Below are positions 1 to 32,000 of a DNA stretch of 32,000 nucleotides, piece by piece. How positions within the stretch are numbered: position 1 is the stretch's first letter; every line of letters starts with the position of its first letter. Under the pieces are notes generated by a model, which was given only the letters and a program-made list of their open reading frames with translations, made no database searches and was not told the origin of the DNA. This DNA is from Trichodesmium erythraeum IMS101 (lineage in GTDB: Bacteria > Cyanobacteriota > Cyanobacteriia > Cyanobacteriales > Microcoleaceae), in contig NC_008312.1 in assembly GCF_000014265.1 (NCBI RefSeq), positions 1,710,001 through 1,742,000 of the forward strand, in the 5' to 3' direction. The translations under genes were made by a program, and so were the position numbers.

Positions 1-1734
1 GATGATAAATCTTCCTTTTAAATCTGGAAGAACCTTTATTTCATCAAGCACCTTGTATAATTCTGAATACTGCTCCCAGTCGTATGACTGACCATTGCAT
101 AACAACCAACCTTCAGGGGCTGTTAAACCTGCATAAGGAACAATTGTCCCTACAGGAACGACCCAGCCAGTGCTATCTTTAATTCGTCCACACCCAACTT
201 CTAGGTTACCTTCCTGATCAAGCAGCATCTGTGTGCGACCCCCATCACCAGGGGTTGTACTTGTTTCTTCATGACTACCTCCTAGATACCAAGCAAAGTA
301 TCCGTTTGTTCGGAAATAAGTGGTATTGCCTTGTGTTCCAACTCCATACTCTGGACCCCATAAGTTAATTCTTTGTCCAGTCTGACCACTTTTGGCAGGA
401 AATTGCAAATCACCGCGCGATGTTAATTCCATCAAGGGTAAGTCATTTTTCTGTTTATAAAATTTGACAGATATATCATCATTTGATGTATCGGTATCAG
501 ACCGAAAAATCAAAGTGCCCGTGTGGTTAATTTCCCCTGGAGCATCTAGACTAATCCCATCTTTCACGGTGAGAAGTCCATCTAATGATTTGTTGGTTCC
601 TATGCGGACTTTCTCATCAAAAACTAAGGGAGCTTTTTCAATTTGACAAACAAATTGTCCGTCTCGGTAACCATCAATATATTGATAGCGTAAATACAGG
701 TTAGTCTCTCCTGTGGGGTGCGCTGTAGTAATACCATCCAAGTTAATTAACAAGGTTTCTTGCGAGTTTAAGACCACATCAGATTCTTGAGGAATAAACG
801 TCCATTCCAAAGCCTTAGTTTGACCGTTAACCTGAATTTCTTCCGGACCATCACTAAGTTGCTGCCAATTATTAATAGTAATATTAACACCATTGACATC
901 ATCTTGAGTACCTAATGCCCAAGGAACCGAATCTTTATCTCCTACTTCTAAAACAATCACTAACTGAGAACATTGATCCGAGTTTGCATTATAATTAAAG
1001 GTAATTGCTGAGTTATCTGCATTTGAAAGATTTGTGTTAGTAATTCGCAGTTGCAGACGGCTATTGTTATCGTGGGTATTGAAAACTTTATTAGAACCCA
1101 CAAAACCGACATAGAGAGGGATGTTAGATTTTCCAGATGTTTTTTTCATTTCTAATGTTAGGGTAGTTGTTGTATCATACGAATCATCTTGTCCAGGGAA
1201 TTTAACTTCCGCTATGCTAATGTTTTTCTCTCCAATTATCCAGTTAATGTTGACATCAGCGACTGCTCTGGCGCTAGCACTGTTATTAGCCAAATCAATA
1301 ACCTCTGTTAAGATAGCCTCTGTAGCACTGTTATTAGCCAAACCAGCAACCCCTGTTAAGATAACCTCTGTTTCTTGACCAGGGTTGAGGATTATTGGTG
1401 CTTCTGTCCACAATAAATACAAACACACATAGTTAGGATCTGTTTTGATATAAAGTGACCAACTTTCGGTTTCTTCAATCTTAATTTGGTCGGGATCAGC
1501 TAAAATTCCTGGCTGAAACGTTAATTTAAAATGATAATGTTCAGCACTAGCTATCGTTACCTCTGGAATGGAAGCAATTGTGATAACCTTATCAGAAAGA
1601 GTATTTCTGAGACCAATATGGAGTGGGGTAACTGTCTCAGGTGTTCCTAACAGTAAACATTGGCAATATTCTTCCTCATCTTCGTCTTCTGGCTCATAAC
1701 ACCAGAAAAACTCAAACGGCATTATGGGTGACAT
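1..1734 (-). CDS. Tail-fibre-like protein with C-terminal phage tail-collar domain. The 5' end is complete and the 3' end runs off the left window edge (at least 578 aa).
   Basis: Absent from the ORF track because it has no stop inside the window. I scanned all + strand triplets in frame 1 (1-3 ... 1732-1734) for TTA/CTA/TCA, the minus-strand stops, and found none. ATG at 1734-1732 has GAAGGA about 10 nt upstream; the in-frame upstream stop is at 1755-1753. The translated end, VPVGTIVPYAGLTAPEGWLLCNGQSYDWEQYSELYKVLDEIKVLPDLKGRF, fits the Phage_Tail_Collar (PF07484, MdpB-type) pattern G.I..fag...P.GWl.CdGq...y..L...lPDLrGRf. Confidence 0.85.
   Translation of the reverse strand, partial: MSPIMPFEFFWCYEPEDEDEEEYCQCLLLGTPETVTPLHIGLRNTLSDKVITIASIPEVTIASAEHYHFKLTFQPGILADPDQIKIEETESWSLYIKTDPNYVCLYLLWTEAPIILNPGQETEVILTGVAGLANNSATEAILTEVIDLANNSASARAVADVNINWIIGEKNISIAEVKFPGQDDSYDTTTTLTLEMKKTSGKSNIPLYVGFVGSNKVFNTHDNNSRLQLRITNTNLSNADNSAITFNYNANSDQCSQLVIVLEVGDKDSVPWALGTQDDVNGVNITINNWQQLSDGPEEIQVNGQTKALEWTFIPQESDVVLNSQETLLINLDGITTAHPTGETNLYLRYQYIDGYRDGQFVCQIEKAPLVFDEKVRIGTNKSLDGLLTVKDGISLDAPGEINHTGTLIFRSDTDTSNDDISVKFYKQKNDLPLMELTSRGDLQFPAKSGQTGQRINLWGPEYGVGTQGNTTYFRTNGYFAWYLGGSHEETSTTPGDGGRTQMLLDQEGNLEVGCGRIKDSTGWVVPVGTIVPYAGLTAPEGWLLCNGQSYDWEQYSELYKVLDEIKVLPDLKGRFII
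1275..1370 (-). repeat. 2 x 48-bp in-frame tandem duplication inside the tail-collar gene
   Basis: TAGCACTGTTATTAGCCAAA recurs at 1275 and 1323 (offset 48). It encodes TEVILTGVAGLANNSA / TEAILTEVIDLANNSA. Confidence 0.85.
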
Positions 1735-2153
1735 AAACTTAGTTCCTTCATATTAGTTATAAGTTGTATAGTATGCTTGATGACACTATATTGTTATTCT
1801 TTGATTAAGTCAATAGAGCTGTCGCTAAACAGAGGGAAAAATCGCTCTAACTTAGACGGAGCAAAAGTTTTATTTTTCTTGTTTTCCAATAGCTACAATC
1901 TTTGCTGAACTTGGTTTTAGGTGATTTTTTAAGTGATAAAGCGACAAGTCTAATGCTCCCCTTATACTAAACTTAACCCAAACTTACATGGATCAGGAAT
2001 TACATAGGCTTTGGAGCTAGCTTCAGTGTTTCACGAATATAGCACTGACCGCAGTCTATAGCTTACCTATTCTATAATCTAGGCTTTAAATTGCTCTTAA
2101 CTTAAGCCAAATAAAATACATAGTACTCTAAGTTGACAGCAGCATTAGAATCT

Positions 2154-5100
2154 TTAGGTTAATTTAATGAGGGGGGCAAAGACGAAACTATTAGCGATCG
2201 CCTCAGCCTCATCCTCATTCATATCCACTTGATAAACATCCCAGCCCAAAGCGGCTAAAATCTTGTTACGTTGTTCATTACTGCCTACTGTTTGCATAAT
2301 TTTATTTCGTTTATTTTCTTCATCTAAGTTGGGATTAGGCACAAAGGGGGTACAAGACTCCCAAAGATAAGCATCCTCAACCTTTTCAGTCTCATACTGT
2401 AAATGTTCAACTCCAATTTCATGAGTTTTACCTGCTTTAGGGAGTTCTGCTGGTAGAATGCGGAAACCAAAGAACACATTCTCTATAAATTGCTTCCCAT
2501 TGACTTCAGGGGGTTTAATATGACCATTCACCATATTAGGTTCTCCCCAAGTAGAAGTGGATGCAAGTTTAGTGATAGGTTCAAACTTAAACTTGTCTTC
2601 TGCTCTTTCTCTGGAGTCTTTACAAATTGTCACCTTATGGGTAGTGTCCAATTCATTATTATCCACTCCCATTGAATTAATACCAAAATTAGTATCTGTA
2701 TTAATTTCTTTCTTCTGTTCTCCAACAAACGCTTGTTTTGTAGGAACTAAGCTATCAGTACTCATTTCAAAAACAGTGGGATTAATAATCCAAACTTCCT
2801 TTTGTTCTTCTTTTCTTGTTGGTTCAAGAACTTGTTTGACTAACCCATTAATAGAGGTGAGACTACAAACATTTTCGGGTTCAGGTAAAAAGGTGTCCTC
2901 AAACTCATCCCATTTAATGGGCACTGGATAAATGGAACTTTGATCCCCAATTTTAATAGTAACTTTGCACACAAAAACACGAAGCTCTAATTTACCGCCA
3001 AAGTCAGGGCCCCAGATATGAACCCCCATACCTAAACCTACCGAAAGTGCACCAACACCTACCCTGACAGAGCAGTAAACATTCACATCATAATGATAGG
3101 GTGCCCAACCGAGGAGTAAATCAAGTCCTGCCTCAAAATGGGCCCAAACTGACCCCAGTTGATAGCGAATGTCCATCAGTCCTCCGGCCATGATCCCGTG
3201 ACCACAGATAGCAAAATAAGCCTGAGCAGTAATATGGGAATGACTGTCAATTTGCCAATTCAAGCCCAGTCGAGGCACATTAGGGTAATAATCAGGCACT
3301 TGAAAGCGAGGATGATAACCCCCTTGAGTAAATACAAAATCACCCAAAAACCATAACCCGTAAGCAAAGCCACCCGTTAACCGACAATTGCGACTAAAGA
3401 TGTAGGAATTTTCCGTCAGTTGTCCTTGAATTAGAATCACCCCTTCCATTGGGTTGAAGCGGCCAGCGATCGCTAATTCCGCCATAGCGATCGGTTCATA
3501 ATTGTCTTTTAGTTTAGTGGGTAACATCATTGTGGCAATACCCAGTAAGTTAATTTCAAACTCATTCTGACTTATTCCCAGAGTAATTAACCCAAACCCA
3601 TCGACAATTTTACAGCCAGTAAATTTCAGTCCGAGCGCCCCAAACCCAGAGCCAATAGAGGGGGGAATATATTTATTTAAGGCCTCCAATTTTTCAGTAA
3701 TAATTTCTCCTGTTTGATCAGGATCAATTTTTTGAGGTCCTTTTAGAGCTTCAGTAACTAGGGGAAACTTTTTAATATCTTCAAGGGGCGGAATAATTAA
3801 GTCATGGTTATAGCCAAACCCACCAGAGATTCCGGTAACAAAGAAGAATGGGGGACCACCGAAGGGATAATCTGCTGCTAAATAGAGAAATAGGGCAAAT
3901 TGGTCACTATTCTGATAATCAGTAAAAGAACCAATAGCAGAAAGGGCTAAGGCAGGGCCAACTTTCTTTTGAAAACTTACAGTGACTATTCCTAAATATT
4001 CATCATAGTTGTTCTGCCCTTCTGCTCCATGTGCTACTAGGAAAGCACCCCCCATTTCCAAACTGCGGGTTTTTAATTCCAAACCAAAGCCATCAAGATT
4101 AAAGTGAGGCTTAAAAGCAGTTAAACCACTACTAATATACAGTCCATTTAGTGCCAGAGTAAAGCGAGAGACCTCAATAATAAATTTCGGGGTCAGACGC
4201 ATTTCGCCTTTTGTGTAAACTAGTCCTACTTTATCGAAGTAAAGCGGTCCAAAAGATTTTTGAATATTTAACCAAACCCCATTATCTGCTAGGGTAATTA
4301 CTCCATCTGAGCTGACGTTACCACTGTCATTATTTGTTGTTGTGGTCAAACTACGACTACCCCCTGCAGCAGTGGGAGGCGTTTTAACTAAAGGTAATAA
4401 CCAAGCTTGAACAAACTGAGCAATTTTTTTATAAACCAGTCCTACCTTTTGGAAGTAAAGCCGTCTAAAGAGTTTTTGAGTATTTAACCAAGCTCCATTA
4501 TCTGTAGGGGTAATTACTTCATCTGAACTGACCTTACCACTGACATTATTTGTTGTTGTGCTCAAACTACGACTACCCCCTGCAGCAGTGGGAGGCGTTT
4601 TAACTAAAGGTAATAACCAAGCTTGAACAAACTGAGCAATTTTGAAGTGTGCGCCAATACTTGCCCCTCTTTCTAGATTGTTAATAGAACTACAAGGGGG
4701 TTTAATTAGTAACTTGGTACCCAGTTCTTCTAGTAAGCTATTAATGGTTTTAACTTCTTTTTGTGTAAATTTTTGGAAGGAAACTAAAAATTCAAAAGCA
4801 AATTCACCTTCTAGGGAATTAGGGGGAAGTAAAGACCCGGCTAATGGAATATCACTCAAGGCAATTTCTGCATCAAAGCCAATGCTAAATAGCATTTTAT
4901 TTTGATTTCTTTGACCATTATTTGTGCTATTAATAACAAAAATAACATCCGAACCCAAAGAAAAATTCAACAATTCATCAGGAAATAGATCAGTTAATGA
5001 TGGACAAATTTCACTAACTAAATTTGATAAATTAACATTACCCAGATTTTGGTTAGCATTAGCATCTAATGAACCTACCACTAATTTAGTATTTTTACCG

Positions 5101-5477
5101 GATTCAGTTTTAGTTTGATAATCTAAACGAAAGACAAGAGCTCCTGTTGGTTTTATTGGAATTGATAAAGATCCCCCATATACACCTTTGTAATTATTTC
5201 CATTATCATCAGTTTTGATCTCAATTACCAGGCTACCACTGAGTTCTTTAGTGGTTAAGCCCTGGCCCTCATCTTGTTCAATGGCAATGGTAACACCTAA
5301 CGTAAAAGTAAAATTGTTCTGATCTTGGGTGCAGCTTGCTTGCCTAAGAGTAAAGATATCAATGGTATTTAAACTAACATCATCAAATAAAAACTCTGTC
5401 TGAATTAAATTAATAAAAGCTTGAATGTCATTTAGTCCTGCTACAATTTCAGCATCAATATTAGGAGATTTTTGCAT
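2154..5477 (-). CDS. Large (1107 aa) beta-rich hypothetical protein, possibly DUF6603-like in the C-terminal half
   Basis: Long uninterrupted ORF from the track. No signal peptide, TM helix or catalytic motif recognised. The motifs GGPPFFFVTGISGGFGYN and GGYHPRFQVPDYYPNVPRLG recall DUF6603-family proteins, from memory and unverified. GGGGAA lies about 14 nt upstream of the ATG. Confidence 0.85.
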   Translation of the reverse strand: MQKSPNIDAEIVAGLNDIQAFINLIQTEFLFDDVSLNTIDIFTLRQASCTQDQNNFTFTLGVTIAIEQDEGQGLTTKELSGSLVIEIKTDDNGNNYKGVYGGSLSIPIKPTGALVFRLDYQTKTESGKNTKLVVGSLDANANQNLGNVNLSNLVSEICPSLTDLFPDELLNFSLGSDVIFVINSTNNGQRNQNKMLFSIGFDAEIALSDIPLAGSLLPPNSLEGEFAFEFLVSFQKFTQKEVKTINSLLEELGTKLLIKPPCSSINNLERGASIGAHFKIAQFVQAWLLPLVKTPPTAAGGSRSLSTTTNNVSGKVSSDEVITPTDNGAWLNTQKLFRRLYFQKVGLVYKKIAQFVQAWLLPLVKTPPTAAGGSRSLTTTTNNDSGNVSSDGVITLADNGVWLNIQKSFGPLYFDKVGLVYTKGEMRLTPKFIIEVSRFTLALNGLYISSGLTAFKPHFNLDGFGLELKTRSLEMGGAFLVAHGAEGQNNYDEYLGIVTVSFQKKVGPALALSAIGSFTDYQNSDQFALFLYLAADYPFGGPPFFFVTGISGGFGYNHDLIIPPLEDIKKFPLVTEALKGPQKIDPDQTGEIITEKLEALNKYIPPSIGSGFGALGLKFTGCKIVDGFGLITLGISQNEFEINLLGIATMMLPTKLKDNYEPIAMAELAIAGRFNPMEGVILIQGQLTENSYIFSRNCRLTGGFAYGLWFLGDFVFTQGGYHPRFQVPDYYPNVPRLGLNWQIDSHSHITAQAYFAICGHGIMAGGLMDIRYQLGSVWAHFEAGLDLLLGWAPYHYDVNVYCSVRVGVGALSVGLGMGVHIWGPDFGGKLELRVFVCKVTIKIGDQSSIYPVPIKWDEFEDTFLPEPENVCSLTSINGLVKQVLEPTRKEEQKEVWIINPTVFEMSTDSLVPTKQAFVGEQKKEINTDTNFGINSMGVDNNELDTTHKVTICKDSRERAEDKFKFEPITKLASTSTWGEPNMVNGHIKPPEVNGKQFIENVFFGFRILPAELPKAGKTHEIGVEHLQYETEKVEDAYLWESCTPFVPNPNLDEENKRNKIMQTVGSNEQRNKILAALGWDVYQVDMNEDEAEAIANSFVFAPLIKLT
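4213..4644 (-). repeat. 2 x 216-bp (72-aa) in-frame tandem duplication inside the 1107-aa gene
   Basis: ACAAACTGAG occurs at 4411 and 4627, and TAAAC at 4216 and 4432 (offset 216 in both cases). The protein copies are KIAQFVQAWLLPLVKTPPTAAGGSRSLSTTTNNVSGKVSSDEVITPTDNGAWLNTQKLFRRLYFQKVGLVYK and KIAQFVQAWLLPLVKTPPTAAGGSRSLTTTTNNDSGNVSSDGVITLADNGVWLNIQKSFGPLYFDKVGLVYT. Confidence 0.95.
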
Positions 5478-5546
5478 AATTTTAGTTCCCCAAAAAGCAT
5501 GTTTTGATTGTTCATTTGTATCACATTATTAGCCTGTCTGATTCAT

Positions 5547-5566
5547 CTCACACCATTTGGTGTGAG
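5547..5566 (-). other. Perfect 8-bp stem / 4-nt loop hairpin in the spacer between the 1316-aa and 1107-aa genes
   Basis: CTCACACC attt GGTGTGAG. No U-tract follows on the minus strand, so it is more likely an RNA stability or processing element than a terminator. Confidence 0.4.
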
Positions 5567-5602
5567 GCTCAATAGCGACTTCAGCTAAATAGAATAGAAA
5601 GG

Positions 5603-5617
5603 TAGCCCAGAGGGCTA
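5603..5617 (-). terminator. Weak candidate intrinsic terminator just after the 1316-aa gene stop
   Basis: The minus strand reads TAGCCC tct GGGCTA followed by CCTTTCTATTCTATTT. The stem is only 6 bp. Confidence 0.3.
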
Positions 5618-5630
5618 GCCCACAAGTGAG

Positions 5631-8600
5631 TTATTCATCTGTGATGTTGGCTCGACTAAGTTGCAACCATCCTTCCAAGGCTTCTTGCATTTGAGTAAAT
5701 GTTGCTCTGGTGTTAATAGGTTTAATAGTTGCTCTTTCCGTCCATTCTTCCCCGTTCTCTGACTTAGTTAACGATACCCAAGACCAAGTTGCATTAGCTT
5801 CTGGAGATAAAGGCATGGCTAGTTCCCCAGAATTAGACAAAATGGGAGTAGAAAGGAAGTTCACCTCCATTTTCTCTAAGGCTTGGTTATAATGCTCGGA
5901 GGGTAAACGCAATTCTTGATTAGGTAAAACACCACAAGAAGCATGAACTAAGCCCCTGGGGTCAATTAACATTGTTACGCTTTGGGGTTCAGCATCCACG
6001 TTTTGCAGAAAGTGAACGATTCCCTCACTATCGGTAATAATGTTGTTACTATCTACTAAATTGCTTTGAGTGGCATAGAAGATATTGTTTTCATATTCAT
6101 AATCGCCCTCTATCCCGTTGGCCTTGGGTATTTCTTTCCAATAACCCACCAGTCCATCATTGAGTTGTTGATAATCCCCTAAGCGAATGGGAACTTGTAC
6201 TCCTGTAAAACCATAAGAAGGAAATTCATTTTCTTCCTGAACCAGAACCGTCGGATCACAAGCGGGTAAACCTTTTACCTCTAAACTAAAAGTGGCTCTA
6301 ACAATAGCCATCGGTCGTCCGACTAATAAGGCTAAACCGGTATTTTGAGCGAAACTTTCGGGGTCAATGGTTTCTAAGGCATTATCCACAGTAGAAAGAA
6401 ACTGCTGTTGAAAATCTTTCCCTTGTTCTAAAAGATGGTGAGCCAACTTCTGTAGATGATCATTTCCTAACAGAGGATAACCATTATGATCACGAGATAG
6501 TTTTACTCCTGGGGCATTACGCCAATTTCCCAGTAAATCAATGGAGCCCAAACTGCGACCTTGATTATCATAGATAGCTAGGTTACTATCCAAATTATTA
6601 GGAACAATCCAACCACAAACAGGTGTCCTGGCAGGGATTTTAGTATATTCAACTTCCTGTAAGGCATCTGCTGATAACCAATGGAAGTTAAGACGGGAGG
6701 ATTGAGCAATACGGGGAGGTAAAATGGCTTGATAATTCACAGAATTTTTATCGGCTGGGGTCATTTGATAAGTTGTGACAATTTTAGTATTCTGATTGGA
6801 ATCATTAACGACTTCTTGGTATTGTCCGAAGGTATCAATTAACCACAACTTCTTAACTGAAAATCCACCACTACGAATCGGGTTAAAAATATCACCTGAG
6901 AGAATTTTGTGTTGTAGCCTATTCCCTAAACTCCAACGCACTTGTTCTGTAACTAGTTGGCCAATATTATCAGTATCAAGGGGATCATCTACTTGTAGTT
7001 GTAGTGTCGGTTGTCCTAATAAAAGAGTATCATTGAAACCACCAAGCATTTGTGCCTGACAATCTAGTGTTTTCATCTTTCTATAAGCCCACAAAGCTAT
7101 AAAAGTAGGATCGGCTGCCTGTTGTTCTTGTATCTCTAATTGATTTTCCTCTTGATACCAGTTGGTAATTTCATCTAAATTATCATCCAAATAGTTTGAG
7201 GTTTGATCTTTTTCAGAAATATTATTTTTGGAGTAGTAATTAGGCAGTAATTGTTCATTGAGGTAAGTGCTCAGTCTTAGGATTAACTCTGTTCCCGCCG
7301 ATGGGGTTAAAATACTAAACCCACTGTACGTATTACCATTGGAGATAAAGCTGCTTTCTTTTCCATCTCTAAGTTTCAAATCAATGGCATTTTTTTGCAA
7401 CTCATAGTTATCCAAAATCTGATTAGAGTTATAGTCTTGAACTGTTGAAGACTCTATATCACGACAAGGATAGTTCAGAACGGACCAATGGAAAGCAAAA
7501 GGATTCCAAGGTTGTTGAGTCCAAGTGATGAAATTAATCGATTCTTTGCTCTCATCAGGTTGTAAGCTATTTATTTGATTCAGTAGATCCTGATGATTAT
7601 TGAGAATTTCTGTAATATCAAAATCTAAAGGAATACATTCCAATAAATCGTCATCGTGTAACCGTCCATCTTGTCCAAACCGTAGGGGTGATTTTGTCGA
7701 TTCCCCTGCTAATAAAATAACAGGATCATTGCCTCGCCAGTAACTTTGAGTTGGAAAGGTCCGAAGTTGATATTGAGTGGCTGAATTTTCGTTATAAGTT
7801 GTTATGGCTTGGGATAACTCATTAAGTTTCTTGACCAGATTAAAGGCAACTTGAGCCTCACTCGGTGGAATATAAATAGTAAAAATACCGCCTTCGACTT
7901 TGACAGGATAGGTTAGTCCATTATCTTGTATTTCCCATTCTTGATCATCAATAATCTTGGAGACAATTGGGCTATCCGATATTTCTACCCCACAGTTCTT
8001 AAATTCAACTTGTATGTCTTCCCATTTGTTAAAAGAGCTGTTAGTGGCTAGTTGCATAGTATCCACATAATTACTGAAATAAGTATTTAACCAAGATAGA
8101 ATGCCAAACGGTAAGGTTTTACTAGTAACTGTAGTGTTTCCTTTCTCGTCTTGAGTAAATTCTAATTCTCCCGTTTTAGCGATCGCTGTTCGTAAGGGAA
8201 TTAGACTTGTTTTATTGAATATCTGGTAAAAATTGGTAGGACTTGTTTTATGTGTAATAGAGTAATACCACTGAGTATACAAGCGATCGCGCAATGAACC
8301 AATATCTAACCAAGCCTGATTATAGTCTTCTTGGAGCGCGTTCAATTCATTTAATAACTGAGCAAGATGATCGGGAAGTAAATCTAAACTAGTTTTTGTG
8401 TTGGGTTGTTCGAGTTGGGAAGATCGAGGCATCAATAACCACAAAACACCCTCATTTTGTGCCCCAAATCCTCTTTCCTGTCGACCTTCTCGGAATTTAG
8501 CATCAAGATCCAGTTTTCGAGATTCCAAGCGCTCTGATAAATGTAACGTTTCTAAGGTATCCTGAATACTTTTACGGACAGTTTTTCCCGAGTCATTAGT

Positions 8601-9581
8601 ATCCCCATTAAATTCCTGGGCTAAATAAGCAGAAATAGCTTCTGAGTCTGAATTGCCAATGGCAAGAGTGGGTGTTTCCAAAGTTGGCCAATTCCCTGCC
8701 CCGGTAAAAGTTATGCGAGAATGATAAAGAGTGCGATGTAGTATATCTTTTACACCTTCAAAAGTCCAATAAAACTGCTCTTGTAGAGCTTGTAAGAATT
8801 CTTCAGCTGTTGTACAACTATTAGCTTCGACAAACTGTTTTAAACAGTCGTCTTCTGCATCACTATACCAACCAATTACATCATATTGTAAGTCTTTAGG
8901 AGGTGTATCAGTTTCAAAATCAGGATCATGAAACCCAAAAACACTATAACAGTTAGGATAAAAGGCTGCAAAGGTAGCTTTAACTTCATCAAAAATAGGG
9001 ATGGTTGCCTGGTTGCCCATAGCGGTTAATTCTTCAGCATATTCTGGGTTTTCACCACCTTCTTCTGGCCACTGACTTAATTCCCAACATTTCCCCATAT
9101 AACGATACCGTTGGTATTGATAAGTATCAGGCTTTTTGGGATCAACGGTTGCTAGATCAGGGGGTTGAATGAGAATATTAATGGCATTTGGTGGACTACT
9201 ACTACTATCATTCGGATCTAACTCAGGGTATAAATAGTCACTTTCAATAACCCAAGTTTTCTCTTCTGTTTCTCCCCCTTTACGTACAATTAACCAACGG
9301 TTGGGAACTACTGGAAAAGTTGTTCCATTACTGTCGTGCTGTCCATTTGTTAGAGCATCAGGTAAAGACCAATGGAGATGGATTCCTTTTTTCAGGGTAA
9401 ATTCGTGGTTAAATAATGGGCCTAAAGCTGTTTTACTTAAATTTTCGCTTCCTGAGTTGTAAGTATGCTCCTTATATTTATAAGGCAATAACGTATAGTC
9501 AACCATAGCTCTGACAGCTTGTTTATCCTCTTTTAAACATAGAGCATCAGTATGGATAGGAACTAGTAAGGTTTTACTCAT
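5631..9581 (-). CDS. Very large (1316 aa) hypothetical protein, no recognisable domain
   Basis: Long ORF from the track. The N-terminal motif is HLHWSLPDAL...FPVVPNRWLIVR. I found no Walker A, HExxH, signal peptide or TM segment. It shares strand and locus with the two genes downstream. Confidence 0.85.
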   Translation of the reverse strand: MSKTLLVPIHTDALCLKEDKQAVRAMVDYTLLPYKYKEHTYNSGSENLSKTALGPLFNHEFTLKKGIHLHWSLPDALTNGQHDSNGTTFPVVPNRWLIVRKGGETEEKTWVIESDYLYPELDPNDSSSSPPNAINILIQPPDLATVDPKKPDTYQYQRYRYMGKCWELSQWPEEGGENPEYAEELTAMGNQATIPIFDEVKATFAAFYPNCYSVFGFHDPDFETDTPPKDLQYDVIGWYSDAEDDCLKQFVEANSCTTAEEFLQALQEQFYWTFEGVKDILHRTLYHSRITFTGAGNWPTLETPTLAIGNSDSEAISAYLAQEFNGDTNDSGKTVRKSIQDTLETLHLSERLESRKLDLDAKFREGRQERGFGAQNEGVLWLLMPRSSQLEQPNTKTSLDLLPDHLAQLLNELNALQEDYNQAWLDIGSLRDRLYTQWYYSITHKTSPTNFYQIFNKTSLIPLRTAIAKTGELEFTQDEKGNTTVTSKTLPFGILSWLNTYFSNYVDTMQLATNSSFNKWEDIQVEFKNCGVEISDSPIVSKIIDDQEWEIQDNGLTYPVKVEGGIFTIYIPPSEAQVAFNLVKKLNELSQAITTYNENSATQYQLRTFPTQSYWRGNDPVILLAGESTKSPLRFGQDGRLHDDDLLECIPLDFDITEILNNHQDLLNQINSLQPDESKESINFITWTQQPWNPFAFHWSVLNYPCRDIESSTVQDYNSNQILDNYELQKNAIDLKLRDGKESSFISNGNTYSGFSILTPSAGTELILRLSTYLNEQLLPNYYSKNNISEKDQTSNYLDDNLDEITNWYQEENQLEIQEQQAADPTFIALWAYRKMKTLDCQAQMLGGFNDTLLLGQPTLQLQVDDPLDTDNIGQLVTEQVRWSLGNRLQHKILSGDIFNPIRSGGFSVKKLWLIDTFGQYQEVVNDSNQNTKIVTTYQMTPADKNSVNYQAILPPRIAQSSRLNFHWLSADALQEVEYTKIPARTPVCGWIVPNNLDSNLAIYDNQGRSLGSIDLLGNWRNAPGVKLSRDHNGYPLLGNDHLQKLAHHLLEQGKDFQQQFLSTVDNALETIDPESFAQNTGLALLVGRPMAIVRATFSLEVKGLPACDPTVLVQEENEFPSYGFTGVQVPIRLGDYQQLNDGLVGYWKEIPKANGIEGDYEYENNIFYATQSNLVDSNNIITDSEGIVHFLQNVDAEPQSVTMLIDPRGLVHASCGVLPNQELRLPSEHYNQALEKMEVNFLSTPILSNSGELAMPLSPEANATWSWVSLTKSENGEEWTERATIKPINTRATFTQMQEALEGWLQLSRANITDE

Positions 9582-9599
9582 AACTTTTTTAGGTTTTAT

Positions 9600-9912
9600 T
9601 TATAGTTTACTTATTAACATTGAGTGTGATGGACCAGAGAACATTGAAAAAAGACTGAAATAATTAGTGCCAAATTTTAATTTGATCTCAGGTACGGTTG
9701 CCTGATTTTTAATAGCGGTTAATTCCTCAGGATATTCCTTATTTCCGCCTTCAAGCCACTGCCATAAATTTCCAACATTTCCCCAACAAGACCGTTGGTG
9801 ATAAGTATTGGGATTATTGGAATCAATGGTTGCCAGTAATAGAAATTACATGAGAATATAAATGGCATTTAGTAGAACACTATTATTCCTCGACTCTAAG
9901 TCAGAATATAAA
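9600..9912 (-). pseudogene. Decayed fragment of a paralogue of the 1316-aa gene (equivalent to about aa 115-225)
   Basis: The minus-strand translation YLYSDLESRNNSVLLNAIYILM*FLLLATIDSNNPNTYHQRSCWGNVGNLWQWLEGGNKEYPEELTAIKNQATVPEIKLKFGTNYFSLFSMFSG aligns with YLYPELDPNDSSSSPPNAINILIQPPDLATVDPKKPDTYQYQRYRYMGKCWELSQWPEEGGENPEYAEELTAMGNQATIPIFDEVKATFAAFYPNCYSVFGF of the intact gene. It contains an in-frame stop and ends exactly at the IS boundary. Confidence 0.75.
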
Positions 9913-10940
9913 TAGAGTTGTTGGGAAATAAGGTAAAATAATTTCAGAAAAAATTTGCCATAAAAATGCTAAATATTGAACGAGCCTTAAAACAAGACAG
10001 ATTACTCAGAGCATTAACACCCATTAAACCGTAAAGCATTTGAATCTTTGTTGGAGTCCTTTGGGCAAATGTATGAGCAAACATTGCACTCGCTCACCTC
10101 GTCAACGCTCTGTTGGAGGAGGTCTTTTGGCTCGTTTACGCACTCTACAAGACAAATTGTTTGACATTCTCTTCTACTTTAAATGTTACCCGACTTTTGA
10201 CTTAGCTGGTATCTTGTTTGATATCGACCGTAGTCAAGCACATTATTGGGTTCATCGCTTACAAACTATGTTAGAAGCAGCCTTGGGAGAAAAAAAGGCG
10301 CGATGCATTGCGTCAAATTAACAGTGTCCAAGGATTCATAGAGCGTTTCCCTCGAGTAGAACGAGTGATAATGGATGGCACAGAACGGCCAGTACAAAGA
10401 CCAACTCACTCTGAAAAACCAAAACTGAATTATTCAGGAAAAAAAAAGCGTCACACTCGCAAACATCTAGTAGCAGTTAATCAAAACAAGAAAGTGCTGG
10501 TATTGAGTCAGGCACGAGAAGGAAAGCTGCATGAAGTCGAAGTTCCATGACCAGGAAAAATTGATAGGAAATATACCTCTAGAGATTCCGATAGAAGTAG
10601 ACAGTGGTTTCCAAGGTCTCCACGCATCAGTATGAAAATATCCGAATCCCCCATAAAAAACCAAAAGGGGGAGAGTTAAGTGAGCAACAAAAACAGATTT
10701 TCGGAAATTGAGTCAATCAAGGGTAGTCTGTGAAAACGCCTTCGCGGGCGTCAAGCGTTATGGAGCTGTCAGTCAGATTTATCGTAATCACAAGTATGAT
10801 TTTGATGACAAATTAATGCTAACAGCAACTGGTGAGTGGAACTTATATCTGATGACAGCATAAGTAGTCAAATTACTAGGGAAATATGTCAAGTTTTCGT
10901 TTGAGTTTTTTCTCTCCTAAGTTATTTCCCAACAACTCTA
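9913..10940 (+). mobile_element. IS5-family-like insertion sequence (Harbinger/DDE_Tnp_4-type transposase), inactivated
   Basis: Perfect 19-bp terminal inverted repeats: TAGAGTTGTTGGGAAATAA (9913-9931) and TTATTTCCCAACAACTCTA (10922-10940). The outer TA could instead be a 2-bp target duplication. The repeats enclose a single broken transposase gene. Confidence 0.85.
9965..10863 (+). pseudogene. IS5-like DDE transposase with several frameshifts and stops
   Basis: Homologous pieces lie in different frames. They are MLNIERALKQDRLLRALTPIKP*, LRTLQDKLFDILFYFKCYPTFDLAGILFDIDRSQAHYWVHRLQ, VIMDGTERPVQRPTHSEKPKLNYSGKKKRHTRKHL, IPIEVDSGFQGL, QYENIRIPHKKPKGGELSEQQKQ and VVCENAFAGVKRYGAVSQIYRNHKYDFDDKLMLTATGEWNLYLMTA*. 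Track ORFs 10040..10321 and 10308..10550 are fragments of it. Confidence 0.85.
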
Positions 10941-11090
10941 ATAATTATTTGATAGAATCAATGGGAGGATTTCTCTTGCTCACCTCTCCTTCAAAAGCCA
11001 TACATCATAGTTTTGCTCCTCATCAGGCTCCTAATTTGAGATATACATCTAAGAATTCGTCATTTATAATAGTAGATTATTCCCTTCCGA
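10941..11090 (-). pseudogene. Possible continuation of the paralogue remnant on the other side of the IS (weak)
   Basis: Minus-strand frames give EPDEEQNYDVWLLKE and FEGEVSKRNPPIDSI. These loosely match LPDAL...PNRWLIVRKG and KGGETEEKTWVIESD of the intact gene, and frameshifts are needed to join them. Confidence 0.35.
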
Positions 11091-11444
11091 TAGTTTAGTT
11101 GAACAATATCACAAGGGTTAGGATTCGCCATTAATAACACTAGATGTCCTCCTTCCGGATAGCTGAGTTTTGAAGCTTATTAAAAATGTTACTTTTTTTT
11201 ATGACAACTACACAATAAATCTATTTAAACTTGCTCTCAAGATTTCATTATTTTTTTTTAAACATTTTTTTTTCAACTAGCATATGTTAATTGACAGTGA
11301 CAATAAAAATTGGTTAAAGGCCATTTAAAAAACTAGATCAAGGTATTTGACTTGAACTTTTAGGTCAATAGTTCAAAGACTTATATTATATCATGTCCTG
11401 ATAATTAGTTATAAAAAACTTCCTCCTCTTCTCACCTGACTTCT

Positions 11445-11486
11445 GTAGAGGCGTTTCATGTCACGCAGCGAAACGGCCTCCCCTAC
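11445..11486. repeat. Small palindromic dispersed element (copy A)
   Basis: GTAGAGGCGTTTCATGTCACGCAGCGAAACGGCCTCCCCTAC has arms GAGGCGTTTC / GAAACGGCCTC. Its reverse complement shares GACATGAAACGC and GTAGGG with the element at 26647-26700. Confidence 0.6.
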
Positions 11487-11595
11487 TTCTCTTTAGTTAT
11501 TTATACTTATGCAACCTGACATGATATTAAATCCGGAAATGCTATCCTCTTTGTTGAGAGTAAAAATAACTTAACCTTGACAAGGAGTTAAAATT

Positions 11596-13065
11596 ATGGT
11601 TACAACACCATCATTCAAGCCAACTTACGAACAAAACACTTTTAAATTATCACCTACAGCAACAACAACAACGTTGCCTTGGAATAATACCTCACTGCCC
11701 ACAACACCCCTATTTGGGACAGATGGCATTCGGGGCAAAGCAGGAGAATTACTCACCGCCCCTATGGCCCTACAAATAGGTTTTTGGGCAGGACAAGTAT
11801 TGCCCCAATATTGTCAAAATCCTGGCCCGATAATTATGGGTCAAGATACTAGAAACTCAGGTAATATGCTGGCAATGGCTCTCTCAGCAGGTTTGACAGC
11901 AGCAGGGTTAGAAGTTTGGAATTTAGGTTTATGCCCTACCCCTTGTGTTGCCTATATCACAAGTATTTCAGAAGCAATAGGCGGAGTAATGATTTCCGCT
12001 AGTCATAACCCACCCGAAGATAATGGAATAAAATTTTTTGGTTCCGATGGTACAAAACTCTCTTCAGAATTACAGCAAAAGATAGAATCTGGAATTCGAG
12101 GTACCGCAAATTTTCCTACCAATCATAGTAACTGGGGACAGCATTACCATAGACCAGAATTAGTCAAGGAGTACCAAGCATCTCTACATTCTCCATTAAC
12201 ACCAGGATCTCTCCAGGGAATGAAAATAGTTCTAGACTTAGCTTGGGGAGCAGCAGTTCATACTGCCCCAGAAGTTTTTCGAGGAATGGGGGCAGAAATT
12301 ATTTGTTTGCATGACCAACCCAATGGCGATCGGATCAACGTTAACTGTGGTTCTACCCATCTGTCTCACCTCCAACAAGCAGTAATAGAACATAATGCTA
12401 ATCTAGGGTTTGCCTTTGATGGAGACGCAGACCGAGTATTAGCAATAGATTCTCAAGGTCGTTCTATTGATGGAGATTATATACTCTATTTCTGGGGTCA
12501 AAGCTTAAGTAAAGCAAGGTTACTACCAAACAATTTGATTGTAACTACAGTTATGGCAAACTTAGGTTTTGAACACGCTTGGAACAAACAGGGTGGAAAA
12601 ATATTACGGACAAAAGTAGGAGACCAATATGTTCATGCTGAAATGCAGCGCACCGGATCTATGCTAGGCGGAGAACAATCAGGACATGTTCTTTGTCCCC
12701 ACTATGGCATTACAGGAGATGGTCTAATGACGGCCTTACATTTGGCAACCCTAGTCAAAAATTCTGGAATTTCTCTAGCAGAGTTAGTAGACCAAAGCTT
12801 TAAGACCTATCCCCAATTGCTCAGAAATGTTAGAGTTGAAGACCGCGATCGACGGGCCAACTGGAAAAACTGCGAACCATTAGTCAAAACTATAGAAGAA
12901 GCAGAAACAGCCTTAGCAGATTTGGGACGAGTATTAGTCCGAGCCTCTGGTACAGAGCCGGTAATTCGAGTCATGGTAGAAGCTATTAATCTAGAACTAG
13001 CAAAATCTTGGACAGAAAATATAGTTTTAGCAGTCCAGCAGCATTTATTACCTACTAAAGACTAA
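11596..13065 (+). CDS. glmM: Phosphoglucosamine mutase
   Basis: [11 protein letters not shown]; phosphoserine loop [15 protein letters not shown]; metal loop FDGDADR; sugar loop GGEQSGH. It has an N-terminal extension of about 40 aa, so the exact start is uncertain. Confidence 0.9.
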
Positions 13066-13074
13066 AACATAGAT

Positions 13075-13106
13075 GATCCTAGACAAGCTACAAAATATCT
13101 AGGATC
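13075..13106 (+). terminator. Hairpin after glmM (9-bp stem), possible terminator
   Basis: GATCCTAGA (13075-13083) pairs with TCTAGGATC (13098-13106) around a 14-nt loop. It is followed by an A-run rather than a T-run, so terminator function is doubtful. Confidence 0.3.
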
Positions 13107-13361
13107 TCAAAAAAATCAGGAGTGTGCAGATAGCAAAAATATTTGCTATTCAAGCCAATGAATATAATATCATAAAAGTCAGAAAATAGTAAAAAAAAAT
13201 GATATATATTTTGAGTATTATGATAACGTTAAAAATTTATGGGCAGAATATTAACTTTCTATCTAAGCAAGTAAATATTGAAACGGGTTTTCAGTGAATC
13301 TTTTGCAGTTAATGATGAAAAATATCTAGCTTGATCTAGTTTTCAAGAAACTGACTCCAAA

Positions 13362-14966
13362 ATGCCAAAAAAACAAAAGTCTCAAAAGAAATTAAAAAAG
13401 AAAGGCAAACCTGCTACTCCCCAGATTAGCAAAAAGAAATTAGCTGCTAGGAAGCGCAAACGAGCCAAACAAATTCAGCAATTTATTGGTTCCTTGGCAA
13501 CTTATGGTGGTCTTGGTGCCATCATTGGTCTTGTATTATTTTTTGTTGCAGAACCAAAAATAGGCCTTGCTGGTGGTTTTGGTCTGGCAGTTTTAGCTCT
13601 TTCTTTTAAATATCCAATGTTGGGACTTTGGGGATTTCTAATGTATTTGCCCTTTGCTGGTACTGTTACTTACTGGGTAGGTGACGGAGGTCCTATATTT
13701 CAGCTAGCCAAAGATGGGTTTTATATTCCTGCAATCATTGCTATTAGTTTGTGGTGCAAAAAGACAGGAAATCCATTCATTATTCCCAAATCAATAAAAA
13801 ATCCCCTGTATGCTTTATTGGGCTTGTGTCTCATAACTTTATTCTTAGTTAATGGTGTACAACACTTTAACCCTCCCCAACCAGGAGATAAGGCAATTCC
13901 TATGGGAATATTGGGACTCAAAGTCATGATCGGCTACTTACCTCTGATCACGGGGGCTTATTATCAACTCAAAAGTAAAAAAGAGTTATTATTTGTTGCC
14001 CGTCTGACACTAATACTAGCTATTATCTGTTGCTTACTAACTATCGTACAATACCAATACCTTTCTTCTGGTAAGTGTAACGGTACTAGGGGTCAAACTG
14101 GAGACGCACTATTTAAGGCAAGCTTAGAAGCTAAATGTTTGGTAGGAGGTGCTCTAGTATTTAGTCCTAGTCAAGGCATGATTCGTTTACCAGGTACTTT
14201 TGTTGCACCTTGGCAGTGGGGATGGTTCTTGATTTCTAATGCTGCGTTTACCTTTGCAGTTGCTTTTAGTGACCCTTCTTCCCTCTGGCGAATGGGAGGG
14301 TTATTTGGTATGGCAGTAGTTTTTATTAATGCAGCTATTAGCGGTCAAAGAATTGCTTTAGCTTTAGTTCCCACAACAACAATAATACTCTTAATCTTAA
14401 CAGGTCAGCTAGCTAACTTTAAACGGTTGATACCCATTGGAGCTGGACTAGCTGTTATACTAGGAGGTCTAATAGTATCTAATCCCGTAATTGTTCAAGA
14501 GCGGATAAATAGTTTTGTTGGTCGCTGGAATGCTTCACCGCCAACTGCTTTTATTTCAGAACAATTTGAGCAGTCTAATCATGCACAAAAAGGGTTTTTT
14601 GGTATCGGTCTTGGACGGGCTACTAATTCAGCCCGAGTTTTTGGTAAAACTAAATTAATTGAAACTTATTATCCTAAGTTAATCTATGAAATAGGACCTA
14701 TAGGCACAATAGCAATGTTAGTTCTATTAACAAATATTACTGTTAGTACTTTTAAAGCTTATCGCTCAGTTAAAGATAAAAACATGCGCAGTTTAGGTGC
14801 AAGCTATTGGGTTTTTGTTCTCATAATTAGTTATAACACTTATTATTACCCTCTTGATGTAGATCCAGTTGCAGTTTATTACTGGTATTTTGCTGGAGTC
14901 ATTATGAAACTGCCAGAAATTGATAAAATTGAACAGATAAAACTTAAAGAAGCTGAGGAAAATTGA
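13362..14966 (+). CDS. Polytopic membrane protein, O-antigen ligase/polymerase (Wzy_C)-like, with a Lys/Arg-rich N-terminus
   Basis: 534-aa ORF with about 10 or more hydrophobic segments and a basic N-terminal tail (MPKKQKSQKKLKKKGKP...). It sits beside glycosyltransferase genes. The family assignment is by context and topology only. Confidence 0.5.
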   Translation: MPKKQKSQKKLKKKGKPATPQISKKKLAARKRKRAKQIQQFIGSLATYGGLGAIIGLVLFFVAEPKIGLAGGFGLAVLALSFKYPMLGLWGFLMYLPFAGTVTYWVGDGGPIFQLAKDGFYIPAIIAISLWCKKTGNPFIIPKSIKNPLYALLGLCLITLFLVNGVQHFNPPQPGDKAIPMGILGLKVMIGYLPLITGAYYQLKSKKELLFVARLTLILAIICCLLTIVQYQYLSSGKCNGTRGQTGDALFKASLEAKCLVGGALVFSPSQGMIRLPGTFVAPWQWGWFLISNAAFTFAVAFSDPSSLWRMGGLFGMAVVFINAAISGQRIALALVPTTTIILLILTGQLANFKRLIPIGAGLAVILGGLIVSNPVIVQERINSFVGRWNASPPTAFISEQFEQSNHAQKGFFGIGLGRATNSARVFGKTKLIETYYPKLIYEIGPIGTIAMLVLLTNITVSTFKAYRSVKDKNMRSLGASYWVFVLIISYNTYYYPLDVDPVAVYYWYFAGVIMKLPEIDKIEQIKLKEAEEN

Positions 14967-15762
14967 GTTTATTCAATAATAAATTTGTGGAAATTAATTT
15001 TGTAAATTATTAAATTTCTCAAATTCATCAAGATTATTTCAGCCCTTTTTTTGTTTTACTATATATTTTCTATTATATGTTTTAAACATAGCATATTTTT
15101 TTGATTTTAGGTAGTTAAAAGAATAGATGTAATACACTTTGATCACATATTGATCCTAGATATAATATGAATTATATATTAAAAAAAAATCAAATTATAT
15201 TTCTATTATTTTGGAAATAGATTGAAACAAATTAAATTAGCTAATTAAAAGAATTGAGCAAATTTATCAAGGCTATATATTAGTTGTGATATTTTTTAGA
15301 GAGATAGATTATAATATAGCCATACATAGTATTTTTTACTATAGAACTAGTCGTTTATTTATCAATAGTATGAAAAAAAATCTATCTGATCTATATGGAA
15401 GGATTTGATATTCTATTTATGCCCTTCTTTTTTATAGTTTGTTACTTAATTTTTGAATTATTGAATCAACAACAAAAAAAAGATAGGTTGTATCTGACGA
15501 TTACCATCATTATTAGATATCTATTCATACCAAGTATATCTTATACATCAACCCCTATATTTTTTTATTCCATCCTTTAACAAAATATCTCAATCTTGAA
15601 CCATGTTTAAAAGTAATTCTTGTGATGATAATTAAAATGCTCTTACTAAGAGTTTATTATTTGCCTTGATTTTCTTGGAAAACTTTTTCAAGAAGCTAGT
15701 TGTAGAGAAAAAAACTAGCAAATATCAATAAAATTAAACTTACTTTTAAAGGATAGCAGACT

Positions 15763-16743
15763 ATGAATTTACCATCAATTTCCGTTGTTATTCCTACCTA
15801 CGGGCGGGAGGAACCTCTAATAGATACGATCGCTGATGTTATTAAACAAGACTACCCTAATTTTGAAGTTTTAGTAGTTGACCAAACTGGGACTCATAAA
15901 CCAGAAACTCAAGTTTATCTGGAAAAACAAGCTAATGCTGGTAGGATAAAATTGTTCCGCCTGACTTGGGCCAGCCTACCAGGAGCAAGGAATTATGCAG
16001 TCAGACGTTGTAGTGGCGAAATCATCCTTTTTATTGATGATGATGTACGTTTGCAAAAAGGATTTTTGGCGGCTCATGCTGGTAACTATATTGATCGCCC
16101 AGAGATAGGAGCAGTGGCAGGACGAGTATTTGATCGCATGAAATTAGGAGATTCTGGTGGAGAGTTGGAAATAGAAGATTTACCTCCAGAAGCGTCTGAC
16201 CCTGGTATTGCTTGGTATCATATAGATTTGGTACATACGGTTAAAGCTCAACGAGTCATCTCAGCAAGAGGGTGCAATATGTCATATCGCCGAGAAGTTT
16301 TTACTAAATATGGTTTGAGTTTTGATGAGCGGTTTCGTGGCAGTGCAGTAAGGGAAGAGTCTGATTTTTGTTTGAGGTTACGACGAACTGGCTATCACAT
16401 TTGGTTTGACCCAGAAGCTTCTTTAGTTCACTTGGGTGAAGAAAGTGGGGGTTGTCATGATATTTCTACAAGGTCTCTCAAATATCAAATTACTTTTTAT
16501 CACAATCACTTTTTTATGGGATTAAAAAATCTCACTCCTCATCAATGTCTGCGTTTTTTTGGCAAATTATTTGATTGTCATGTGTTGGGGAACCCCCCTT
16601 GTTACAAAAGTGGTTCTCCTATAAAAATAATTACTCGCGGCGGTTTCTATATTCTTGGTTTTTTTAGTGCTGTTCAAACAAGGATTAAATCTATTTGGGA
16701 TGACGGGCAAATTTATACAAAAAAAGTCAACACTCAAGAGTAA
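15763..16743 (+). CDS. Family 2 glycosyltransferase
   Basis: ISVVIPTYGREEPLIDTIADVIKQDYPNFEVLVVDQ and FIDDDV (the DxD region) are typical of Glycos_transf_2. AAGGA lies upstream of the ATG. Confidence 0.85.
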   Translation: MNLPSISVVIPTYGREEPLIDTIADVIKQDYPNFEVLVVDQTGTHKPETQVYLEKQANAGRIKLFRLTWASLPGARNYAVRRCSGEIILFIDDDVRLQKGFLAAHAGNYIDRPEIGAVAGRVFDRMKLGDSGGELEIEDLPPEASDPGIAWYHIDLVHTVKAQRVISARGCNMSYRREVFTKYGLSFDERFRGSAVREESDFCLRLRRTGYHIWFDPEASLVHLGEESGGCHDISTRSLKYQITFYHNHFFMGLKNLTPHQCLRFFGKLFDCHVLGNPPCYKSGSPIKIITRGGFYILGFFSAVQTRIKSIWDDGQIYTKKVNTQE

Positions 16744-16891
16744 TAATTCAAGAAACTCAAAAATTAAATAAAATTGTTTAAGAGTAGATCGCATAAGGTC
16801 GATCTTTATGGTTTTAAGCAAATACTAGAATTGTATAACCTGATTTTAGATAACAGTTTTTTTCAGCTTACTTGTAAAGATGAATTAAAAC

Positions 16892-17728
16892 TTATTTCTT
16901 AAGTTTTCTCTGTAAGGCTTTTCGAAAATATACAGTTTGCTGGAAAATCATCTGTAATTTGGATGTAGACCACAATGATTTTTTTAAATATAATTCATAT
17001 ATATTTTTCCGTTGATCAGATATCCAAAAATACCAAGGTTTTGAAGAACCAATATAATGTATAATTCTAGCATTTTTCAAAGCGATATTGTCATCAGGTT
17101 TTTGAATTTTTCTTGGGCTTAAGTCCACTTGAAAATTCCATTTCCGATCAATTATTAAGTAATTCTGTTTGATTACACGATTTAAAGCGCTTTGGTCGTG
17201 GTATGGCAGCTTATCTCTATTTTTAGTTGCAAAATCAATTACTTTTGTTGAAATTTGTTCATTTCTCCATTTTTCTAAGTTAACAACCATAACACCACTA
17301 TTAAAACCTTTACTTTTTACCAAAGTGCCAGAAAATCCTGAAGCAGCAATAAAGTAATTTTCTAGATCAATATTATATAGTTCTTCTAAGGGAGAAATTA
17401 CAACAACATCAGAATCTAAATAAAGAACTTTATCTATATGCTTAGGGAGAATTTCAGCCATTATTAATCTATAATAAGTTGCATTGGAAACATGATCAGA
17501 TACTTTTAATTTGCTAATTTTATCAAGGTTATTGATTATATATAAATGAAATGAACATTTATAATTTTTACTCAGCGTATCTAATTTTTGTTTTAGTTTT
17601 TCTTCCATAAAATTTGTGATTATATGTACATCAAAATGACTAGATAAATTATTTAATAATACAGAAGTGATTGCTACACCGAAGTGTTGTTGATAGTTTT
17701 GATCAAAACAAAATAATAGATTCATCAT
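16892..17728 (-). CDS. Family 8 glycosyltransferase (LPS galactosyl/glucosyltransferase-like)
   Basis: FDQNYQQHFGVAITSVLLNN, YYRLIMAEILPKHIDKVLYLDSDVVV, FNSGVMVVNLEKWR and HDQSALN fit the Glyco_transf_8 pattern. Confidence 0.85.
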   Translation of the reverse strand: MMNLLFCFDQNYQQHFGVAITSVLLNNLSSHFDVHIITNFMEEKLKQKLDTLSKNYKCSFHLYIINNLDKISKLKVSDHVSNATYYRLIMAEILPKHIDKVLYLDSDVVVISPLEELYNIDLENYFIAASGFSGTLVKSKGFNSGVMVVNLEKWRNEQISTKVIDFATKNRDKLPYHDQSALNRVIKQNYLIIDRKWNFQVDLSPRKIQKPDDNIALKNARIIHYIGSSKPWYFWISDQRKNIYELYLKKSLWSTSKLQMIFQQTVYFRKALQRKLKK

Positions 17729-18099
17729 TCTTCTCTTTTATGCCCTGATATTTCTATAATCATCTTATCATAATAATAAAATATTCAGGCGGTTTTAAGG
17801 TAGGAGCAAGGAGGCAGAAGGAACAATAGTTAGAGCTATTTTTTTGAAAAGTATGTGATTTGATAAGAATTTAAGATTCCTATTTTGGAGCTAGGTTATG
17901 GCCCTAGATTTTCATATATAGTTAAATTTGATTCTAACTAAGGTTTGTTGATTAAATATCTGATAAATGTCCAACTATATATATATATATCAATTTGGTT
18001 TTTTTGTCAAAAAAAATGTGTCAGCTTTTTACTCCAAACTAACTCAATTTTGAGCTACAATTCCTATAAATATATCTTCTAAATCACAAAAAAATAACT

Positions 18100-19266
18100 A
18101 TGAAAATATTAATCGCTAGCCATACCTATATTGTTGACCTTAATCGGGAAAAGTTACGAGCTTTAGCTAAACTTGAACCAGGTCTTGAAGTTAGGGTTGT
18201 TGTACCTCGTCGCTGGAATCCAAAAGGCGTACAAAGTGAAATAGTTGAAACTAAATTTATTGATGAGGGTTCTTTTAAAGTAATACCTCTTTCTAATTAT
18301 AGTCAAAATAATCAAGCTTTGCTAACTTTCGGTCCCGAACTAATTAGTTTGCTACGAAAATTTAAGCCGGATATTATTCAAGTAGAACAGGGTTCTAAAG
18401 CTTTAACTTATGCTCAATTTATTACTTTTAATAAGCTTTTAGGACTCCAGGCTAAAAATTTATTTTTTACTTGGTGGAATTTACCTTATGAACTCAAATT
18501 TCCTATTTCTTACCTAGAAAGCTATAACTTGAGAAATACTGATGGAATTGTTGCTGGAAATAAAGATGGAGAAAAAATTTTAAGAAATAAGGGATACAAA
18601 GGTCTGATTAAAGTGATGCCTCAGTTAGGAGTAGATGAAAGTTTATTTAAACCAGAACCTCAAGTAGAATTAAGAGATAGTTTAGGAATTAAAGATGATG
18701 ATTTTGTAGTTGGTTTTGTGGGTCGTTTTGTTCAGGAAAAAGGATTATTAACTTTAACTAAATCCCTAGCAGGTTTACAGGAAAAAAATTGGAAGTGCTT
18801 GTTATTGGGTAGGGGTGAATTACAAGCAACTTTGTGGGAAATAGCAACAGCATTAGGAATTAAGGAGCGTTTGATTTTTGTAGAAAGTGTTCCTCACAAC
18901 TATGTACAAAAATATATTAATTTGATGAATACTTTGGTTTTACCGTCAGAAACTACTTATAAGTTTAAAACTTTAACTTCTGTGGGTTGGAAAGAACAAT
19001 TCGGTCATGTTTTAATTGAGGCAATGGCTTGTAAGGTACCTGTAATAGGTTCTGATTCTGGAGAAATTCCTAATGTAATTGGGGATGTTGGTTTGGTTTT
19101 TCCAGAGGGAAATATTGAAGAGTTGAGGAATTGTTTAATGCAGTTAATGGAACAAAAAGAATTAGCCGAAAGTTTAGGAGAAAAAGGCTATAAAAAGGCA
19201 ATGAGTCAGTATACAAATAAGTCTTTAGCTAGGCAATTATTAAGTTTTTATCAGGAGTTGCTGTAG
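18100..19266 (+). CDS. Family 4 (group 1, GT-B) glycosyltransferase
   Basis: FVGRFVQEKG and the EX7E-type region FGHVLIEAMACKVPVIGSDSGEIPNVI. Confidence 0.85.
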   Translation: MKILIASHTYIVDLNREKLRALAKLEPGLEVRVVVPRRWNPKGVQSEIVETKFIDEGSFKVIPLSNYSQNNQALLTFGPELISLLRKFKPDIIQVEQGSKALTYAQFITFNKLLGLQAKNLFFTWWNLPYELKFPISYLESYNLRNTDGIVAGNKDGEKILRNKGYKGLIKVMPQLGVDESLFKPEPQVELRDSLGIKDDDFVVGFVGRFVQEKGLLTLTKSLAGLQEKNWKCLLLGRGELQATLWEIATALGIKERLIFVESVPHNYVQKYINLMNTLVLPSETTYKFKTLTSVGWKEQFGHVLIEAMACKVPVIGSDSGEIPNVIGDVGLVFPEGNIEELRNCLMQLMEQKELAESLGEKGYKKAMSQYTNKSLARQLLSFYQELL

Positions 19267-19587
19267 ATAAGCTGAAAAATAATAAGTGAGGCTGTAGCAA
19301 TTCCCATAAGGATAAATATTTAACTAAAAAATTACTTGGTTTTAGGAAATATTTAATTAGGAACAAGTAAAGGAAAAAAAGATAGGTTGACTTCAAATTA
19401 AGAGAATTCCTAACTGATTAAATGAAGTATAGTATTTAAGTTCAGATAATCTGTTGAAAAACTTTTTCCTTTAAGTTTCTTTTCTTTCCTTCTGCTTCCT
19501 CTCAATGATTATAAATGCCAAAATTCTCTAAGCTTTAATGCCATTTATAAAAAGCTTTTCTACATTTTATTGAGTAGGAAAGTAGAG

Positions 19588-20550
19588 AAAAAGTAAAGTA
19601 TCGCCTATTGCCAAAGTTGTTTAGCCTGTCTACAAATGTTTTCTATGTAATTTTCTAATGGTGTCTCAGGAGCAAAGTGTAAACAGTGAATATTCTTTTT
19701 TTCACTATTATTGATAATACATGAAAATCACGAAATTATTGAGAATGATCAGGACTTGCACTATCAAAAATTCAAACAATTTTGGCTTATTGACTCTGGT
19801 TTTGTAGATGTCTAACAAAATTAATTGTTAATAAAATCTTAGCTGTTTGATAAGTGCTAGGTATCTCTTCACCACTGATATATTTCTATTGCGCTATAGT
19901 TAAGTTACCAGAGTTACCATGTAGTTGTCTACATCTATTTCTCGTTTTTTTTATAGGCGATCGCTTCATCCATAACCACAAATATGTCTTCCAAGTAGAT
20001 GCTACTCATAGTTAGTAAAAACTTGATATTTTTCCTGAAATGATTTCTCTAGGGTTGTCTTGAAGCCTATAATTAATTATTTAGTTGTGCTGCTCTACCA
20101 CACATTTATCAGATTTATATTTGGGGCTTCTGTTTTTTTGACGCCAACTAACTCCAGCGTTTTTAAATAAATTATAATAACTTTGACAGGAGCGATATAC
20201 TACTCCATAATACTGTTCAACGTGATCAATTAACTCTGAAATATTTATGCGTGTTTTTTGTTTTAGCCAATTCATGACAGCTTCACGTTGTTCCTTATTC
20301 AAGTATCCTGCACTACCTTTATATTTCAATTTTATACCCATTAACCCTTCTTCTCGATAACGTTTTTCCCAACGACTAATATAACTTGACTCAACACCCA
20401 GTATAGTCTGAATTTCCCGATGCTTAAATCCTTCAAACCGCATTTTTACTACTAAAGCTCGCTTTAACTCTCTGGGATCCGGATTAGTTGCTATAAAATC
20501 TTCAATTAACATAAAAACACAATGTGCTATTTTTATTTACTTTACTTTTT
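19588..20550 (-). mobile_element. Degenerate IS630-family-like element (boundaries tentative)
   Basis: 13-bp inverted repeat AAAAAGTAAAGTA (19588-19600) / TACTTTACTTTTT (20538-20550), with TA after the right end. The N-terminal HTH ORF is intact. The DDE part is recognisable only as stop-ridden fragments on the minus strand, e.g. LIVQVLIILNNFVIF (compare VILDNASIH) and HFAPETPLENYIENICRQAKQLW (compare FAPYSPELNPIE). Confidence 0.5.
20081..20512 (-). pseudogene. IS630-family transposase, N-terminal DNA-binding portion only (143-aa ORF)
   Basis: REIQTILGVESSYISRWEKRYREEGLMGIKLKYKGSAGYL...EQREAVMNWLKQKT...ISELIDHVEQYYGVVYRSCQSYYNLFKNAGVSWRQ is typical of IS630 HTH modules. No intact catalytic domain follows. 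Confidence 0.7.
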
Positions 20551-20624
20551 TATGATAACTTAATTGATATTTAAAGTTAAATGTTGCACAATACAAAAGC
20601 GATATTGTAGAATTTTATTGAATA

Positions 20625-20951
20625 ATGCATTGTCCTTATTGTCAAAGTCATAAAATAGTTAAAAATGGCCATCGTAACGGAAAACAGAGTTATTTGTGTC
20701 GTAAATGTGGCCGTCAATTTAGAGAAAACCCTTGTCCTATCGGTTATAGCTCTGAGGTTAAAGAGGCTTGTCTAAAAATGTTCCTTAGCGGCATGGGGTT
20801 TCGAGCTATTGAGAGAGCCACTGGTATTTCCCACAACAGCGTCCTTAACTGGGTACGCCGCGCAAAAGTAAATGTTTCTGATCGGAATTCTGAAGCTTCT
20901 GAAGCCGCTCAAGTTGATGGACTGCAGATTTTTGTTGACCCAAAAAAATAA
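20625..20951 (+). pseudogene. IS1-family transposase, truncated after the zinc-finger/HTH N-terminus (108 aa)
   Basis: MHCPYCQSHKIVKNGHRNGKQSYLCRKCGRQF (zinc finger) and GMGFRAIERATGISHNSVLNWVRRA (HTH). The ORF stops at ...LQIFVDPKK*, where intact IS1-type proteins continue into the catalytic domain. Confidence 0.65.
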
Positions 20952-21336
20952 CTTAGATATCAATAATTCTAAGTAGCAAAATACTAGGACTTCTGAAGTT
21001 GGTGGTAGGCGATCGCTCTCTTACCTTCACACTTATGATGCAGATAACTTCACCTCAAGGCCTATGCTATTCCCCCCTTTATCTCTCCCCAAGAGCGGAA
21101 ACCAAAAGTCAAAGGTCAAAGGTTAGAAAAAAACCATCAGTTAGGTTTCACTTTGTTCTACAAAACCTAAATTTTTCGACGTTTTGCAGCTATTTAGTAA
21201 TTTTCGTCTCCGTAGACCAGAGTAGAAACCCCCTTATGCAACCTCTATAATATACAAAATACAGAGTTTTGCCGATAGCAATGTAGTTATGAAACTACAC
21301 CACCTACCACCTACCAGCTAAAATTTACCACCTATC

Positions 21337-21413
21337 ACCTAATACCTAAAACCTAAAACCTAATACCTAATACCTAATACCTAATACCTAATACCTAAAA
21401 CCTAATACCTAAC
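21337..21413. repeat. Heptanucleotide tandem repeat, 11 units of ACCTAAT/ACCTAAA (STRR-like)
   Basis: Units were read directly from 21337 to 21413. The tract is preceded by CCACCTA CCACCTA. The CHAT gene stop (21395-21397) and its last 5 codons lie inside the tract. Confidence 0.95.
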
Positions 21414-24400
21414 TCACTGACTGACTGACATATCCACGCTCCCCAAAAATAAGGATGAGCTAATGGTTTACTCTCAATTTTTAGATTTTTTCCTAAATTT
21501 AATTCCCCTAAAATATCACTCCCTAATTTACTTTTTTGTAGTTCTCCAACTGTAATATTTCTGATATATTTCTGGGCTTTTCTTAAGGCGGCCCCTGCAC
21601 TCATTCCTGACCGTGAATCATCTAAAAATTGCTCCATTAATAACATGGTTGCTAATGTTGGTACGCTCCACAAACTCATTATTAATGTTTGATTCCCCGC
21701 AACGGCAAAGGCACGACGCAAACCGAATACTCCTTCTCCCGTTTGCACGTCTCCTAACCCGCTTTCACAGGCGATTAAAATTACTAGCTCTGTTTCCCAG
21801 AGGTCAAGCCCGGCAATATCTTGAGCAAATGCCATTGTTGGGAATTCTGGGGGGAGTTGGCCACCAGAAAGCCAGGTGTTGGCACCTGTAAAAGCGACGG
21901 CGGAACCCATCATCGGGTTTTCGATTTTTGCTTGGTGGCGGTTGGGTTTGAAGGTCTCAAAATCCATGTTATTAACTGGGGGTTTGACTGGGGTCGTCTT
22001 GAGCTGCTGTTTCACTAGAGGGGCGATCGCTCTTAACTTTTCTCTGATTTTATTATCCCTATTTTCTGAGTTTCGGTATCTTTCAATAAATGCCAGAAAC
22101 TCTTCATCCAGTAAACCATAATTTTTTTCTAATATCTCTACTTCTTTTCCCTGGGAAGAGGACAGTAACTCTTTCAACAAAGTCAGATATTTATCTTTTC
22201 TCTGGGAGTAATAACCGTGGGTGGCAACTATGAGCTGTTTGGGAGATTGACATTTGAGCAGGCGATCGGCAGTTGCCTCATTTCCCAGAAAAGGTTTGAC
22301 TCCTAACTGTTGTCCAATAGTTTTGGCAAGATCAGCGGTTGCTTTCACTCGTGGAAATGTTATCCCTGCCAGAGTACCTAACATTGGCTGAACATTCAGA
22401 CCAGAAACAGCCGGACTTTCTTTTTGTTGTGCCATATCTGGAGCATTCTGAGGCCAATCAAAGTTAGGGTCGGCCATAATTAATGGTGGGTTTGCTGTGG
22501 GTTTTGTTTTGATCCGACGCCGCAATAATTCTCGCCCAACGCTGACATAACTAATGTTGTACTCATCCTGCAATGTTGTTTTCCCATCATCTTCTGGTAA
22601 GATTTGAAATGGCACTAGGTTTAAATCACCATCGGGAGCTAATACTAGATGAGAGCAACCTGTTAATTTATCTCGCAATTTATCAAAAACTGCTTCTCGT
22701 AGTTCTTTCCCTGGTTGGGAGTCATAGATATAATGTTTTGTAGGTGTTTCTGTTTCTGTAGAATTTGGTTTATTATTCCACATATTCATCTGTTGTGGTA
22801 GTGGCCACTTTATTACTGAGTTTCGGTAAGTCGAAATTAGGCGATCGATATTTTCTGCTTCTCCTAAATCAATCATTTCTACTTCAGAAGGTTTTCCCCC
22901 AGCTAAAACAAATGCCAGATACCGGGCTTTTCCCCAACTCTTCTCCTGAACATCATAGACATCAAACTGCACAAATTCCAATAATTTTTCCCCCTCTGAT
23001 AACTCTGACGCGACTGCCCGTATGTCTCCCATTTGTTGCTGTATTTCAATTTCTGGCATTTGTTGGGTTAACTTTCTTTCTAACTCATTACATTCTTTTT
23101 GCAGTTGAGCTAACTGTTGTTTGTGAGTTTCCCGTTTTTCTGGTCGGGGTACTTCATAGGTAAGTGTTAAAAGTTGGTCGCACTTTCGCCGCCACTGTGG
23201 GAAAATTTCTTGGAGTTGGGGATAACGGCCACTGAATACGGCTTGGTTTTGAGCGGCCATGGCTGTTGCTGTTAGAGATTTCCGTTTGAGGACGAGATTT
23301 AATGCTGCTTGTTTGGCTTCTGGGGAGTGGGGGAAATGTTGGTAGACTAAGGAGAGGAATGTCTCTAGGTTAGGTCTGACTTCTTGTTTGATATGGGCGA
23401 GGCGATCGCTTTCGGAGCTAGAAGCAAAGATAGCCTGGATAGTTTTATCTTCGATTTTGCTGGCTTTGAGCATCAGTTTGAGTGCTTCCGAGTATCTCCC
23501 TTGAGATGCATATAATAAAGCTAGGTTATTGAGGCAAGAGGCACGTTGTGGATGATTCGCAGGCAGGGCGACTTTGTGGATTTCTATTGCTTGTTTGTAC
23601 AATGGTTCCGCTTCCGAGTATCTCCCTTGAGCACGATATAATTCTGCTAGGTTGTTGAGGTTGGTTGCCAGGGATGGATGATTGGCAGGCAGGGCGACTT
23701 TGTGGATTTCTATTGCTTGTTTGTACAATGGTTCCGCTTCCGAGTATCTCCCTTGAGCATGATATAATTCTGCTAGGTTGTTGAGGTTGGTTGCCAGGGA
23801 TGGATGATTGGCAGGCAGGGCGATTTTGTCGACTTCTATTGCTTGTTTGTACAATGGTTCCGCTTCCGAGTATCTCCCTTGAGCAGAATATAAAACTGCT
23901 AGGTTGTTGAGGTGGGTTGCCAGGGATGGATGATTGGCAGGCAGGGCGATTTTGTCGACTTCTATTGCTTGTTTGTACAATGGTTCCGCTTCCGAGTATC
24001 TCCCTTGAGCACGATATAATTCTGCTAGGTTGTTGAGGTTGGTTGCCAGGGATGGATGATTGGCAGGCAGGGCGATTTTGTCGACTTCTATTGCTTGTTT
24101 GTACAATGGTTCCGCTTCCGAGTATCTCCCTTGAGCACGATATAATTCTGCTAGGTTGTTGAGGTTGGTTGCCAGCTCTGGATGATTGGCAGGCAGGGCG
24201 ATATTGTCGATTTCTATTGCTTGTTTGTACAATGGTTCCGCTTCCGAGTATCTCCCTTGAGCACGATATAATTCTGCTAGGTTGTTGAGGTTGGTTGCCA
24301 GGAATGGATGATTGGCAGGCAGGGCGACTTTGTAGATTTCTATTGCTTGTTTCAACAATGGTTCCGCTTCCGAGTATCTCCCTTGAGCACGATATAAACC

Positions 24401-25918
24401 TGCTAGGTTATTGAGGCCAGAGGCACGTTGTGGATGATTGGCAGGCAGGGCGACTTTGTGGATTTCTATTGCTTGTTTGTACAATGGTTCCGCTTCCGAG
24501 TATCTCCCTTGAGATTTATATAAACCTGCTAGGTTGTTGAGGTGGGTTGCCAGGTCTGGATGATTGGCCGGCAGGGCGATCTTGTCGATTTCTATTGCTT
24601 GTTTGTACAATGGTTCCGCTTCCGAGTATCTCCCTTGAGAAGAATATAAACCTGCTAGGTTGTTGAGGTCGGTTGCCAGGGATGGATGATTGGCAGGCAG
24701 GGCGATATTGTCGATTTCTATGGCTTTTTTGAACAATGGTTCCGCTTCCGAGTATCTCCCTTGAGATTCATATAAACCTGCTAGGTTGTTGAGGTTGGTT
24801 GCCAGGGATGGATGATTCGCCGGCAGGGCGATTTTGAAGATTTCTATGGCTTGTTTGTACAATGGTTCCGCTTCCGAGTATCTCCCTTGAGCACGATATA
24901 AATTTGCTAGGTTGTTGAGGTTGGTTGCCAGGGATGGATGATTCGCCGGCAGGGCGACTTTGTGGATTTCTATGGCTTGTTTGTACAATGGTTCCGCTTC
25001 CGAGTATCTCCCTTGAGCACGATATAATTCTGCTAGGTTGTTGAGGTCTCTAGCCAGGGATGGATGATTCGCAGGCAGGGCGATATTGTCGATTTCTATT
25101 GCTTGTTTGTACAATGGTTCCGCTTCCGAGTATCTCCCTTGAGCACGATATAAATTTGCTAGGTTGTTGAGGTTGGTTGCCAGGGATGGATGATTCGCCG
25201 GCAGGGCGATTTTGAAGATTTCTATGGCTTGTTTGTACAATGGTTCCGCTTCCGAGTATCTCCCTTGAGATTCATATAAACCTGCTAGGTTGTTGAGGTT
25301 GGTTGCCAGGGATGGATGATTCGCCGGCAGGGCGATTTTGAAGATTTCTATGGCTTGTTTGTACAATGGTTCTGCTTCCGAGTATCTCCCTTGAGCACGA
25401 TATAAATTTGCTAGGTTGTTGAGGTTGGTTGCCAGGGATGGATGATTCGCCGGCAGGGCGACTTTGTGGATTTCTATGGCTTGTTTGTACAATGGTTCCG
25501 CTTCCGAGTGTCTCCCTTGAGATTCATATAATAAAGTTAGGTTGTTGAGGTTGGTTGCAACTTCGGCATGACTTTCTCCCCAGAGTTGTCGCGCTAACGT
25601 CACCCCTTGTTCGGCAATAGGTATTGCTTCATCATATTTACCGGCATTGTAGAGTTCCATTACTTGAACATCTAGCTTTTCTTTTGCCTCCATCATTTCT
25701 GCCAATTCGTTAGCCAAGCCTTGCAACCATTTTGCATTTTTCTCCCCATCTTCTACCATTTTAGCCGCCACTAACTCCATCGTTTTGACAAAGGCTGCAT
25801 CTAATAATTGAGAATTGGCGTGCAAAATTGCTTGCTCTTCCCCACTAGAGCAAGTTAATAGTTGGTCTATTAAATCTAGGCGAGCTTTAAGTTGTTCTTG
25901 AAATTGTTCTTCAGTCAT
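21395..25918 (-). CDS. TPR-repeat CHAT-domain (caspase-like) peptidase, 1507 aa
   Basis: 17 QGR[YH]SEA-containing 42-aa TPR units (kinesin-light-chain type, TPR_10/TPR_12-like). The C-terminal CHAT signatures are HLVLAPDGDLNLVPFQILP, the catalytic His in LIVATHGYY (codon 22216-22218) and the catalytic Cys in LVILIACESGLGD (codon 21767-21769). Confidence 0.9.
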   Translation of the reverse strand: MTEEQFQEQLKARLDLIDQLLTCSSGEEQAILHANSQLLDAAFVKTMELVAAKMVEDGEKNAKWLQGLANELAEMMEAKEKLDVQVMELYNAGKYDEAIPIAEQGVTLARQLWGESHAEVATNLNNLTLLYESQGRHSEAEPLYKQAIEIHKVALPANHPSLATNLNNLANLYRAQGRYSEAEPLYKQAIEIFKIALPANHPSLATNLNNLAGLYESQGRYSEAEPLYKQAIEIFKIALPANHPSLATNLNNLANLYRAQGRYSEAEPLYKQAIEIDNIALPANHPSLARDLNNLAELYRAQGRYSEAEPLYKQAIEIHKVALPANHPSLATNLNNLANLYRAQGRYSEAEPLYKQAIEIFKIALPANHPSLATNLNNLAGLYESQGRYSEAEPLFKKAIEIDNIALPANHPSLATDLNNLAGLYSSQGRYSEAEPLYKQAIEIDKIALPANHPDLATHLNNLAGLYKSQGRYSEAEPLYKQAIEIHKVALPANHPQRASGLNNLAGLYRAQGRYSEAEPLLKQAIEIYKVALPANHPFLATNLNNLAELYRAQGRYSEAEPLYKQAIEIDNIALPANHPELATNLNNLAELYRAQGRYSEAEPLYKQAIEVDKIALPANHPSLATNLNNLAELYRAQGRYSEAEPLYKQAIEVDKIALPANHPSLATHLNNLAVLYSAQGRYSEAEPLYKQAIEVDKIALPANHPSLATNLNNLAELYHAQGRYSEAEPLYKQAIEIHKVALPANHPSLATNLNNLAELYRAQGRYSEAEPLYKQAIEIHKVALPANHPQRASCLNNLALLYASQGRYSEALKLMLKASKIEDKTIQAIFASSSESDRLAHIKQEVRPNLETFLSLVYQHFPHSPEAKQAALNLVLKRKSLTATAMAAQNQAVFSGRYPQLQEIFPQWRRKCDQLLTLTYEVPRPEKRETHKQQLAQLQKECNELERKLTQQMPEIEIQQQMGDIRAVASELSEGEKLLEFVQFDVYDVQEKSWGKARYLAFVLAGGKPSEVEMIDLGEAENIDRLISTYRNSVIKWPLPQQMNMWNNKPNSTETETPTKHYIYDSQPGKELREAVFDKLRDKLTGCSHLVLAPDGDLNLVPFQILPEDDGKTTLQDEYNISYVSVGRELLRRRIKTKPTANPPLIMADPNFDWPQNAPDMAQQKESPAVSGLNVQPMLGTLAGITFPRVKATADLAKTIGQQLGVKPFLGNEATADRLLKCQSPKQLIVATHGYYSQRKDKYLTLLKELLSSSQGKEVEILEKNYGLLDEEFLAFIERYRNSENRDNKIREKLRAIAPLVKQQLKTTPVKPPVNNMDFETFKPNRHQAKIENPMMGSAVAFTGANTWLSGGQLPPEFPTMAFAQDIAGLDLWETELVILIACESGLGDVQTGEGVFGLRRAFAVAGNQTLIMSLWSVPTLATMLLMEQFLDDSRSGMSAGAALRKAQKYIRNITVGELQKSKLGSDILGELNLGKNLKIESKPLAHPYFWGAWICQSVSELGIRF
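23480..25560 (-). repeat. Array of about 17 near-identical 126-bp (42-aa TPR) units with a 504-bp higher-order repeat
   Basis: The block GCTTCCGAGTATCTCCCTTGAG...GGTTGTTGAGGTTGGTTGCCAGGGATGGATGATT recurs every 126 bp. GATGATTCGCCGGCAGGGCGACTTTGTGGATTTCTATGGC occurs at 24937 and 25441 (offset 504 = 4 units). Confidence 0.95.
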
Positions 25919-26113
25919 ATTAGTTTCTCCTTATTTGAATAACCCTATCATATCCGATCAAACACTCCCGTGGTTGTAGTTGTTCTTTTGCACCCTAATA
26001 TAGACCTCTATCCATTCAGGAAAACCAAGAAATCTTAGGGACTACTGGGAGTATCTTACTTCCATTCTTATGATATTTCAATAAGTTCAAAATTGCAACA
26101 AAAAATCCATATT

Positions 26114-26158
26114 GTTCTACATAATTCTACCTAGCTCTACCTAGTTCTACTTACCTAT
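26114..26158 (-). promoter_or_regulatory. 10-bp-phased direct repeat array TCTAC(A/C)TA x4 upstream of the CHAT gene
   Basis: TCTAC occurs at 26116, 26126, 26136 and 26146 (exact 10-bp spacing), 200-235 nt upstream of the start codon. Homologous arrays lie upstream of both paralogue genes. Confidence 0.6.
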
Positions 26159-26341
26159 ATATGATTCTAAACAAATCTATTTTGATTTTAAATAGACTTA
26201 TTTACTATTATTATTTTATCCACAAAATCTGCCTACAAAAAATTATATCTAACTCTAGTTAACTCTAAAGCCTACTATTTACATCCCTTGAAAATGCAAT
26301 TTAAAATAAAAGTATACTTTCCCAATAAATCACGGAATAAA

Positions 26342-26518
26342 ATGTCTAAACCAATTAAAATCTTATTAATTTCAATCTTTGCCGGAAGTATTTTCAGCAT
26401 ATTATCATTGAGCAATAACCAAAACAGCAAAGAAATTAGTCAAGCCCTTGAAAGTGGAGTAACTATGACATCCACCATAGCCAGTTTACTAATAAGCTTA
26501 AAAGATAGCAATGAATAG
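26342..26518 (+). CDS. Small (58 aa) single-pass membrane peptide, divergent from the CHAT gene
   Basis: MSKPIKILLISIFAGSIFSILSLSNNQNSKEISQALESGVTMTSTIASLLISLKDSNE has one clear hydrophobic helix. The track ORF starts earlier, at TTG 26288. A decayed homologous copy at 29020-29243 shows the sequence is a duplicated unit. Confidence 0.45.
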   Translation: MSKPIKILLISIFAGSIFSILSLSNNQNSKEISQALESGVTMTSTIASLLISLKDSNE

Positions 26519-26550
26519 TACTGCTCAAACTCAAAAGTCAACACCCCTGT

Positions 26551-26615
26551 TTTAGTTATAGAAAATTAGTTGTGAAACCCTATCACCAGGCACCAGCCAC
26601 CTAAAACCTAACACC
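26551..26615. repeat. Orphan copy of the gene-3'-flank block (TAGTT.TGAAACC...CACCAGGCACCAGCCACCTAAAACC.AACACC)
   Basis: Direct repeat of 26727-26805. It is also related to 21284-21335, downstream of the CHAT gene. Confidence 0.8.
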
Positions 26616-26646
26616 TATTCCTTATTTTTCAGCTACTTAAGCAACT

Positions 26647-26693
26647 TTCATGTCGCTAGACCAGAGTAGGGATGTTTCACTACGCGACATGAA
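26647..26693. repeat. Palindromic element (copy B) with a perfect 10-bp inverted repeat
   Basis: TTCATGTCGC (26647-26656) pairs with GCGACATGAA (26684-26693). The interior TAGACCAGAGTAG is also present at about 21224-21236, and GACATGAAACGC is shared with copy A at 11445-11486. Confidence 0.7.
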
Positions 26694-26726
26694 ACGCATT
26701 TTTGTGATGCAACCTCCCTACAAAGC

Positions 26727-26805
26727 TTTAGTTATAGAAACTTAGTTATGAAACCGTACCACCAGGCACCAGCCACCAGCCACCTACCACCTAAAACCCA
26801 ACACC
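26727..26805. repeat. 3'-flank block directly downstream of paralogue A
   Basis: TTTAGTTATAGAAACTTAGTTATGAAACCGTACCACCAGGCACCAGCCACCAGCCACCTACCACCTAAAACCCAACACC. This is a direct repeat of 26551-26615. Confidence 0.8.
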
Positions 26806-26813
26806 AACTACAC

Positions 26814-27599
26814 CTAAACCACATCATAAAACATATACCACAAAGTAGAGTCTGACTCAGCCTGAAAATAAGTCAAAAATTCCTGCAAATGCTTTCCCTC
26901 TAACAACAAAGGTGGTTGGTCTCCTTGTGGTAACCAACTTAACCTTGGACGTTCCTGACTGATCCCCGCTATGATCTCCTCAACCCCTGGTTTACCATCC
27001 AACCTAAAATAATCAACTGGCGCCCCCTCCATAGGTAAAGACACCACACCCGCATCAAAAATAGGCAAAGCTCCCAAAAATGAAGGAGACAAACAATAAA
27101 ACTCACCAGAAGTACCCCTTTCTAACAGAGTTAAATATCCCCGACGTTCCAACCGTACCTCAAACTTAATTTCACTATCTAGAGGCACAGTCTTAGGATA
27201 ATGAGGATCAACCGTATACATATCCATTGTGCTCATCCCTTGAAGAACAGGACCCATTTTATTAGTTGAAGTAGCCATATTTTTTAATTGATACCAGGGA
27301 TAAAGAACTTCACGGAGCCACTGTCTAGCAATATTAACTTTATCTCTTGTCGCGTCATTAAAATGACAACCTTCAACCTCCAGTTTTTTAAATATTCTCC
27401 TCAAAGCATCCCGCATAGTATTATTATGTCGTAAATTTGTTAATAAAACATCAGCCAAAGCTGCATTATTCAAATCATCATTATTTATTTTAAACCGTTC
27501 AATAAATACAAGCCTAGTGTTATCTTTAAGACTCAACTTATCAGCTACTTCTCCCAGAAAAGCAACCTCATTATTTTTGTAACTTTCTTCTGGCATCAT
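26814..27599 (-). CDS. Paralogue A: small protein with an HTH-like N-terminus and a DUF4384-like C-terminal beta domain
   Basis: The track ORF starts at TTG 27602; ATG 27599 with AAGGAA upstream is the more likely start. The N-terminal region FLGEVADKLSLKDNTRLVFIERF...LADVL...MRDALRRIFKKLEVEG resembles sigma70-region-4/LuxR-type HTH modules. The C-terminal region IKFEVRLERRGYLTLLERGTSGEFYCLSPS...SLPMEGAPVDYFRLDGKPGVEEIIAGIS fits my recollection of DUF4384 (PF14326). Confidence 0.8.
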   Translation of the reverse strand: MMPEESYKNNEVAFLGEVADKLSLKDNTRLVFIERFKINNDDLNNAALADVLLTNLRHNNTMRDALRRIFKKLEVEGCHFNDATRDKVNIARQWLREVLYPWYQLKNMATSTNKMGPVLQGMSTMDMYTVDPHYPKTVPLDSEIKFEVRLERRGYLTLLERGTSGEFYCLSPSFLGALPIFDAGVVSLPMEGAPVDYFRLDGKPGVEEIIAGISQERPRLSWLPQGDQPPLLLEGKHLQEFLTYFQAESDSTLWYMFYDVV

Positions 27600-27666
27600 C
27601 AACCATTCCTTTCTTATAGGTTCATTTATAATGATACTTCAATAAAATCAAAAAATCTACAAAAAA

Positions 27667-27711
27667 ACTACATGACTCTACATAACTCTACCTATCTCTA
27701 CCTATCTCTAA
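27667..27711 (-). promoter_or_regulatory. 10-bp-phased repeat array (ACTAC, TCTAC x3, TCTAA) upstream of paralogue A
   Basis: Pentamers start at 27667, 27677, 27687, 27697 and 27707, which is 70-110 nt upstream of the start codon. A candidate TTGATT-N15-TATAAA promoter (minus strand, 27651-27625) lies between the array and the gene. Confidence 0.6.
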
Positions 27712-27951
27712 CTAGCTGTATATCGCTTAAAATTGACTTATTTTCACTTTCAAAAGATTGATATTCTATTATTATTATCTACAAAATTTACCTTGATAAA
27801 ACTTCCAAATAATTCTCATCAAACCTATTTCCTACTTACAGCTTAGTCAAACCCATCCCACTGGACTCAAACCTAAAAAACTAACACCTAAAACCTCAAC
27901 CTCTGCTCGTACCTTACCCTTCCCTGAAACCGAGCTTCAACCCCGTGAATT

Positions 27952-27974
27952 CCCCCCTTGCCCTCCAAGGGGGG
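27952..27974 (-). terminator. GC-rich hairpin 25 nt downstream of the paralogue B stop
   Basis: CCCCCCTT gccctcc AAGGGGGG (8-bp stem, 7-nt loop). No U-tract follows on the minus strand. Confidence 0.4.
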
Positions 27975-27999
27975 GTTGACTTTGAGCTTATGTATAGCG

Positions 28000-28806
28000 C
28001 TAAACCACCTGATAATGCATGTACCATAAAGTAGAGCCTAACTCAGCCTTAAAATACATCAAAAACTCCTGTAAGTGCTCTCCCTTTAAAAGCAAAGGTA
28101 GTTGGTCCGCCGCCGGCAACCAATCTAAGTTTGGACGTTCGTGACTGATCCCTGCTATGATCTCCTCAACCCCTATTTTACCATTCAACTTAAAATGATT
28201 AACTGGTGCCCCCTCCATTGGTAACGATGCTACGCCCCCATCAAAAATAGGTGAACTTGCCAAACACGAAGGAGACAAACAATAAAATACGCCAGAAGCA
28301 CCTTTTTTTAAGAGAGTTAAATATCCCGAACGTTCCAACTGTACCTCAAACTTAACCTCACTATTGAGAGGTATAACACTGGGATAACGAGAAACAGTTT
28401 TAGACGTATCCAACTGTGTAATTCCTTGGATAACAAGACCCATTTTATCAGTAAAAGTCGCCATATCTTTTAATGCATGCCAGGGATAAATTATTTCACG
28501 CAACCACCGTTTAGCAATTTTAACCTTGTCTCTTTTTGCTCCCTCAAAATCACAACCTTCAGTCTCCAGTTTTTTAAATATTGTTTTCAAAGAGTCCCGC
28601 AAAATAATATCTGATGTTGCTTTTTTGCTAGCATTCTGTAATAAATTACTTGATAAAACATCAGCCAGTTTTTGATTATTCAAATCATCATTATCTATTT
28701 TAAACCGCTCCGTAAACACCAGCCTGGTTTTATCTTTAACCATCAATTTATCAGCTATTTTGTTCAGAAAAATAGCCTCATTATTTTTATAACTTTCCTC
28801 TAGCAT
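28000..28806 (-). CDS. Paralogue B: small protein with an HTH-like N-terminus and a DUF4384-like C-terminus
   Basis: The track ORF extends to 28875. The alignment with paralogue A starts at MLEESYKNNE (ATG 28806), which has AAGGAA about 10 nt upstream. The proteins are collinear and by eye about two-thirds identical. B has an insertion of about 8 aa (ASKKATSD) in the HTH-like region. Confidence 0.8.
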   Translation of the reverse strand: MLEESYKNNEAIFLNKIADKLMVKDKTRLVFTERFKIDNDDLNNQKLADVLSSNLLQNASKKATSDIILRDSLKTIFKKLETEGCDFEGAKRDKVKIAKRWLREIIYPWHALKDMATFTDKMGLVIQGITQLDTSKTVSRYPSVIPLNSEVKFEVQLERSGYLTLLKKGASGVFYCLSPSCLASSPIFDGGVASLPMEGAPVNHFKLNGKIGVEEIIAGISHERPNLDWLPAADQLPLLLKGEHLQEFLMYFKAELGSTLWYMHYQVV

Positions 28807-28876
28807 AATCAAATTTTCCTTCTTGATAACTTTGTCTATAATTATATTTCTACAAAATTGAAATTGACACAACAAT

Positions 28877-28911
28877 TATACACAATTCTACATAAACTTA
28901 CATAGGGATGC
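28877..28911 (-). promoter_or_regulatory. Degenerate copy of the 10-bp-phased array upstream of paralogue B
   Basis: TATAC at 28877, TCTAC at 28887 and CTTAC at 28897, each followed by A(C/T)A. A TATAAT on the minus strand (28846-28841) lies between the array and the start. Confidence 0.45.
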
Positions 28912-29019
28912 ATAACTGTATTTTGATTTAAAACAATATTTTTTATATCATTATTCATTATTTGTACTTTGATCAAAAACTTATTTAACTCTAACTACTA
29001 CTATTTACATATCCTAAAT

Positions 29020-29243
29020 TTTGAAATTAAATTATAGTATATTTACCCAAGAATTAAGATCATAAAACCTATAAATTAATCAATTTTTATTAATTTTAAT
29101 CTTTAGTGGAAGTATTTTCAGCATTTTCTCAGTCAATAATAATCAAAACTCAAAATAAATTAGTCAAGCTGTTGAGCAGATAAAATAACTATAACATCTA
29201 ACATGACTAGTTTATTAAGAATTTTAAAAGACGCCAATAAAAG
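29020..29243 (+). pseudogene. Decayed copy of the small membrane-peptide gene
   Basis: The corresponding frame reads KPIN*SIFINFNL*WKYFQHFLSQ**SKLKIN*SSC*ADKITITSNMTSLLRILKDANK. The intact copy reads KPIKILLISIFAGSIFSILSLSNNQNSKEISQALESGVTMTSTIASLLISLKDSNE. Confidence 0.6.
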
Positions 29244-29338
29244 TTTTCCAAATATTAATTATTCAGCCTTTGTAGCGCAGTTCAAGAGCTTAAGAAAATG
29301 TAGTCAACTCTTAATAAAATATTCTTATCTCATCCTTT

Positions 29339-30193
29339 TCATTCCTTTTTATCCTTTTCCTCTTTGATAATATTTTGTATTCCCGACTGCTGCAAAAAAT
29401 CTAAAGCAGATTTAGCAGCCGCTTCCTCTGCGGCCTTAATAGATGGTCCTTTACCTACACCAAGTTTCTGGCCTTTAAACCAAACTTCGGCAAAGAAACG
29501 TTCGCGATCGCCATAAATCTTATTTACTTCGTGAGCTTGATAATTTGGTAACGTTTTGTAATAACCTTGAGTCAGCTCTTGGAGAGCAGCCTTATAACTG
29601 TGGCAAGCGGGATCCTTGCGAATTTCTGCTATTAACCTTTCAAAATGAGAATCTAACCAAGGGCGGATCAACTCTAAATTATTAGTACTCAAATAAAGAG
29701 CACCCAAAACAGCCTCAAAAGAATCTGCAAGTCGACGCTCTCTTCCAACTTTATCCCCTGCTGCACTTTTGGATACCAATAAATAACGACTCCACCCATA
29801 CTTATCGGCAATTTGTGCCAAAGAGCGATCGCTTACTAAAATAGAACGAATGGCAGTAAATTCTCCTACTGAACAATTAGGATAATTTTCCAACAGTAGT
29901 TGTGCCGCCACAAGCCGTACCACTGCATCCCCAAAAAACTCTAGCTTTTCATTATTATGTGTTGATGAAACTGTAGAGTGAGTTAATGCCAAATCTAATA
30001 AATTCCATTTAATCAAAGCTTGTTGAGAAATAGATAATTTTTCAACTAAAGATTTAAGTTGCCTTTGGCGCGAATGATACATTTGAGTCATTATTCTGAT
30101 GCTTTTAGTCTCTGCTGCTATATTTTTGTGACTAACTTCCCCAAGCTCACCCATAAAAATTGTACAAGCTTCGGAGCTAGCCTCCTGCTTCAT
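29339..30193 (-). CDS. rnc: Ribonuclease III
   Basis: Signature NEKLEFFGDAVVRL; catalytic-domain residues ...DSFEAVLGALYL; C-terminal dsRBD ...FFAEVWFKGQKLGVGKGPSIKAAEEAAAKSAL. The true start may be an internal Met (30091 or 30082), because the first 35 aa or so look like an extension. Confidence 0.9.
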   Translation of the reverse strand: MKQEASSEACTIFMGELGEVSHKNIAAETKSIRIMTQMYHSRQRQLKSLVEKLSISQQALIKWNLLDLALTHSTVSSTHNNEKLEFFGDAVVRLVAAQLLLENYPNCSVGEFTAIRSILVSDRSLAQIADKYGWSRYLLVSKSAAGDKVGRERRLADSFEAVLGALYLSTNNLELIRPWLDSHFERLIAEIRKDPACHSYKAALQELTQGYYKTLPNYQAHEVNKIYGDRERFFAEVWFKGQKLGVGKGPSIKAAEEAAAKSALDFLQQSGIQNIIKEEKDKKE

Positions 30194-30338
30194 TGAAAAT
30201 CACTGACCGAAGTCTGTAACCTTTATTTGTTCACAGACTTAAAATTTCTGAAAACTGAACTTACTGATACAAATAGTTTTCTAAGTTGACCACAACCTTA
30301 AAAATTGGTGTCAACCCTACTTATCAGTATTGAGAACT

Positions 30339-31796
30339 TCACTTCTGACTTCTAATTTCCCGCTTTCTGACCTCAGAAGTATCTCCACCAACAACAACAT
30401 TCCCAATACGCAAACTCGGACCTCCACAACCAACAGGTAAACCATTTTGCTCACCTTTACCGCAACCGCCAGACTCATCCCAATGAAAATCATCACCGAT
30501 CGCTTCAATATCTGCCAAAGTATTAAACACATTTCCAGAAAGAGTCACATCCCTAACCGGTTCAGCTAACTCACCATTTCTAATCATCCAAGCTTCTCCA
30601 GCACTAAAAGTAAATATTTCCCCATTAGTCATGCCACCAAACCAGTTACAAGCATAAACTCCCTCCTTAATATCAGCAAATAAATCTGAAACAGGAGTAT
30701 TTCCTTGTGCTATCCAAGTGTTAGTCATCCTCACAATAGGTGGATAACGGTAGTCAAGACAACGTGCATTACCCGTAGGTGCCTCCCCCAGCTTTCCAGC
30801 AGTCTCCCGTGAATGTAAGCGCCCTACTAAAACCCCATCCTGAATCAACTGAGTGGTAGTTGCTAAAGTACCTTCATCATCATAAACATAACTACCCCGA
30901 TGAACTTCTTCCCCAGCCCCACCTAATAAAGGCTCTACCTTCGCACCATCAAATATTTGTAAATTTTCCGGACCAAATACTCGACCAATTGTCATCACTT
31001 CCAGTAGATCAGGATTTTCGTATGCCATATCCGCTTCCGAGAGATGACCAAAAGCTTCGTGAACAAATAAACCTGTCAGAATAGGGTCAATAACTACAGT
31101 ATAAGCATTACCTTGAACTATGGGTAAAGCTAGAGAATTAACAGCTCTCTGAGCAGCACTACGAACTTGTGCATCCAAATTAGTTAAATCTTCATAAGCC
31201 TTGCGAGAACCAGTAGTTTCTCTACCCGTTTGTACAGTATCCCCATTTCTAGCAGTAGCAGCAAAGCGCATTTCCATATCTGTCCAAGATTGTTCTAATA
31301 TCGTTCCTTCCGAAGTAGCTAGAATAGTTTTTTGGGTACTATCCCCATAACGCACAGACACATTAGTAATTCGAGGATCTACACTCCGCAGCACCTGGCC
31401 ATAATGTTCGCATAGTTCTTTTTTACTAGCTAAACTTATGTAACGAGGGTTTTTTCCTGTGAGAGAAACCACATGAGTTTCTTGAATAATTGGTATAGGA
31501 GCTAGAATAGTTTCTTCTTTCCCAATTAGTTTAGCCGCAGCGATCGCCTCTTCTATTCTATCTTTCAAAGTATATATTTGATTAAAACTGGCAAAACCCC
31601 AAGCTCCTTTATAGCAGGCTCGTACTTGACCGCCAATAGAAATACCTTCACTCAGAGTTTCTATTTTGTGGCCTCGCAAAAGAATATCTGTTTCTTCCGA
31701 CTTTTCTAAGCGAATAGCCAAGTAATCTACTTGAGAGCTATAATCACTGAGTAGGTCAGACAATAGATTTTTGGCTTCAGTTAGTGATATGGGCAT
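30339..31796 (-). CDS. tldD: TldD-type metalloprotease (PmbA/TldD family)
   Basis: The HEAFGHLSE zinc motif is characteristic of TldD rather than PmbA. The Gly-rich C-terminal region GGCGKGEQNGLPVGCGGPSLRI and the length of 485 aa also fit. Confidence 0.85.
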   Translation of the reverse strand: MPISLTEAKNLLSDLLSDYSSQVDYLAIRLEKSEETDILLRGHKIETLSEGISIGGQVRACYKGAWGFASFNQIYTLKDRIEEAIAAAKLIGKEETILAPIPIIQETHVVSLTGKNPRYISLASKKELCEHYGQVLRSVDPRITNVSVRYGDSTQKTILATSEGTILEQSWTDMEMRFAATARNGDTVQTGRETTGSRKAYEDLTNLDAQVRSAAQRAVNSLALPIVQGNAYTVVIDPILTGLFVHEAFGHLSEADMAYENPDLLEVMTIGRVFGPENLQIFDGAKVEPLLGGAGEEVHRGSYVYDDEGTLATTTQLIQDGVLVGRLHSRETAGKLGEAPTGNARCLDYRYPPIVRMTNTWIAQGNTPVSDLFADIKEGVYACNWFGGMTNGEIFTFSAGEAWMIRNGELAEPVRDVTLSGNVFNTLADIEAIGDDFHWDESGGCGKGEQNGLPVGCGGPSLRIGNVVVGGDTSEVRKREIRSQK

Positions 31797-32000
31797 TTAT
31801 ATTCCAATAGTTTTATGATTAATATTTGTACAACATCAACTTTGAATGTAAGGTTTTTTTTGGTAGTTATTTAACTATTAGAGCTACTCTGATGATTTCA
31901 TACCTCATAAACTTTAGTTTTATCAACCGCAGTTTGATATAAAACGTATTAGTATATAGACATTCCCTTAGTCACTCCCAAAAAATAATTTTCGGGAAGC

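Follow-up and report, generated by a model that had tools for sequence, protein, structure and literature searches.

A Four-Gene Module of Trichodesmium erythraeum Joins Orphan Core Proteins to a Phage-Style Fibre and May Encode a Fibre-Targeted Delivery Complex

Three of the four genes of a module whose synteny extends over 80 genomes in at least ten bacterial phyla lie on the minus strand of the DNA analyzed here, a stretch of 32,000 nucleotides from Trichodesmium erythraeum IMS101 (contig NC_008312.1; hereafter the window). These genes, Tery_1093, Tery_1092, and Tery_1091, encode proteins that we call P1, P2, and P3, and the fourth partner, P4 (Tery_1090, 657 aa), sits just outside the left edge of the window. 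Our tentative reading is that the module may encode a new complex, not of the phage-tail kind, that delivers a toxin or enzyme to targets chosen by a fibre, with an intracellular conflict or defence system as its main rival.

Gene Content and Borders of the Locus

An original prediction, made from the letters of the window, described three large same-strand open reading frames carrying a 216-bp and a 48-bp in-frame tandem duplication. All three frames were recovered, and TRF and the translations bear out both duplications. The features of the locus, by window position, are as follows.

10040-10863, plus strand: degenerate IS with an HTH_Tnp_4 + DDE_Tnp_4 transposase (10040-10550), frame-broken into several ORFs
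9639-9914, minus strand: decayed P1-like gene fragment (tblastn, blastx)
5631-9581, minus strand: P1 = Tery_1093, 1316 aa (ORF list)
5603-5617, minus strand: small, weak terminator-like hairpin between P1 and P2, six pairs, poor T-tract
2154-5477, minus strand: P2 = Tery_1092, 1107 aa, DUF6603, short subtype
4209-4643, minus strand: 216-bp in-frame tandem duplication, P2 residues 279-422 (TRF, two copies, 90% identical)
2754-4265, minus strand: DUF6603 domain PF20248 of P2, residues 405-908 (Pfam E 1.1e-116)
1735-2153, minus strand: gap between P2 and P3, 419 bp
1813-1785, minus strand: promoter-like site TTGACT-17-TATAGT inside this gap
1-1734, minus strand: P3 = Tery_1091, 578 aa inside the window, cut by the edge
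625-1734, minus strand: system-specific N-terminal domain of P3, residues ~1-370, the part conserved across phyla
1275-1371, minus strand: 48-bp in-frame tandem duplication in this domain (TRF, two copies, 89%)
151-624, minus strand: P3 fibre stalk, residues ~371-528
1-150, minus strand: start of the P3 tail-collar receptor-binding tip, residues 529-578 (remainder to 671 outside the window)

The full length of P3, 671 aa, was read on an identical contig (L001). On the left flank P4 is the sole further conserved gene and is followed by IS debris, which is found at both module borders. The right flank holds the P1 fragment, the IS remnant, and a phosphoglucomutase/phosphomannomutase-family gene at 11596-13065. 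A decayed paralogue of the first gene had been predicted upstream, and the fragment there aligns with P1 residues ~111-215 at 43-44% identity (E 6e-12 to 4e-15 by tblastn and blastx; 43% over residues 116-215 at E 6e-12) and spans just ~100 codons. The predicted IS insertion is present as a broken element, but it lies at the upstream border and interrupts no module gene. The gap and the hairpin that had made co-transcription seem uncertain both exist. Terminator-like matches (10 observed versus 9.2 ± 3.7 in shuffled sequence) show no excess, and promoter-like matches in the sequence are likewise not above shuffled expectation. The equivalent gap in a relative (L004) is ~125 bp. Elsewhere in the window, ~12 kb from the module, is a TPR-CHAT + DUF4384 cluster.

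All four proteins are acidic. The highest Kyte-Doolittle 19-residue mean is 1.36, which indicates that no TM helix is present, and the N-termini of the core proteins do not resemble signal peptides. Walker A and HExxH motifs are absent from the window proteins, as predicted, and no NTPase or nucleic-acid-binding domain was found in the core proteins. Self-assembling toxin complexes share this lack of an NTPase, TM helix, or signal peptide, a likeness that we count in favor of a delivery complex.

P1 and P2 Are Orphan Proteins of the Core

P1 is a core orphan protein of the module in which conserved N-terminal (residues 1-440) and C-terminal (604-1316) parts flank a variable insert (~440-603). 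It has no match in Pfam, NCBIfam, PADLOC, PHROG, or the PDB, and every one of its more than 600 homologues is annotated as hypothetical. The structure of a homologue was modeled with confidence (pLDDT 83.5, pTM 0.83), and Foldseek returned no structural relative for it; the top row, a chain of the Anabaena contractile injection system (CIS) baseplate, was not significant (E 0.18, probability 0.04).

A search of P2 for DUF6603, proposed as a check on the 1107-aa protein, gave the strong PF20248 match listed above, with Gly, Pro, and aromatic columns that are invariant across phyla. The P2 model, of low confidence (pLDDT 68, pTM 0.45), consists almost entirely of long beta-hairpins and drew from Foldseek just generic large-beta-sheet, barrel-like matches (TM ~0.1). 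We count the weakness of this model against a delivery complex. The 72-aa copies of the P2 duplication (residues 279-350 and 351-422) are identical at 59/72 positions and cover the last strands of the N-terminal domain, a disordered linker (pLDDT <50 at residues 297-391), and the first strands before DUF6603. Close homologues are ~1039-1052 aa long, and the duplication is therefore specific to the Trichodesmium lineage. P2 of the window is a short form that lacks the N-terminal extension of long P2. Together, P1, P2, and P4 match no characterized family, solved structure, phage family, or defence model, and PHROG, Pfam, and Foldseek connect none of the three to tail proteins.

P3 Is a Fibre with an Exchangeable Tip

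The tail-collar motif read after a fibre-like region is upheld by Pfam, PHROG, and PDB profiles, which identify P3 as a fibre with a phage-type receptor-binding tip. P3 comprises a system-specific N-terminal domain, a trimeric-fibre stalk, and swappable tips. The N-terminal domain has no PDB or Pfam match. The stalk contains one VxIGT...L.V.G capping-loop-like motif and one ~60-aa 'YFRT..F.WY.GGS' module. Pfam Collar (PF07484) matches residues 529-577 (E 3e-13), PHROG tail collar fibre families match at 7e-21, and the short tail fibre 9cuy in the PDB at 1e-9; the Collar and PHROG tail-fibre matches are confined to this tip. Relatives carry Collar/Gp10_C, a Peptidase_S74 chaperone, or no recognizable tip, and some have an N-terminal LamG domain. 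In the nearest relative the tip has been replaced although P1, P2, and P4 are 72-77% identical. We count the fibre nature of P3 and its tip swapping in favor of a delivery complex.

Among the closest known parallels are the mosaic adhesive trimeric (MAT) fibres of Bdellovibrio bacteriovorus (Caulton et al. 2024, PMC10769870). The P3-family profile, through its stalk repeats, matches MAT structures (8ond at 4e-12; also 8oml, 8ol4, 8ojn, and 8on4), both share the capping-loop motif type V-G-x-x-x-x-P-x-x-x-L, and the tips of both are mosaic and exchangeable, the S74 chaperone included. Unlike MAT fibres, P3 lacks a signal peptide and has its own ~370-aa N-terminal domain tied to the P1/P2/P4 module.

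Conservation, Fusions, and the Absence of Phage-Tail Parts

That these genes belong together is supported by synteny across phyla, as the co-occurrence check found, and by gene fusions; both count in favor of a delivery complex. P4 lies immediately 3′ of P2 in 67 of 72 loci. In a set of 62 loci, 58 have P1 upstream and 53 have a P3-like gene, matched by tblastn over residues ~40-400; the order P1-P3-P2-P4 holds in 48 loci, with ORF calls in high-GC loci being approximate. One protein (P0146) is an end-to-end P2-P3 fusion in which the 'YFRT..F.WY.GGS' module is repeated, its P3 part being 40% identical across the full length, and one locus (L077) encodes P2 and P4 in a single ORF. The gene downstream of P3 is a conserved partner. 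The carrier lineages are for the most part large-genome bacteria that form filaments, glide, or prey on others, which also speaks for a delivery complex, and the distribution across phyla is patchy. No conserved lysis or secretion genes were found beside the module among related loci, and this counts against such a complex.

The tail-collar homology of the P3 tip and the nonsignificant baseplate row for P1 could suggest that the locus belongs to a contractile injection system, tailocin, or prophage tail whose other genes lie outside the window. We consider this very improbable. Sheath, tube, baseplate, or VgrG genes had been expected past the left edge, but leftward extension shows P4 and then IS debris, and the right flank has the content given above. 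Across 80 related loci, no gene for a sheath, tube, baseplate, spike, or ATPase is conserved. P1, P2, and P4 have no PHROG match, IMG/VR yields no relative of P2 or P4, and 50,697 phage genomes yield none of P2. The module does resemble extracellular contractile injection systems (eCIS), tailocins, and T6SS in its phage-type tail-fibre tip for targeting, its conserved structural genes with variable effector genes alongside, and its lack of secretion signals. eCIS are biased likewise to cyanobacteria, Bacteroidota, actinomycetes, Chloroflexota, and myxobacteria. What sets the module apart is the lack of a sheath, tube, baseplate wedge, spike, or AAA+ ATPase, both at the window locus and at the 80 related loci.

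A Variable Enzyme Slot in Relatives

In most relatives a further gene, which encodes a hypervariable enzyme (MBL, EEP, subtilase, lipase, EF-type cyclase, and others), lies next to P2. The 63 proteins of this slot fall into at least 21 clusters that are mutually unrelated by BLAST, with Pfam counts of 13 for Lactamase_B, 7 for Exo_endo_phos, 5 for Peptidase_S8, 2 each for Lipase_3 and the EF-type cyclase Anthrax_toxA, and 1 each for GNAT, methyltransferase, and HNH. A non-fibre slot gene is present in 46/51 long-P2 loci versus 2/14 short-P2 loci (Fisher p 1e-7; shared ancestry uncorrected), and the first ~280 aa of long P2 vary with slot type (ARI 0.39, permutation p <2e-4; shared ancestry uncorrected). 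This linked variation points to a putative cognate payload-carrier pair. The window locus, a short-P2 form, has no slot enzyme gene. Both the slot and its co-variation with P2 argue for a delivery complex, and the predicted target-recognition or polymorphic-toxin-like logic fits the slot of the relatives. As in Rhs, CDI, and similar systems, a conserved delivery part is paired with a hypervariable enzymatic part from many unrelated families. In contrast to those systems, the variable part is a separate gene plus an N-terminal, not C-terminal, segment of a core protein, and the module has no recognized adjoining immunity gene or known trafficking domain in its core.

The slot also bears on the main rival. 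If the module worked inside the cell against phages or by abortive infection, P1, P2, and P4 would be the infection sensors that activate an exchangeable effector (nuclease, protease, lipase, or cyclase), and the fibre-like P3 would detect phage components or act as a decoy for them. Swappable effectors with no adjoining immunity gene are typical of defence systems, and no immunity-like gene was recognized beside the slot enzyme gene (spacing in L014 and L019 is too tight). This lack is equally compatible with an intracellular abortive-infection effector and with a toxin that is sequestered or aimed at eukaryotes. Similarity of the MBL-type slot enzyme to MBL effector domains in Lamassu LmuA (1.5e-14), DRT, and Avs1a counts against a delivery complex. 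Every protein is without an export signal, the patchy distribution and IS debris at both borders suggest mobility, and the TPR-CHAT + DUF4384 cluster is ~12 kb off. However, the core proteins match none of 5027 PADLOC models and, unlike Lamassu, Avs, and DRT, include no SMC, STAND, or RT component; nor do they have an NTPase or nucleic-acid-binding domain. P3 bears the marks of an extracellular trimeric adhesin (tail-collar, Gp10_C, LamG, S74 chaperone, MAT-like stalk, and rapid tip swapping), and we know of no defence system with such a fibre component carrying receptor-binding tips. EF-type cyclases are classic toxins needing a host cofactor, a whole subtype that includes the window locus has no effector gene, and the module is missing from phage and IMG/VR collections. 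A defence role is unlikely in our estimate, while being the alternative to take most seriously.

P4 and Expression of the Module

Proteomics of T. erythraeum IMS101 detected P3 and P4, both raised in 3/3 Fe/P co-limitation comparisons (PMC4931248), a rise that we count in favor of a delivery complex. Walworth et al. 2016 read Tery_1090 as an EzrA-domain protein that lowers cell size under Fe/P co-limitation (PMC4931248), which would make the neighboring genes functionally unrelated. Its abundance does go up only under Fe/P co-limitation, where cells shrink (PMC4931248). Against this, EzrA (PF06160) has no current Pfam match in P4 even at E up to 10, and at the same cutoff the P4 family profile finds nothing in the PDB, EzrA structures included. 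P4 has no TM anchor, is tied to DUF6603 genes in 67/72 loci across phyla and fused to one in L077, and the fibre gene Tery_1091 is co-induced with it (PMC4931248). We consider an EzrA function for P4 very improbable.

The same induction (PMC4931248) would suit an adhesive or structural apparatus at the cell surface, used in gliding or for attachment (filament, colony, or prey), with no toxin role and with slot enzymes as accessory nutrient-scavenging surface hydrolases. P3 is like adhesive fibres, hosts are mostly filamentous, gliding, or colony-forming, and slot enzymes are mostly hydrolases. Signal peptides, anchors, and TM segments are nevertheless absent, adenylate cyclase, GNAT, methyltransferase, and HNH slot genes are ill-suited to nutrient scavenging, and co-variation of the slot with the P2 N-terminus points to a payload-carrier pair. 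We judge this explanation improbable.

A Model for a Fibre-Targeted Delivery Complex

As a delivery complex, the self-contained module would form a large multi-subunit assembly that is put together in the cytoplasm, exported or released, and acts on other cells. P1, P2 (with DUF6603, predicted to be a very large antiparallel beta-sheet protein), and P4 would make up the conserved body. The P3 N-terminal domain would dock on this body with the trimeric fibre projecting outward, and the exchangeable tip, here a phage tail-collar domain, would bind a surface receptor of the target cell. In most lineages the payload would be the enzyme encoded next to P2, which a cognate extension at the P2 N-terminus would hold for delivery to the target. 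The window locus lacks such a gene, which means that the payload part of the model cannot be applied to it directly and that any activity would have to come from the core itself. For this short-P2 subtype of Trichodesmium, the most plausible source would be P2, which is rich in beta-sheet and might form a pore or shell.

Tc (ABC) toxin complexes (TcA, TcB, TcC) offer a likeness in logic only: several very large subunits with no NTPase or classical export signals, and the combination of a part that binds a receptor, a large component rich in beta-sheet, and an enzymatic payload that can be exchanged. There is no relation in sequence or fold, as the module lacks VRP1, SpvB, RHS, and TcA_TcB_BD and has no Tc match in Foldseek. 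In the module a gene of its own encodes the variable enzyme and co-varies with the P2 N-terminus, whereas in Tc complexes the variable part is the C-terminal end of the RHS cocoon, and receptor binding is assigned to a separate trimeric fibre. The four genes represent an uncharacterized module in which three large orphan proteins are accompanied by a phage-style fibre across at least ten phyla.

Organization of the Locus

The three giant genes that the original prediction placed on one strand at the left end of the window are confirmed as open reading frames, all on the minus strand and encoding 1316, 1107, and at least 578 aa. They are called P1, P2, and P3 here.

Open reading frames of the module within the window
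5631-9581, minus strand: P1, ORF of 1316 aa, Tery_1093 by exact-sequence look-up
2154-5477, minus strand: P2, ORF of 1107 aa, Tery_1092 by exact-sequence look-up
1-1734, minus strand: P3, ORF of 578 aa up to the window edge, Tery_1091 by position

An identical 13.4-kb contig (L001) reaches past the left edge and gives P3 a full length of 671 aa. On this contig a fourth gene on the same strand, P4 (Tery_1090, 657 aa), starts 158 bp after P3, and only IS debris lies beyond it, so that the rest of a contractile-injection-like system, suggested as one possibility for the DNA left of the window, is not found there. The features that had been picked out from the sequence all held up on closer analysis. 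The 216-bp (4209-4643) and 48-bp (1275-1371) in-frame tandem duplications are present, the decayed paralogue of P1 is a relic of about 100 codons at 9639-9914, and the IS insertion is a frame-broken element with HTH_Tnp_4 and DDE_Tnp_4 domains at 10040-10863. Sequence analysis likewise found no TM helix, signal peptide, Walker A motif, or HExxH motif. The 419-bp P2-P3 gap and the hairpin at 5603-5617, which had cast doubt on co-transcription, both exist, but terminator-like hairpins are no commoner than in shuffled sequence. The same holds for promoter-like sites, one of which lies within the gap, and promoter and terminator scans of the window returned nothing above chance. An Rfam scan of the window gave no matches.

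Other genes of the window are recorded here as separate observations. A 143-aa protein at 20081-20512 (minus strand) contains only HTH_23, HTH_32, and HTH_28 domains and is probably a transposase N-terminal fragment, adding to the IS debris of the region. Three glycosyltransferases (GT2, GT8, and GT1) at 15763-19266 lie in a stretch whose GC content is markedly low, 27-31% against 36-43% elsewhere, and may be a horizontally acquired polysaccharide locus. Neither Pfam nor PADLOC gives a match for the 534-aa ORF at 13362-14966 (plus strand). A cluster that looks like a conflict-system type lies about 12 kb from the module; in it, a 1507-aa protein carrying TPR repeats and a CHAT protease domain (21395-25918, minus strand) stands beside two DUF4384 proteins (26814-27602 and 28000-28875, both minus strand).

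Core Proteins

The suggestion that the 1107-aa protein be searched for DUF6603 proved to be well aimed. Residues 405-908 of P2 match PF20248 with 390.9 bits and an E value of 1.1e-116 (gathering cut-off of 27 bits), and this family is the sole match of P2 in Pfam, NCBIfam, PADLOC, PHROG, and PDB sequence and profile searches. DUF6603 is a family of no known function, and no mention of DUF6603, PF20248, or IPR046538 was found in the literature searched. Neither P1 nor P4, whether searched singly or as a family profile, matched a model in Pfam, PADLOC, or PHROG or a sequence in the PDB; P1 matched no NCBIfam model, and the NCBIfam search with P1-P3 found nothing for the core proteins. Comparison of the P1, P2, P3, and P4 families with hhalign revealed no internal paralogy.

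The fold of P1 was taken from P0089, a full-length homologue of 1186 aa that is 38-41% identical, and not from the window protein. The P0089 model, built on a 61-sequence alignment, is confident (pLDDT 83.5, pTM 0.83) and has no significant Foldseek neighbour in the PDB (best E 0.18) or BFVD (best E 1.1); the best row, a baseplate chain of a contractile injection system (CIS), is not significant (E 0.18, probability 0.04). P2 is modeled as nearly all long beta-hairpins at low confidence (pLDDT 68, pTM 0.45), a prediction that would describe a huge antiparallel sheet and nothing beyond that. The Foldseek matches of P2 (SlpA, ushers, LptD, and ApoB) are generic large beta-barrels or sheets with a TM of about 0.1 and are not taken as homologues. 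Most of the residues that P2 keeps invariant across phyla are Gly, Pro, or aromatic, a pattern more suggestive of a structural protein than of an enzyme.

The 72-aa duplication of P2 occupies residues 279-422, which comprise the end of the N-terminal domain, a linker, and the first strands before DUF6603. Linker residues 297-391 are predicted to be disordered (pLDDT below 50). The duplication is missing in homologues that are 72-88% identical, and the P2 homologue of Okeania sp. SIO3B5 (L005, 7164-10559) has an independent tandem duplication in the same linker, which seems prone to repeated expansion. The L005 locus also has a 161-aa ORF (6517-7002) inserted between P1 and P2 that by eye resembles a transposase of the IS200/RAYT type (HVHMLIHP motif).

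A Fibre with Exchangeable Tips

P3 ends in a tail-collar domain as predicted (Collar, PF07484, at the C-terminus, E 3e-13), accompanied by a weak Gp10_C match (0.0028). Likeness to phage proteins is confined to the last ~190 residues, corresponding to tail-collar fibre tips, and PHROG tail collar fibre families match residues 481-671 only, with E values down to 7e-21. The tip of P3 is of phage type, but the gene does not sit in a phage or tail cluster, and the flanks hold no tail genes. The portion of P3 that is conserved across phyla is residues 1 to ~370, and these N-terminal ~370 aa have no known relative and no PDB match.

The middle part of the P3-family profile (A7) matches the trimeric beta-helix stalk of the mosaic adhesive trimeric (MAT) fibres of Bdellovibrio, with hits to 8ond (4e-12), 8oml, 8ol4, 8ojn, and 8on4 (E 4e-12 to 8e-6). 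This match was made with the family profile, the P3 of the window having only a short stalk, and it takes in the MAT capping-loop motif (PMC10769870). The P3 family, by profile, shares with MAT fibres the trimeric beta-helix stalk, capping-loop repeats, and mosaic tip. In contrast to MAT fibres, which begin with a signal peptide followed by a conserved N-terminal beta-rich domain of ~130 aa, P3 has neither; it starts MSPIMPFEFFWCYEPEDEDEEE, with no hydrophobic leader. By its sequence, P3 is a chimeric fibre. That the module as a whole serves adhesion or has a structural role is considered improbable.

Among relatives, the P3 tip is Collar/Gp10_C, a Peptidase_S74 intramolecular chaperone, or nothing recognisable, and some relatives have an N-terminal LamG domain. 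In the nearest relative, L004, P1, P2, and P4 are 74%, 72%, and 77% identical to those of the window, whereas identity drops to 58% in the N-terminal part of P3, and a different tip has taken the place of the original one. Such variation is the behaviour of receptor-binding proteins in an arms race. P3 would anchor to the complex by its N-terminal domain and target a cell surface.

Synteny and Distribution

Three orphan core proteins (P1, P2, and P4) and a fibre whose tips are exchangeable (P3) make up a module that is self-contained and widely conserved. A scan anchored on DUF6603, with each species represented by one genome, yielded at least 577 stretches encoding a relative, and the best 80 of these served as the synteny sample. 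These 80 loci span Cyanobacteria, Chloroflexota (Herpetosiphon), Acidobacteriota, Bacteroidota, Actinomycetota, Myxococcota, Verrucomicrobiota, KSB1, Gemmatimonadota, Gammaproteobacteria, and one cable bacterium. The genes proposed to belong together are indeed syntenic elsewhere: by tblastn of P1-P4 on the best 80 of the at least 577 loci, a P4 homologue lies directly downstream of P2 in 67/72, a P1 homologue lies upstream in 58/62, and the N-terminal region of P3 has a homologue in 53/62. P1-P3-P2-P4 is the commonest order in this sample (48 loci), and the window and its closest relatives have P1-P2-P3-P4. P2 and P3 are fused end to end in a metagenomic protein, P0146, and a single ORF encodes P2 and P4 in the actinomycete locus L077, with ORF calls being approximate in high-GC loci. 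Because of these fusions and the synteny, P1-P4 may form one complex.

No conserved genes accompany the module in the flanks of related loci, only generic histidine kinases and unrelated genes. The P4 family comprises 5,228 clusters at 50% identity among 1.84 billion representatives, with 2,929 at E 1e-30 or better. Profile scans of IMG/VR viral contigs with P2 and P4 found no relatives, and P2 had no tblastn match in any of 50,697 phage genomes. A Bacillota megaplasmid, p-YT9A of Paenibacillus polymyxa (L084, 27546-37662), carries a DUF6603 gene followed by three genes for large hypothetical proteins, which have 714, 1050, and 504 aa. Upstream of that DUF6603 gene, at a distance of about 7 kb, is a large gene (1033 aa) annotated as 'phage baseplate assembly protein V', together with a GH-E nuclease and ankyrin gene.

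An Enzyme Slot Tied to the P2 N-Terminus

Most lineages add an exchangeable enzyme that is tied to a variable P2 N-terminus. One or two extra genes lie between P3 and P2 in most loci, and the 63 proteins encoded in this slot form at least 21 clusters unrelated by BLAST.

Pfam domains of slot proteins
Metallo-beta-lactamase (MBL) fold: 13 proteins
Endonuclease/exonuclease/phosphatase (EEP): 7 proteins
Subtilase (Peptidase_S8): 5 proteins
LamG: 3 proteins
Class-3 lipase: 2 proteins
EF-type adenylate cyclase (Anthrax_toxA): 2 proteins
Peptidase_S74, extra fibre paralogues: 2 proteins
GNAT: 1 protein
Methyltransferase: 1 protein
HNH: 1 protein

Slot proteins have no common adaptor domain or terminal motif; the EEP clusters alone interlink. 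A non-fibre slot gene is present in 46/51 loci with a P2 of at least 1200 aa versus 2/14 with a shorter P2 (Fisher p 1e-7, kinship ignored). The first ~280 aa of long P2 proteins are hypervariable, with at least 16 clusters, and their type tracks that of the slot gene (ARI 0.39, permutation p below 2e-4, kinship ignored). Because of this tracking, the variable cassette is read as a contiguous block of the enzyme gene and the 5′ end of P2. For example, the P2 N-terminus of the Herpetosiphon locus L019 can be aligned over its whole length with P2 from eight loci, and 7/8 of these (four phyla) have a long MBL-type enzyme of the same kind; for the eighth, L077, the contig does not extend upstream of P2. 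Herpetosiphon aurantiacus DSM 785 (CP000875 2418488-2468976) has two complete module copies ~25 kb apart, L019 and L042. Their slot genes differ in type, one coding for a long MBL-type protein of 807 aa and the other for a protein of 394 aa, and their P2 N-termini differ as well. The slot enzyme would be a payload borne by the N-terminus of P2.

The window locus is one of the short-P2 subtype. This subtype lacks an enzyme gene and would act via the core itself. Trichodesmium sp. MAG_R04 (L021) has a second, divergent pair consisting of a long P2 of 1545 aa and a P4 of 803 aa, and since this pair occurs in another genome, the genus has more than one subtype.

Comparison with Known Systems

The logic of the module, in which large subunits would self-assemble, one part would bind a receptor, and the payload could be swapped, is like that of Tc toxins and contractile injection systems. 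The module is without phage-tail parts, NTPase, or export signals. Contractile injection systems (eCIS, T6SS, and tailocins) are built from a sheath, inner tube, baseplate (gp25/gp6-like), and VgrG/PAAR spike, with an AAA+ ATPase in eCIS. P1-P4 and the genes of related loci have no Pfam or PHROG match to such parts. A contractile-injection origin is hardly credible when every defining component was sought and none was found. Tc (ABC) toxins combine TcA (VRP1, TcA_TcB_BD) with TcB/TcC, which carry SpvB and an RHS-repeat cocoon; no Pfam match to these components was obtained, and no Tc or RHS structure is among the top Foldseek matches. Polymorphic toxin systems pair a variable toxin domain with an adjacent cognate immunity gene. 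The module has a variable enzyme slot, and at the two loci looked at, L014 and L019, the spacing around the slot gene is too tight for an immunity gene.

The main rival explanation is an intracellular conflict or defence system. This reading is favoured by the lack of immunity genes, for which the spacing in L014 and L019 leaves no room, and by the likeness of the MBL slot enzyme to effector domains of Lamassu, Avs1, and DRT. In PADLOC-DB 2.0, the accessory MBL enzyme alone matches effector-domain models; P1, P2, P3, and P4, as well as L042 P1, L019 P2, and L019 P4 from Herpetosiphon, match no defence model. A core without an NTPase or PADLOC match, an adhesin-type P3 fibre, and a subtype that has no effector all argue against a defence system, which we consider rather unlikely. 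We regard a fibre-targeted toxin or enzyme delivery complex as a plausible function for the module, if somewhat short of probable.

The only memberships in known groups are DUF6603, the tail-collar tip, and the MAT-like stalk of P3. No description of the module was found in the literature searched, and its function is what we infer. Our fuller proposal is tentative. P1-P4, with or without the slot enzyme, could represent a class of delivery complexes that has gone unrecognised so far, built of several subunits and using a fibre to target a toxin or enzyme. This class would be found in thousands of bacterial lineages and would have no homology to secretion systems of any kind, to phage tails, or to Tc toxins. 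The exchangeable enzyme would have its cognate carrier in the N-terminus of the DUF6603 protein, and the Trichodesmium form could be stress-induced and payload-free, with a beta-sheet core that is itself active (pore-forming).

Expression in Trichodesmium and Implications

Trichodesmium makes both P3 and P4 as proteins. In IMS101, the proteomics of Walworth et al. (2016, PMC4931248) detected Tery_1091 (P3) and Tery_1090 (P4), each at a higher level in all three comparisons for Fe/P co-limitation. Tery_1091, annotated as 'phage tail Collar', has fairly high spectral counts of about 24-59 (PMC4931248, supplementary files 3-5). Of this co-raised pair, the study discusses Tery_1090 alone and calls it an EzrA-domain cell-size protein. 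An EzrA protein was taken to show a PF06160 match, an N-terminal TM anchor, and spectrin-like repeats. P4 has no PF06160 match at E values up to 10 and no TM anchor, and a search of its family profile against the PDB came back empty, which makes the EzrA reading very improbable.

If the delivery model holds, a module as widespread as this, made from three large orphan proteins, would amount to a bacterial machine of a new kind, and its delivery principle would stand beside those of contractile systems and Tc toxins. Natural retargeting through the fibre tips and payload exchange through the slot enzymes would both be interesting for engineering, and DUF6603 would gain a function. Under the rival reading, the module would still be new, as a conflict system characteristic of predatory and multicellular bacteria. 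For Trichodesmium, the delivery model would mean the re-interpretation of a protein published as a cell-size regulator and would point to an unexplored form of antagonism or stress response in a marine nitrogen fixer of global importance.

Follow-up and report, generated by a model that had tools for sequence, protein, structure and literature searches.

A 32,000-nt stretch of the Trichodesmium erythraeum IMS101 genome (hereafter the window) carries three consecutive minus-strand genes, one encoding a TPR-CHAT protease and two encoding small proteins, and raises the question of what ties the protease to its small neighbors. A preliminary description had read the genes as three cassettes on one shared regulatory scaffold. 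The three ORFs lie where it placed them (Table 1), the two small genes are indeed paralogs (66.5% identity between A and B over 260 aligned residues), and the protease is unrelated to both in sequence. Comparison with other genomes indicates that the locus is one conserved module of filamentous (Oscillatoriales-type) cyanobacteria, partly duplicated here. The reading we favor, with a probability of roughly 55% for the whole, is that an autoregulating transcription factor controls the CHAT protease and a small membrane peptide, and that the protease may cleave the factor.

Table 1. Features of the locus, in window coordinates
Feature	Position	Strand	Details
CHAT 3′ flank	21130-21412	-	ACCTAAT x 11, ACCACCT x 6, plus a single copy of the repeat element also present 3′ of paralog A
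TPR-CHAT protease gene	21395-25918	-	1507-aa ORF
Protease C-terminal linker and CHAT domain	21395-23443
Protease TPR units	23444-25585		aa 112-825; 17 tandem 42-aa units
Protease N-terminal helical domain			about aa 1-85
CHAT 5′ leader	25919-26059	-	final ~75 nt homologous to the spacer between regulator and CHAT in the ancestral layout of other genomes
-35/-10-like pair adjoining the CHAT array	26098-26093, 26075-26070		TTGCAA, TATCAT; consensus match only
Array before CHAT	26106-26151	-	4-5 copies of (A/G/T)GTAGA(A/G)NN, 10-bp period
Small membrane peptide gene	26345-26518	+	58 aa (MSKPIKILLISIFAGSIFSILSL...); divergent from the array before CHAT
Paralog A 3′ flank	26519-26813	-	two partial repeat-element copies and CCACCAG heptamers
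Paralog A gene	26814-27599 (or 27602)	-	261/262 aa; helical N-domain (aa 1-~105) and DUF4384 β-sandwich
Array before paralog A	27656-27714	-	5-6 GTAGAG-type units, 10-bp period
Paralog B gene	28000-28806	-	268 aa from ATG; N-domain and DUF4384
Decayed array before paralog B	28849-28902	-	ATGTAAGTTT ATGTAGAATT GTGTATAATT
Promoter-like site after the B array			GTGTCA-18-TATAAT
Peptide pseudogene remnant	29069-29175	+	upstream of B; start codon absent, in-frame stops

The protease is caspase-like, with predicted catalytic activity. Its CHAT domain, proposed in the preliminary description, is confirmed by Pfam PF12770 (E=7.3e-45, 154 bits against a gathering score of 24). The protein contains the caspase-type dyad motifs ATHG (His) and IACESG (Cys), and the dyad residues H404 and C554 are invariant in seven orthologs. 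The TPR part matches Pfam TPR_12 at 3e-244 and is encoded by a 126-nt DNA repeat in 16.5 copies with 91% identity. Variation among the TPR units falls mostly at unit positions 8, 12, 18, 21, and 40.

DUF4384 (Pfam PF14326), also proposed earlier, is present in both paralogs, scoring 28.1 bits in A (E=2.3e-6) and 34.0 bits in B (E=3.1e-8) against a gathering score of 27. An AF2 model of paralog B (pLDDT 83) shows five helices followed by a β-sandwich. Foldseek matches of the full-length paralog were weak, generic Ig-like β-sandwiches (RhoGDI, MD-1, MSP) and were set aside. Pairwise comparison of A and B gives a dN/dS of ~0.51, and A is 99.6% identical to its ortholog in L006, a syntenic Trichodesmium locus. 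Relative to A, the N-domain of B carries an insertion of ~8 residues, which the Myb match described below places between helices 2 and 3. A TTG-extended ORF of paralog B reaches 28875. A T-N/D-K-M-G-P inter-domain motif was considered as a Csx30-like cleavage site and rejected, being confined to close relatives rather than family-wide.

The ~110-aa N-domain of the window proteins has no match in Pfam, NCBIfam, or the PDB, and both NCBIfam and PADLOC leave the paralogs and the peptide unmatched. The sigma70_r4 or LuxR helix-turn-helix (HTH) suggested in the preliminary description did not hold up: neither model matched the window proteins at E up to 0.1 or any of 47 N-domain family members at E up to 5, and the window proteins had no direct match to HTH models. 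Foldseek with an AF2 model of the N-domain (pLDDT 86) found nothing in the PDB at E below 1, and PDB sequence searches with two N-domain profiles returned noise only. The one HTH link of the N-domain is a Myb-like match by a distant family member, P0078, which matches Pfam Myb_DNA-bind_6 (3e-6, 27.7 bits against a gathering score of 22.9) and, over helix 2-turn-helix 3, v-Myb and c-Myb in the PDB (E 0.003-0.3; v-Myb 0.0028).

Members of the N-domain family also head NACHT/NB-ARC NTPases (P0032, P0083, P0088), and in P0033 the domain follows an OmpR-type receiver, in place of the output domain. Helical N-termini on NACHT proteins are frequently protein-protein adaptors rather than DNA binders, and regulators of the MalT and AfsR class combine a DNA-binding domain with a STAND NTPase. 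The P0033 and STAND-NTPase architectures were counted in favor of a DNA-binding N-domain, as was the occurrence of the array in front of N-domain genes whatever the fused domain.

The phased array had been described upstream of all three genes. It is clear before CHAT and paralog A; before paralog B it has decayed to one perfect GTAGA and two imperfect units. The proposed homology of the upstream regions was borne out, with 26060-26225 and 27621-27786 sharing 72% identity over 166 nt, and the region upstream of B is colinear with the ancestral intergenic region of other species. Tandem Repeats Finder reports period-10 arrays at 26114-26150 and 27668-27714. The pattern TGTAGAN4TGTAGA, allowing up to two mismatches, has 13 matches in the 32-kb window where 3.1 are expected, a count reached in none of 100 shuffles, and nine of the 13 fall in the three upstream regions. 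The promoter consensus scan returned many AT-rich matches, and the promoter-like sites in Table 1 have the value of hints only.

The preliminary description had raised the possibility that these flanks are a generic dispersed repeat. For the arrays this is not so, given the excess in the window, the rarity of the exact pattern in other genomes, and their confinement to N-domain genes in the control set below. A phased (N)TAGA array was present upstream of all N-domain genes examined, irrespective of their C-terminal domains, with TGTCGA in its place in one diverged subfamily. All DUF4384-type members examined are preceded by two to six phased GTAGA units, the diverged member P0078 by five TGTCGA units, an N-domain+NB-ARC gene by five (A/G)TAGA units, and an N-domain+NACHT-HEAT gene by four to five AATAGA units. 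In a control set of 78 ORFs from 11 cyanobacterial loci, a phased TAGA chain of at least three units within 220 nt upstream was found for 11 ORFs, all of them N-domain genes; the remaining 67 control ORFs had chains of two or fewer units (0/67). The arrays retain position, phase, and core motif across proteins down to 37-39% identity and across differing architectures.

The exact three-unit array pattern is rare, matching 114 sites in 596 Gb of genomes, mostly unrelated non-cyanobacterial tandem repeats. Three of the nine cyanobacterial matches are module loci, the rest being simple repeats or one unrelated site. The scanned genomes evidently do not include the window's own, because no Trichodesmium record in the set matched. 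A metagenome scan recovered only five loci, all close relatives.

The small plus-strand ORF facing the CHAT array is a conserved 58-aa gene, a detail that the preliminary description had missed. The peptide has a hydrophobic 19-residue stretch, read directly from the sequence, and shares 72-100% identity with peptides at the same position in L002, L003, L004, L005, and L006; it is also present in L018, L122, L124, and L127. The pseudogene remnant upstream of B is 80% identical over 94 nt to 26358-26451.

The module, in the order small membrane peptide, array, N-domain+DUF4384 gene, TPR-CHAT, was found in at least nine independent loci of Trichodesmium, Okeania, Aerosakkonema, and relatives. 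Order and orientation are the same in L006, L002/L003, L004, L018, L122, L124, L125, L126, and L015; in L015, from Aerosakkonema, the regulator is only 39% and CHAT 41% identical. Linkage of DUF4384 homologs to TPR-CHAT, anticipated earlier, is kept in every locus with enough flank, and in L129 a gene 33 nt downstream of the regulator begins with the N-terminal domain of the window's TPR-CHAT. In L004 and L122 the module is interrupted by toxin-antitoxin (PIN) pairs. The Trichodesmium module is flanked by housekeeping genes, with rnc and tldD on one side.

Set against this order, three cassettes on one scaffold are not an independent design. The aligned intergenic regions, the CHAT leader as aligned with L124, L125, and L126, the arrangement regulator-peptide-six-unit array-pseudogenized further regulator copy in L127, and the peptide pseudogene upstream of B show, at the level of sequence, that the window layout derives from tandem duplication of a peptide-array-regulator unit with loss of the third regulator copy. 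An array/promoter copy now precedes the CHAT leader because that regulator copy was lost after the duplication. Both paralogs, the peptide, and the protease therefore share one type of putative operator.

The conservation shown above suggests that the N-domain is a DNA-binding, Myb-like HTH module, which probably binds as an oligomer along one helix face. Its target would be a run of three to six direct (G/T)GTAGA(A/G) repeats, spaced at 10 bp and beginning ~80-125 nt before the start codon of its own gene, and the protein would thereby control its own promoter as well as that of the divergent peptide gene. Sequence comparison shows that TPR-CHAT ancestrally follows the regulator gene at a distance of about 140-160 nt. 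The 17-unit TPR array, with few variable positions per unit, may by analogy sense a partner or ligand, and CHAT would then cleave a target. The regulator, with its DUF4384 domain, is the leading candidate for cleavage because Csx29 cleaves Csx30 and some Csx30 C-terminal domains are DUF4384; such cleavage would tie proteolysis to transcription. The membrane peptide could conceivably be the output or effector, and the physiological role might be a stress, conflict, or cell-fate switch. Several points speak against the mechanism. Arrays of 10-bp units can grow by slippage, with copy numbers here of 2 to 6, and paralog B is intact despite its decayed array. The Myb link comes from a single family member, the CHAT region shows no sequence-level relation to Csx29 structures, and the candidate cleavage motif is not family-wide. 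A wider proposal, tentative and on the whole unlikely, is that the N-domain represents an undescribed DNA-binding family that reads 10-bp-phased TAGA-type repeats and is attached to varied sensors (DUF4384, NACHT, NB-ARC, receiver). The module would then be a CRISPR-independent counterpart of Csx29-Csx30, in which cleavage of the factor by the protease would rewire transcription and release a membrane-active peptide.

An alternative is that the N-domain is a protein-protein adaptor of the effector-associated or death-like type, with DUF4384 proteins, as adaptors or substrates, linking CHAT to NACHT/NB-ARC sensors encoded elsewhere and another factor, such as a response regulator, binding GTAGA. 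Occurrence on NACHT/NB-ARC proteins and on small "effector-side" proteins is the typical spread of an adaptor, the window proteins lack an HTH model or structure match, and one family member very weakly matches bDLD3, a death-like domain of bacteria (E=0.23). Yet the phased array accompanies the N-domain regardless of fusion partner, and its core shifts from TGTAGA to TGTCGA in the diverged subfamily, as for a factor and its own site. With the Myb_DNA-bind_6 match of P0078 above threshold, the N-domain of P0033 in the response-regulator output position, and all module loci free of STAND NTPases, an adaptor role appears improbable. A more skeptical account treats the shared flanks as functionless repeats carried by segmental duplication and the three genes as uncoupled neighbors. 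Trichodesmium genomes are repeat-rich (10.1101/2022.04.20.488952), array copy number ranges from 2 to 6, the other cyanobacterial pattern matches are plain tandem repeats, and the 3′ blocks and heptamers resemble generic repeats. This account is viable for the 3′ elements only. For the arrays it is contradicted by the control-ORF comparison, as they are absent from control genes and keep position, phase, and core motif across 37-39% identity; gene order is also kept in at least nine loci, which leaves it very little likelihood overall.

A different possibility, which we consider somewhat doubtful, concerns function: the module may be a developmental or housekeeping proteolytic regulator like Anabaena HetF rather than a conflict, abortive-infection, or cell-death system. 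The HetF precedent establishes a CHAT protease in development, the Trichodesmium module lies between housekeeping genes (rnc, tldD) in an arrangement syntenic between strains, PADLOC gives no defense-system match, and hallmarks of phages or mobile elements are absent inside the module. Against it, the context varies between genera and includes the PIN toxin-antitoxin pairs inside the module in L004 and L122, the near-identical TPR repeats with few variable positions follow a diversifying-sensor pattern, the regulator is duplicated and decayed, and the family is patchy and narrow.

The preliminary description had considered the window free of CRISPR arrays, gRAMP, and STAND NTPases, and searches for all three, gRAMP-like proteins included, agree. 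CRISPR-like repeats are absent from the window, the neighboring large ORFs have no RAMP or Cas match, and a 1316-aa neighboring ORF, considered as a possible Cas7-11, gained no support. STAND NTPases are absent from both the window and the loci holding the module. PADLOC-DB v2 yielded only a generic TPR model, on the protease, and no system match. The abortive-infection or cell-death role proposed in the preliminary description is hypothetical.

Known systems resemble parts of the module. Myb-type response regulators include the plant type-B ARRs, and STAND-class regulators include MalT and AfsR/SARP. Like these, N-domain proteins place a putative DNA-binding domain on NB-ARC/NACHT and repeats (P0032, P0083, P0088) or behind a receiver (P0033), but the N-domain represents a distinct family that lacks annotation, with phased 10-bp direct repeats as its putative operators. 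HetF, a CHAT protease of Anabaena heterocyst development, offers a second filamentous-cyanobacterial CHAT protease acting on a regulatory pathway, as proposed here; compared by architecture alone, it differs in having neither a 17-unit TPR array nor a DUF4384 regulator or peptide linked to it. STAND-NTPase conflict systems of multicellular bacteria reportedly use TPR/CHAT or caspase effectors (Kaur, Burroughs, Iyer and Aravind 2020). Shared with them are a CHAT effector, long arrays of near-identical repeats that vary at few positions, confinement to filamentous cyanobacteria, and an N-domain common to NACHT/NB-ARC proteins, whereas module loci have no NTPase and the N-domain resembles less an adaptor than a DNA binder paired with a cognate array.

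The type III-E Craspase (Csx29, Csx30, Csx31, RpoE) likewise couples a TPR-CHAT protease genetically to a small two-domain protein, includes a small membrane-associated partner, and has a transcription change as its outcome, which for the present module is a proposal. According to Kato et al. (bioRxiv 10.1101/2022.08.17.504292), DUF4384 forms the C-terminal domain in one Csx30 group and frequently occurs in fusions with protease domains; the parallel with the paralogs is drawn from the literature alone. Unlike Craspase, the locus has no Cas7-11/gRAMP, CRISPR array, RpoE, or Csx31, its TPR part is a 17-unit KLC-type array, and its N-domain, rather than being anti-sigma-like, is a putative DNA-binding domain that has its own operator. 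The CHAT region also has no sequence-level match to Csx29 structures, with zero PDB chains at E up to 0.05 (phmmer; 7-sequence profile). DUF4384 accompanies a caspase-fold protease in cyanobacterial orthocaspase-DUF4384 fusions as well (PMC7475262); here it lies on a separate protein, joined to a regulatory N-domain, and the protease belongs to CHAT instead of Peptidase_C14.

The module offers a testable circuit, made up of a candidate transcription factor with a defined operator, a protease, and a small membrane peptide, and suggests that the TPR-CHAT and DUF4384 pairing of type III-E CRISPR can exist as a free-standing unit. Collapse of Trichodesmium blooms by programmed cell death is of biogeochemical importance, and we know of no regulator of Trichodesmium caspase-like proteases; if the protease-gated reading is true, the module would be a growth-arrest or cell-death switch in this bloom former. 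The phased TAGA arrays also provide a sequence handle on an unannotated domain heading many cyanobacterial NACHT/NB-ARC proteins, which could be reread as transcription regulators.

The 3′ flanks are a separate matter. The CCTAAAA/CCACCTA-type tracts noted after all three genes are present, the third one weak, but they are heptamer tandem repeats with no bearing on co-regulation (ACCTAAT/ACCACCT at 21299-21412, CCACCAG at 26759-26791, and the weak tract at 27876-27896). The shared blocks GTTTCATAACTA, GAGGTTGCAT, and TACTCTGGTCTA do occur after both paralog A and CHAT, and after paralog A the repeat element reads GTTTCAYAACTA...GAGGTTGCAT...TACTCTGGTCTA...TAGCTG in two partial copies. An Rfam scan of the whole window returned zero RNA families, ruling out known riboswitches or sRNAs in the flanks, and no T-tract terminators were found in the 3′ elements on the gene strand. 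Folding of the 3′ elements gives modest z-scores of -1.5 to -2.6, to which, with terminators absent, no meaning was attached.

Judged by its sequence, the module in the window varies the CHAT-protease theme by adding a regulator domain that can now be recognised, together with its putative operator. The two small minus-strand genes, paralogues A and B, are 66.5% identical (dN/dS about 0.5), and the DUF4384 domain proposed for both in the preliminary description is present above the Pfam gathering score. The N-domain, a helical region covering their first ~110 residues, has no match in Pfam or NCBIfam, the sigma70_r4 and LuxR helix-turn-helix models included. When 1.84 billion representative proteins were searched with a profile, the N-domain was recovered in 79 representatives, about 34 of which share the N-domain–DUF4384 architecture. 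In others, it precedes an NTPase of NACHT or NB-ARC type that also has HEAT repeats, pentapeptide repeats or the NACHT C-terminal domains NCAB1/NCC-H; some carry it before pentapeptide repeats alone. One 545-aa family protein from outside the window (P0033) has the N-domain behind an OmpR-type receiver, where it replaces the winged-helix output domain, recalling the receiver–Myb architecture of plant type-B response regulators.

The AlphaFold2 model of the N-domain consists of five helices (pLDDT 86) and has no neighbour in the PDB by Foldseek. P0078, a diverged protein of the family, scores 27.7 bits on Myb_DNA-bind_6, exceeding the threshold of 22.9, and matches v-Myb and c-Myb in the PDB as well, across the helix 2–turn–helix 3 region. 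By family position and inspection by eye, the Myb-aligned stretch of P0078, WNDIASQLNLTDKQLRDRW, corresponds to LADVLLTNLRHNNTMRDAL in paralogue A; paralogue B has an insertion of about 8 residues relative to A at the matching position.

N-domain genes are consistently preceded by a 10-bp-phased repeat array. In every family locus examined, 2–6 phased units begin 82–125 nt upstream of the start codon. The unit is GTAGA in the group of Trichodesmium, Okeania and Aerosakkonema, and also in two loci at 37–39% identity (L121 and L128). It is TGTCGA (five units) upstream of the Myb-matching P0078, (A/G)TAGA (five units) upstream of an N-domain–NB-ARC gene (L130), and AATAGA (four to five units) upstream of an N-domain–NACHT–HEAT gene (L132). 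As a control, 78 ORFs with a minimum length of 100 aa were compared across 11 cyanobacterial loci. Eleven of them have three or more phased TAGA units in the 220 nt before the gene, and each of these is an N-domain gene; none of the 67 others has such a chain. The array follows one domain across different architectures, and its core changes in a diverged subfamily, as would be expected if a DNA-binding domain regulated its own gene through this operator. We therefore interpret the N-domain as a DNA-binding module of Myb-like type and infer binding from this association.

Across 596 Gb of genome sequence, 114 stretches match the exact three-unit pattern. The majority are tandem repeats with no relation to the module, and three of the nine cyanobacterial matches are the module. 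Two Limnoraphis loci (L029, 3758–3782; L064, 3603–3627) carry a perfect array of three GTAGAACTAG units, which a gene for an amidinotransferase-type protein of 703 aa directly follows. No N-domain gene lies in the 8-kb Limnoraphis locus, and this array may have arisen by chance or may serve as a distant target of an N-domain-type regulator.

Within the window, the upstream arrays and 3′ tracts reported as shared by the three minus-strand genes are real. Upstream of CHAT and of A, a stretch of 166 nt shows 72% identity, and Tandem Repeats Finder detects period-10 arrays in both regions (26114–26150 and 27668–27714). The array of B has decayed and retains a single perfect unit. A two-unit TGTAGA pattern is enriched four-fold in the window. 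It has 13 matches, a number attained in no shuffle, and 9 of them lie upstream of the three genes. The arrays adjoin −35/−10-like sites, recognised by consensus match only. Downstream, the heptamer tracts and common 3′ blocks were found as described. The 3′ heptamers and the repeat element GTTTCAYAACTA...TACTCTGGTCTA that follows A and CHAT are confined to these sites in the DNA examined here and are treated as uninformative. Just 3′ of B, a G/C-rich perfect palindrome, CCCCCCCTTGGAGGGCAAGGGGGG, occupies 27951–27975; similar hairpins of the CCCTCCTTGGGG type follow the CHAT gene (about 21070–21100) and the regulator gene of the marine metagenome contig L127. They may represent a recurrent 3′ element or terminator.

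Features of the module in the window
Feature	Position	Strand	Description
TPR-CHAT gene	21395-25918	-	ORF, 1507 aa; ~85 helical N-terminal residues, 17 TPR units, C-terminal CHAT
Putative promoter of CHAT	about 26070		beside array; consensus match only
58-aa peptide ORF	26345-26518	+	between A and protease gene; single clearly hydrophobic segment
Paralogue A	26814-27599	-	DUF4384 in C-terminal half
Putative promoter of A	about 27630		beside array; consensus match only
Paralogue B	28000-28806	-	DUF4384 in C-terminal half
Putative promoter of B	about 28840		beside array; consensus match only
Remnant of 58-aa peptide ORF	29069-29175		riddled with stops; upstream of B

The three genes had been described as three cassettes on one shared scaffold. 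Intergenic alignments uphold the homology of their upstream DNA and indicate how it arose. The upstream region of B is a colinear orthologue of the ancestral peptide–regulator spacer, those of A and CHAT are further copies with a common extra block, and the ancestral regulator-to-CHAT spacer makes up the final ~75 nt of the CHAT leader. L127 (1–1320) holds, in this order, a regulator 3′ end, a peptide gene, a perfect array of six ATGTAGAG units and another copy of the regulator gene that has become a pseudogene. It shows an intermediate state of the duplication history, and also that array copy number differs between strains. The shared scaffold is therefore a single, copied regulatory element rather than the product of three independent recruitments. 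The simplest history would start with tandem duplication of a peptide–array–regulator unit. The first peptide copy would then have decayed, the second been lost, and the third regulator copy been deleted, placing a copy of the array and promoter directly before CHAT.

The protease ends in a CHAT domain (PF12770, E = 7e-45) with the caspase-type dyad motifs ATHG and IACESG, which are invariant across seven orthologues. Its 17 TPR units of 42 aa are arranged head-to-tail and correspond to a 126-nt DNA repeat (16.5 copies, 91% identity), with variation clustered at unit positions 8, 12, 18, 21 and 40. The protein is proposed to join a diversifying repeat sensor to an intact caspase-fold protease.

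In the mechanism proposed here, the regulator would bind the phased repeats beside the −35/−10-like sites and control its own gene and the divergent peptide gene; in the lineage of the window, it would also control the protease gene directly. The pairing of a TPR-CHAT protease with a DUF4384 protein resembles type III-E CRISPR, in which the TPR-CHAT protease Csx29 cleaves Csx30 (Kato et al., 10.1101/2022.08.17.504292). DUF4384, a domain for which protease fusions are common, is the C-terminal domain in one Csx30 group (Kato et al., 10.1101/2022.08.17.504292; PMC7475262). By this analogy, the DUF4384 regulator is an obvious candidate substrate or partner of the protease. Unlike that system, the window has no CRISPR array or gRAMP-like protein; as previously noted, a repeat search and the neighbouring ORFs revealed neither these nor a STAND NTPase. 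The CHAT region has no sequence-level relation to Csx29 structures, and PADLOC returns no defence-system match for the module. Its role could lie in conflict or cell death, or in a developmental or stress switch.

The paralogues have few homologues: 28 clusters, from Trichodesmium, Okeania and other marine filamentous cyanobacteria, which marks the window as Trichodesmium-like. Every locus with enough flank has the same order and orientation of divergent small peptide gene, regulator gene and TPR-CHAT, so the expected linkage of DUF4384 homologues to CHAT genes holds. Overall, the preliminary observations are confirmed and their interpretation receives partial support: the linkage, DUF4384 and CHAT stand, and the sigma70_r4/LuxR models find no match. 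In a Trichodesmium MAG (L006), synteny with the window extends to tldD, rnc and both paralogues. The order recurs in L002/L003, L004, L018 (Okeania KiyG1), L122 (Okeania SIO3B5) and L124–L126, with about 140–160 nt between regulator and TPR-CHAT in the last three. In L015 (Aerosakkonema), identity is only 39% for the regulator and 41% for the protease, and the place of the peptide is taken by another membrane ORF, of 77 aa. A PIN toxin–antitoxin pair has inserted between regulator and TPR-CHAT in two different genomes (L004, 7850–8902; L122, 5284–5893). In a distant member (L129), the gene 33 nt downstream opens with the N-terminal domain of the window's TPR-CHAT. A full-text literature search on DUF4384, CHAT and TPR-CHAT in Trichodesmium or cyanobacteria found no description of the module. 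In Okeania sp. SIO3B5, the module TPR-CHAT is followed 2 kb downstream by a second, giant CHAT protein (L122, 11736–13078; 3973 aa, truncated where the locus ends).

The flanks of the module are ordinary, with RNase III and TldD on one side and IS fragments and a hormogonium polysaccharide (hps) glycosyltransferase cluster on the other. This cluster (11596–19266) encodes phosphoglucomutase, HpsL (832 bits in NCBIfam) and a trio of glycosyltransferases (GT2, GT8 and GT1), and is unrelated to the module. Two adjoining, very large minus-strand ORFs occupy 2154–9581: one for a DUF6603 protein of 1107 aa, inside which 216 nt are tandemly duplicated (4209–4643), and one for a 1316-aa protein with no match in Pfam, NCBIfam, PADLOC or the PDB. 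The module has a rearranged edge directly 3′ of the CHAT gene, marked by IS remnants at 20081–20951: the N-terminal part of an HTH_23/HTH_32 transposase, and a zinc-ribbon ORF resembling InsA.

Follow-up and report, generated by a model that had tools for sequence, protein, structure and literature searches.

Among the described systems in which a protease controls transcription, CalpL-CalpT-CalpS consists of a type III CRISPR-linked Lon protease, an anti-sigma factor and an ECF sigma factor. At the level of promoter DNA, tandem direct repeats with a period of 10 bp are the classic signature of OmpR/PhoB-type response regulators, and the OmpR F1-F3 sites and the four TorR decamer boxes form multi-unit arrays much like the GTAGA array described below. 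In the type III-E system, Csx30 is cut by the TPR-CHAT protein Csx29, and the C-terminal domains of Csx30 include a DUF4384 group (10.1101/2022.08.17.504292). The factor released in the Csx30 circuit binds motifs in its own locus, which results in positive autoregulation (PMC10028731). The HLR1 octamer of RpaB reads (G/T)TTACA(T/A)(T/A), and HLR1 sites that are centred near -51 activate transcription (PMC6525291).

The locus analyzed here is part of a stretch of 32,000 nucleotides of Trichodesmium erythraeum IMS101, referred to as the window, and contains the following genes and remnants:

21395 to 25918, minus strand: gene of a TPR-CHAT (caspase-like) protease of 1507 amino acids (Pfam CHAT, E = 5.7e-46)
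26342 to 26518, plus strand: divergent ORF of 58 amino acids with one hydrophobic N-terminal segment, sharing its intergenic region with the array of the CHAT gene
26814 to 27599, minus strand: paralogue A, 261 amino acids, with a five-helix N-terminal domain (residues ~1-108), a linker and a DUF4384 beta-sandwich
28000 to 28806, minus strand: paralogue B, 268 amino acids, of the same architecture and 67% identical to A
29060 to 29270, plus strand: degenerated duplicate of the 58-aa ORF (pseudogene) on the far side of paralogue B, recognized by direct reading and alignment

Trichodesmium is a major marine nitrogen fixer, the bloom collapse of which has been linked to caspase-like proteases, and to our knowledge the control of these proteases is poorly understood. 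At this locus a TPR-CHAT protease gene is preceded by a concrete candidate for a control element and has a candidate regulator as its neighbour. The protease gene holds 16.5 copies of a 126-bp TPR repeat, and the linker of the DUF4384 paralogues and their homologues contains an invariant T-x-K-M-G motif. The candidate control element consists of the following repeat arrays:

26114 to 26153, minus strand: array of the CHAT gene, four 10-bp units that read TAAGTAGAAC, TAGGTAGAGC, TAGGTAGAAT and TATGTAGAAC on the gene strand
27665 to 27714, minus strand: array of paralogue A, three exact GTAGA (27677-27701) with degenerate flanks, TTAGA on the distal and GTAGT on the proximal side
28875 to 28914, minus strand: decayed array of paralogue B, one exact unit TATGTAGAAT (core at 28887-28891) and three degenerate units

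On the given strand the GTAGA of the gene strand reads TCTAC in all three arrays. The initial annotation had located this pentamer correctly at 26116/26126/26136/26146 and 27677/27687/27697, with ACTAC (27667) and TCTAA (27707) on either side of the latter array. The exact 10-bp spacing that it described was recovered at 26116-26150 and 27677-27701, and so was the degenerate third array near 28887, where a single exact TCTAC has TATAC (28877) and CTTAC (28897) as its neighbours. An extra TCTAC occurs on the side of paralogue A at 27656, 11 bp from the ACTAC at 27667. The assertion that each pentamer is followed by (A/C)TA fails for the unit at 26146, where TTA follows. TCTACMTA has seven exact matches in the window, all inside the three arrays, against 2.3 expected. 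With up to two mismatches allowed, TCTAC-N5-TCTAC-N5-TCTAC gave seven matches versus 0.01 expected (100 shuffles, none of which reached seven), and Tandem Repeats Finder returned period-10 arrays at 26114-26150, 27668-27710 and 28872-28892. The consensus unit on the gene strand is the 10-bp sequence Y-A-n-G-T-A-G-A-R-y, with three to five units per array. In a matrix of 50 units the information resides in A-n-GTAGA, the remaining three positions being free. Given the unit length of 10 bp, the GTAGA cores all lie on the same face of the helix.

Between and around the arrays and the genes, the following elements were discerned:

25919 to 26063, minus strand: extra leader of the CHAT gene, ~145 nt, between promoter and start codon (insertion in the alignment)
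26070 to 26098, minus strand: promoter-like TTGCAA-17-TATCAT of the CHAT gene (promoter scan), with a predicted transcription start near 26063
26176 to 26196, no strand assigned: distal element TCTATTTTGATTTTAAATAGA, adjoining the CHAT array and conserved as TTTTGAATCAAAATAGA in related loci
27631 to 27660, minus strand: promoter-like TAGATT-17-TATCAT of paralogue A, read by eye and aligned with the CHAT promoter
28841 to 28870, minus strand: promoter-like GTGTCA-18-TATAAT of paralogue B (promoter scan and direct reading)

As had been proposed for two of the arrays, promoter-like hexamers lie downstream, in fact of each of the three and on the minus strand of the genes. Counted from the proximal GTAGA, the CHAT gene has its -35 starting at 17 nt and its -10 at 40 nt; this -10 block is kept in the alignment of the upstream regions of the window as well as in orthologous loci. 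The -35 of paralogue A overlaps the extra GTAGA at 27656-27660 and is weak, which is why the automatic hexamer scan did not list this promoter; its -10 lies exactly 40 nt after the proximal exact GTAGA. The promoter of paralogue B has the best hexamers of the three and a -10 that begins 40 nt after the exact GTAGA. The distance from the proximal GTAGA to the -35 is 7 or 17 nt, equivalent to 30 or 40 nt to the -10, and the latter distance is exactly 40 nt at all three promoters of the window and, in most orthologues, 30 nt. Dapis (L090) and L098 are not clean cases of this rule. The array would span roughly -41 (or -51) to -90 of a predicted sigma70-type promoter whose -10 is good and whose -35 is weak, the usual place for an activator that contacts RNA polymerase from upstream. 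In a related locus, L119, the repeats are only ~20-55 nt away from the annotated start codon, a position that fits a repressor or a leader better than an upstream activator site. The additional leader that had been reported in front of the CHAT start codon is real, as the insertion is missing from both paralogue promoters in the alignment of the three upstream regions. It gave no Rfam match and a fold z-score of -0.18, and shows no homology to the paralogues or to the Trichodesmium locus L093. The distal element overlaps TTGATT-18-TATTAT (26182-26211, promoter scan) and may include the -35 (TTGATT) of a promoter of the small ORF, or else represent a second operator. The small ORF has no Pfam family and is kept at 73-92% identity beside the array in Okeania and Trichodesmium loci.

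The array was said to precede all three genes, which is correct as far as its presence is concerned and not in the sense of independent occurrences. Homology among the three upstream regions extends over ~300 bp, and the arrays are not independent inventions because one promoter module was duplicated; the pseudogene beyond paralogue B shows that the whole divergent module took part. The ancestral state would have been a single array and promoter in front of a DUF4384 gene that was followed by the TPR-CHAT gene. In L027 a DUF4384 gene and a TPR gene are found 33 bp apart behind a single array, and the N-terminus of the TPR protein matches that of the CHAT protein of the window (the locus ends before any CHAT domain). 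In Trichodesmium, duplication of the promoter module would then have yielded intact copies at paralogue A and at the protease, with the copy at paralogue B decaying. In relatives, the orthologue of B has lost its array to a small inverted-repeat insertion.

Outside the window, (G/A)TAGA units spaced 10 bp apart, three to five in number, precede the genes of homologues from Okeania, Dapis, other Trichodesmium, Nostoc and uncultured cyanobacteria, with protein identities as low as ~30%. We found four units in Okeania KiyG1 (L087/L006), four and five in Trichodesmium relatives (L093), three plus one in L108, three in both L027 (41% identity) and L099 (38% identity), and three GTAGA units with an in-phase ATAGA in each of L088, L096 and L107; in Dapis (L090) the array precedes a homologue with 44% identity. 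Two of these loci, L006 and L027, were retrieved by the DNA pattern alone and both proved to adjoin genes of the family. The array of the CHAT gene is identical in three other assemblies of the T. erythraeum clade, in which nearby leader bases vary. Within 174-178 kb of cyanobacterial DNA, no run of at least three pentamers spaced 10 bp apart and no RTAGA chain was present except upstream of N-domain genes or the CHAT gene of the window. The reading as an operator array was supported by this absence of other clusters in 178 kb, the conservation across genera, the drifting spacers and the helical phase to the -10. The comparison indicates that the array is under selection, and considering its recurrence in distant cyanobacteria it is very probably the docking site of a regulator.

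The array accompanies the N-terminal helical domain and not DUF4384. A fusion of the N-domain to NB-ARC (L100) has five RTAGA units upstream, and the fusion to NACHT in L119 has ATAGA at 2943/2954/2964 plus ATCGA, with a weaker case in L105. The core reads GTCGA instead of GTAGA in the divergent P0063 clade (L098). Where Nostocales homologues have a Cro/C1 HTH in place of the N-domain (Pfam HTH_26 at 27 bits, the cutoff being 22), the repeats are others and GTAGA is missing. The proposal that the adjacent paralogues bind the array therefore gained in plausibility, as the array tracks the N-domain through three C-terminal fusions, and its core changes, or the array vanishes, with the N-domain. 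Judged from these sequences the partner proteins, the DUF4384 paralogues themselves, are the likeliest binders. A promoter is physically linked to the start of the coding region beside it, so that array and N-domain would to some extent be inherited together even with another binder.

The argument originally given for such binding, a likeness of the N-terminal module to the sigma70-r4/LuxR HTH, was not supported, as this identity failed every test that was run (profile, PDB, hhalign and Foldseek). Paralogues A and B showed no N-domain match at E <= 0.1 in Pfam (Sigma70_r4, Sigma70_r4_2 and GerE included) or NCBIfam, and no PDB sequence matches the N-domain; Sigma70_r4 and GerE were absent from the 25 best represented of 41 Pfam families that matched 43 N-domain sequences weakly (E <= 1). 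The likeness is a superficial pattern: hhalign pairs LADVL...MRDALRRIFKKLEVEG of the paralogue with the GerE HTH at a probability of 2.7% (0.2% for sigma70 region 4), the pairing requires a gap of seven columns at the turn, and some homologues carry a loop of 30-50 residues exactly at the would-be turn. The AlphaFold model of the paralogue consists of the N-terminal helical domain, a low-confidence linker (116-132) and a beta-sandwich. The confident AlphaFold model of the N-domain (pLDDT 86.6) had a best Foldseek E of 3.5 with TM <= 0.34, and as modelled the domain is a new five-helix fold without PDB neighbour. No relation to any known DNA-binding fold was detected by Pfam, NCBIfam, PDB, Foldseek or hhalign. 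The domain occurs in cyanobacterial proteins that fall into about a hundred representative clusters at 50% identity, NACHT/NB-ARC NTPases included, and the domains at the N-termini of such NTPases are often protein-protein adaptors and not DNA binders. In P0035, which has a receiver domain, the N-domain sits C-terminal, in the position of an output domain, and in the Nostocales homologues a genuine HTH occupies its place. One member exceeds the cutoff of Pfam Myb_DNA-bind_6, a single match that could be due to chance. Together, the location of the domain and the Myb match hint at DNA binding.

The array could instead be the operator of a separate trans-acting factor, most likely an RpaB-like winged-helix response regulator of the OmpR/PhoB family. 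Such regulators occupy tandem direct repeats in head-to-tail order and activate from around -50; the paralogues would be regulated targets only. The geometry agrees with HLR1, which has octamers 2 nt apart and, in activating sites, a centre ~51 nt before the start (PMC6525291). At least two direct octamers with this spacing and a 10-bp period are present in the window and in orthologous loci, and TCTACATA agrees with the octamer at seven of its eight positions. The matrix of 50 units with its A-n-GTAGA core departs from the octamer consensus (PMC6525291), as the defining TTACA positions are not conserved: T precedes G in 24 of the 50 units, and the G of GTAGA, which takes the place of the base completing TGTAA and breaks HLR1, is found in 47. 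The missing DNA-binding fold of the N-domain would suit a separate factor, as would TCTAC-type 10-bp arrays in Cyanothece, Crocosphaera, Limnoraphis and Kamptonema, which have no N-domain gene within the stretch examined (up to 8 kb). Against a separate factor, the array goes along with the N-domain when this is fused to NB-ARC or NACHT, in unrelated genomic contexts and hosts, with a core that changes with the N-domain clade, and a response-regulator gene was not found in the cassette of the window. In addition, the Okeania KiyG1 and Trichodesmium genomes in a scan of species representatives gave no other strict array, which argues against a wider regulon at this stringency. We consider control by such a separate factor unlikely, albeit the foremost alternative.

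The array might instead act in RNA: GUAGA repeats in the 5' leader, or in a transcript that runs divergent or antisense, would be recognised by an RNA-binding protein, possibly the N-domain itself. This would fit promoter-like hexamers distal to the CHAT array (e.g. TTTAAA-17-TAGAAT at 26192..26164) and the repeats immediately before the start codon in L119. The distal sites, however, are not kept in orthologous loci, whereas the -10 block 30/40 nt downstream is kept in about 13 of them; there is no Rfam match, and the strict 10-bp period with its phase lock to the -10 makes sense for double-stranded DNA and not for RNA, rendering this explanation very improbable. Hardly any weight can be given to a neutral minisatellite, common in cyanobacterial intergenic DNA and carried along without function in the duplication of the promoter module, even if perfect tandem repeats of the 10-bp pattern occur at 86 loci in many phyla (genome scan), the unit number varies among genera (3 to 5) and duplication produced the three copies in the window. 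In the array, the cores are constant while the bases between them differ among units and species, the opposite of what slippage yields; it persists at the low protein identity given above, is fixed in phase at 30 or 40 nt from the -10, is identical in four assemblies of the T. erythraeum clade although nearby leader bases vary, and has nothing comparable elsewhere in the 178 kb. Near-identical copies, a strain-variable copy number and a lack of positional constraint, which define minisatellites and STRRs, are not what the array displays.

We favour, as somewhat better than an even proposition, a conserved autoregulatory operator array that is bound by the N-domain of the paralogues within a protease circuit of the Csx29/Csx30 type. 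The observations on which this builds are the array and its conservation, the phase that it keeps to the -10, its association with the N-domain and the architectures of the proteins. From these we infer that the N-domain binds the array, that it activates and does not repress, and that the linker is cleaved. The five-helix domain of the DUF4384 proteins would bind the array directly upstream of their own genes, head-to-tail and as an oligomer, and so regulate these genes. The conserved T-x-K-M-G linker may be a target of the TPR-CHAT protease, whose cut would alter the activity of the DNA-binding fragment and couple expression of the protease to the state of its substrate. A bolder version, which we regard as speculative and improbable in its entirety, is a CRISPR-free caspase-like circuit in which cleavage of a tethered factor at T-x-K-M-G frees the five-helix domain to oligomerise on the GTAGA array, with positive feedback on the protease and its own gene, and in which the domain, fused to NACHT, NB-ARC or receiver domains, defines a new cyanobacterial family of regulators with RTAGA-repeat operators. 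If the N-domain does bind the array, a function would be gained for a domain of about a hundred clusters, immune-type NACHT/NB-ARC NTPases among them, the Csx29/Csx30 logic of a protease controlling transcription would reach beyond CRISPR loci, and cyanobacterial genetics would obtain a simple pair of operator and regulator.

With the sites of RpaB (HLR1), OmpR, TorR and PhoB the array has in common that the repeats are direct and not inverted, with one 8+2 nt unit per helical turn, upstream of a weak -35 at around -45 to -90. It differs from HLR1 in its core, GTAGA instead of TGTAA/TTACA, and in having three to five units versus two; unlike OmpR-type sites in general it is tied to one gene family and not to a regulon, and its candidate binder is not a winged-helix response regulator. 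In comparison with type III-E, Csx30, too, can have a C-terminal DUF4384 (10.1101/2022.08.17.504292), and in the window two-domain proteins with a flexible linker and a C-terminal DUF4384 (Pfam and AlphaFold) are encoded adjacent to a TPR-CHAT protease gene. A TPR gene also lies downstream in L096, and a TPR protein and a CHAT domain are annotated in L115 and L117, respectively. The PDB sequence search revealed no Csx30 N-terminal domain or similarity to solved Csx30 chains, and the genes of the window include no cas genes, cas7-11, csx31 or sigma factor; Nostocales homologues of the pair do adjoin cas1 and type III-B genes. By analogy with Csx30, the T-x-K-M-G motif may be the cleavage site of the TPR-CHAT protease. 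Where cleavage in type III-E controls a transcription factor with motifs in its own locus (PMC10028731), the corresponding feature here is the array, a phased direct repeat and not a sigma-factor promoter motif, and the substrate-like protein would itself bind DNA instead of acting as an anti-sigma factor. The circuit proposed here differs from CalpL-CalpT-CalpS in protease class, substrate and sigma factor, and we know of no phased operator array described for that system; what the two would share is a defence-linked protease that cuts a tethering protein and thereby turns transcription on.

The cassette genes of the window, which all lie on the minus strand, and the small ORF found among them are the following:

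21395-25918, minus strand: TPR-CHAT protease gene, 1507 aa (Pfam CHAT, E = 5.7e-46)
26342-26518, plus strand: 58-aa ORF with one hydrophobic segment, divergent from the CHAT gene
26814-27599, minus strand: paralogue A, C-terminal DUF4384 (Pfam)
28000-28806, minus strand: paralogue B, C-terminal DUF4384 (Pfam)

Paralogues A and B are 67% identical, and Trichodesmium sp. St18_bin3_1_1 encodes a protein that is 100% identical to A. Direct reading of the sequence confirmed that the TCTAC units (GTAGA in gene orientation) start where the initial annotation had placed them and recur at exactly 10-bp spacing. The window has seven exact TCTACMTA sites, each of them inside one of the three arrays, and the triple TCTAC pattern, allowing up to 2 mismatches, matched seven times against 0.01 expected. 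The claim that every pentamer is followed by (A/C)TA needs one correction, for the unit at 26146, which is followed by TTA. An array is indeed present before all three cassette genes, but the sequences that contain the arrays can be aligned with one another for ~300 bp, a stretch that takes in the -10 block and the sequence upstream of the small ORF. They are thus copies of one duplicated promoter module, and their arrays are not three independent observations. Three further T. erythraeum-clade assemblies carry identical arrays, with differences in nearby leader bases; given this identity among close strains, slippage-driven phase variation of the arrays is unlikely.

Several other features of the region were recorded. 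A decayed copy of the 58-aa ORF is found past paralogue B. In two distant loci (L027, 3428-3901; L100, 1852-2319) the place that this ORF takes in Trichodesmium and Okeania is occupied by a divergent protein of ~155 aa, the two versions being 51% identical to each other. Both the ORF and the ~155-aa proteins were considered as candidate regulators; none belongs to a Pfam family. A known RNA or structured leader for the CHAT gene was rejected, as 25700-29400 gave no match in Rfam and the predicted fold was no better than that of shuffles, and so was a relic of a decayed paralogue, as the leader has no similarity to A, B or L093 (a locus of the second Trichodesmium lineage). The CHAT gene contains a 126-bp (42-aa) TPR repeat in 16.5 tandem copies of 91% identity (23484-25558); in another assembly (L112) the gene call is only 777 aa long, probably owing to collapse of the repeats in assembly. 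Each cassette gene is followed downstream by tandemly repeated heptamers (ACCTAAT, CCACCAG, AAACCTA; 21299-21412, 26599-26617, 26757-26791, 27869-27896), which are STRR-like repeats, typical of filamentous cyanobacteria. Two very large adjacent minus-strand genes within 2154-9581, one of 1107 aa with DUF6603 and an internal 216-bp duplication (4209-4643) and one of 1316 aa without Pfam family, appear unrelated to the cassette. Fragmented transposase-like ORFs at 10040-10550 and 20081-20951 (with HTH_23/HTH_32 and an InsA-like zinc ribbon), the latter group ~450 bp past the 3' end of the CHAT gene, are suggestive of insertion-sequence remnants.

Homologous loci were gathered by protein look-up and by DNA pattern, and a metagenome search contributed only 6 loci. 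We found GTAGA at 10-bp spacing directly upstream of homologues in other cyanobacteria:

Okeania sp. KiyG1: four GTAGA units and an in-phase ATAGA
Three uncultured Okeania-like genomes: three GTAGA units and an in-phase ATAGA each
Second Trichodesmium lineage: four units before an A-like gene, five before a decayed third copy
Locus L108: three units plus one
Dapis (44% protein identity): array in two registers
Locus L027 (41% protein identity): three units
Locus L099 (38% protein identity): three units

The Okeania KiyG1 locus L006 and L027 were retrieved by DNA pattern alone, in a scan of 185,579 species-representative genomes, and their adjacency to family genes was recognised only later. 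A matrix of 50 units reads Y-A-n-G-T-A-G-A-R-y, with the information concentrated in A-n-GTAGA; conservation of the core and drift of the spacers are the reverse of what slippage repeats display. In L093, a third promoter module (4058-4400) has five perfect GTAGA units and is followed by a frameshifted and internally deleted DUF4384-family gene remnant; the contig end resembles Nextera adaptor sequence.

Within 174-178 kb of cyanobacterial DNA fetched around family genes, all runs of at least 3 identical pentamers at 10-bp spacing, and likewise all chains of at least 3 RTAGA at 9-11-bp spacing, were located just upstream (in gene orientation) of a family gene or of the CHAT gene of the window, and none occurred elsewhere. 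The strict pattern TCTACnTAnn x3 matched 86 loci in the genome scan, against a rough chance expectation of ~4, a kind of count that tandem repeats inflate. The matches were mostly perfect 10-bp tandem repeats, in phyla that included Bacteroidota, Planctomycetota, Bacillota, Actinomycetota and also archaea. Only L006 and L027 had nearby a gene for the N-terminal helical domain of the paralogues (N-domain), and the 80+ others, mostly such repeats in unrelated phyla, were rejected. In the Limnoraphis match the repeat abuts a start codon. Okeania KiyG1 contributed one match, and the Trichodesmium genomes among the species representatives gave none; provided that, as we suspect, IMS101 represents its species there and the region of the window itself is masked, the strict motif would occur at this locus alone.

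Downstream of every array comes a conserved -10 hexamer (TATAAT, TATCAT or TATAGT), with a weak -35 located 17 nt before it; the promoter of paralogue B is the best constitutive-looking of the three. The distance from the proximal GTAGA end to the -35 is 7 nt in L087, L088, L096, L107, L108, L099 and both L093 copies, and 17 nt at the CHAT and A promoters of the window, L027 and L100. Proximal GTAGA and -10 are exactly 40 nt apart at the three promoters of the window, whereas most orthologues have 30 nt. The gap thus changes by exactly one helical turn, and the array therefore keeps the same helical face with respect to RNA polymerase. At the usual promoter spacing the unit centres would be near -45 (or -55), -65, -75 and -85, and such a location upstream of a weak -35 suggests that the array activates transcription. 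The proposal of an operator array was corroborated in that the repeats are real and conserved, in fixed phase to the -10 and, in the DNA examined, in clusters specific to family genes and the CHAT gene; the array is very probably a protein-binding operator.

The nature of the binder can be approached via the N-domain. An exhaustive profile search recovered 103 representative proteins with this domain, most of which carry DUF4384; other fusions include NACHT or NB-ARC NTPases and pentapeptide repeats, and one protein has it C-terminal to a receiver domain, the normal place of an output domain. The earlier assignment to a sigma70-r4/LuxR HTH was not borne out by any of the tests, and assignment to the Myb family was rejected as well. 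The domain is covered by no Pfam model and had no match in NCBIfam and no sequence match in the PDB; hhalign gave probabilities of 2.7% for GerE, 0.2% for sigma70 region 4 and 0.1% for c-Myb. Only one divergent member passed the Myb_DNA-bind_6 cutoff, and some homologues carry long inserted loops where the HTH turn was supposed to be. AlphaFold with a deeper alignment gave a confident five-helix model (pLDDT 86.6), for which Foldseek found no neighbour in the PDB (best E = 3.5); a search with the whole protein matched the DUF4384 part alone, and only weakly, to beta-sandwiches. NACHT-subfamily N-domains (e.g. P0093, P0074, P0111) have a conserved basic K-R-G-R-x-P-K-G-x-S-P-W before the last helix, which resembles an AT-hook-like minor-groove motif, and the DUF4384 subfamily has K-R-D-K at this place.

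The array follows this domain into other contexts. An N-domain/NB-ARC gene (L100) is preceded by five RTAGA units (spacings 9, 9, 10, 10 bp) with a 17-nt gap to a TGTAAA-17-TATGAT promoter, and a NACHT-subfamily gene on a Nostoc sp. MS1 plasmid by ATAGA at 2943, 2954 and 2964 plus ATCGA at 2974, of which L105 shows a weaker version. The divergent P0063 clade has GTCGA/ATCGA as its core, in five units spaced by 10 bp. On three Nostocales plasmids, homologues retain both linker and DUF4384 but have a Cro/C1 HTH in place of the N-domain (HTH_26, 27 bits vs cutoff 22), and these showed different direct repeats and no GTAGA array. As judged from these loci, the motif changes when the N-domain changes, and a genuine DNA-binding domain can occupy its place in the protein. 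These are the best arguments for the N-domain as binder; they are not proof, since promoter and adjacent 5' coding region are linked and tend toward joint inheritance.

The main rival, which we consider unlikely, is an OmpR/PhoB-type response regulator such as RpaB. Tandem direct repeats of 8+2 units upstream of a weak -35 are typical of such regulators, and the array has this geometry. The RpaB element HLR1 has exactly the 8+2 direct-repeat organization, with activating sites near -51 (PMC6525291), and TCTACATA of the array agrees with it at 7/8 positions. However, in the 50-unit matrix the conserved positions are not those that define HLR1, on which basis membership was rejected, and a global regulator is not expected to track one protein domain through unrelated contexts. 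On balance we favour the adjacent paralogues as the most likely binders, acting via a novel helical domain.

In L027 a single array precedes a DUF4384 gene that is followed, after a 33-bp gap, by a gene for a TPR protein with an N-terminus like that of the CHAT protein of the window. This looks like the ancestral operon, in which one array would drive both genes; copying of the promoter module took place in Trichodesmium. The copy before B is decaying, and in a sister lineage a small inverted-repeat insertion cost the B orthologue its array. An element of ~100 bp bounded by the inverted repeats CAGGACTTA...TAAGTCCTG (L093 ~2180-2290; in L092, L093 and L095 upstream of P0007), inserted beside or instead of the array in the second Trichodesmium lineage, looks like a MITE.

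Nostocales homologues of the pair adjoin cas1 and a type III-B module. DUF4384 plus TPR or CHAT gene pairs with the Cro/C1 HTH (L115-L118) are located on Anabaena cylindrica pANACY.01, Nostoc edaphicum pNe_2 and a plasmid of Nostoc sp. UHCC 0870. A long cas1 gene is divergent from the pair in both L115 and L116; a group II intron RT is the only annotation downstream of the L116 DUF4384 gene. On pANACY.01 a type III-B Cmr module is found at a distance of ~10 kb from the pair. These arrangements suggest an origin of the cassette as a CRISPR accessory. Csx29, the TPR-CHAT protease of type III-E CRISPR systems, cleaves Csx30, for which one group of C-terminal domains is DUF4384 (10.1101/2022.08.17.504292). 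In the present family the linker motif T-x-K/Q-M-G (A residues ~110-118, between N-domain and DUF4384) is invariant, HTH-type Nostocales homologues included, and we regard it, speculatively, as a candidate site of cleavage by the adjacent TPR-CHAT protease. Deletion of M427 at the cut site blocks cleavage of Csx30. The protease may cut A and B at this linker, and we infer a link between array and protease. Cleavage of Csx30 frees a sigma factor whose motifs sit in the system's own locus (PMC10028731). Csx29/Csx30 offers a close functional parallel to the TPR-CHAT and DUF4384 pair of the window.
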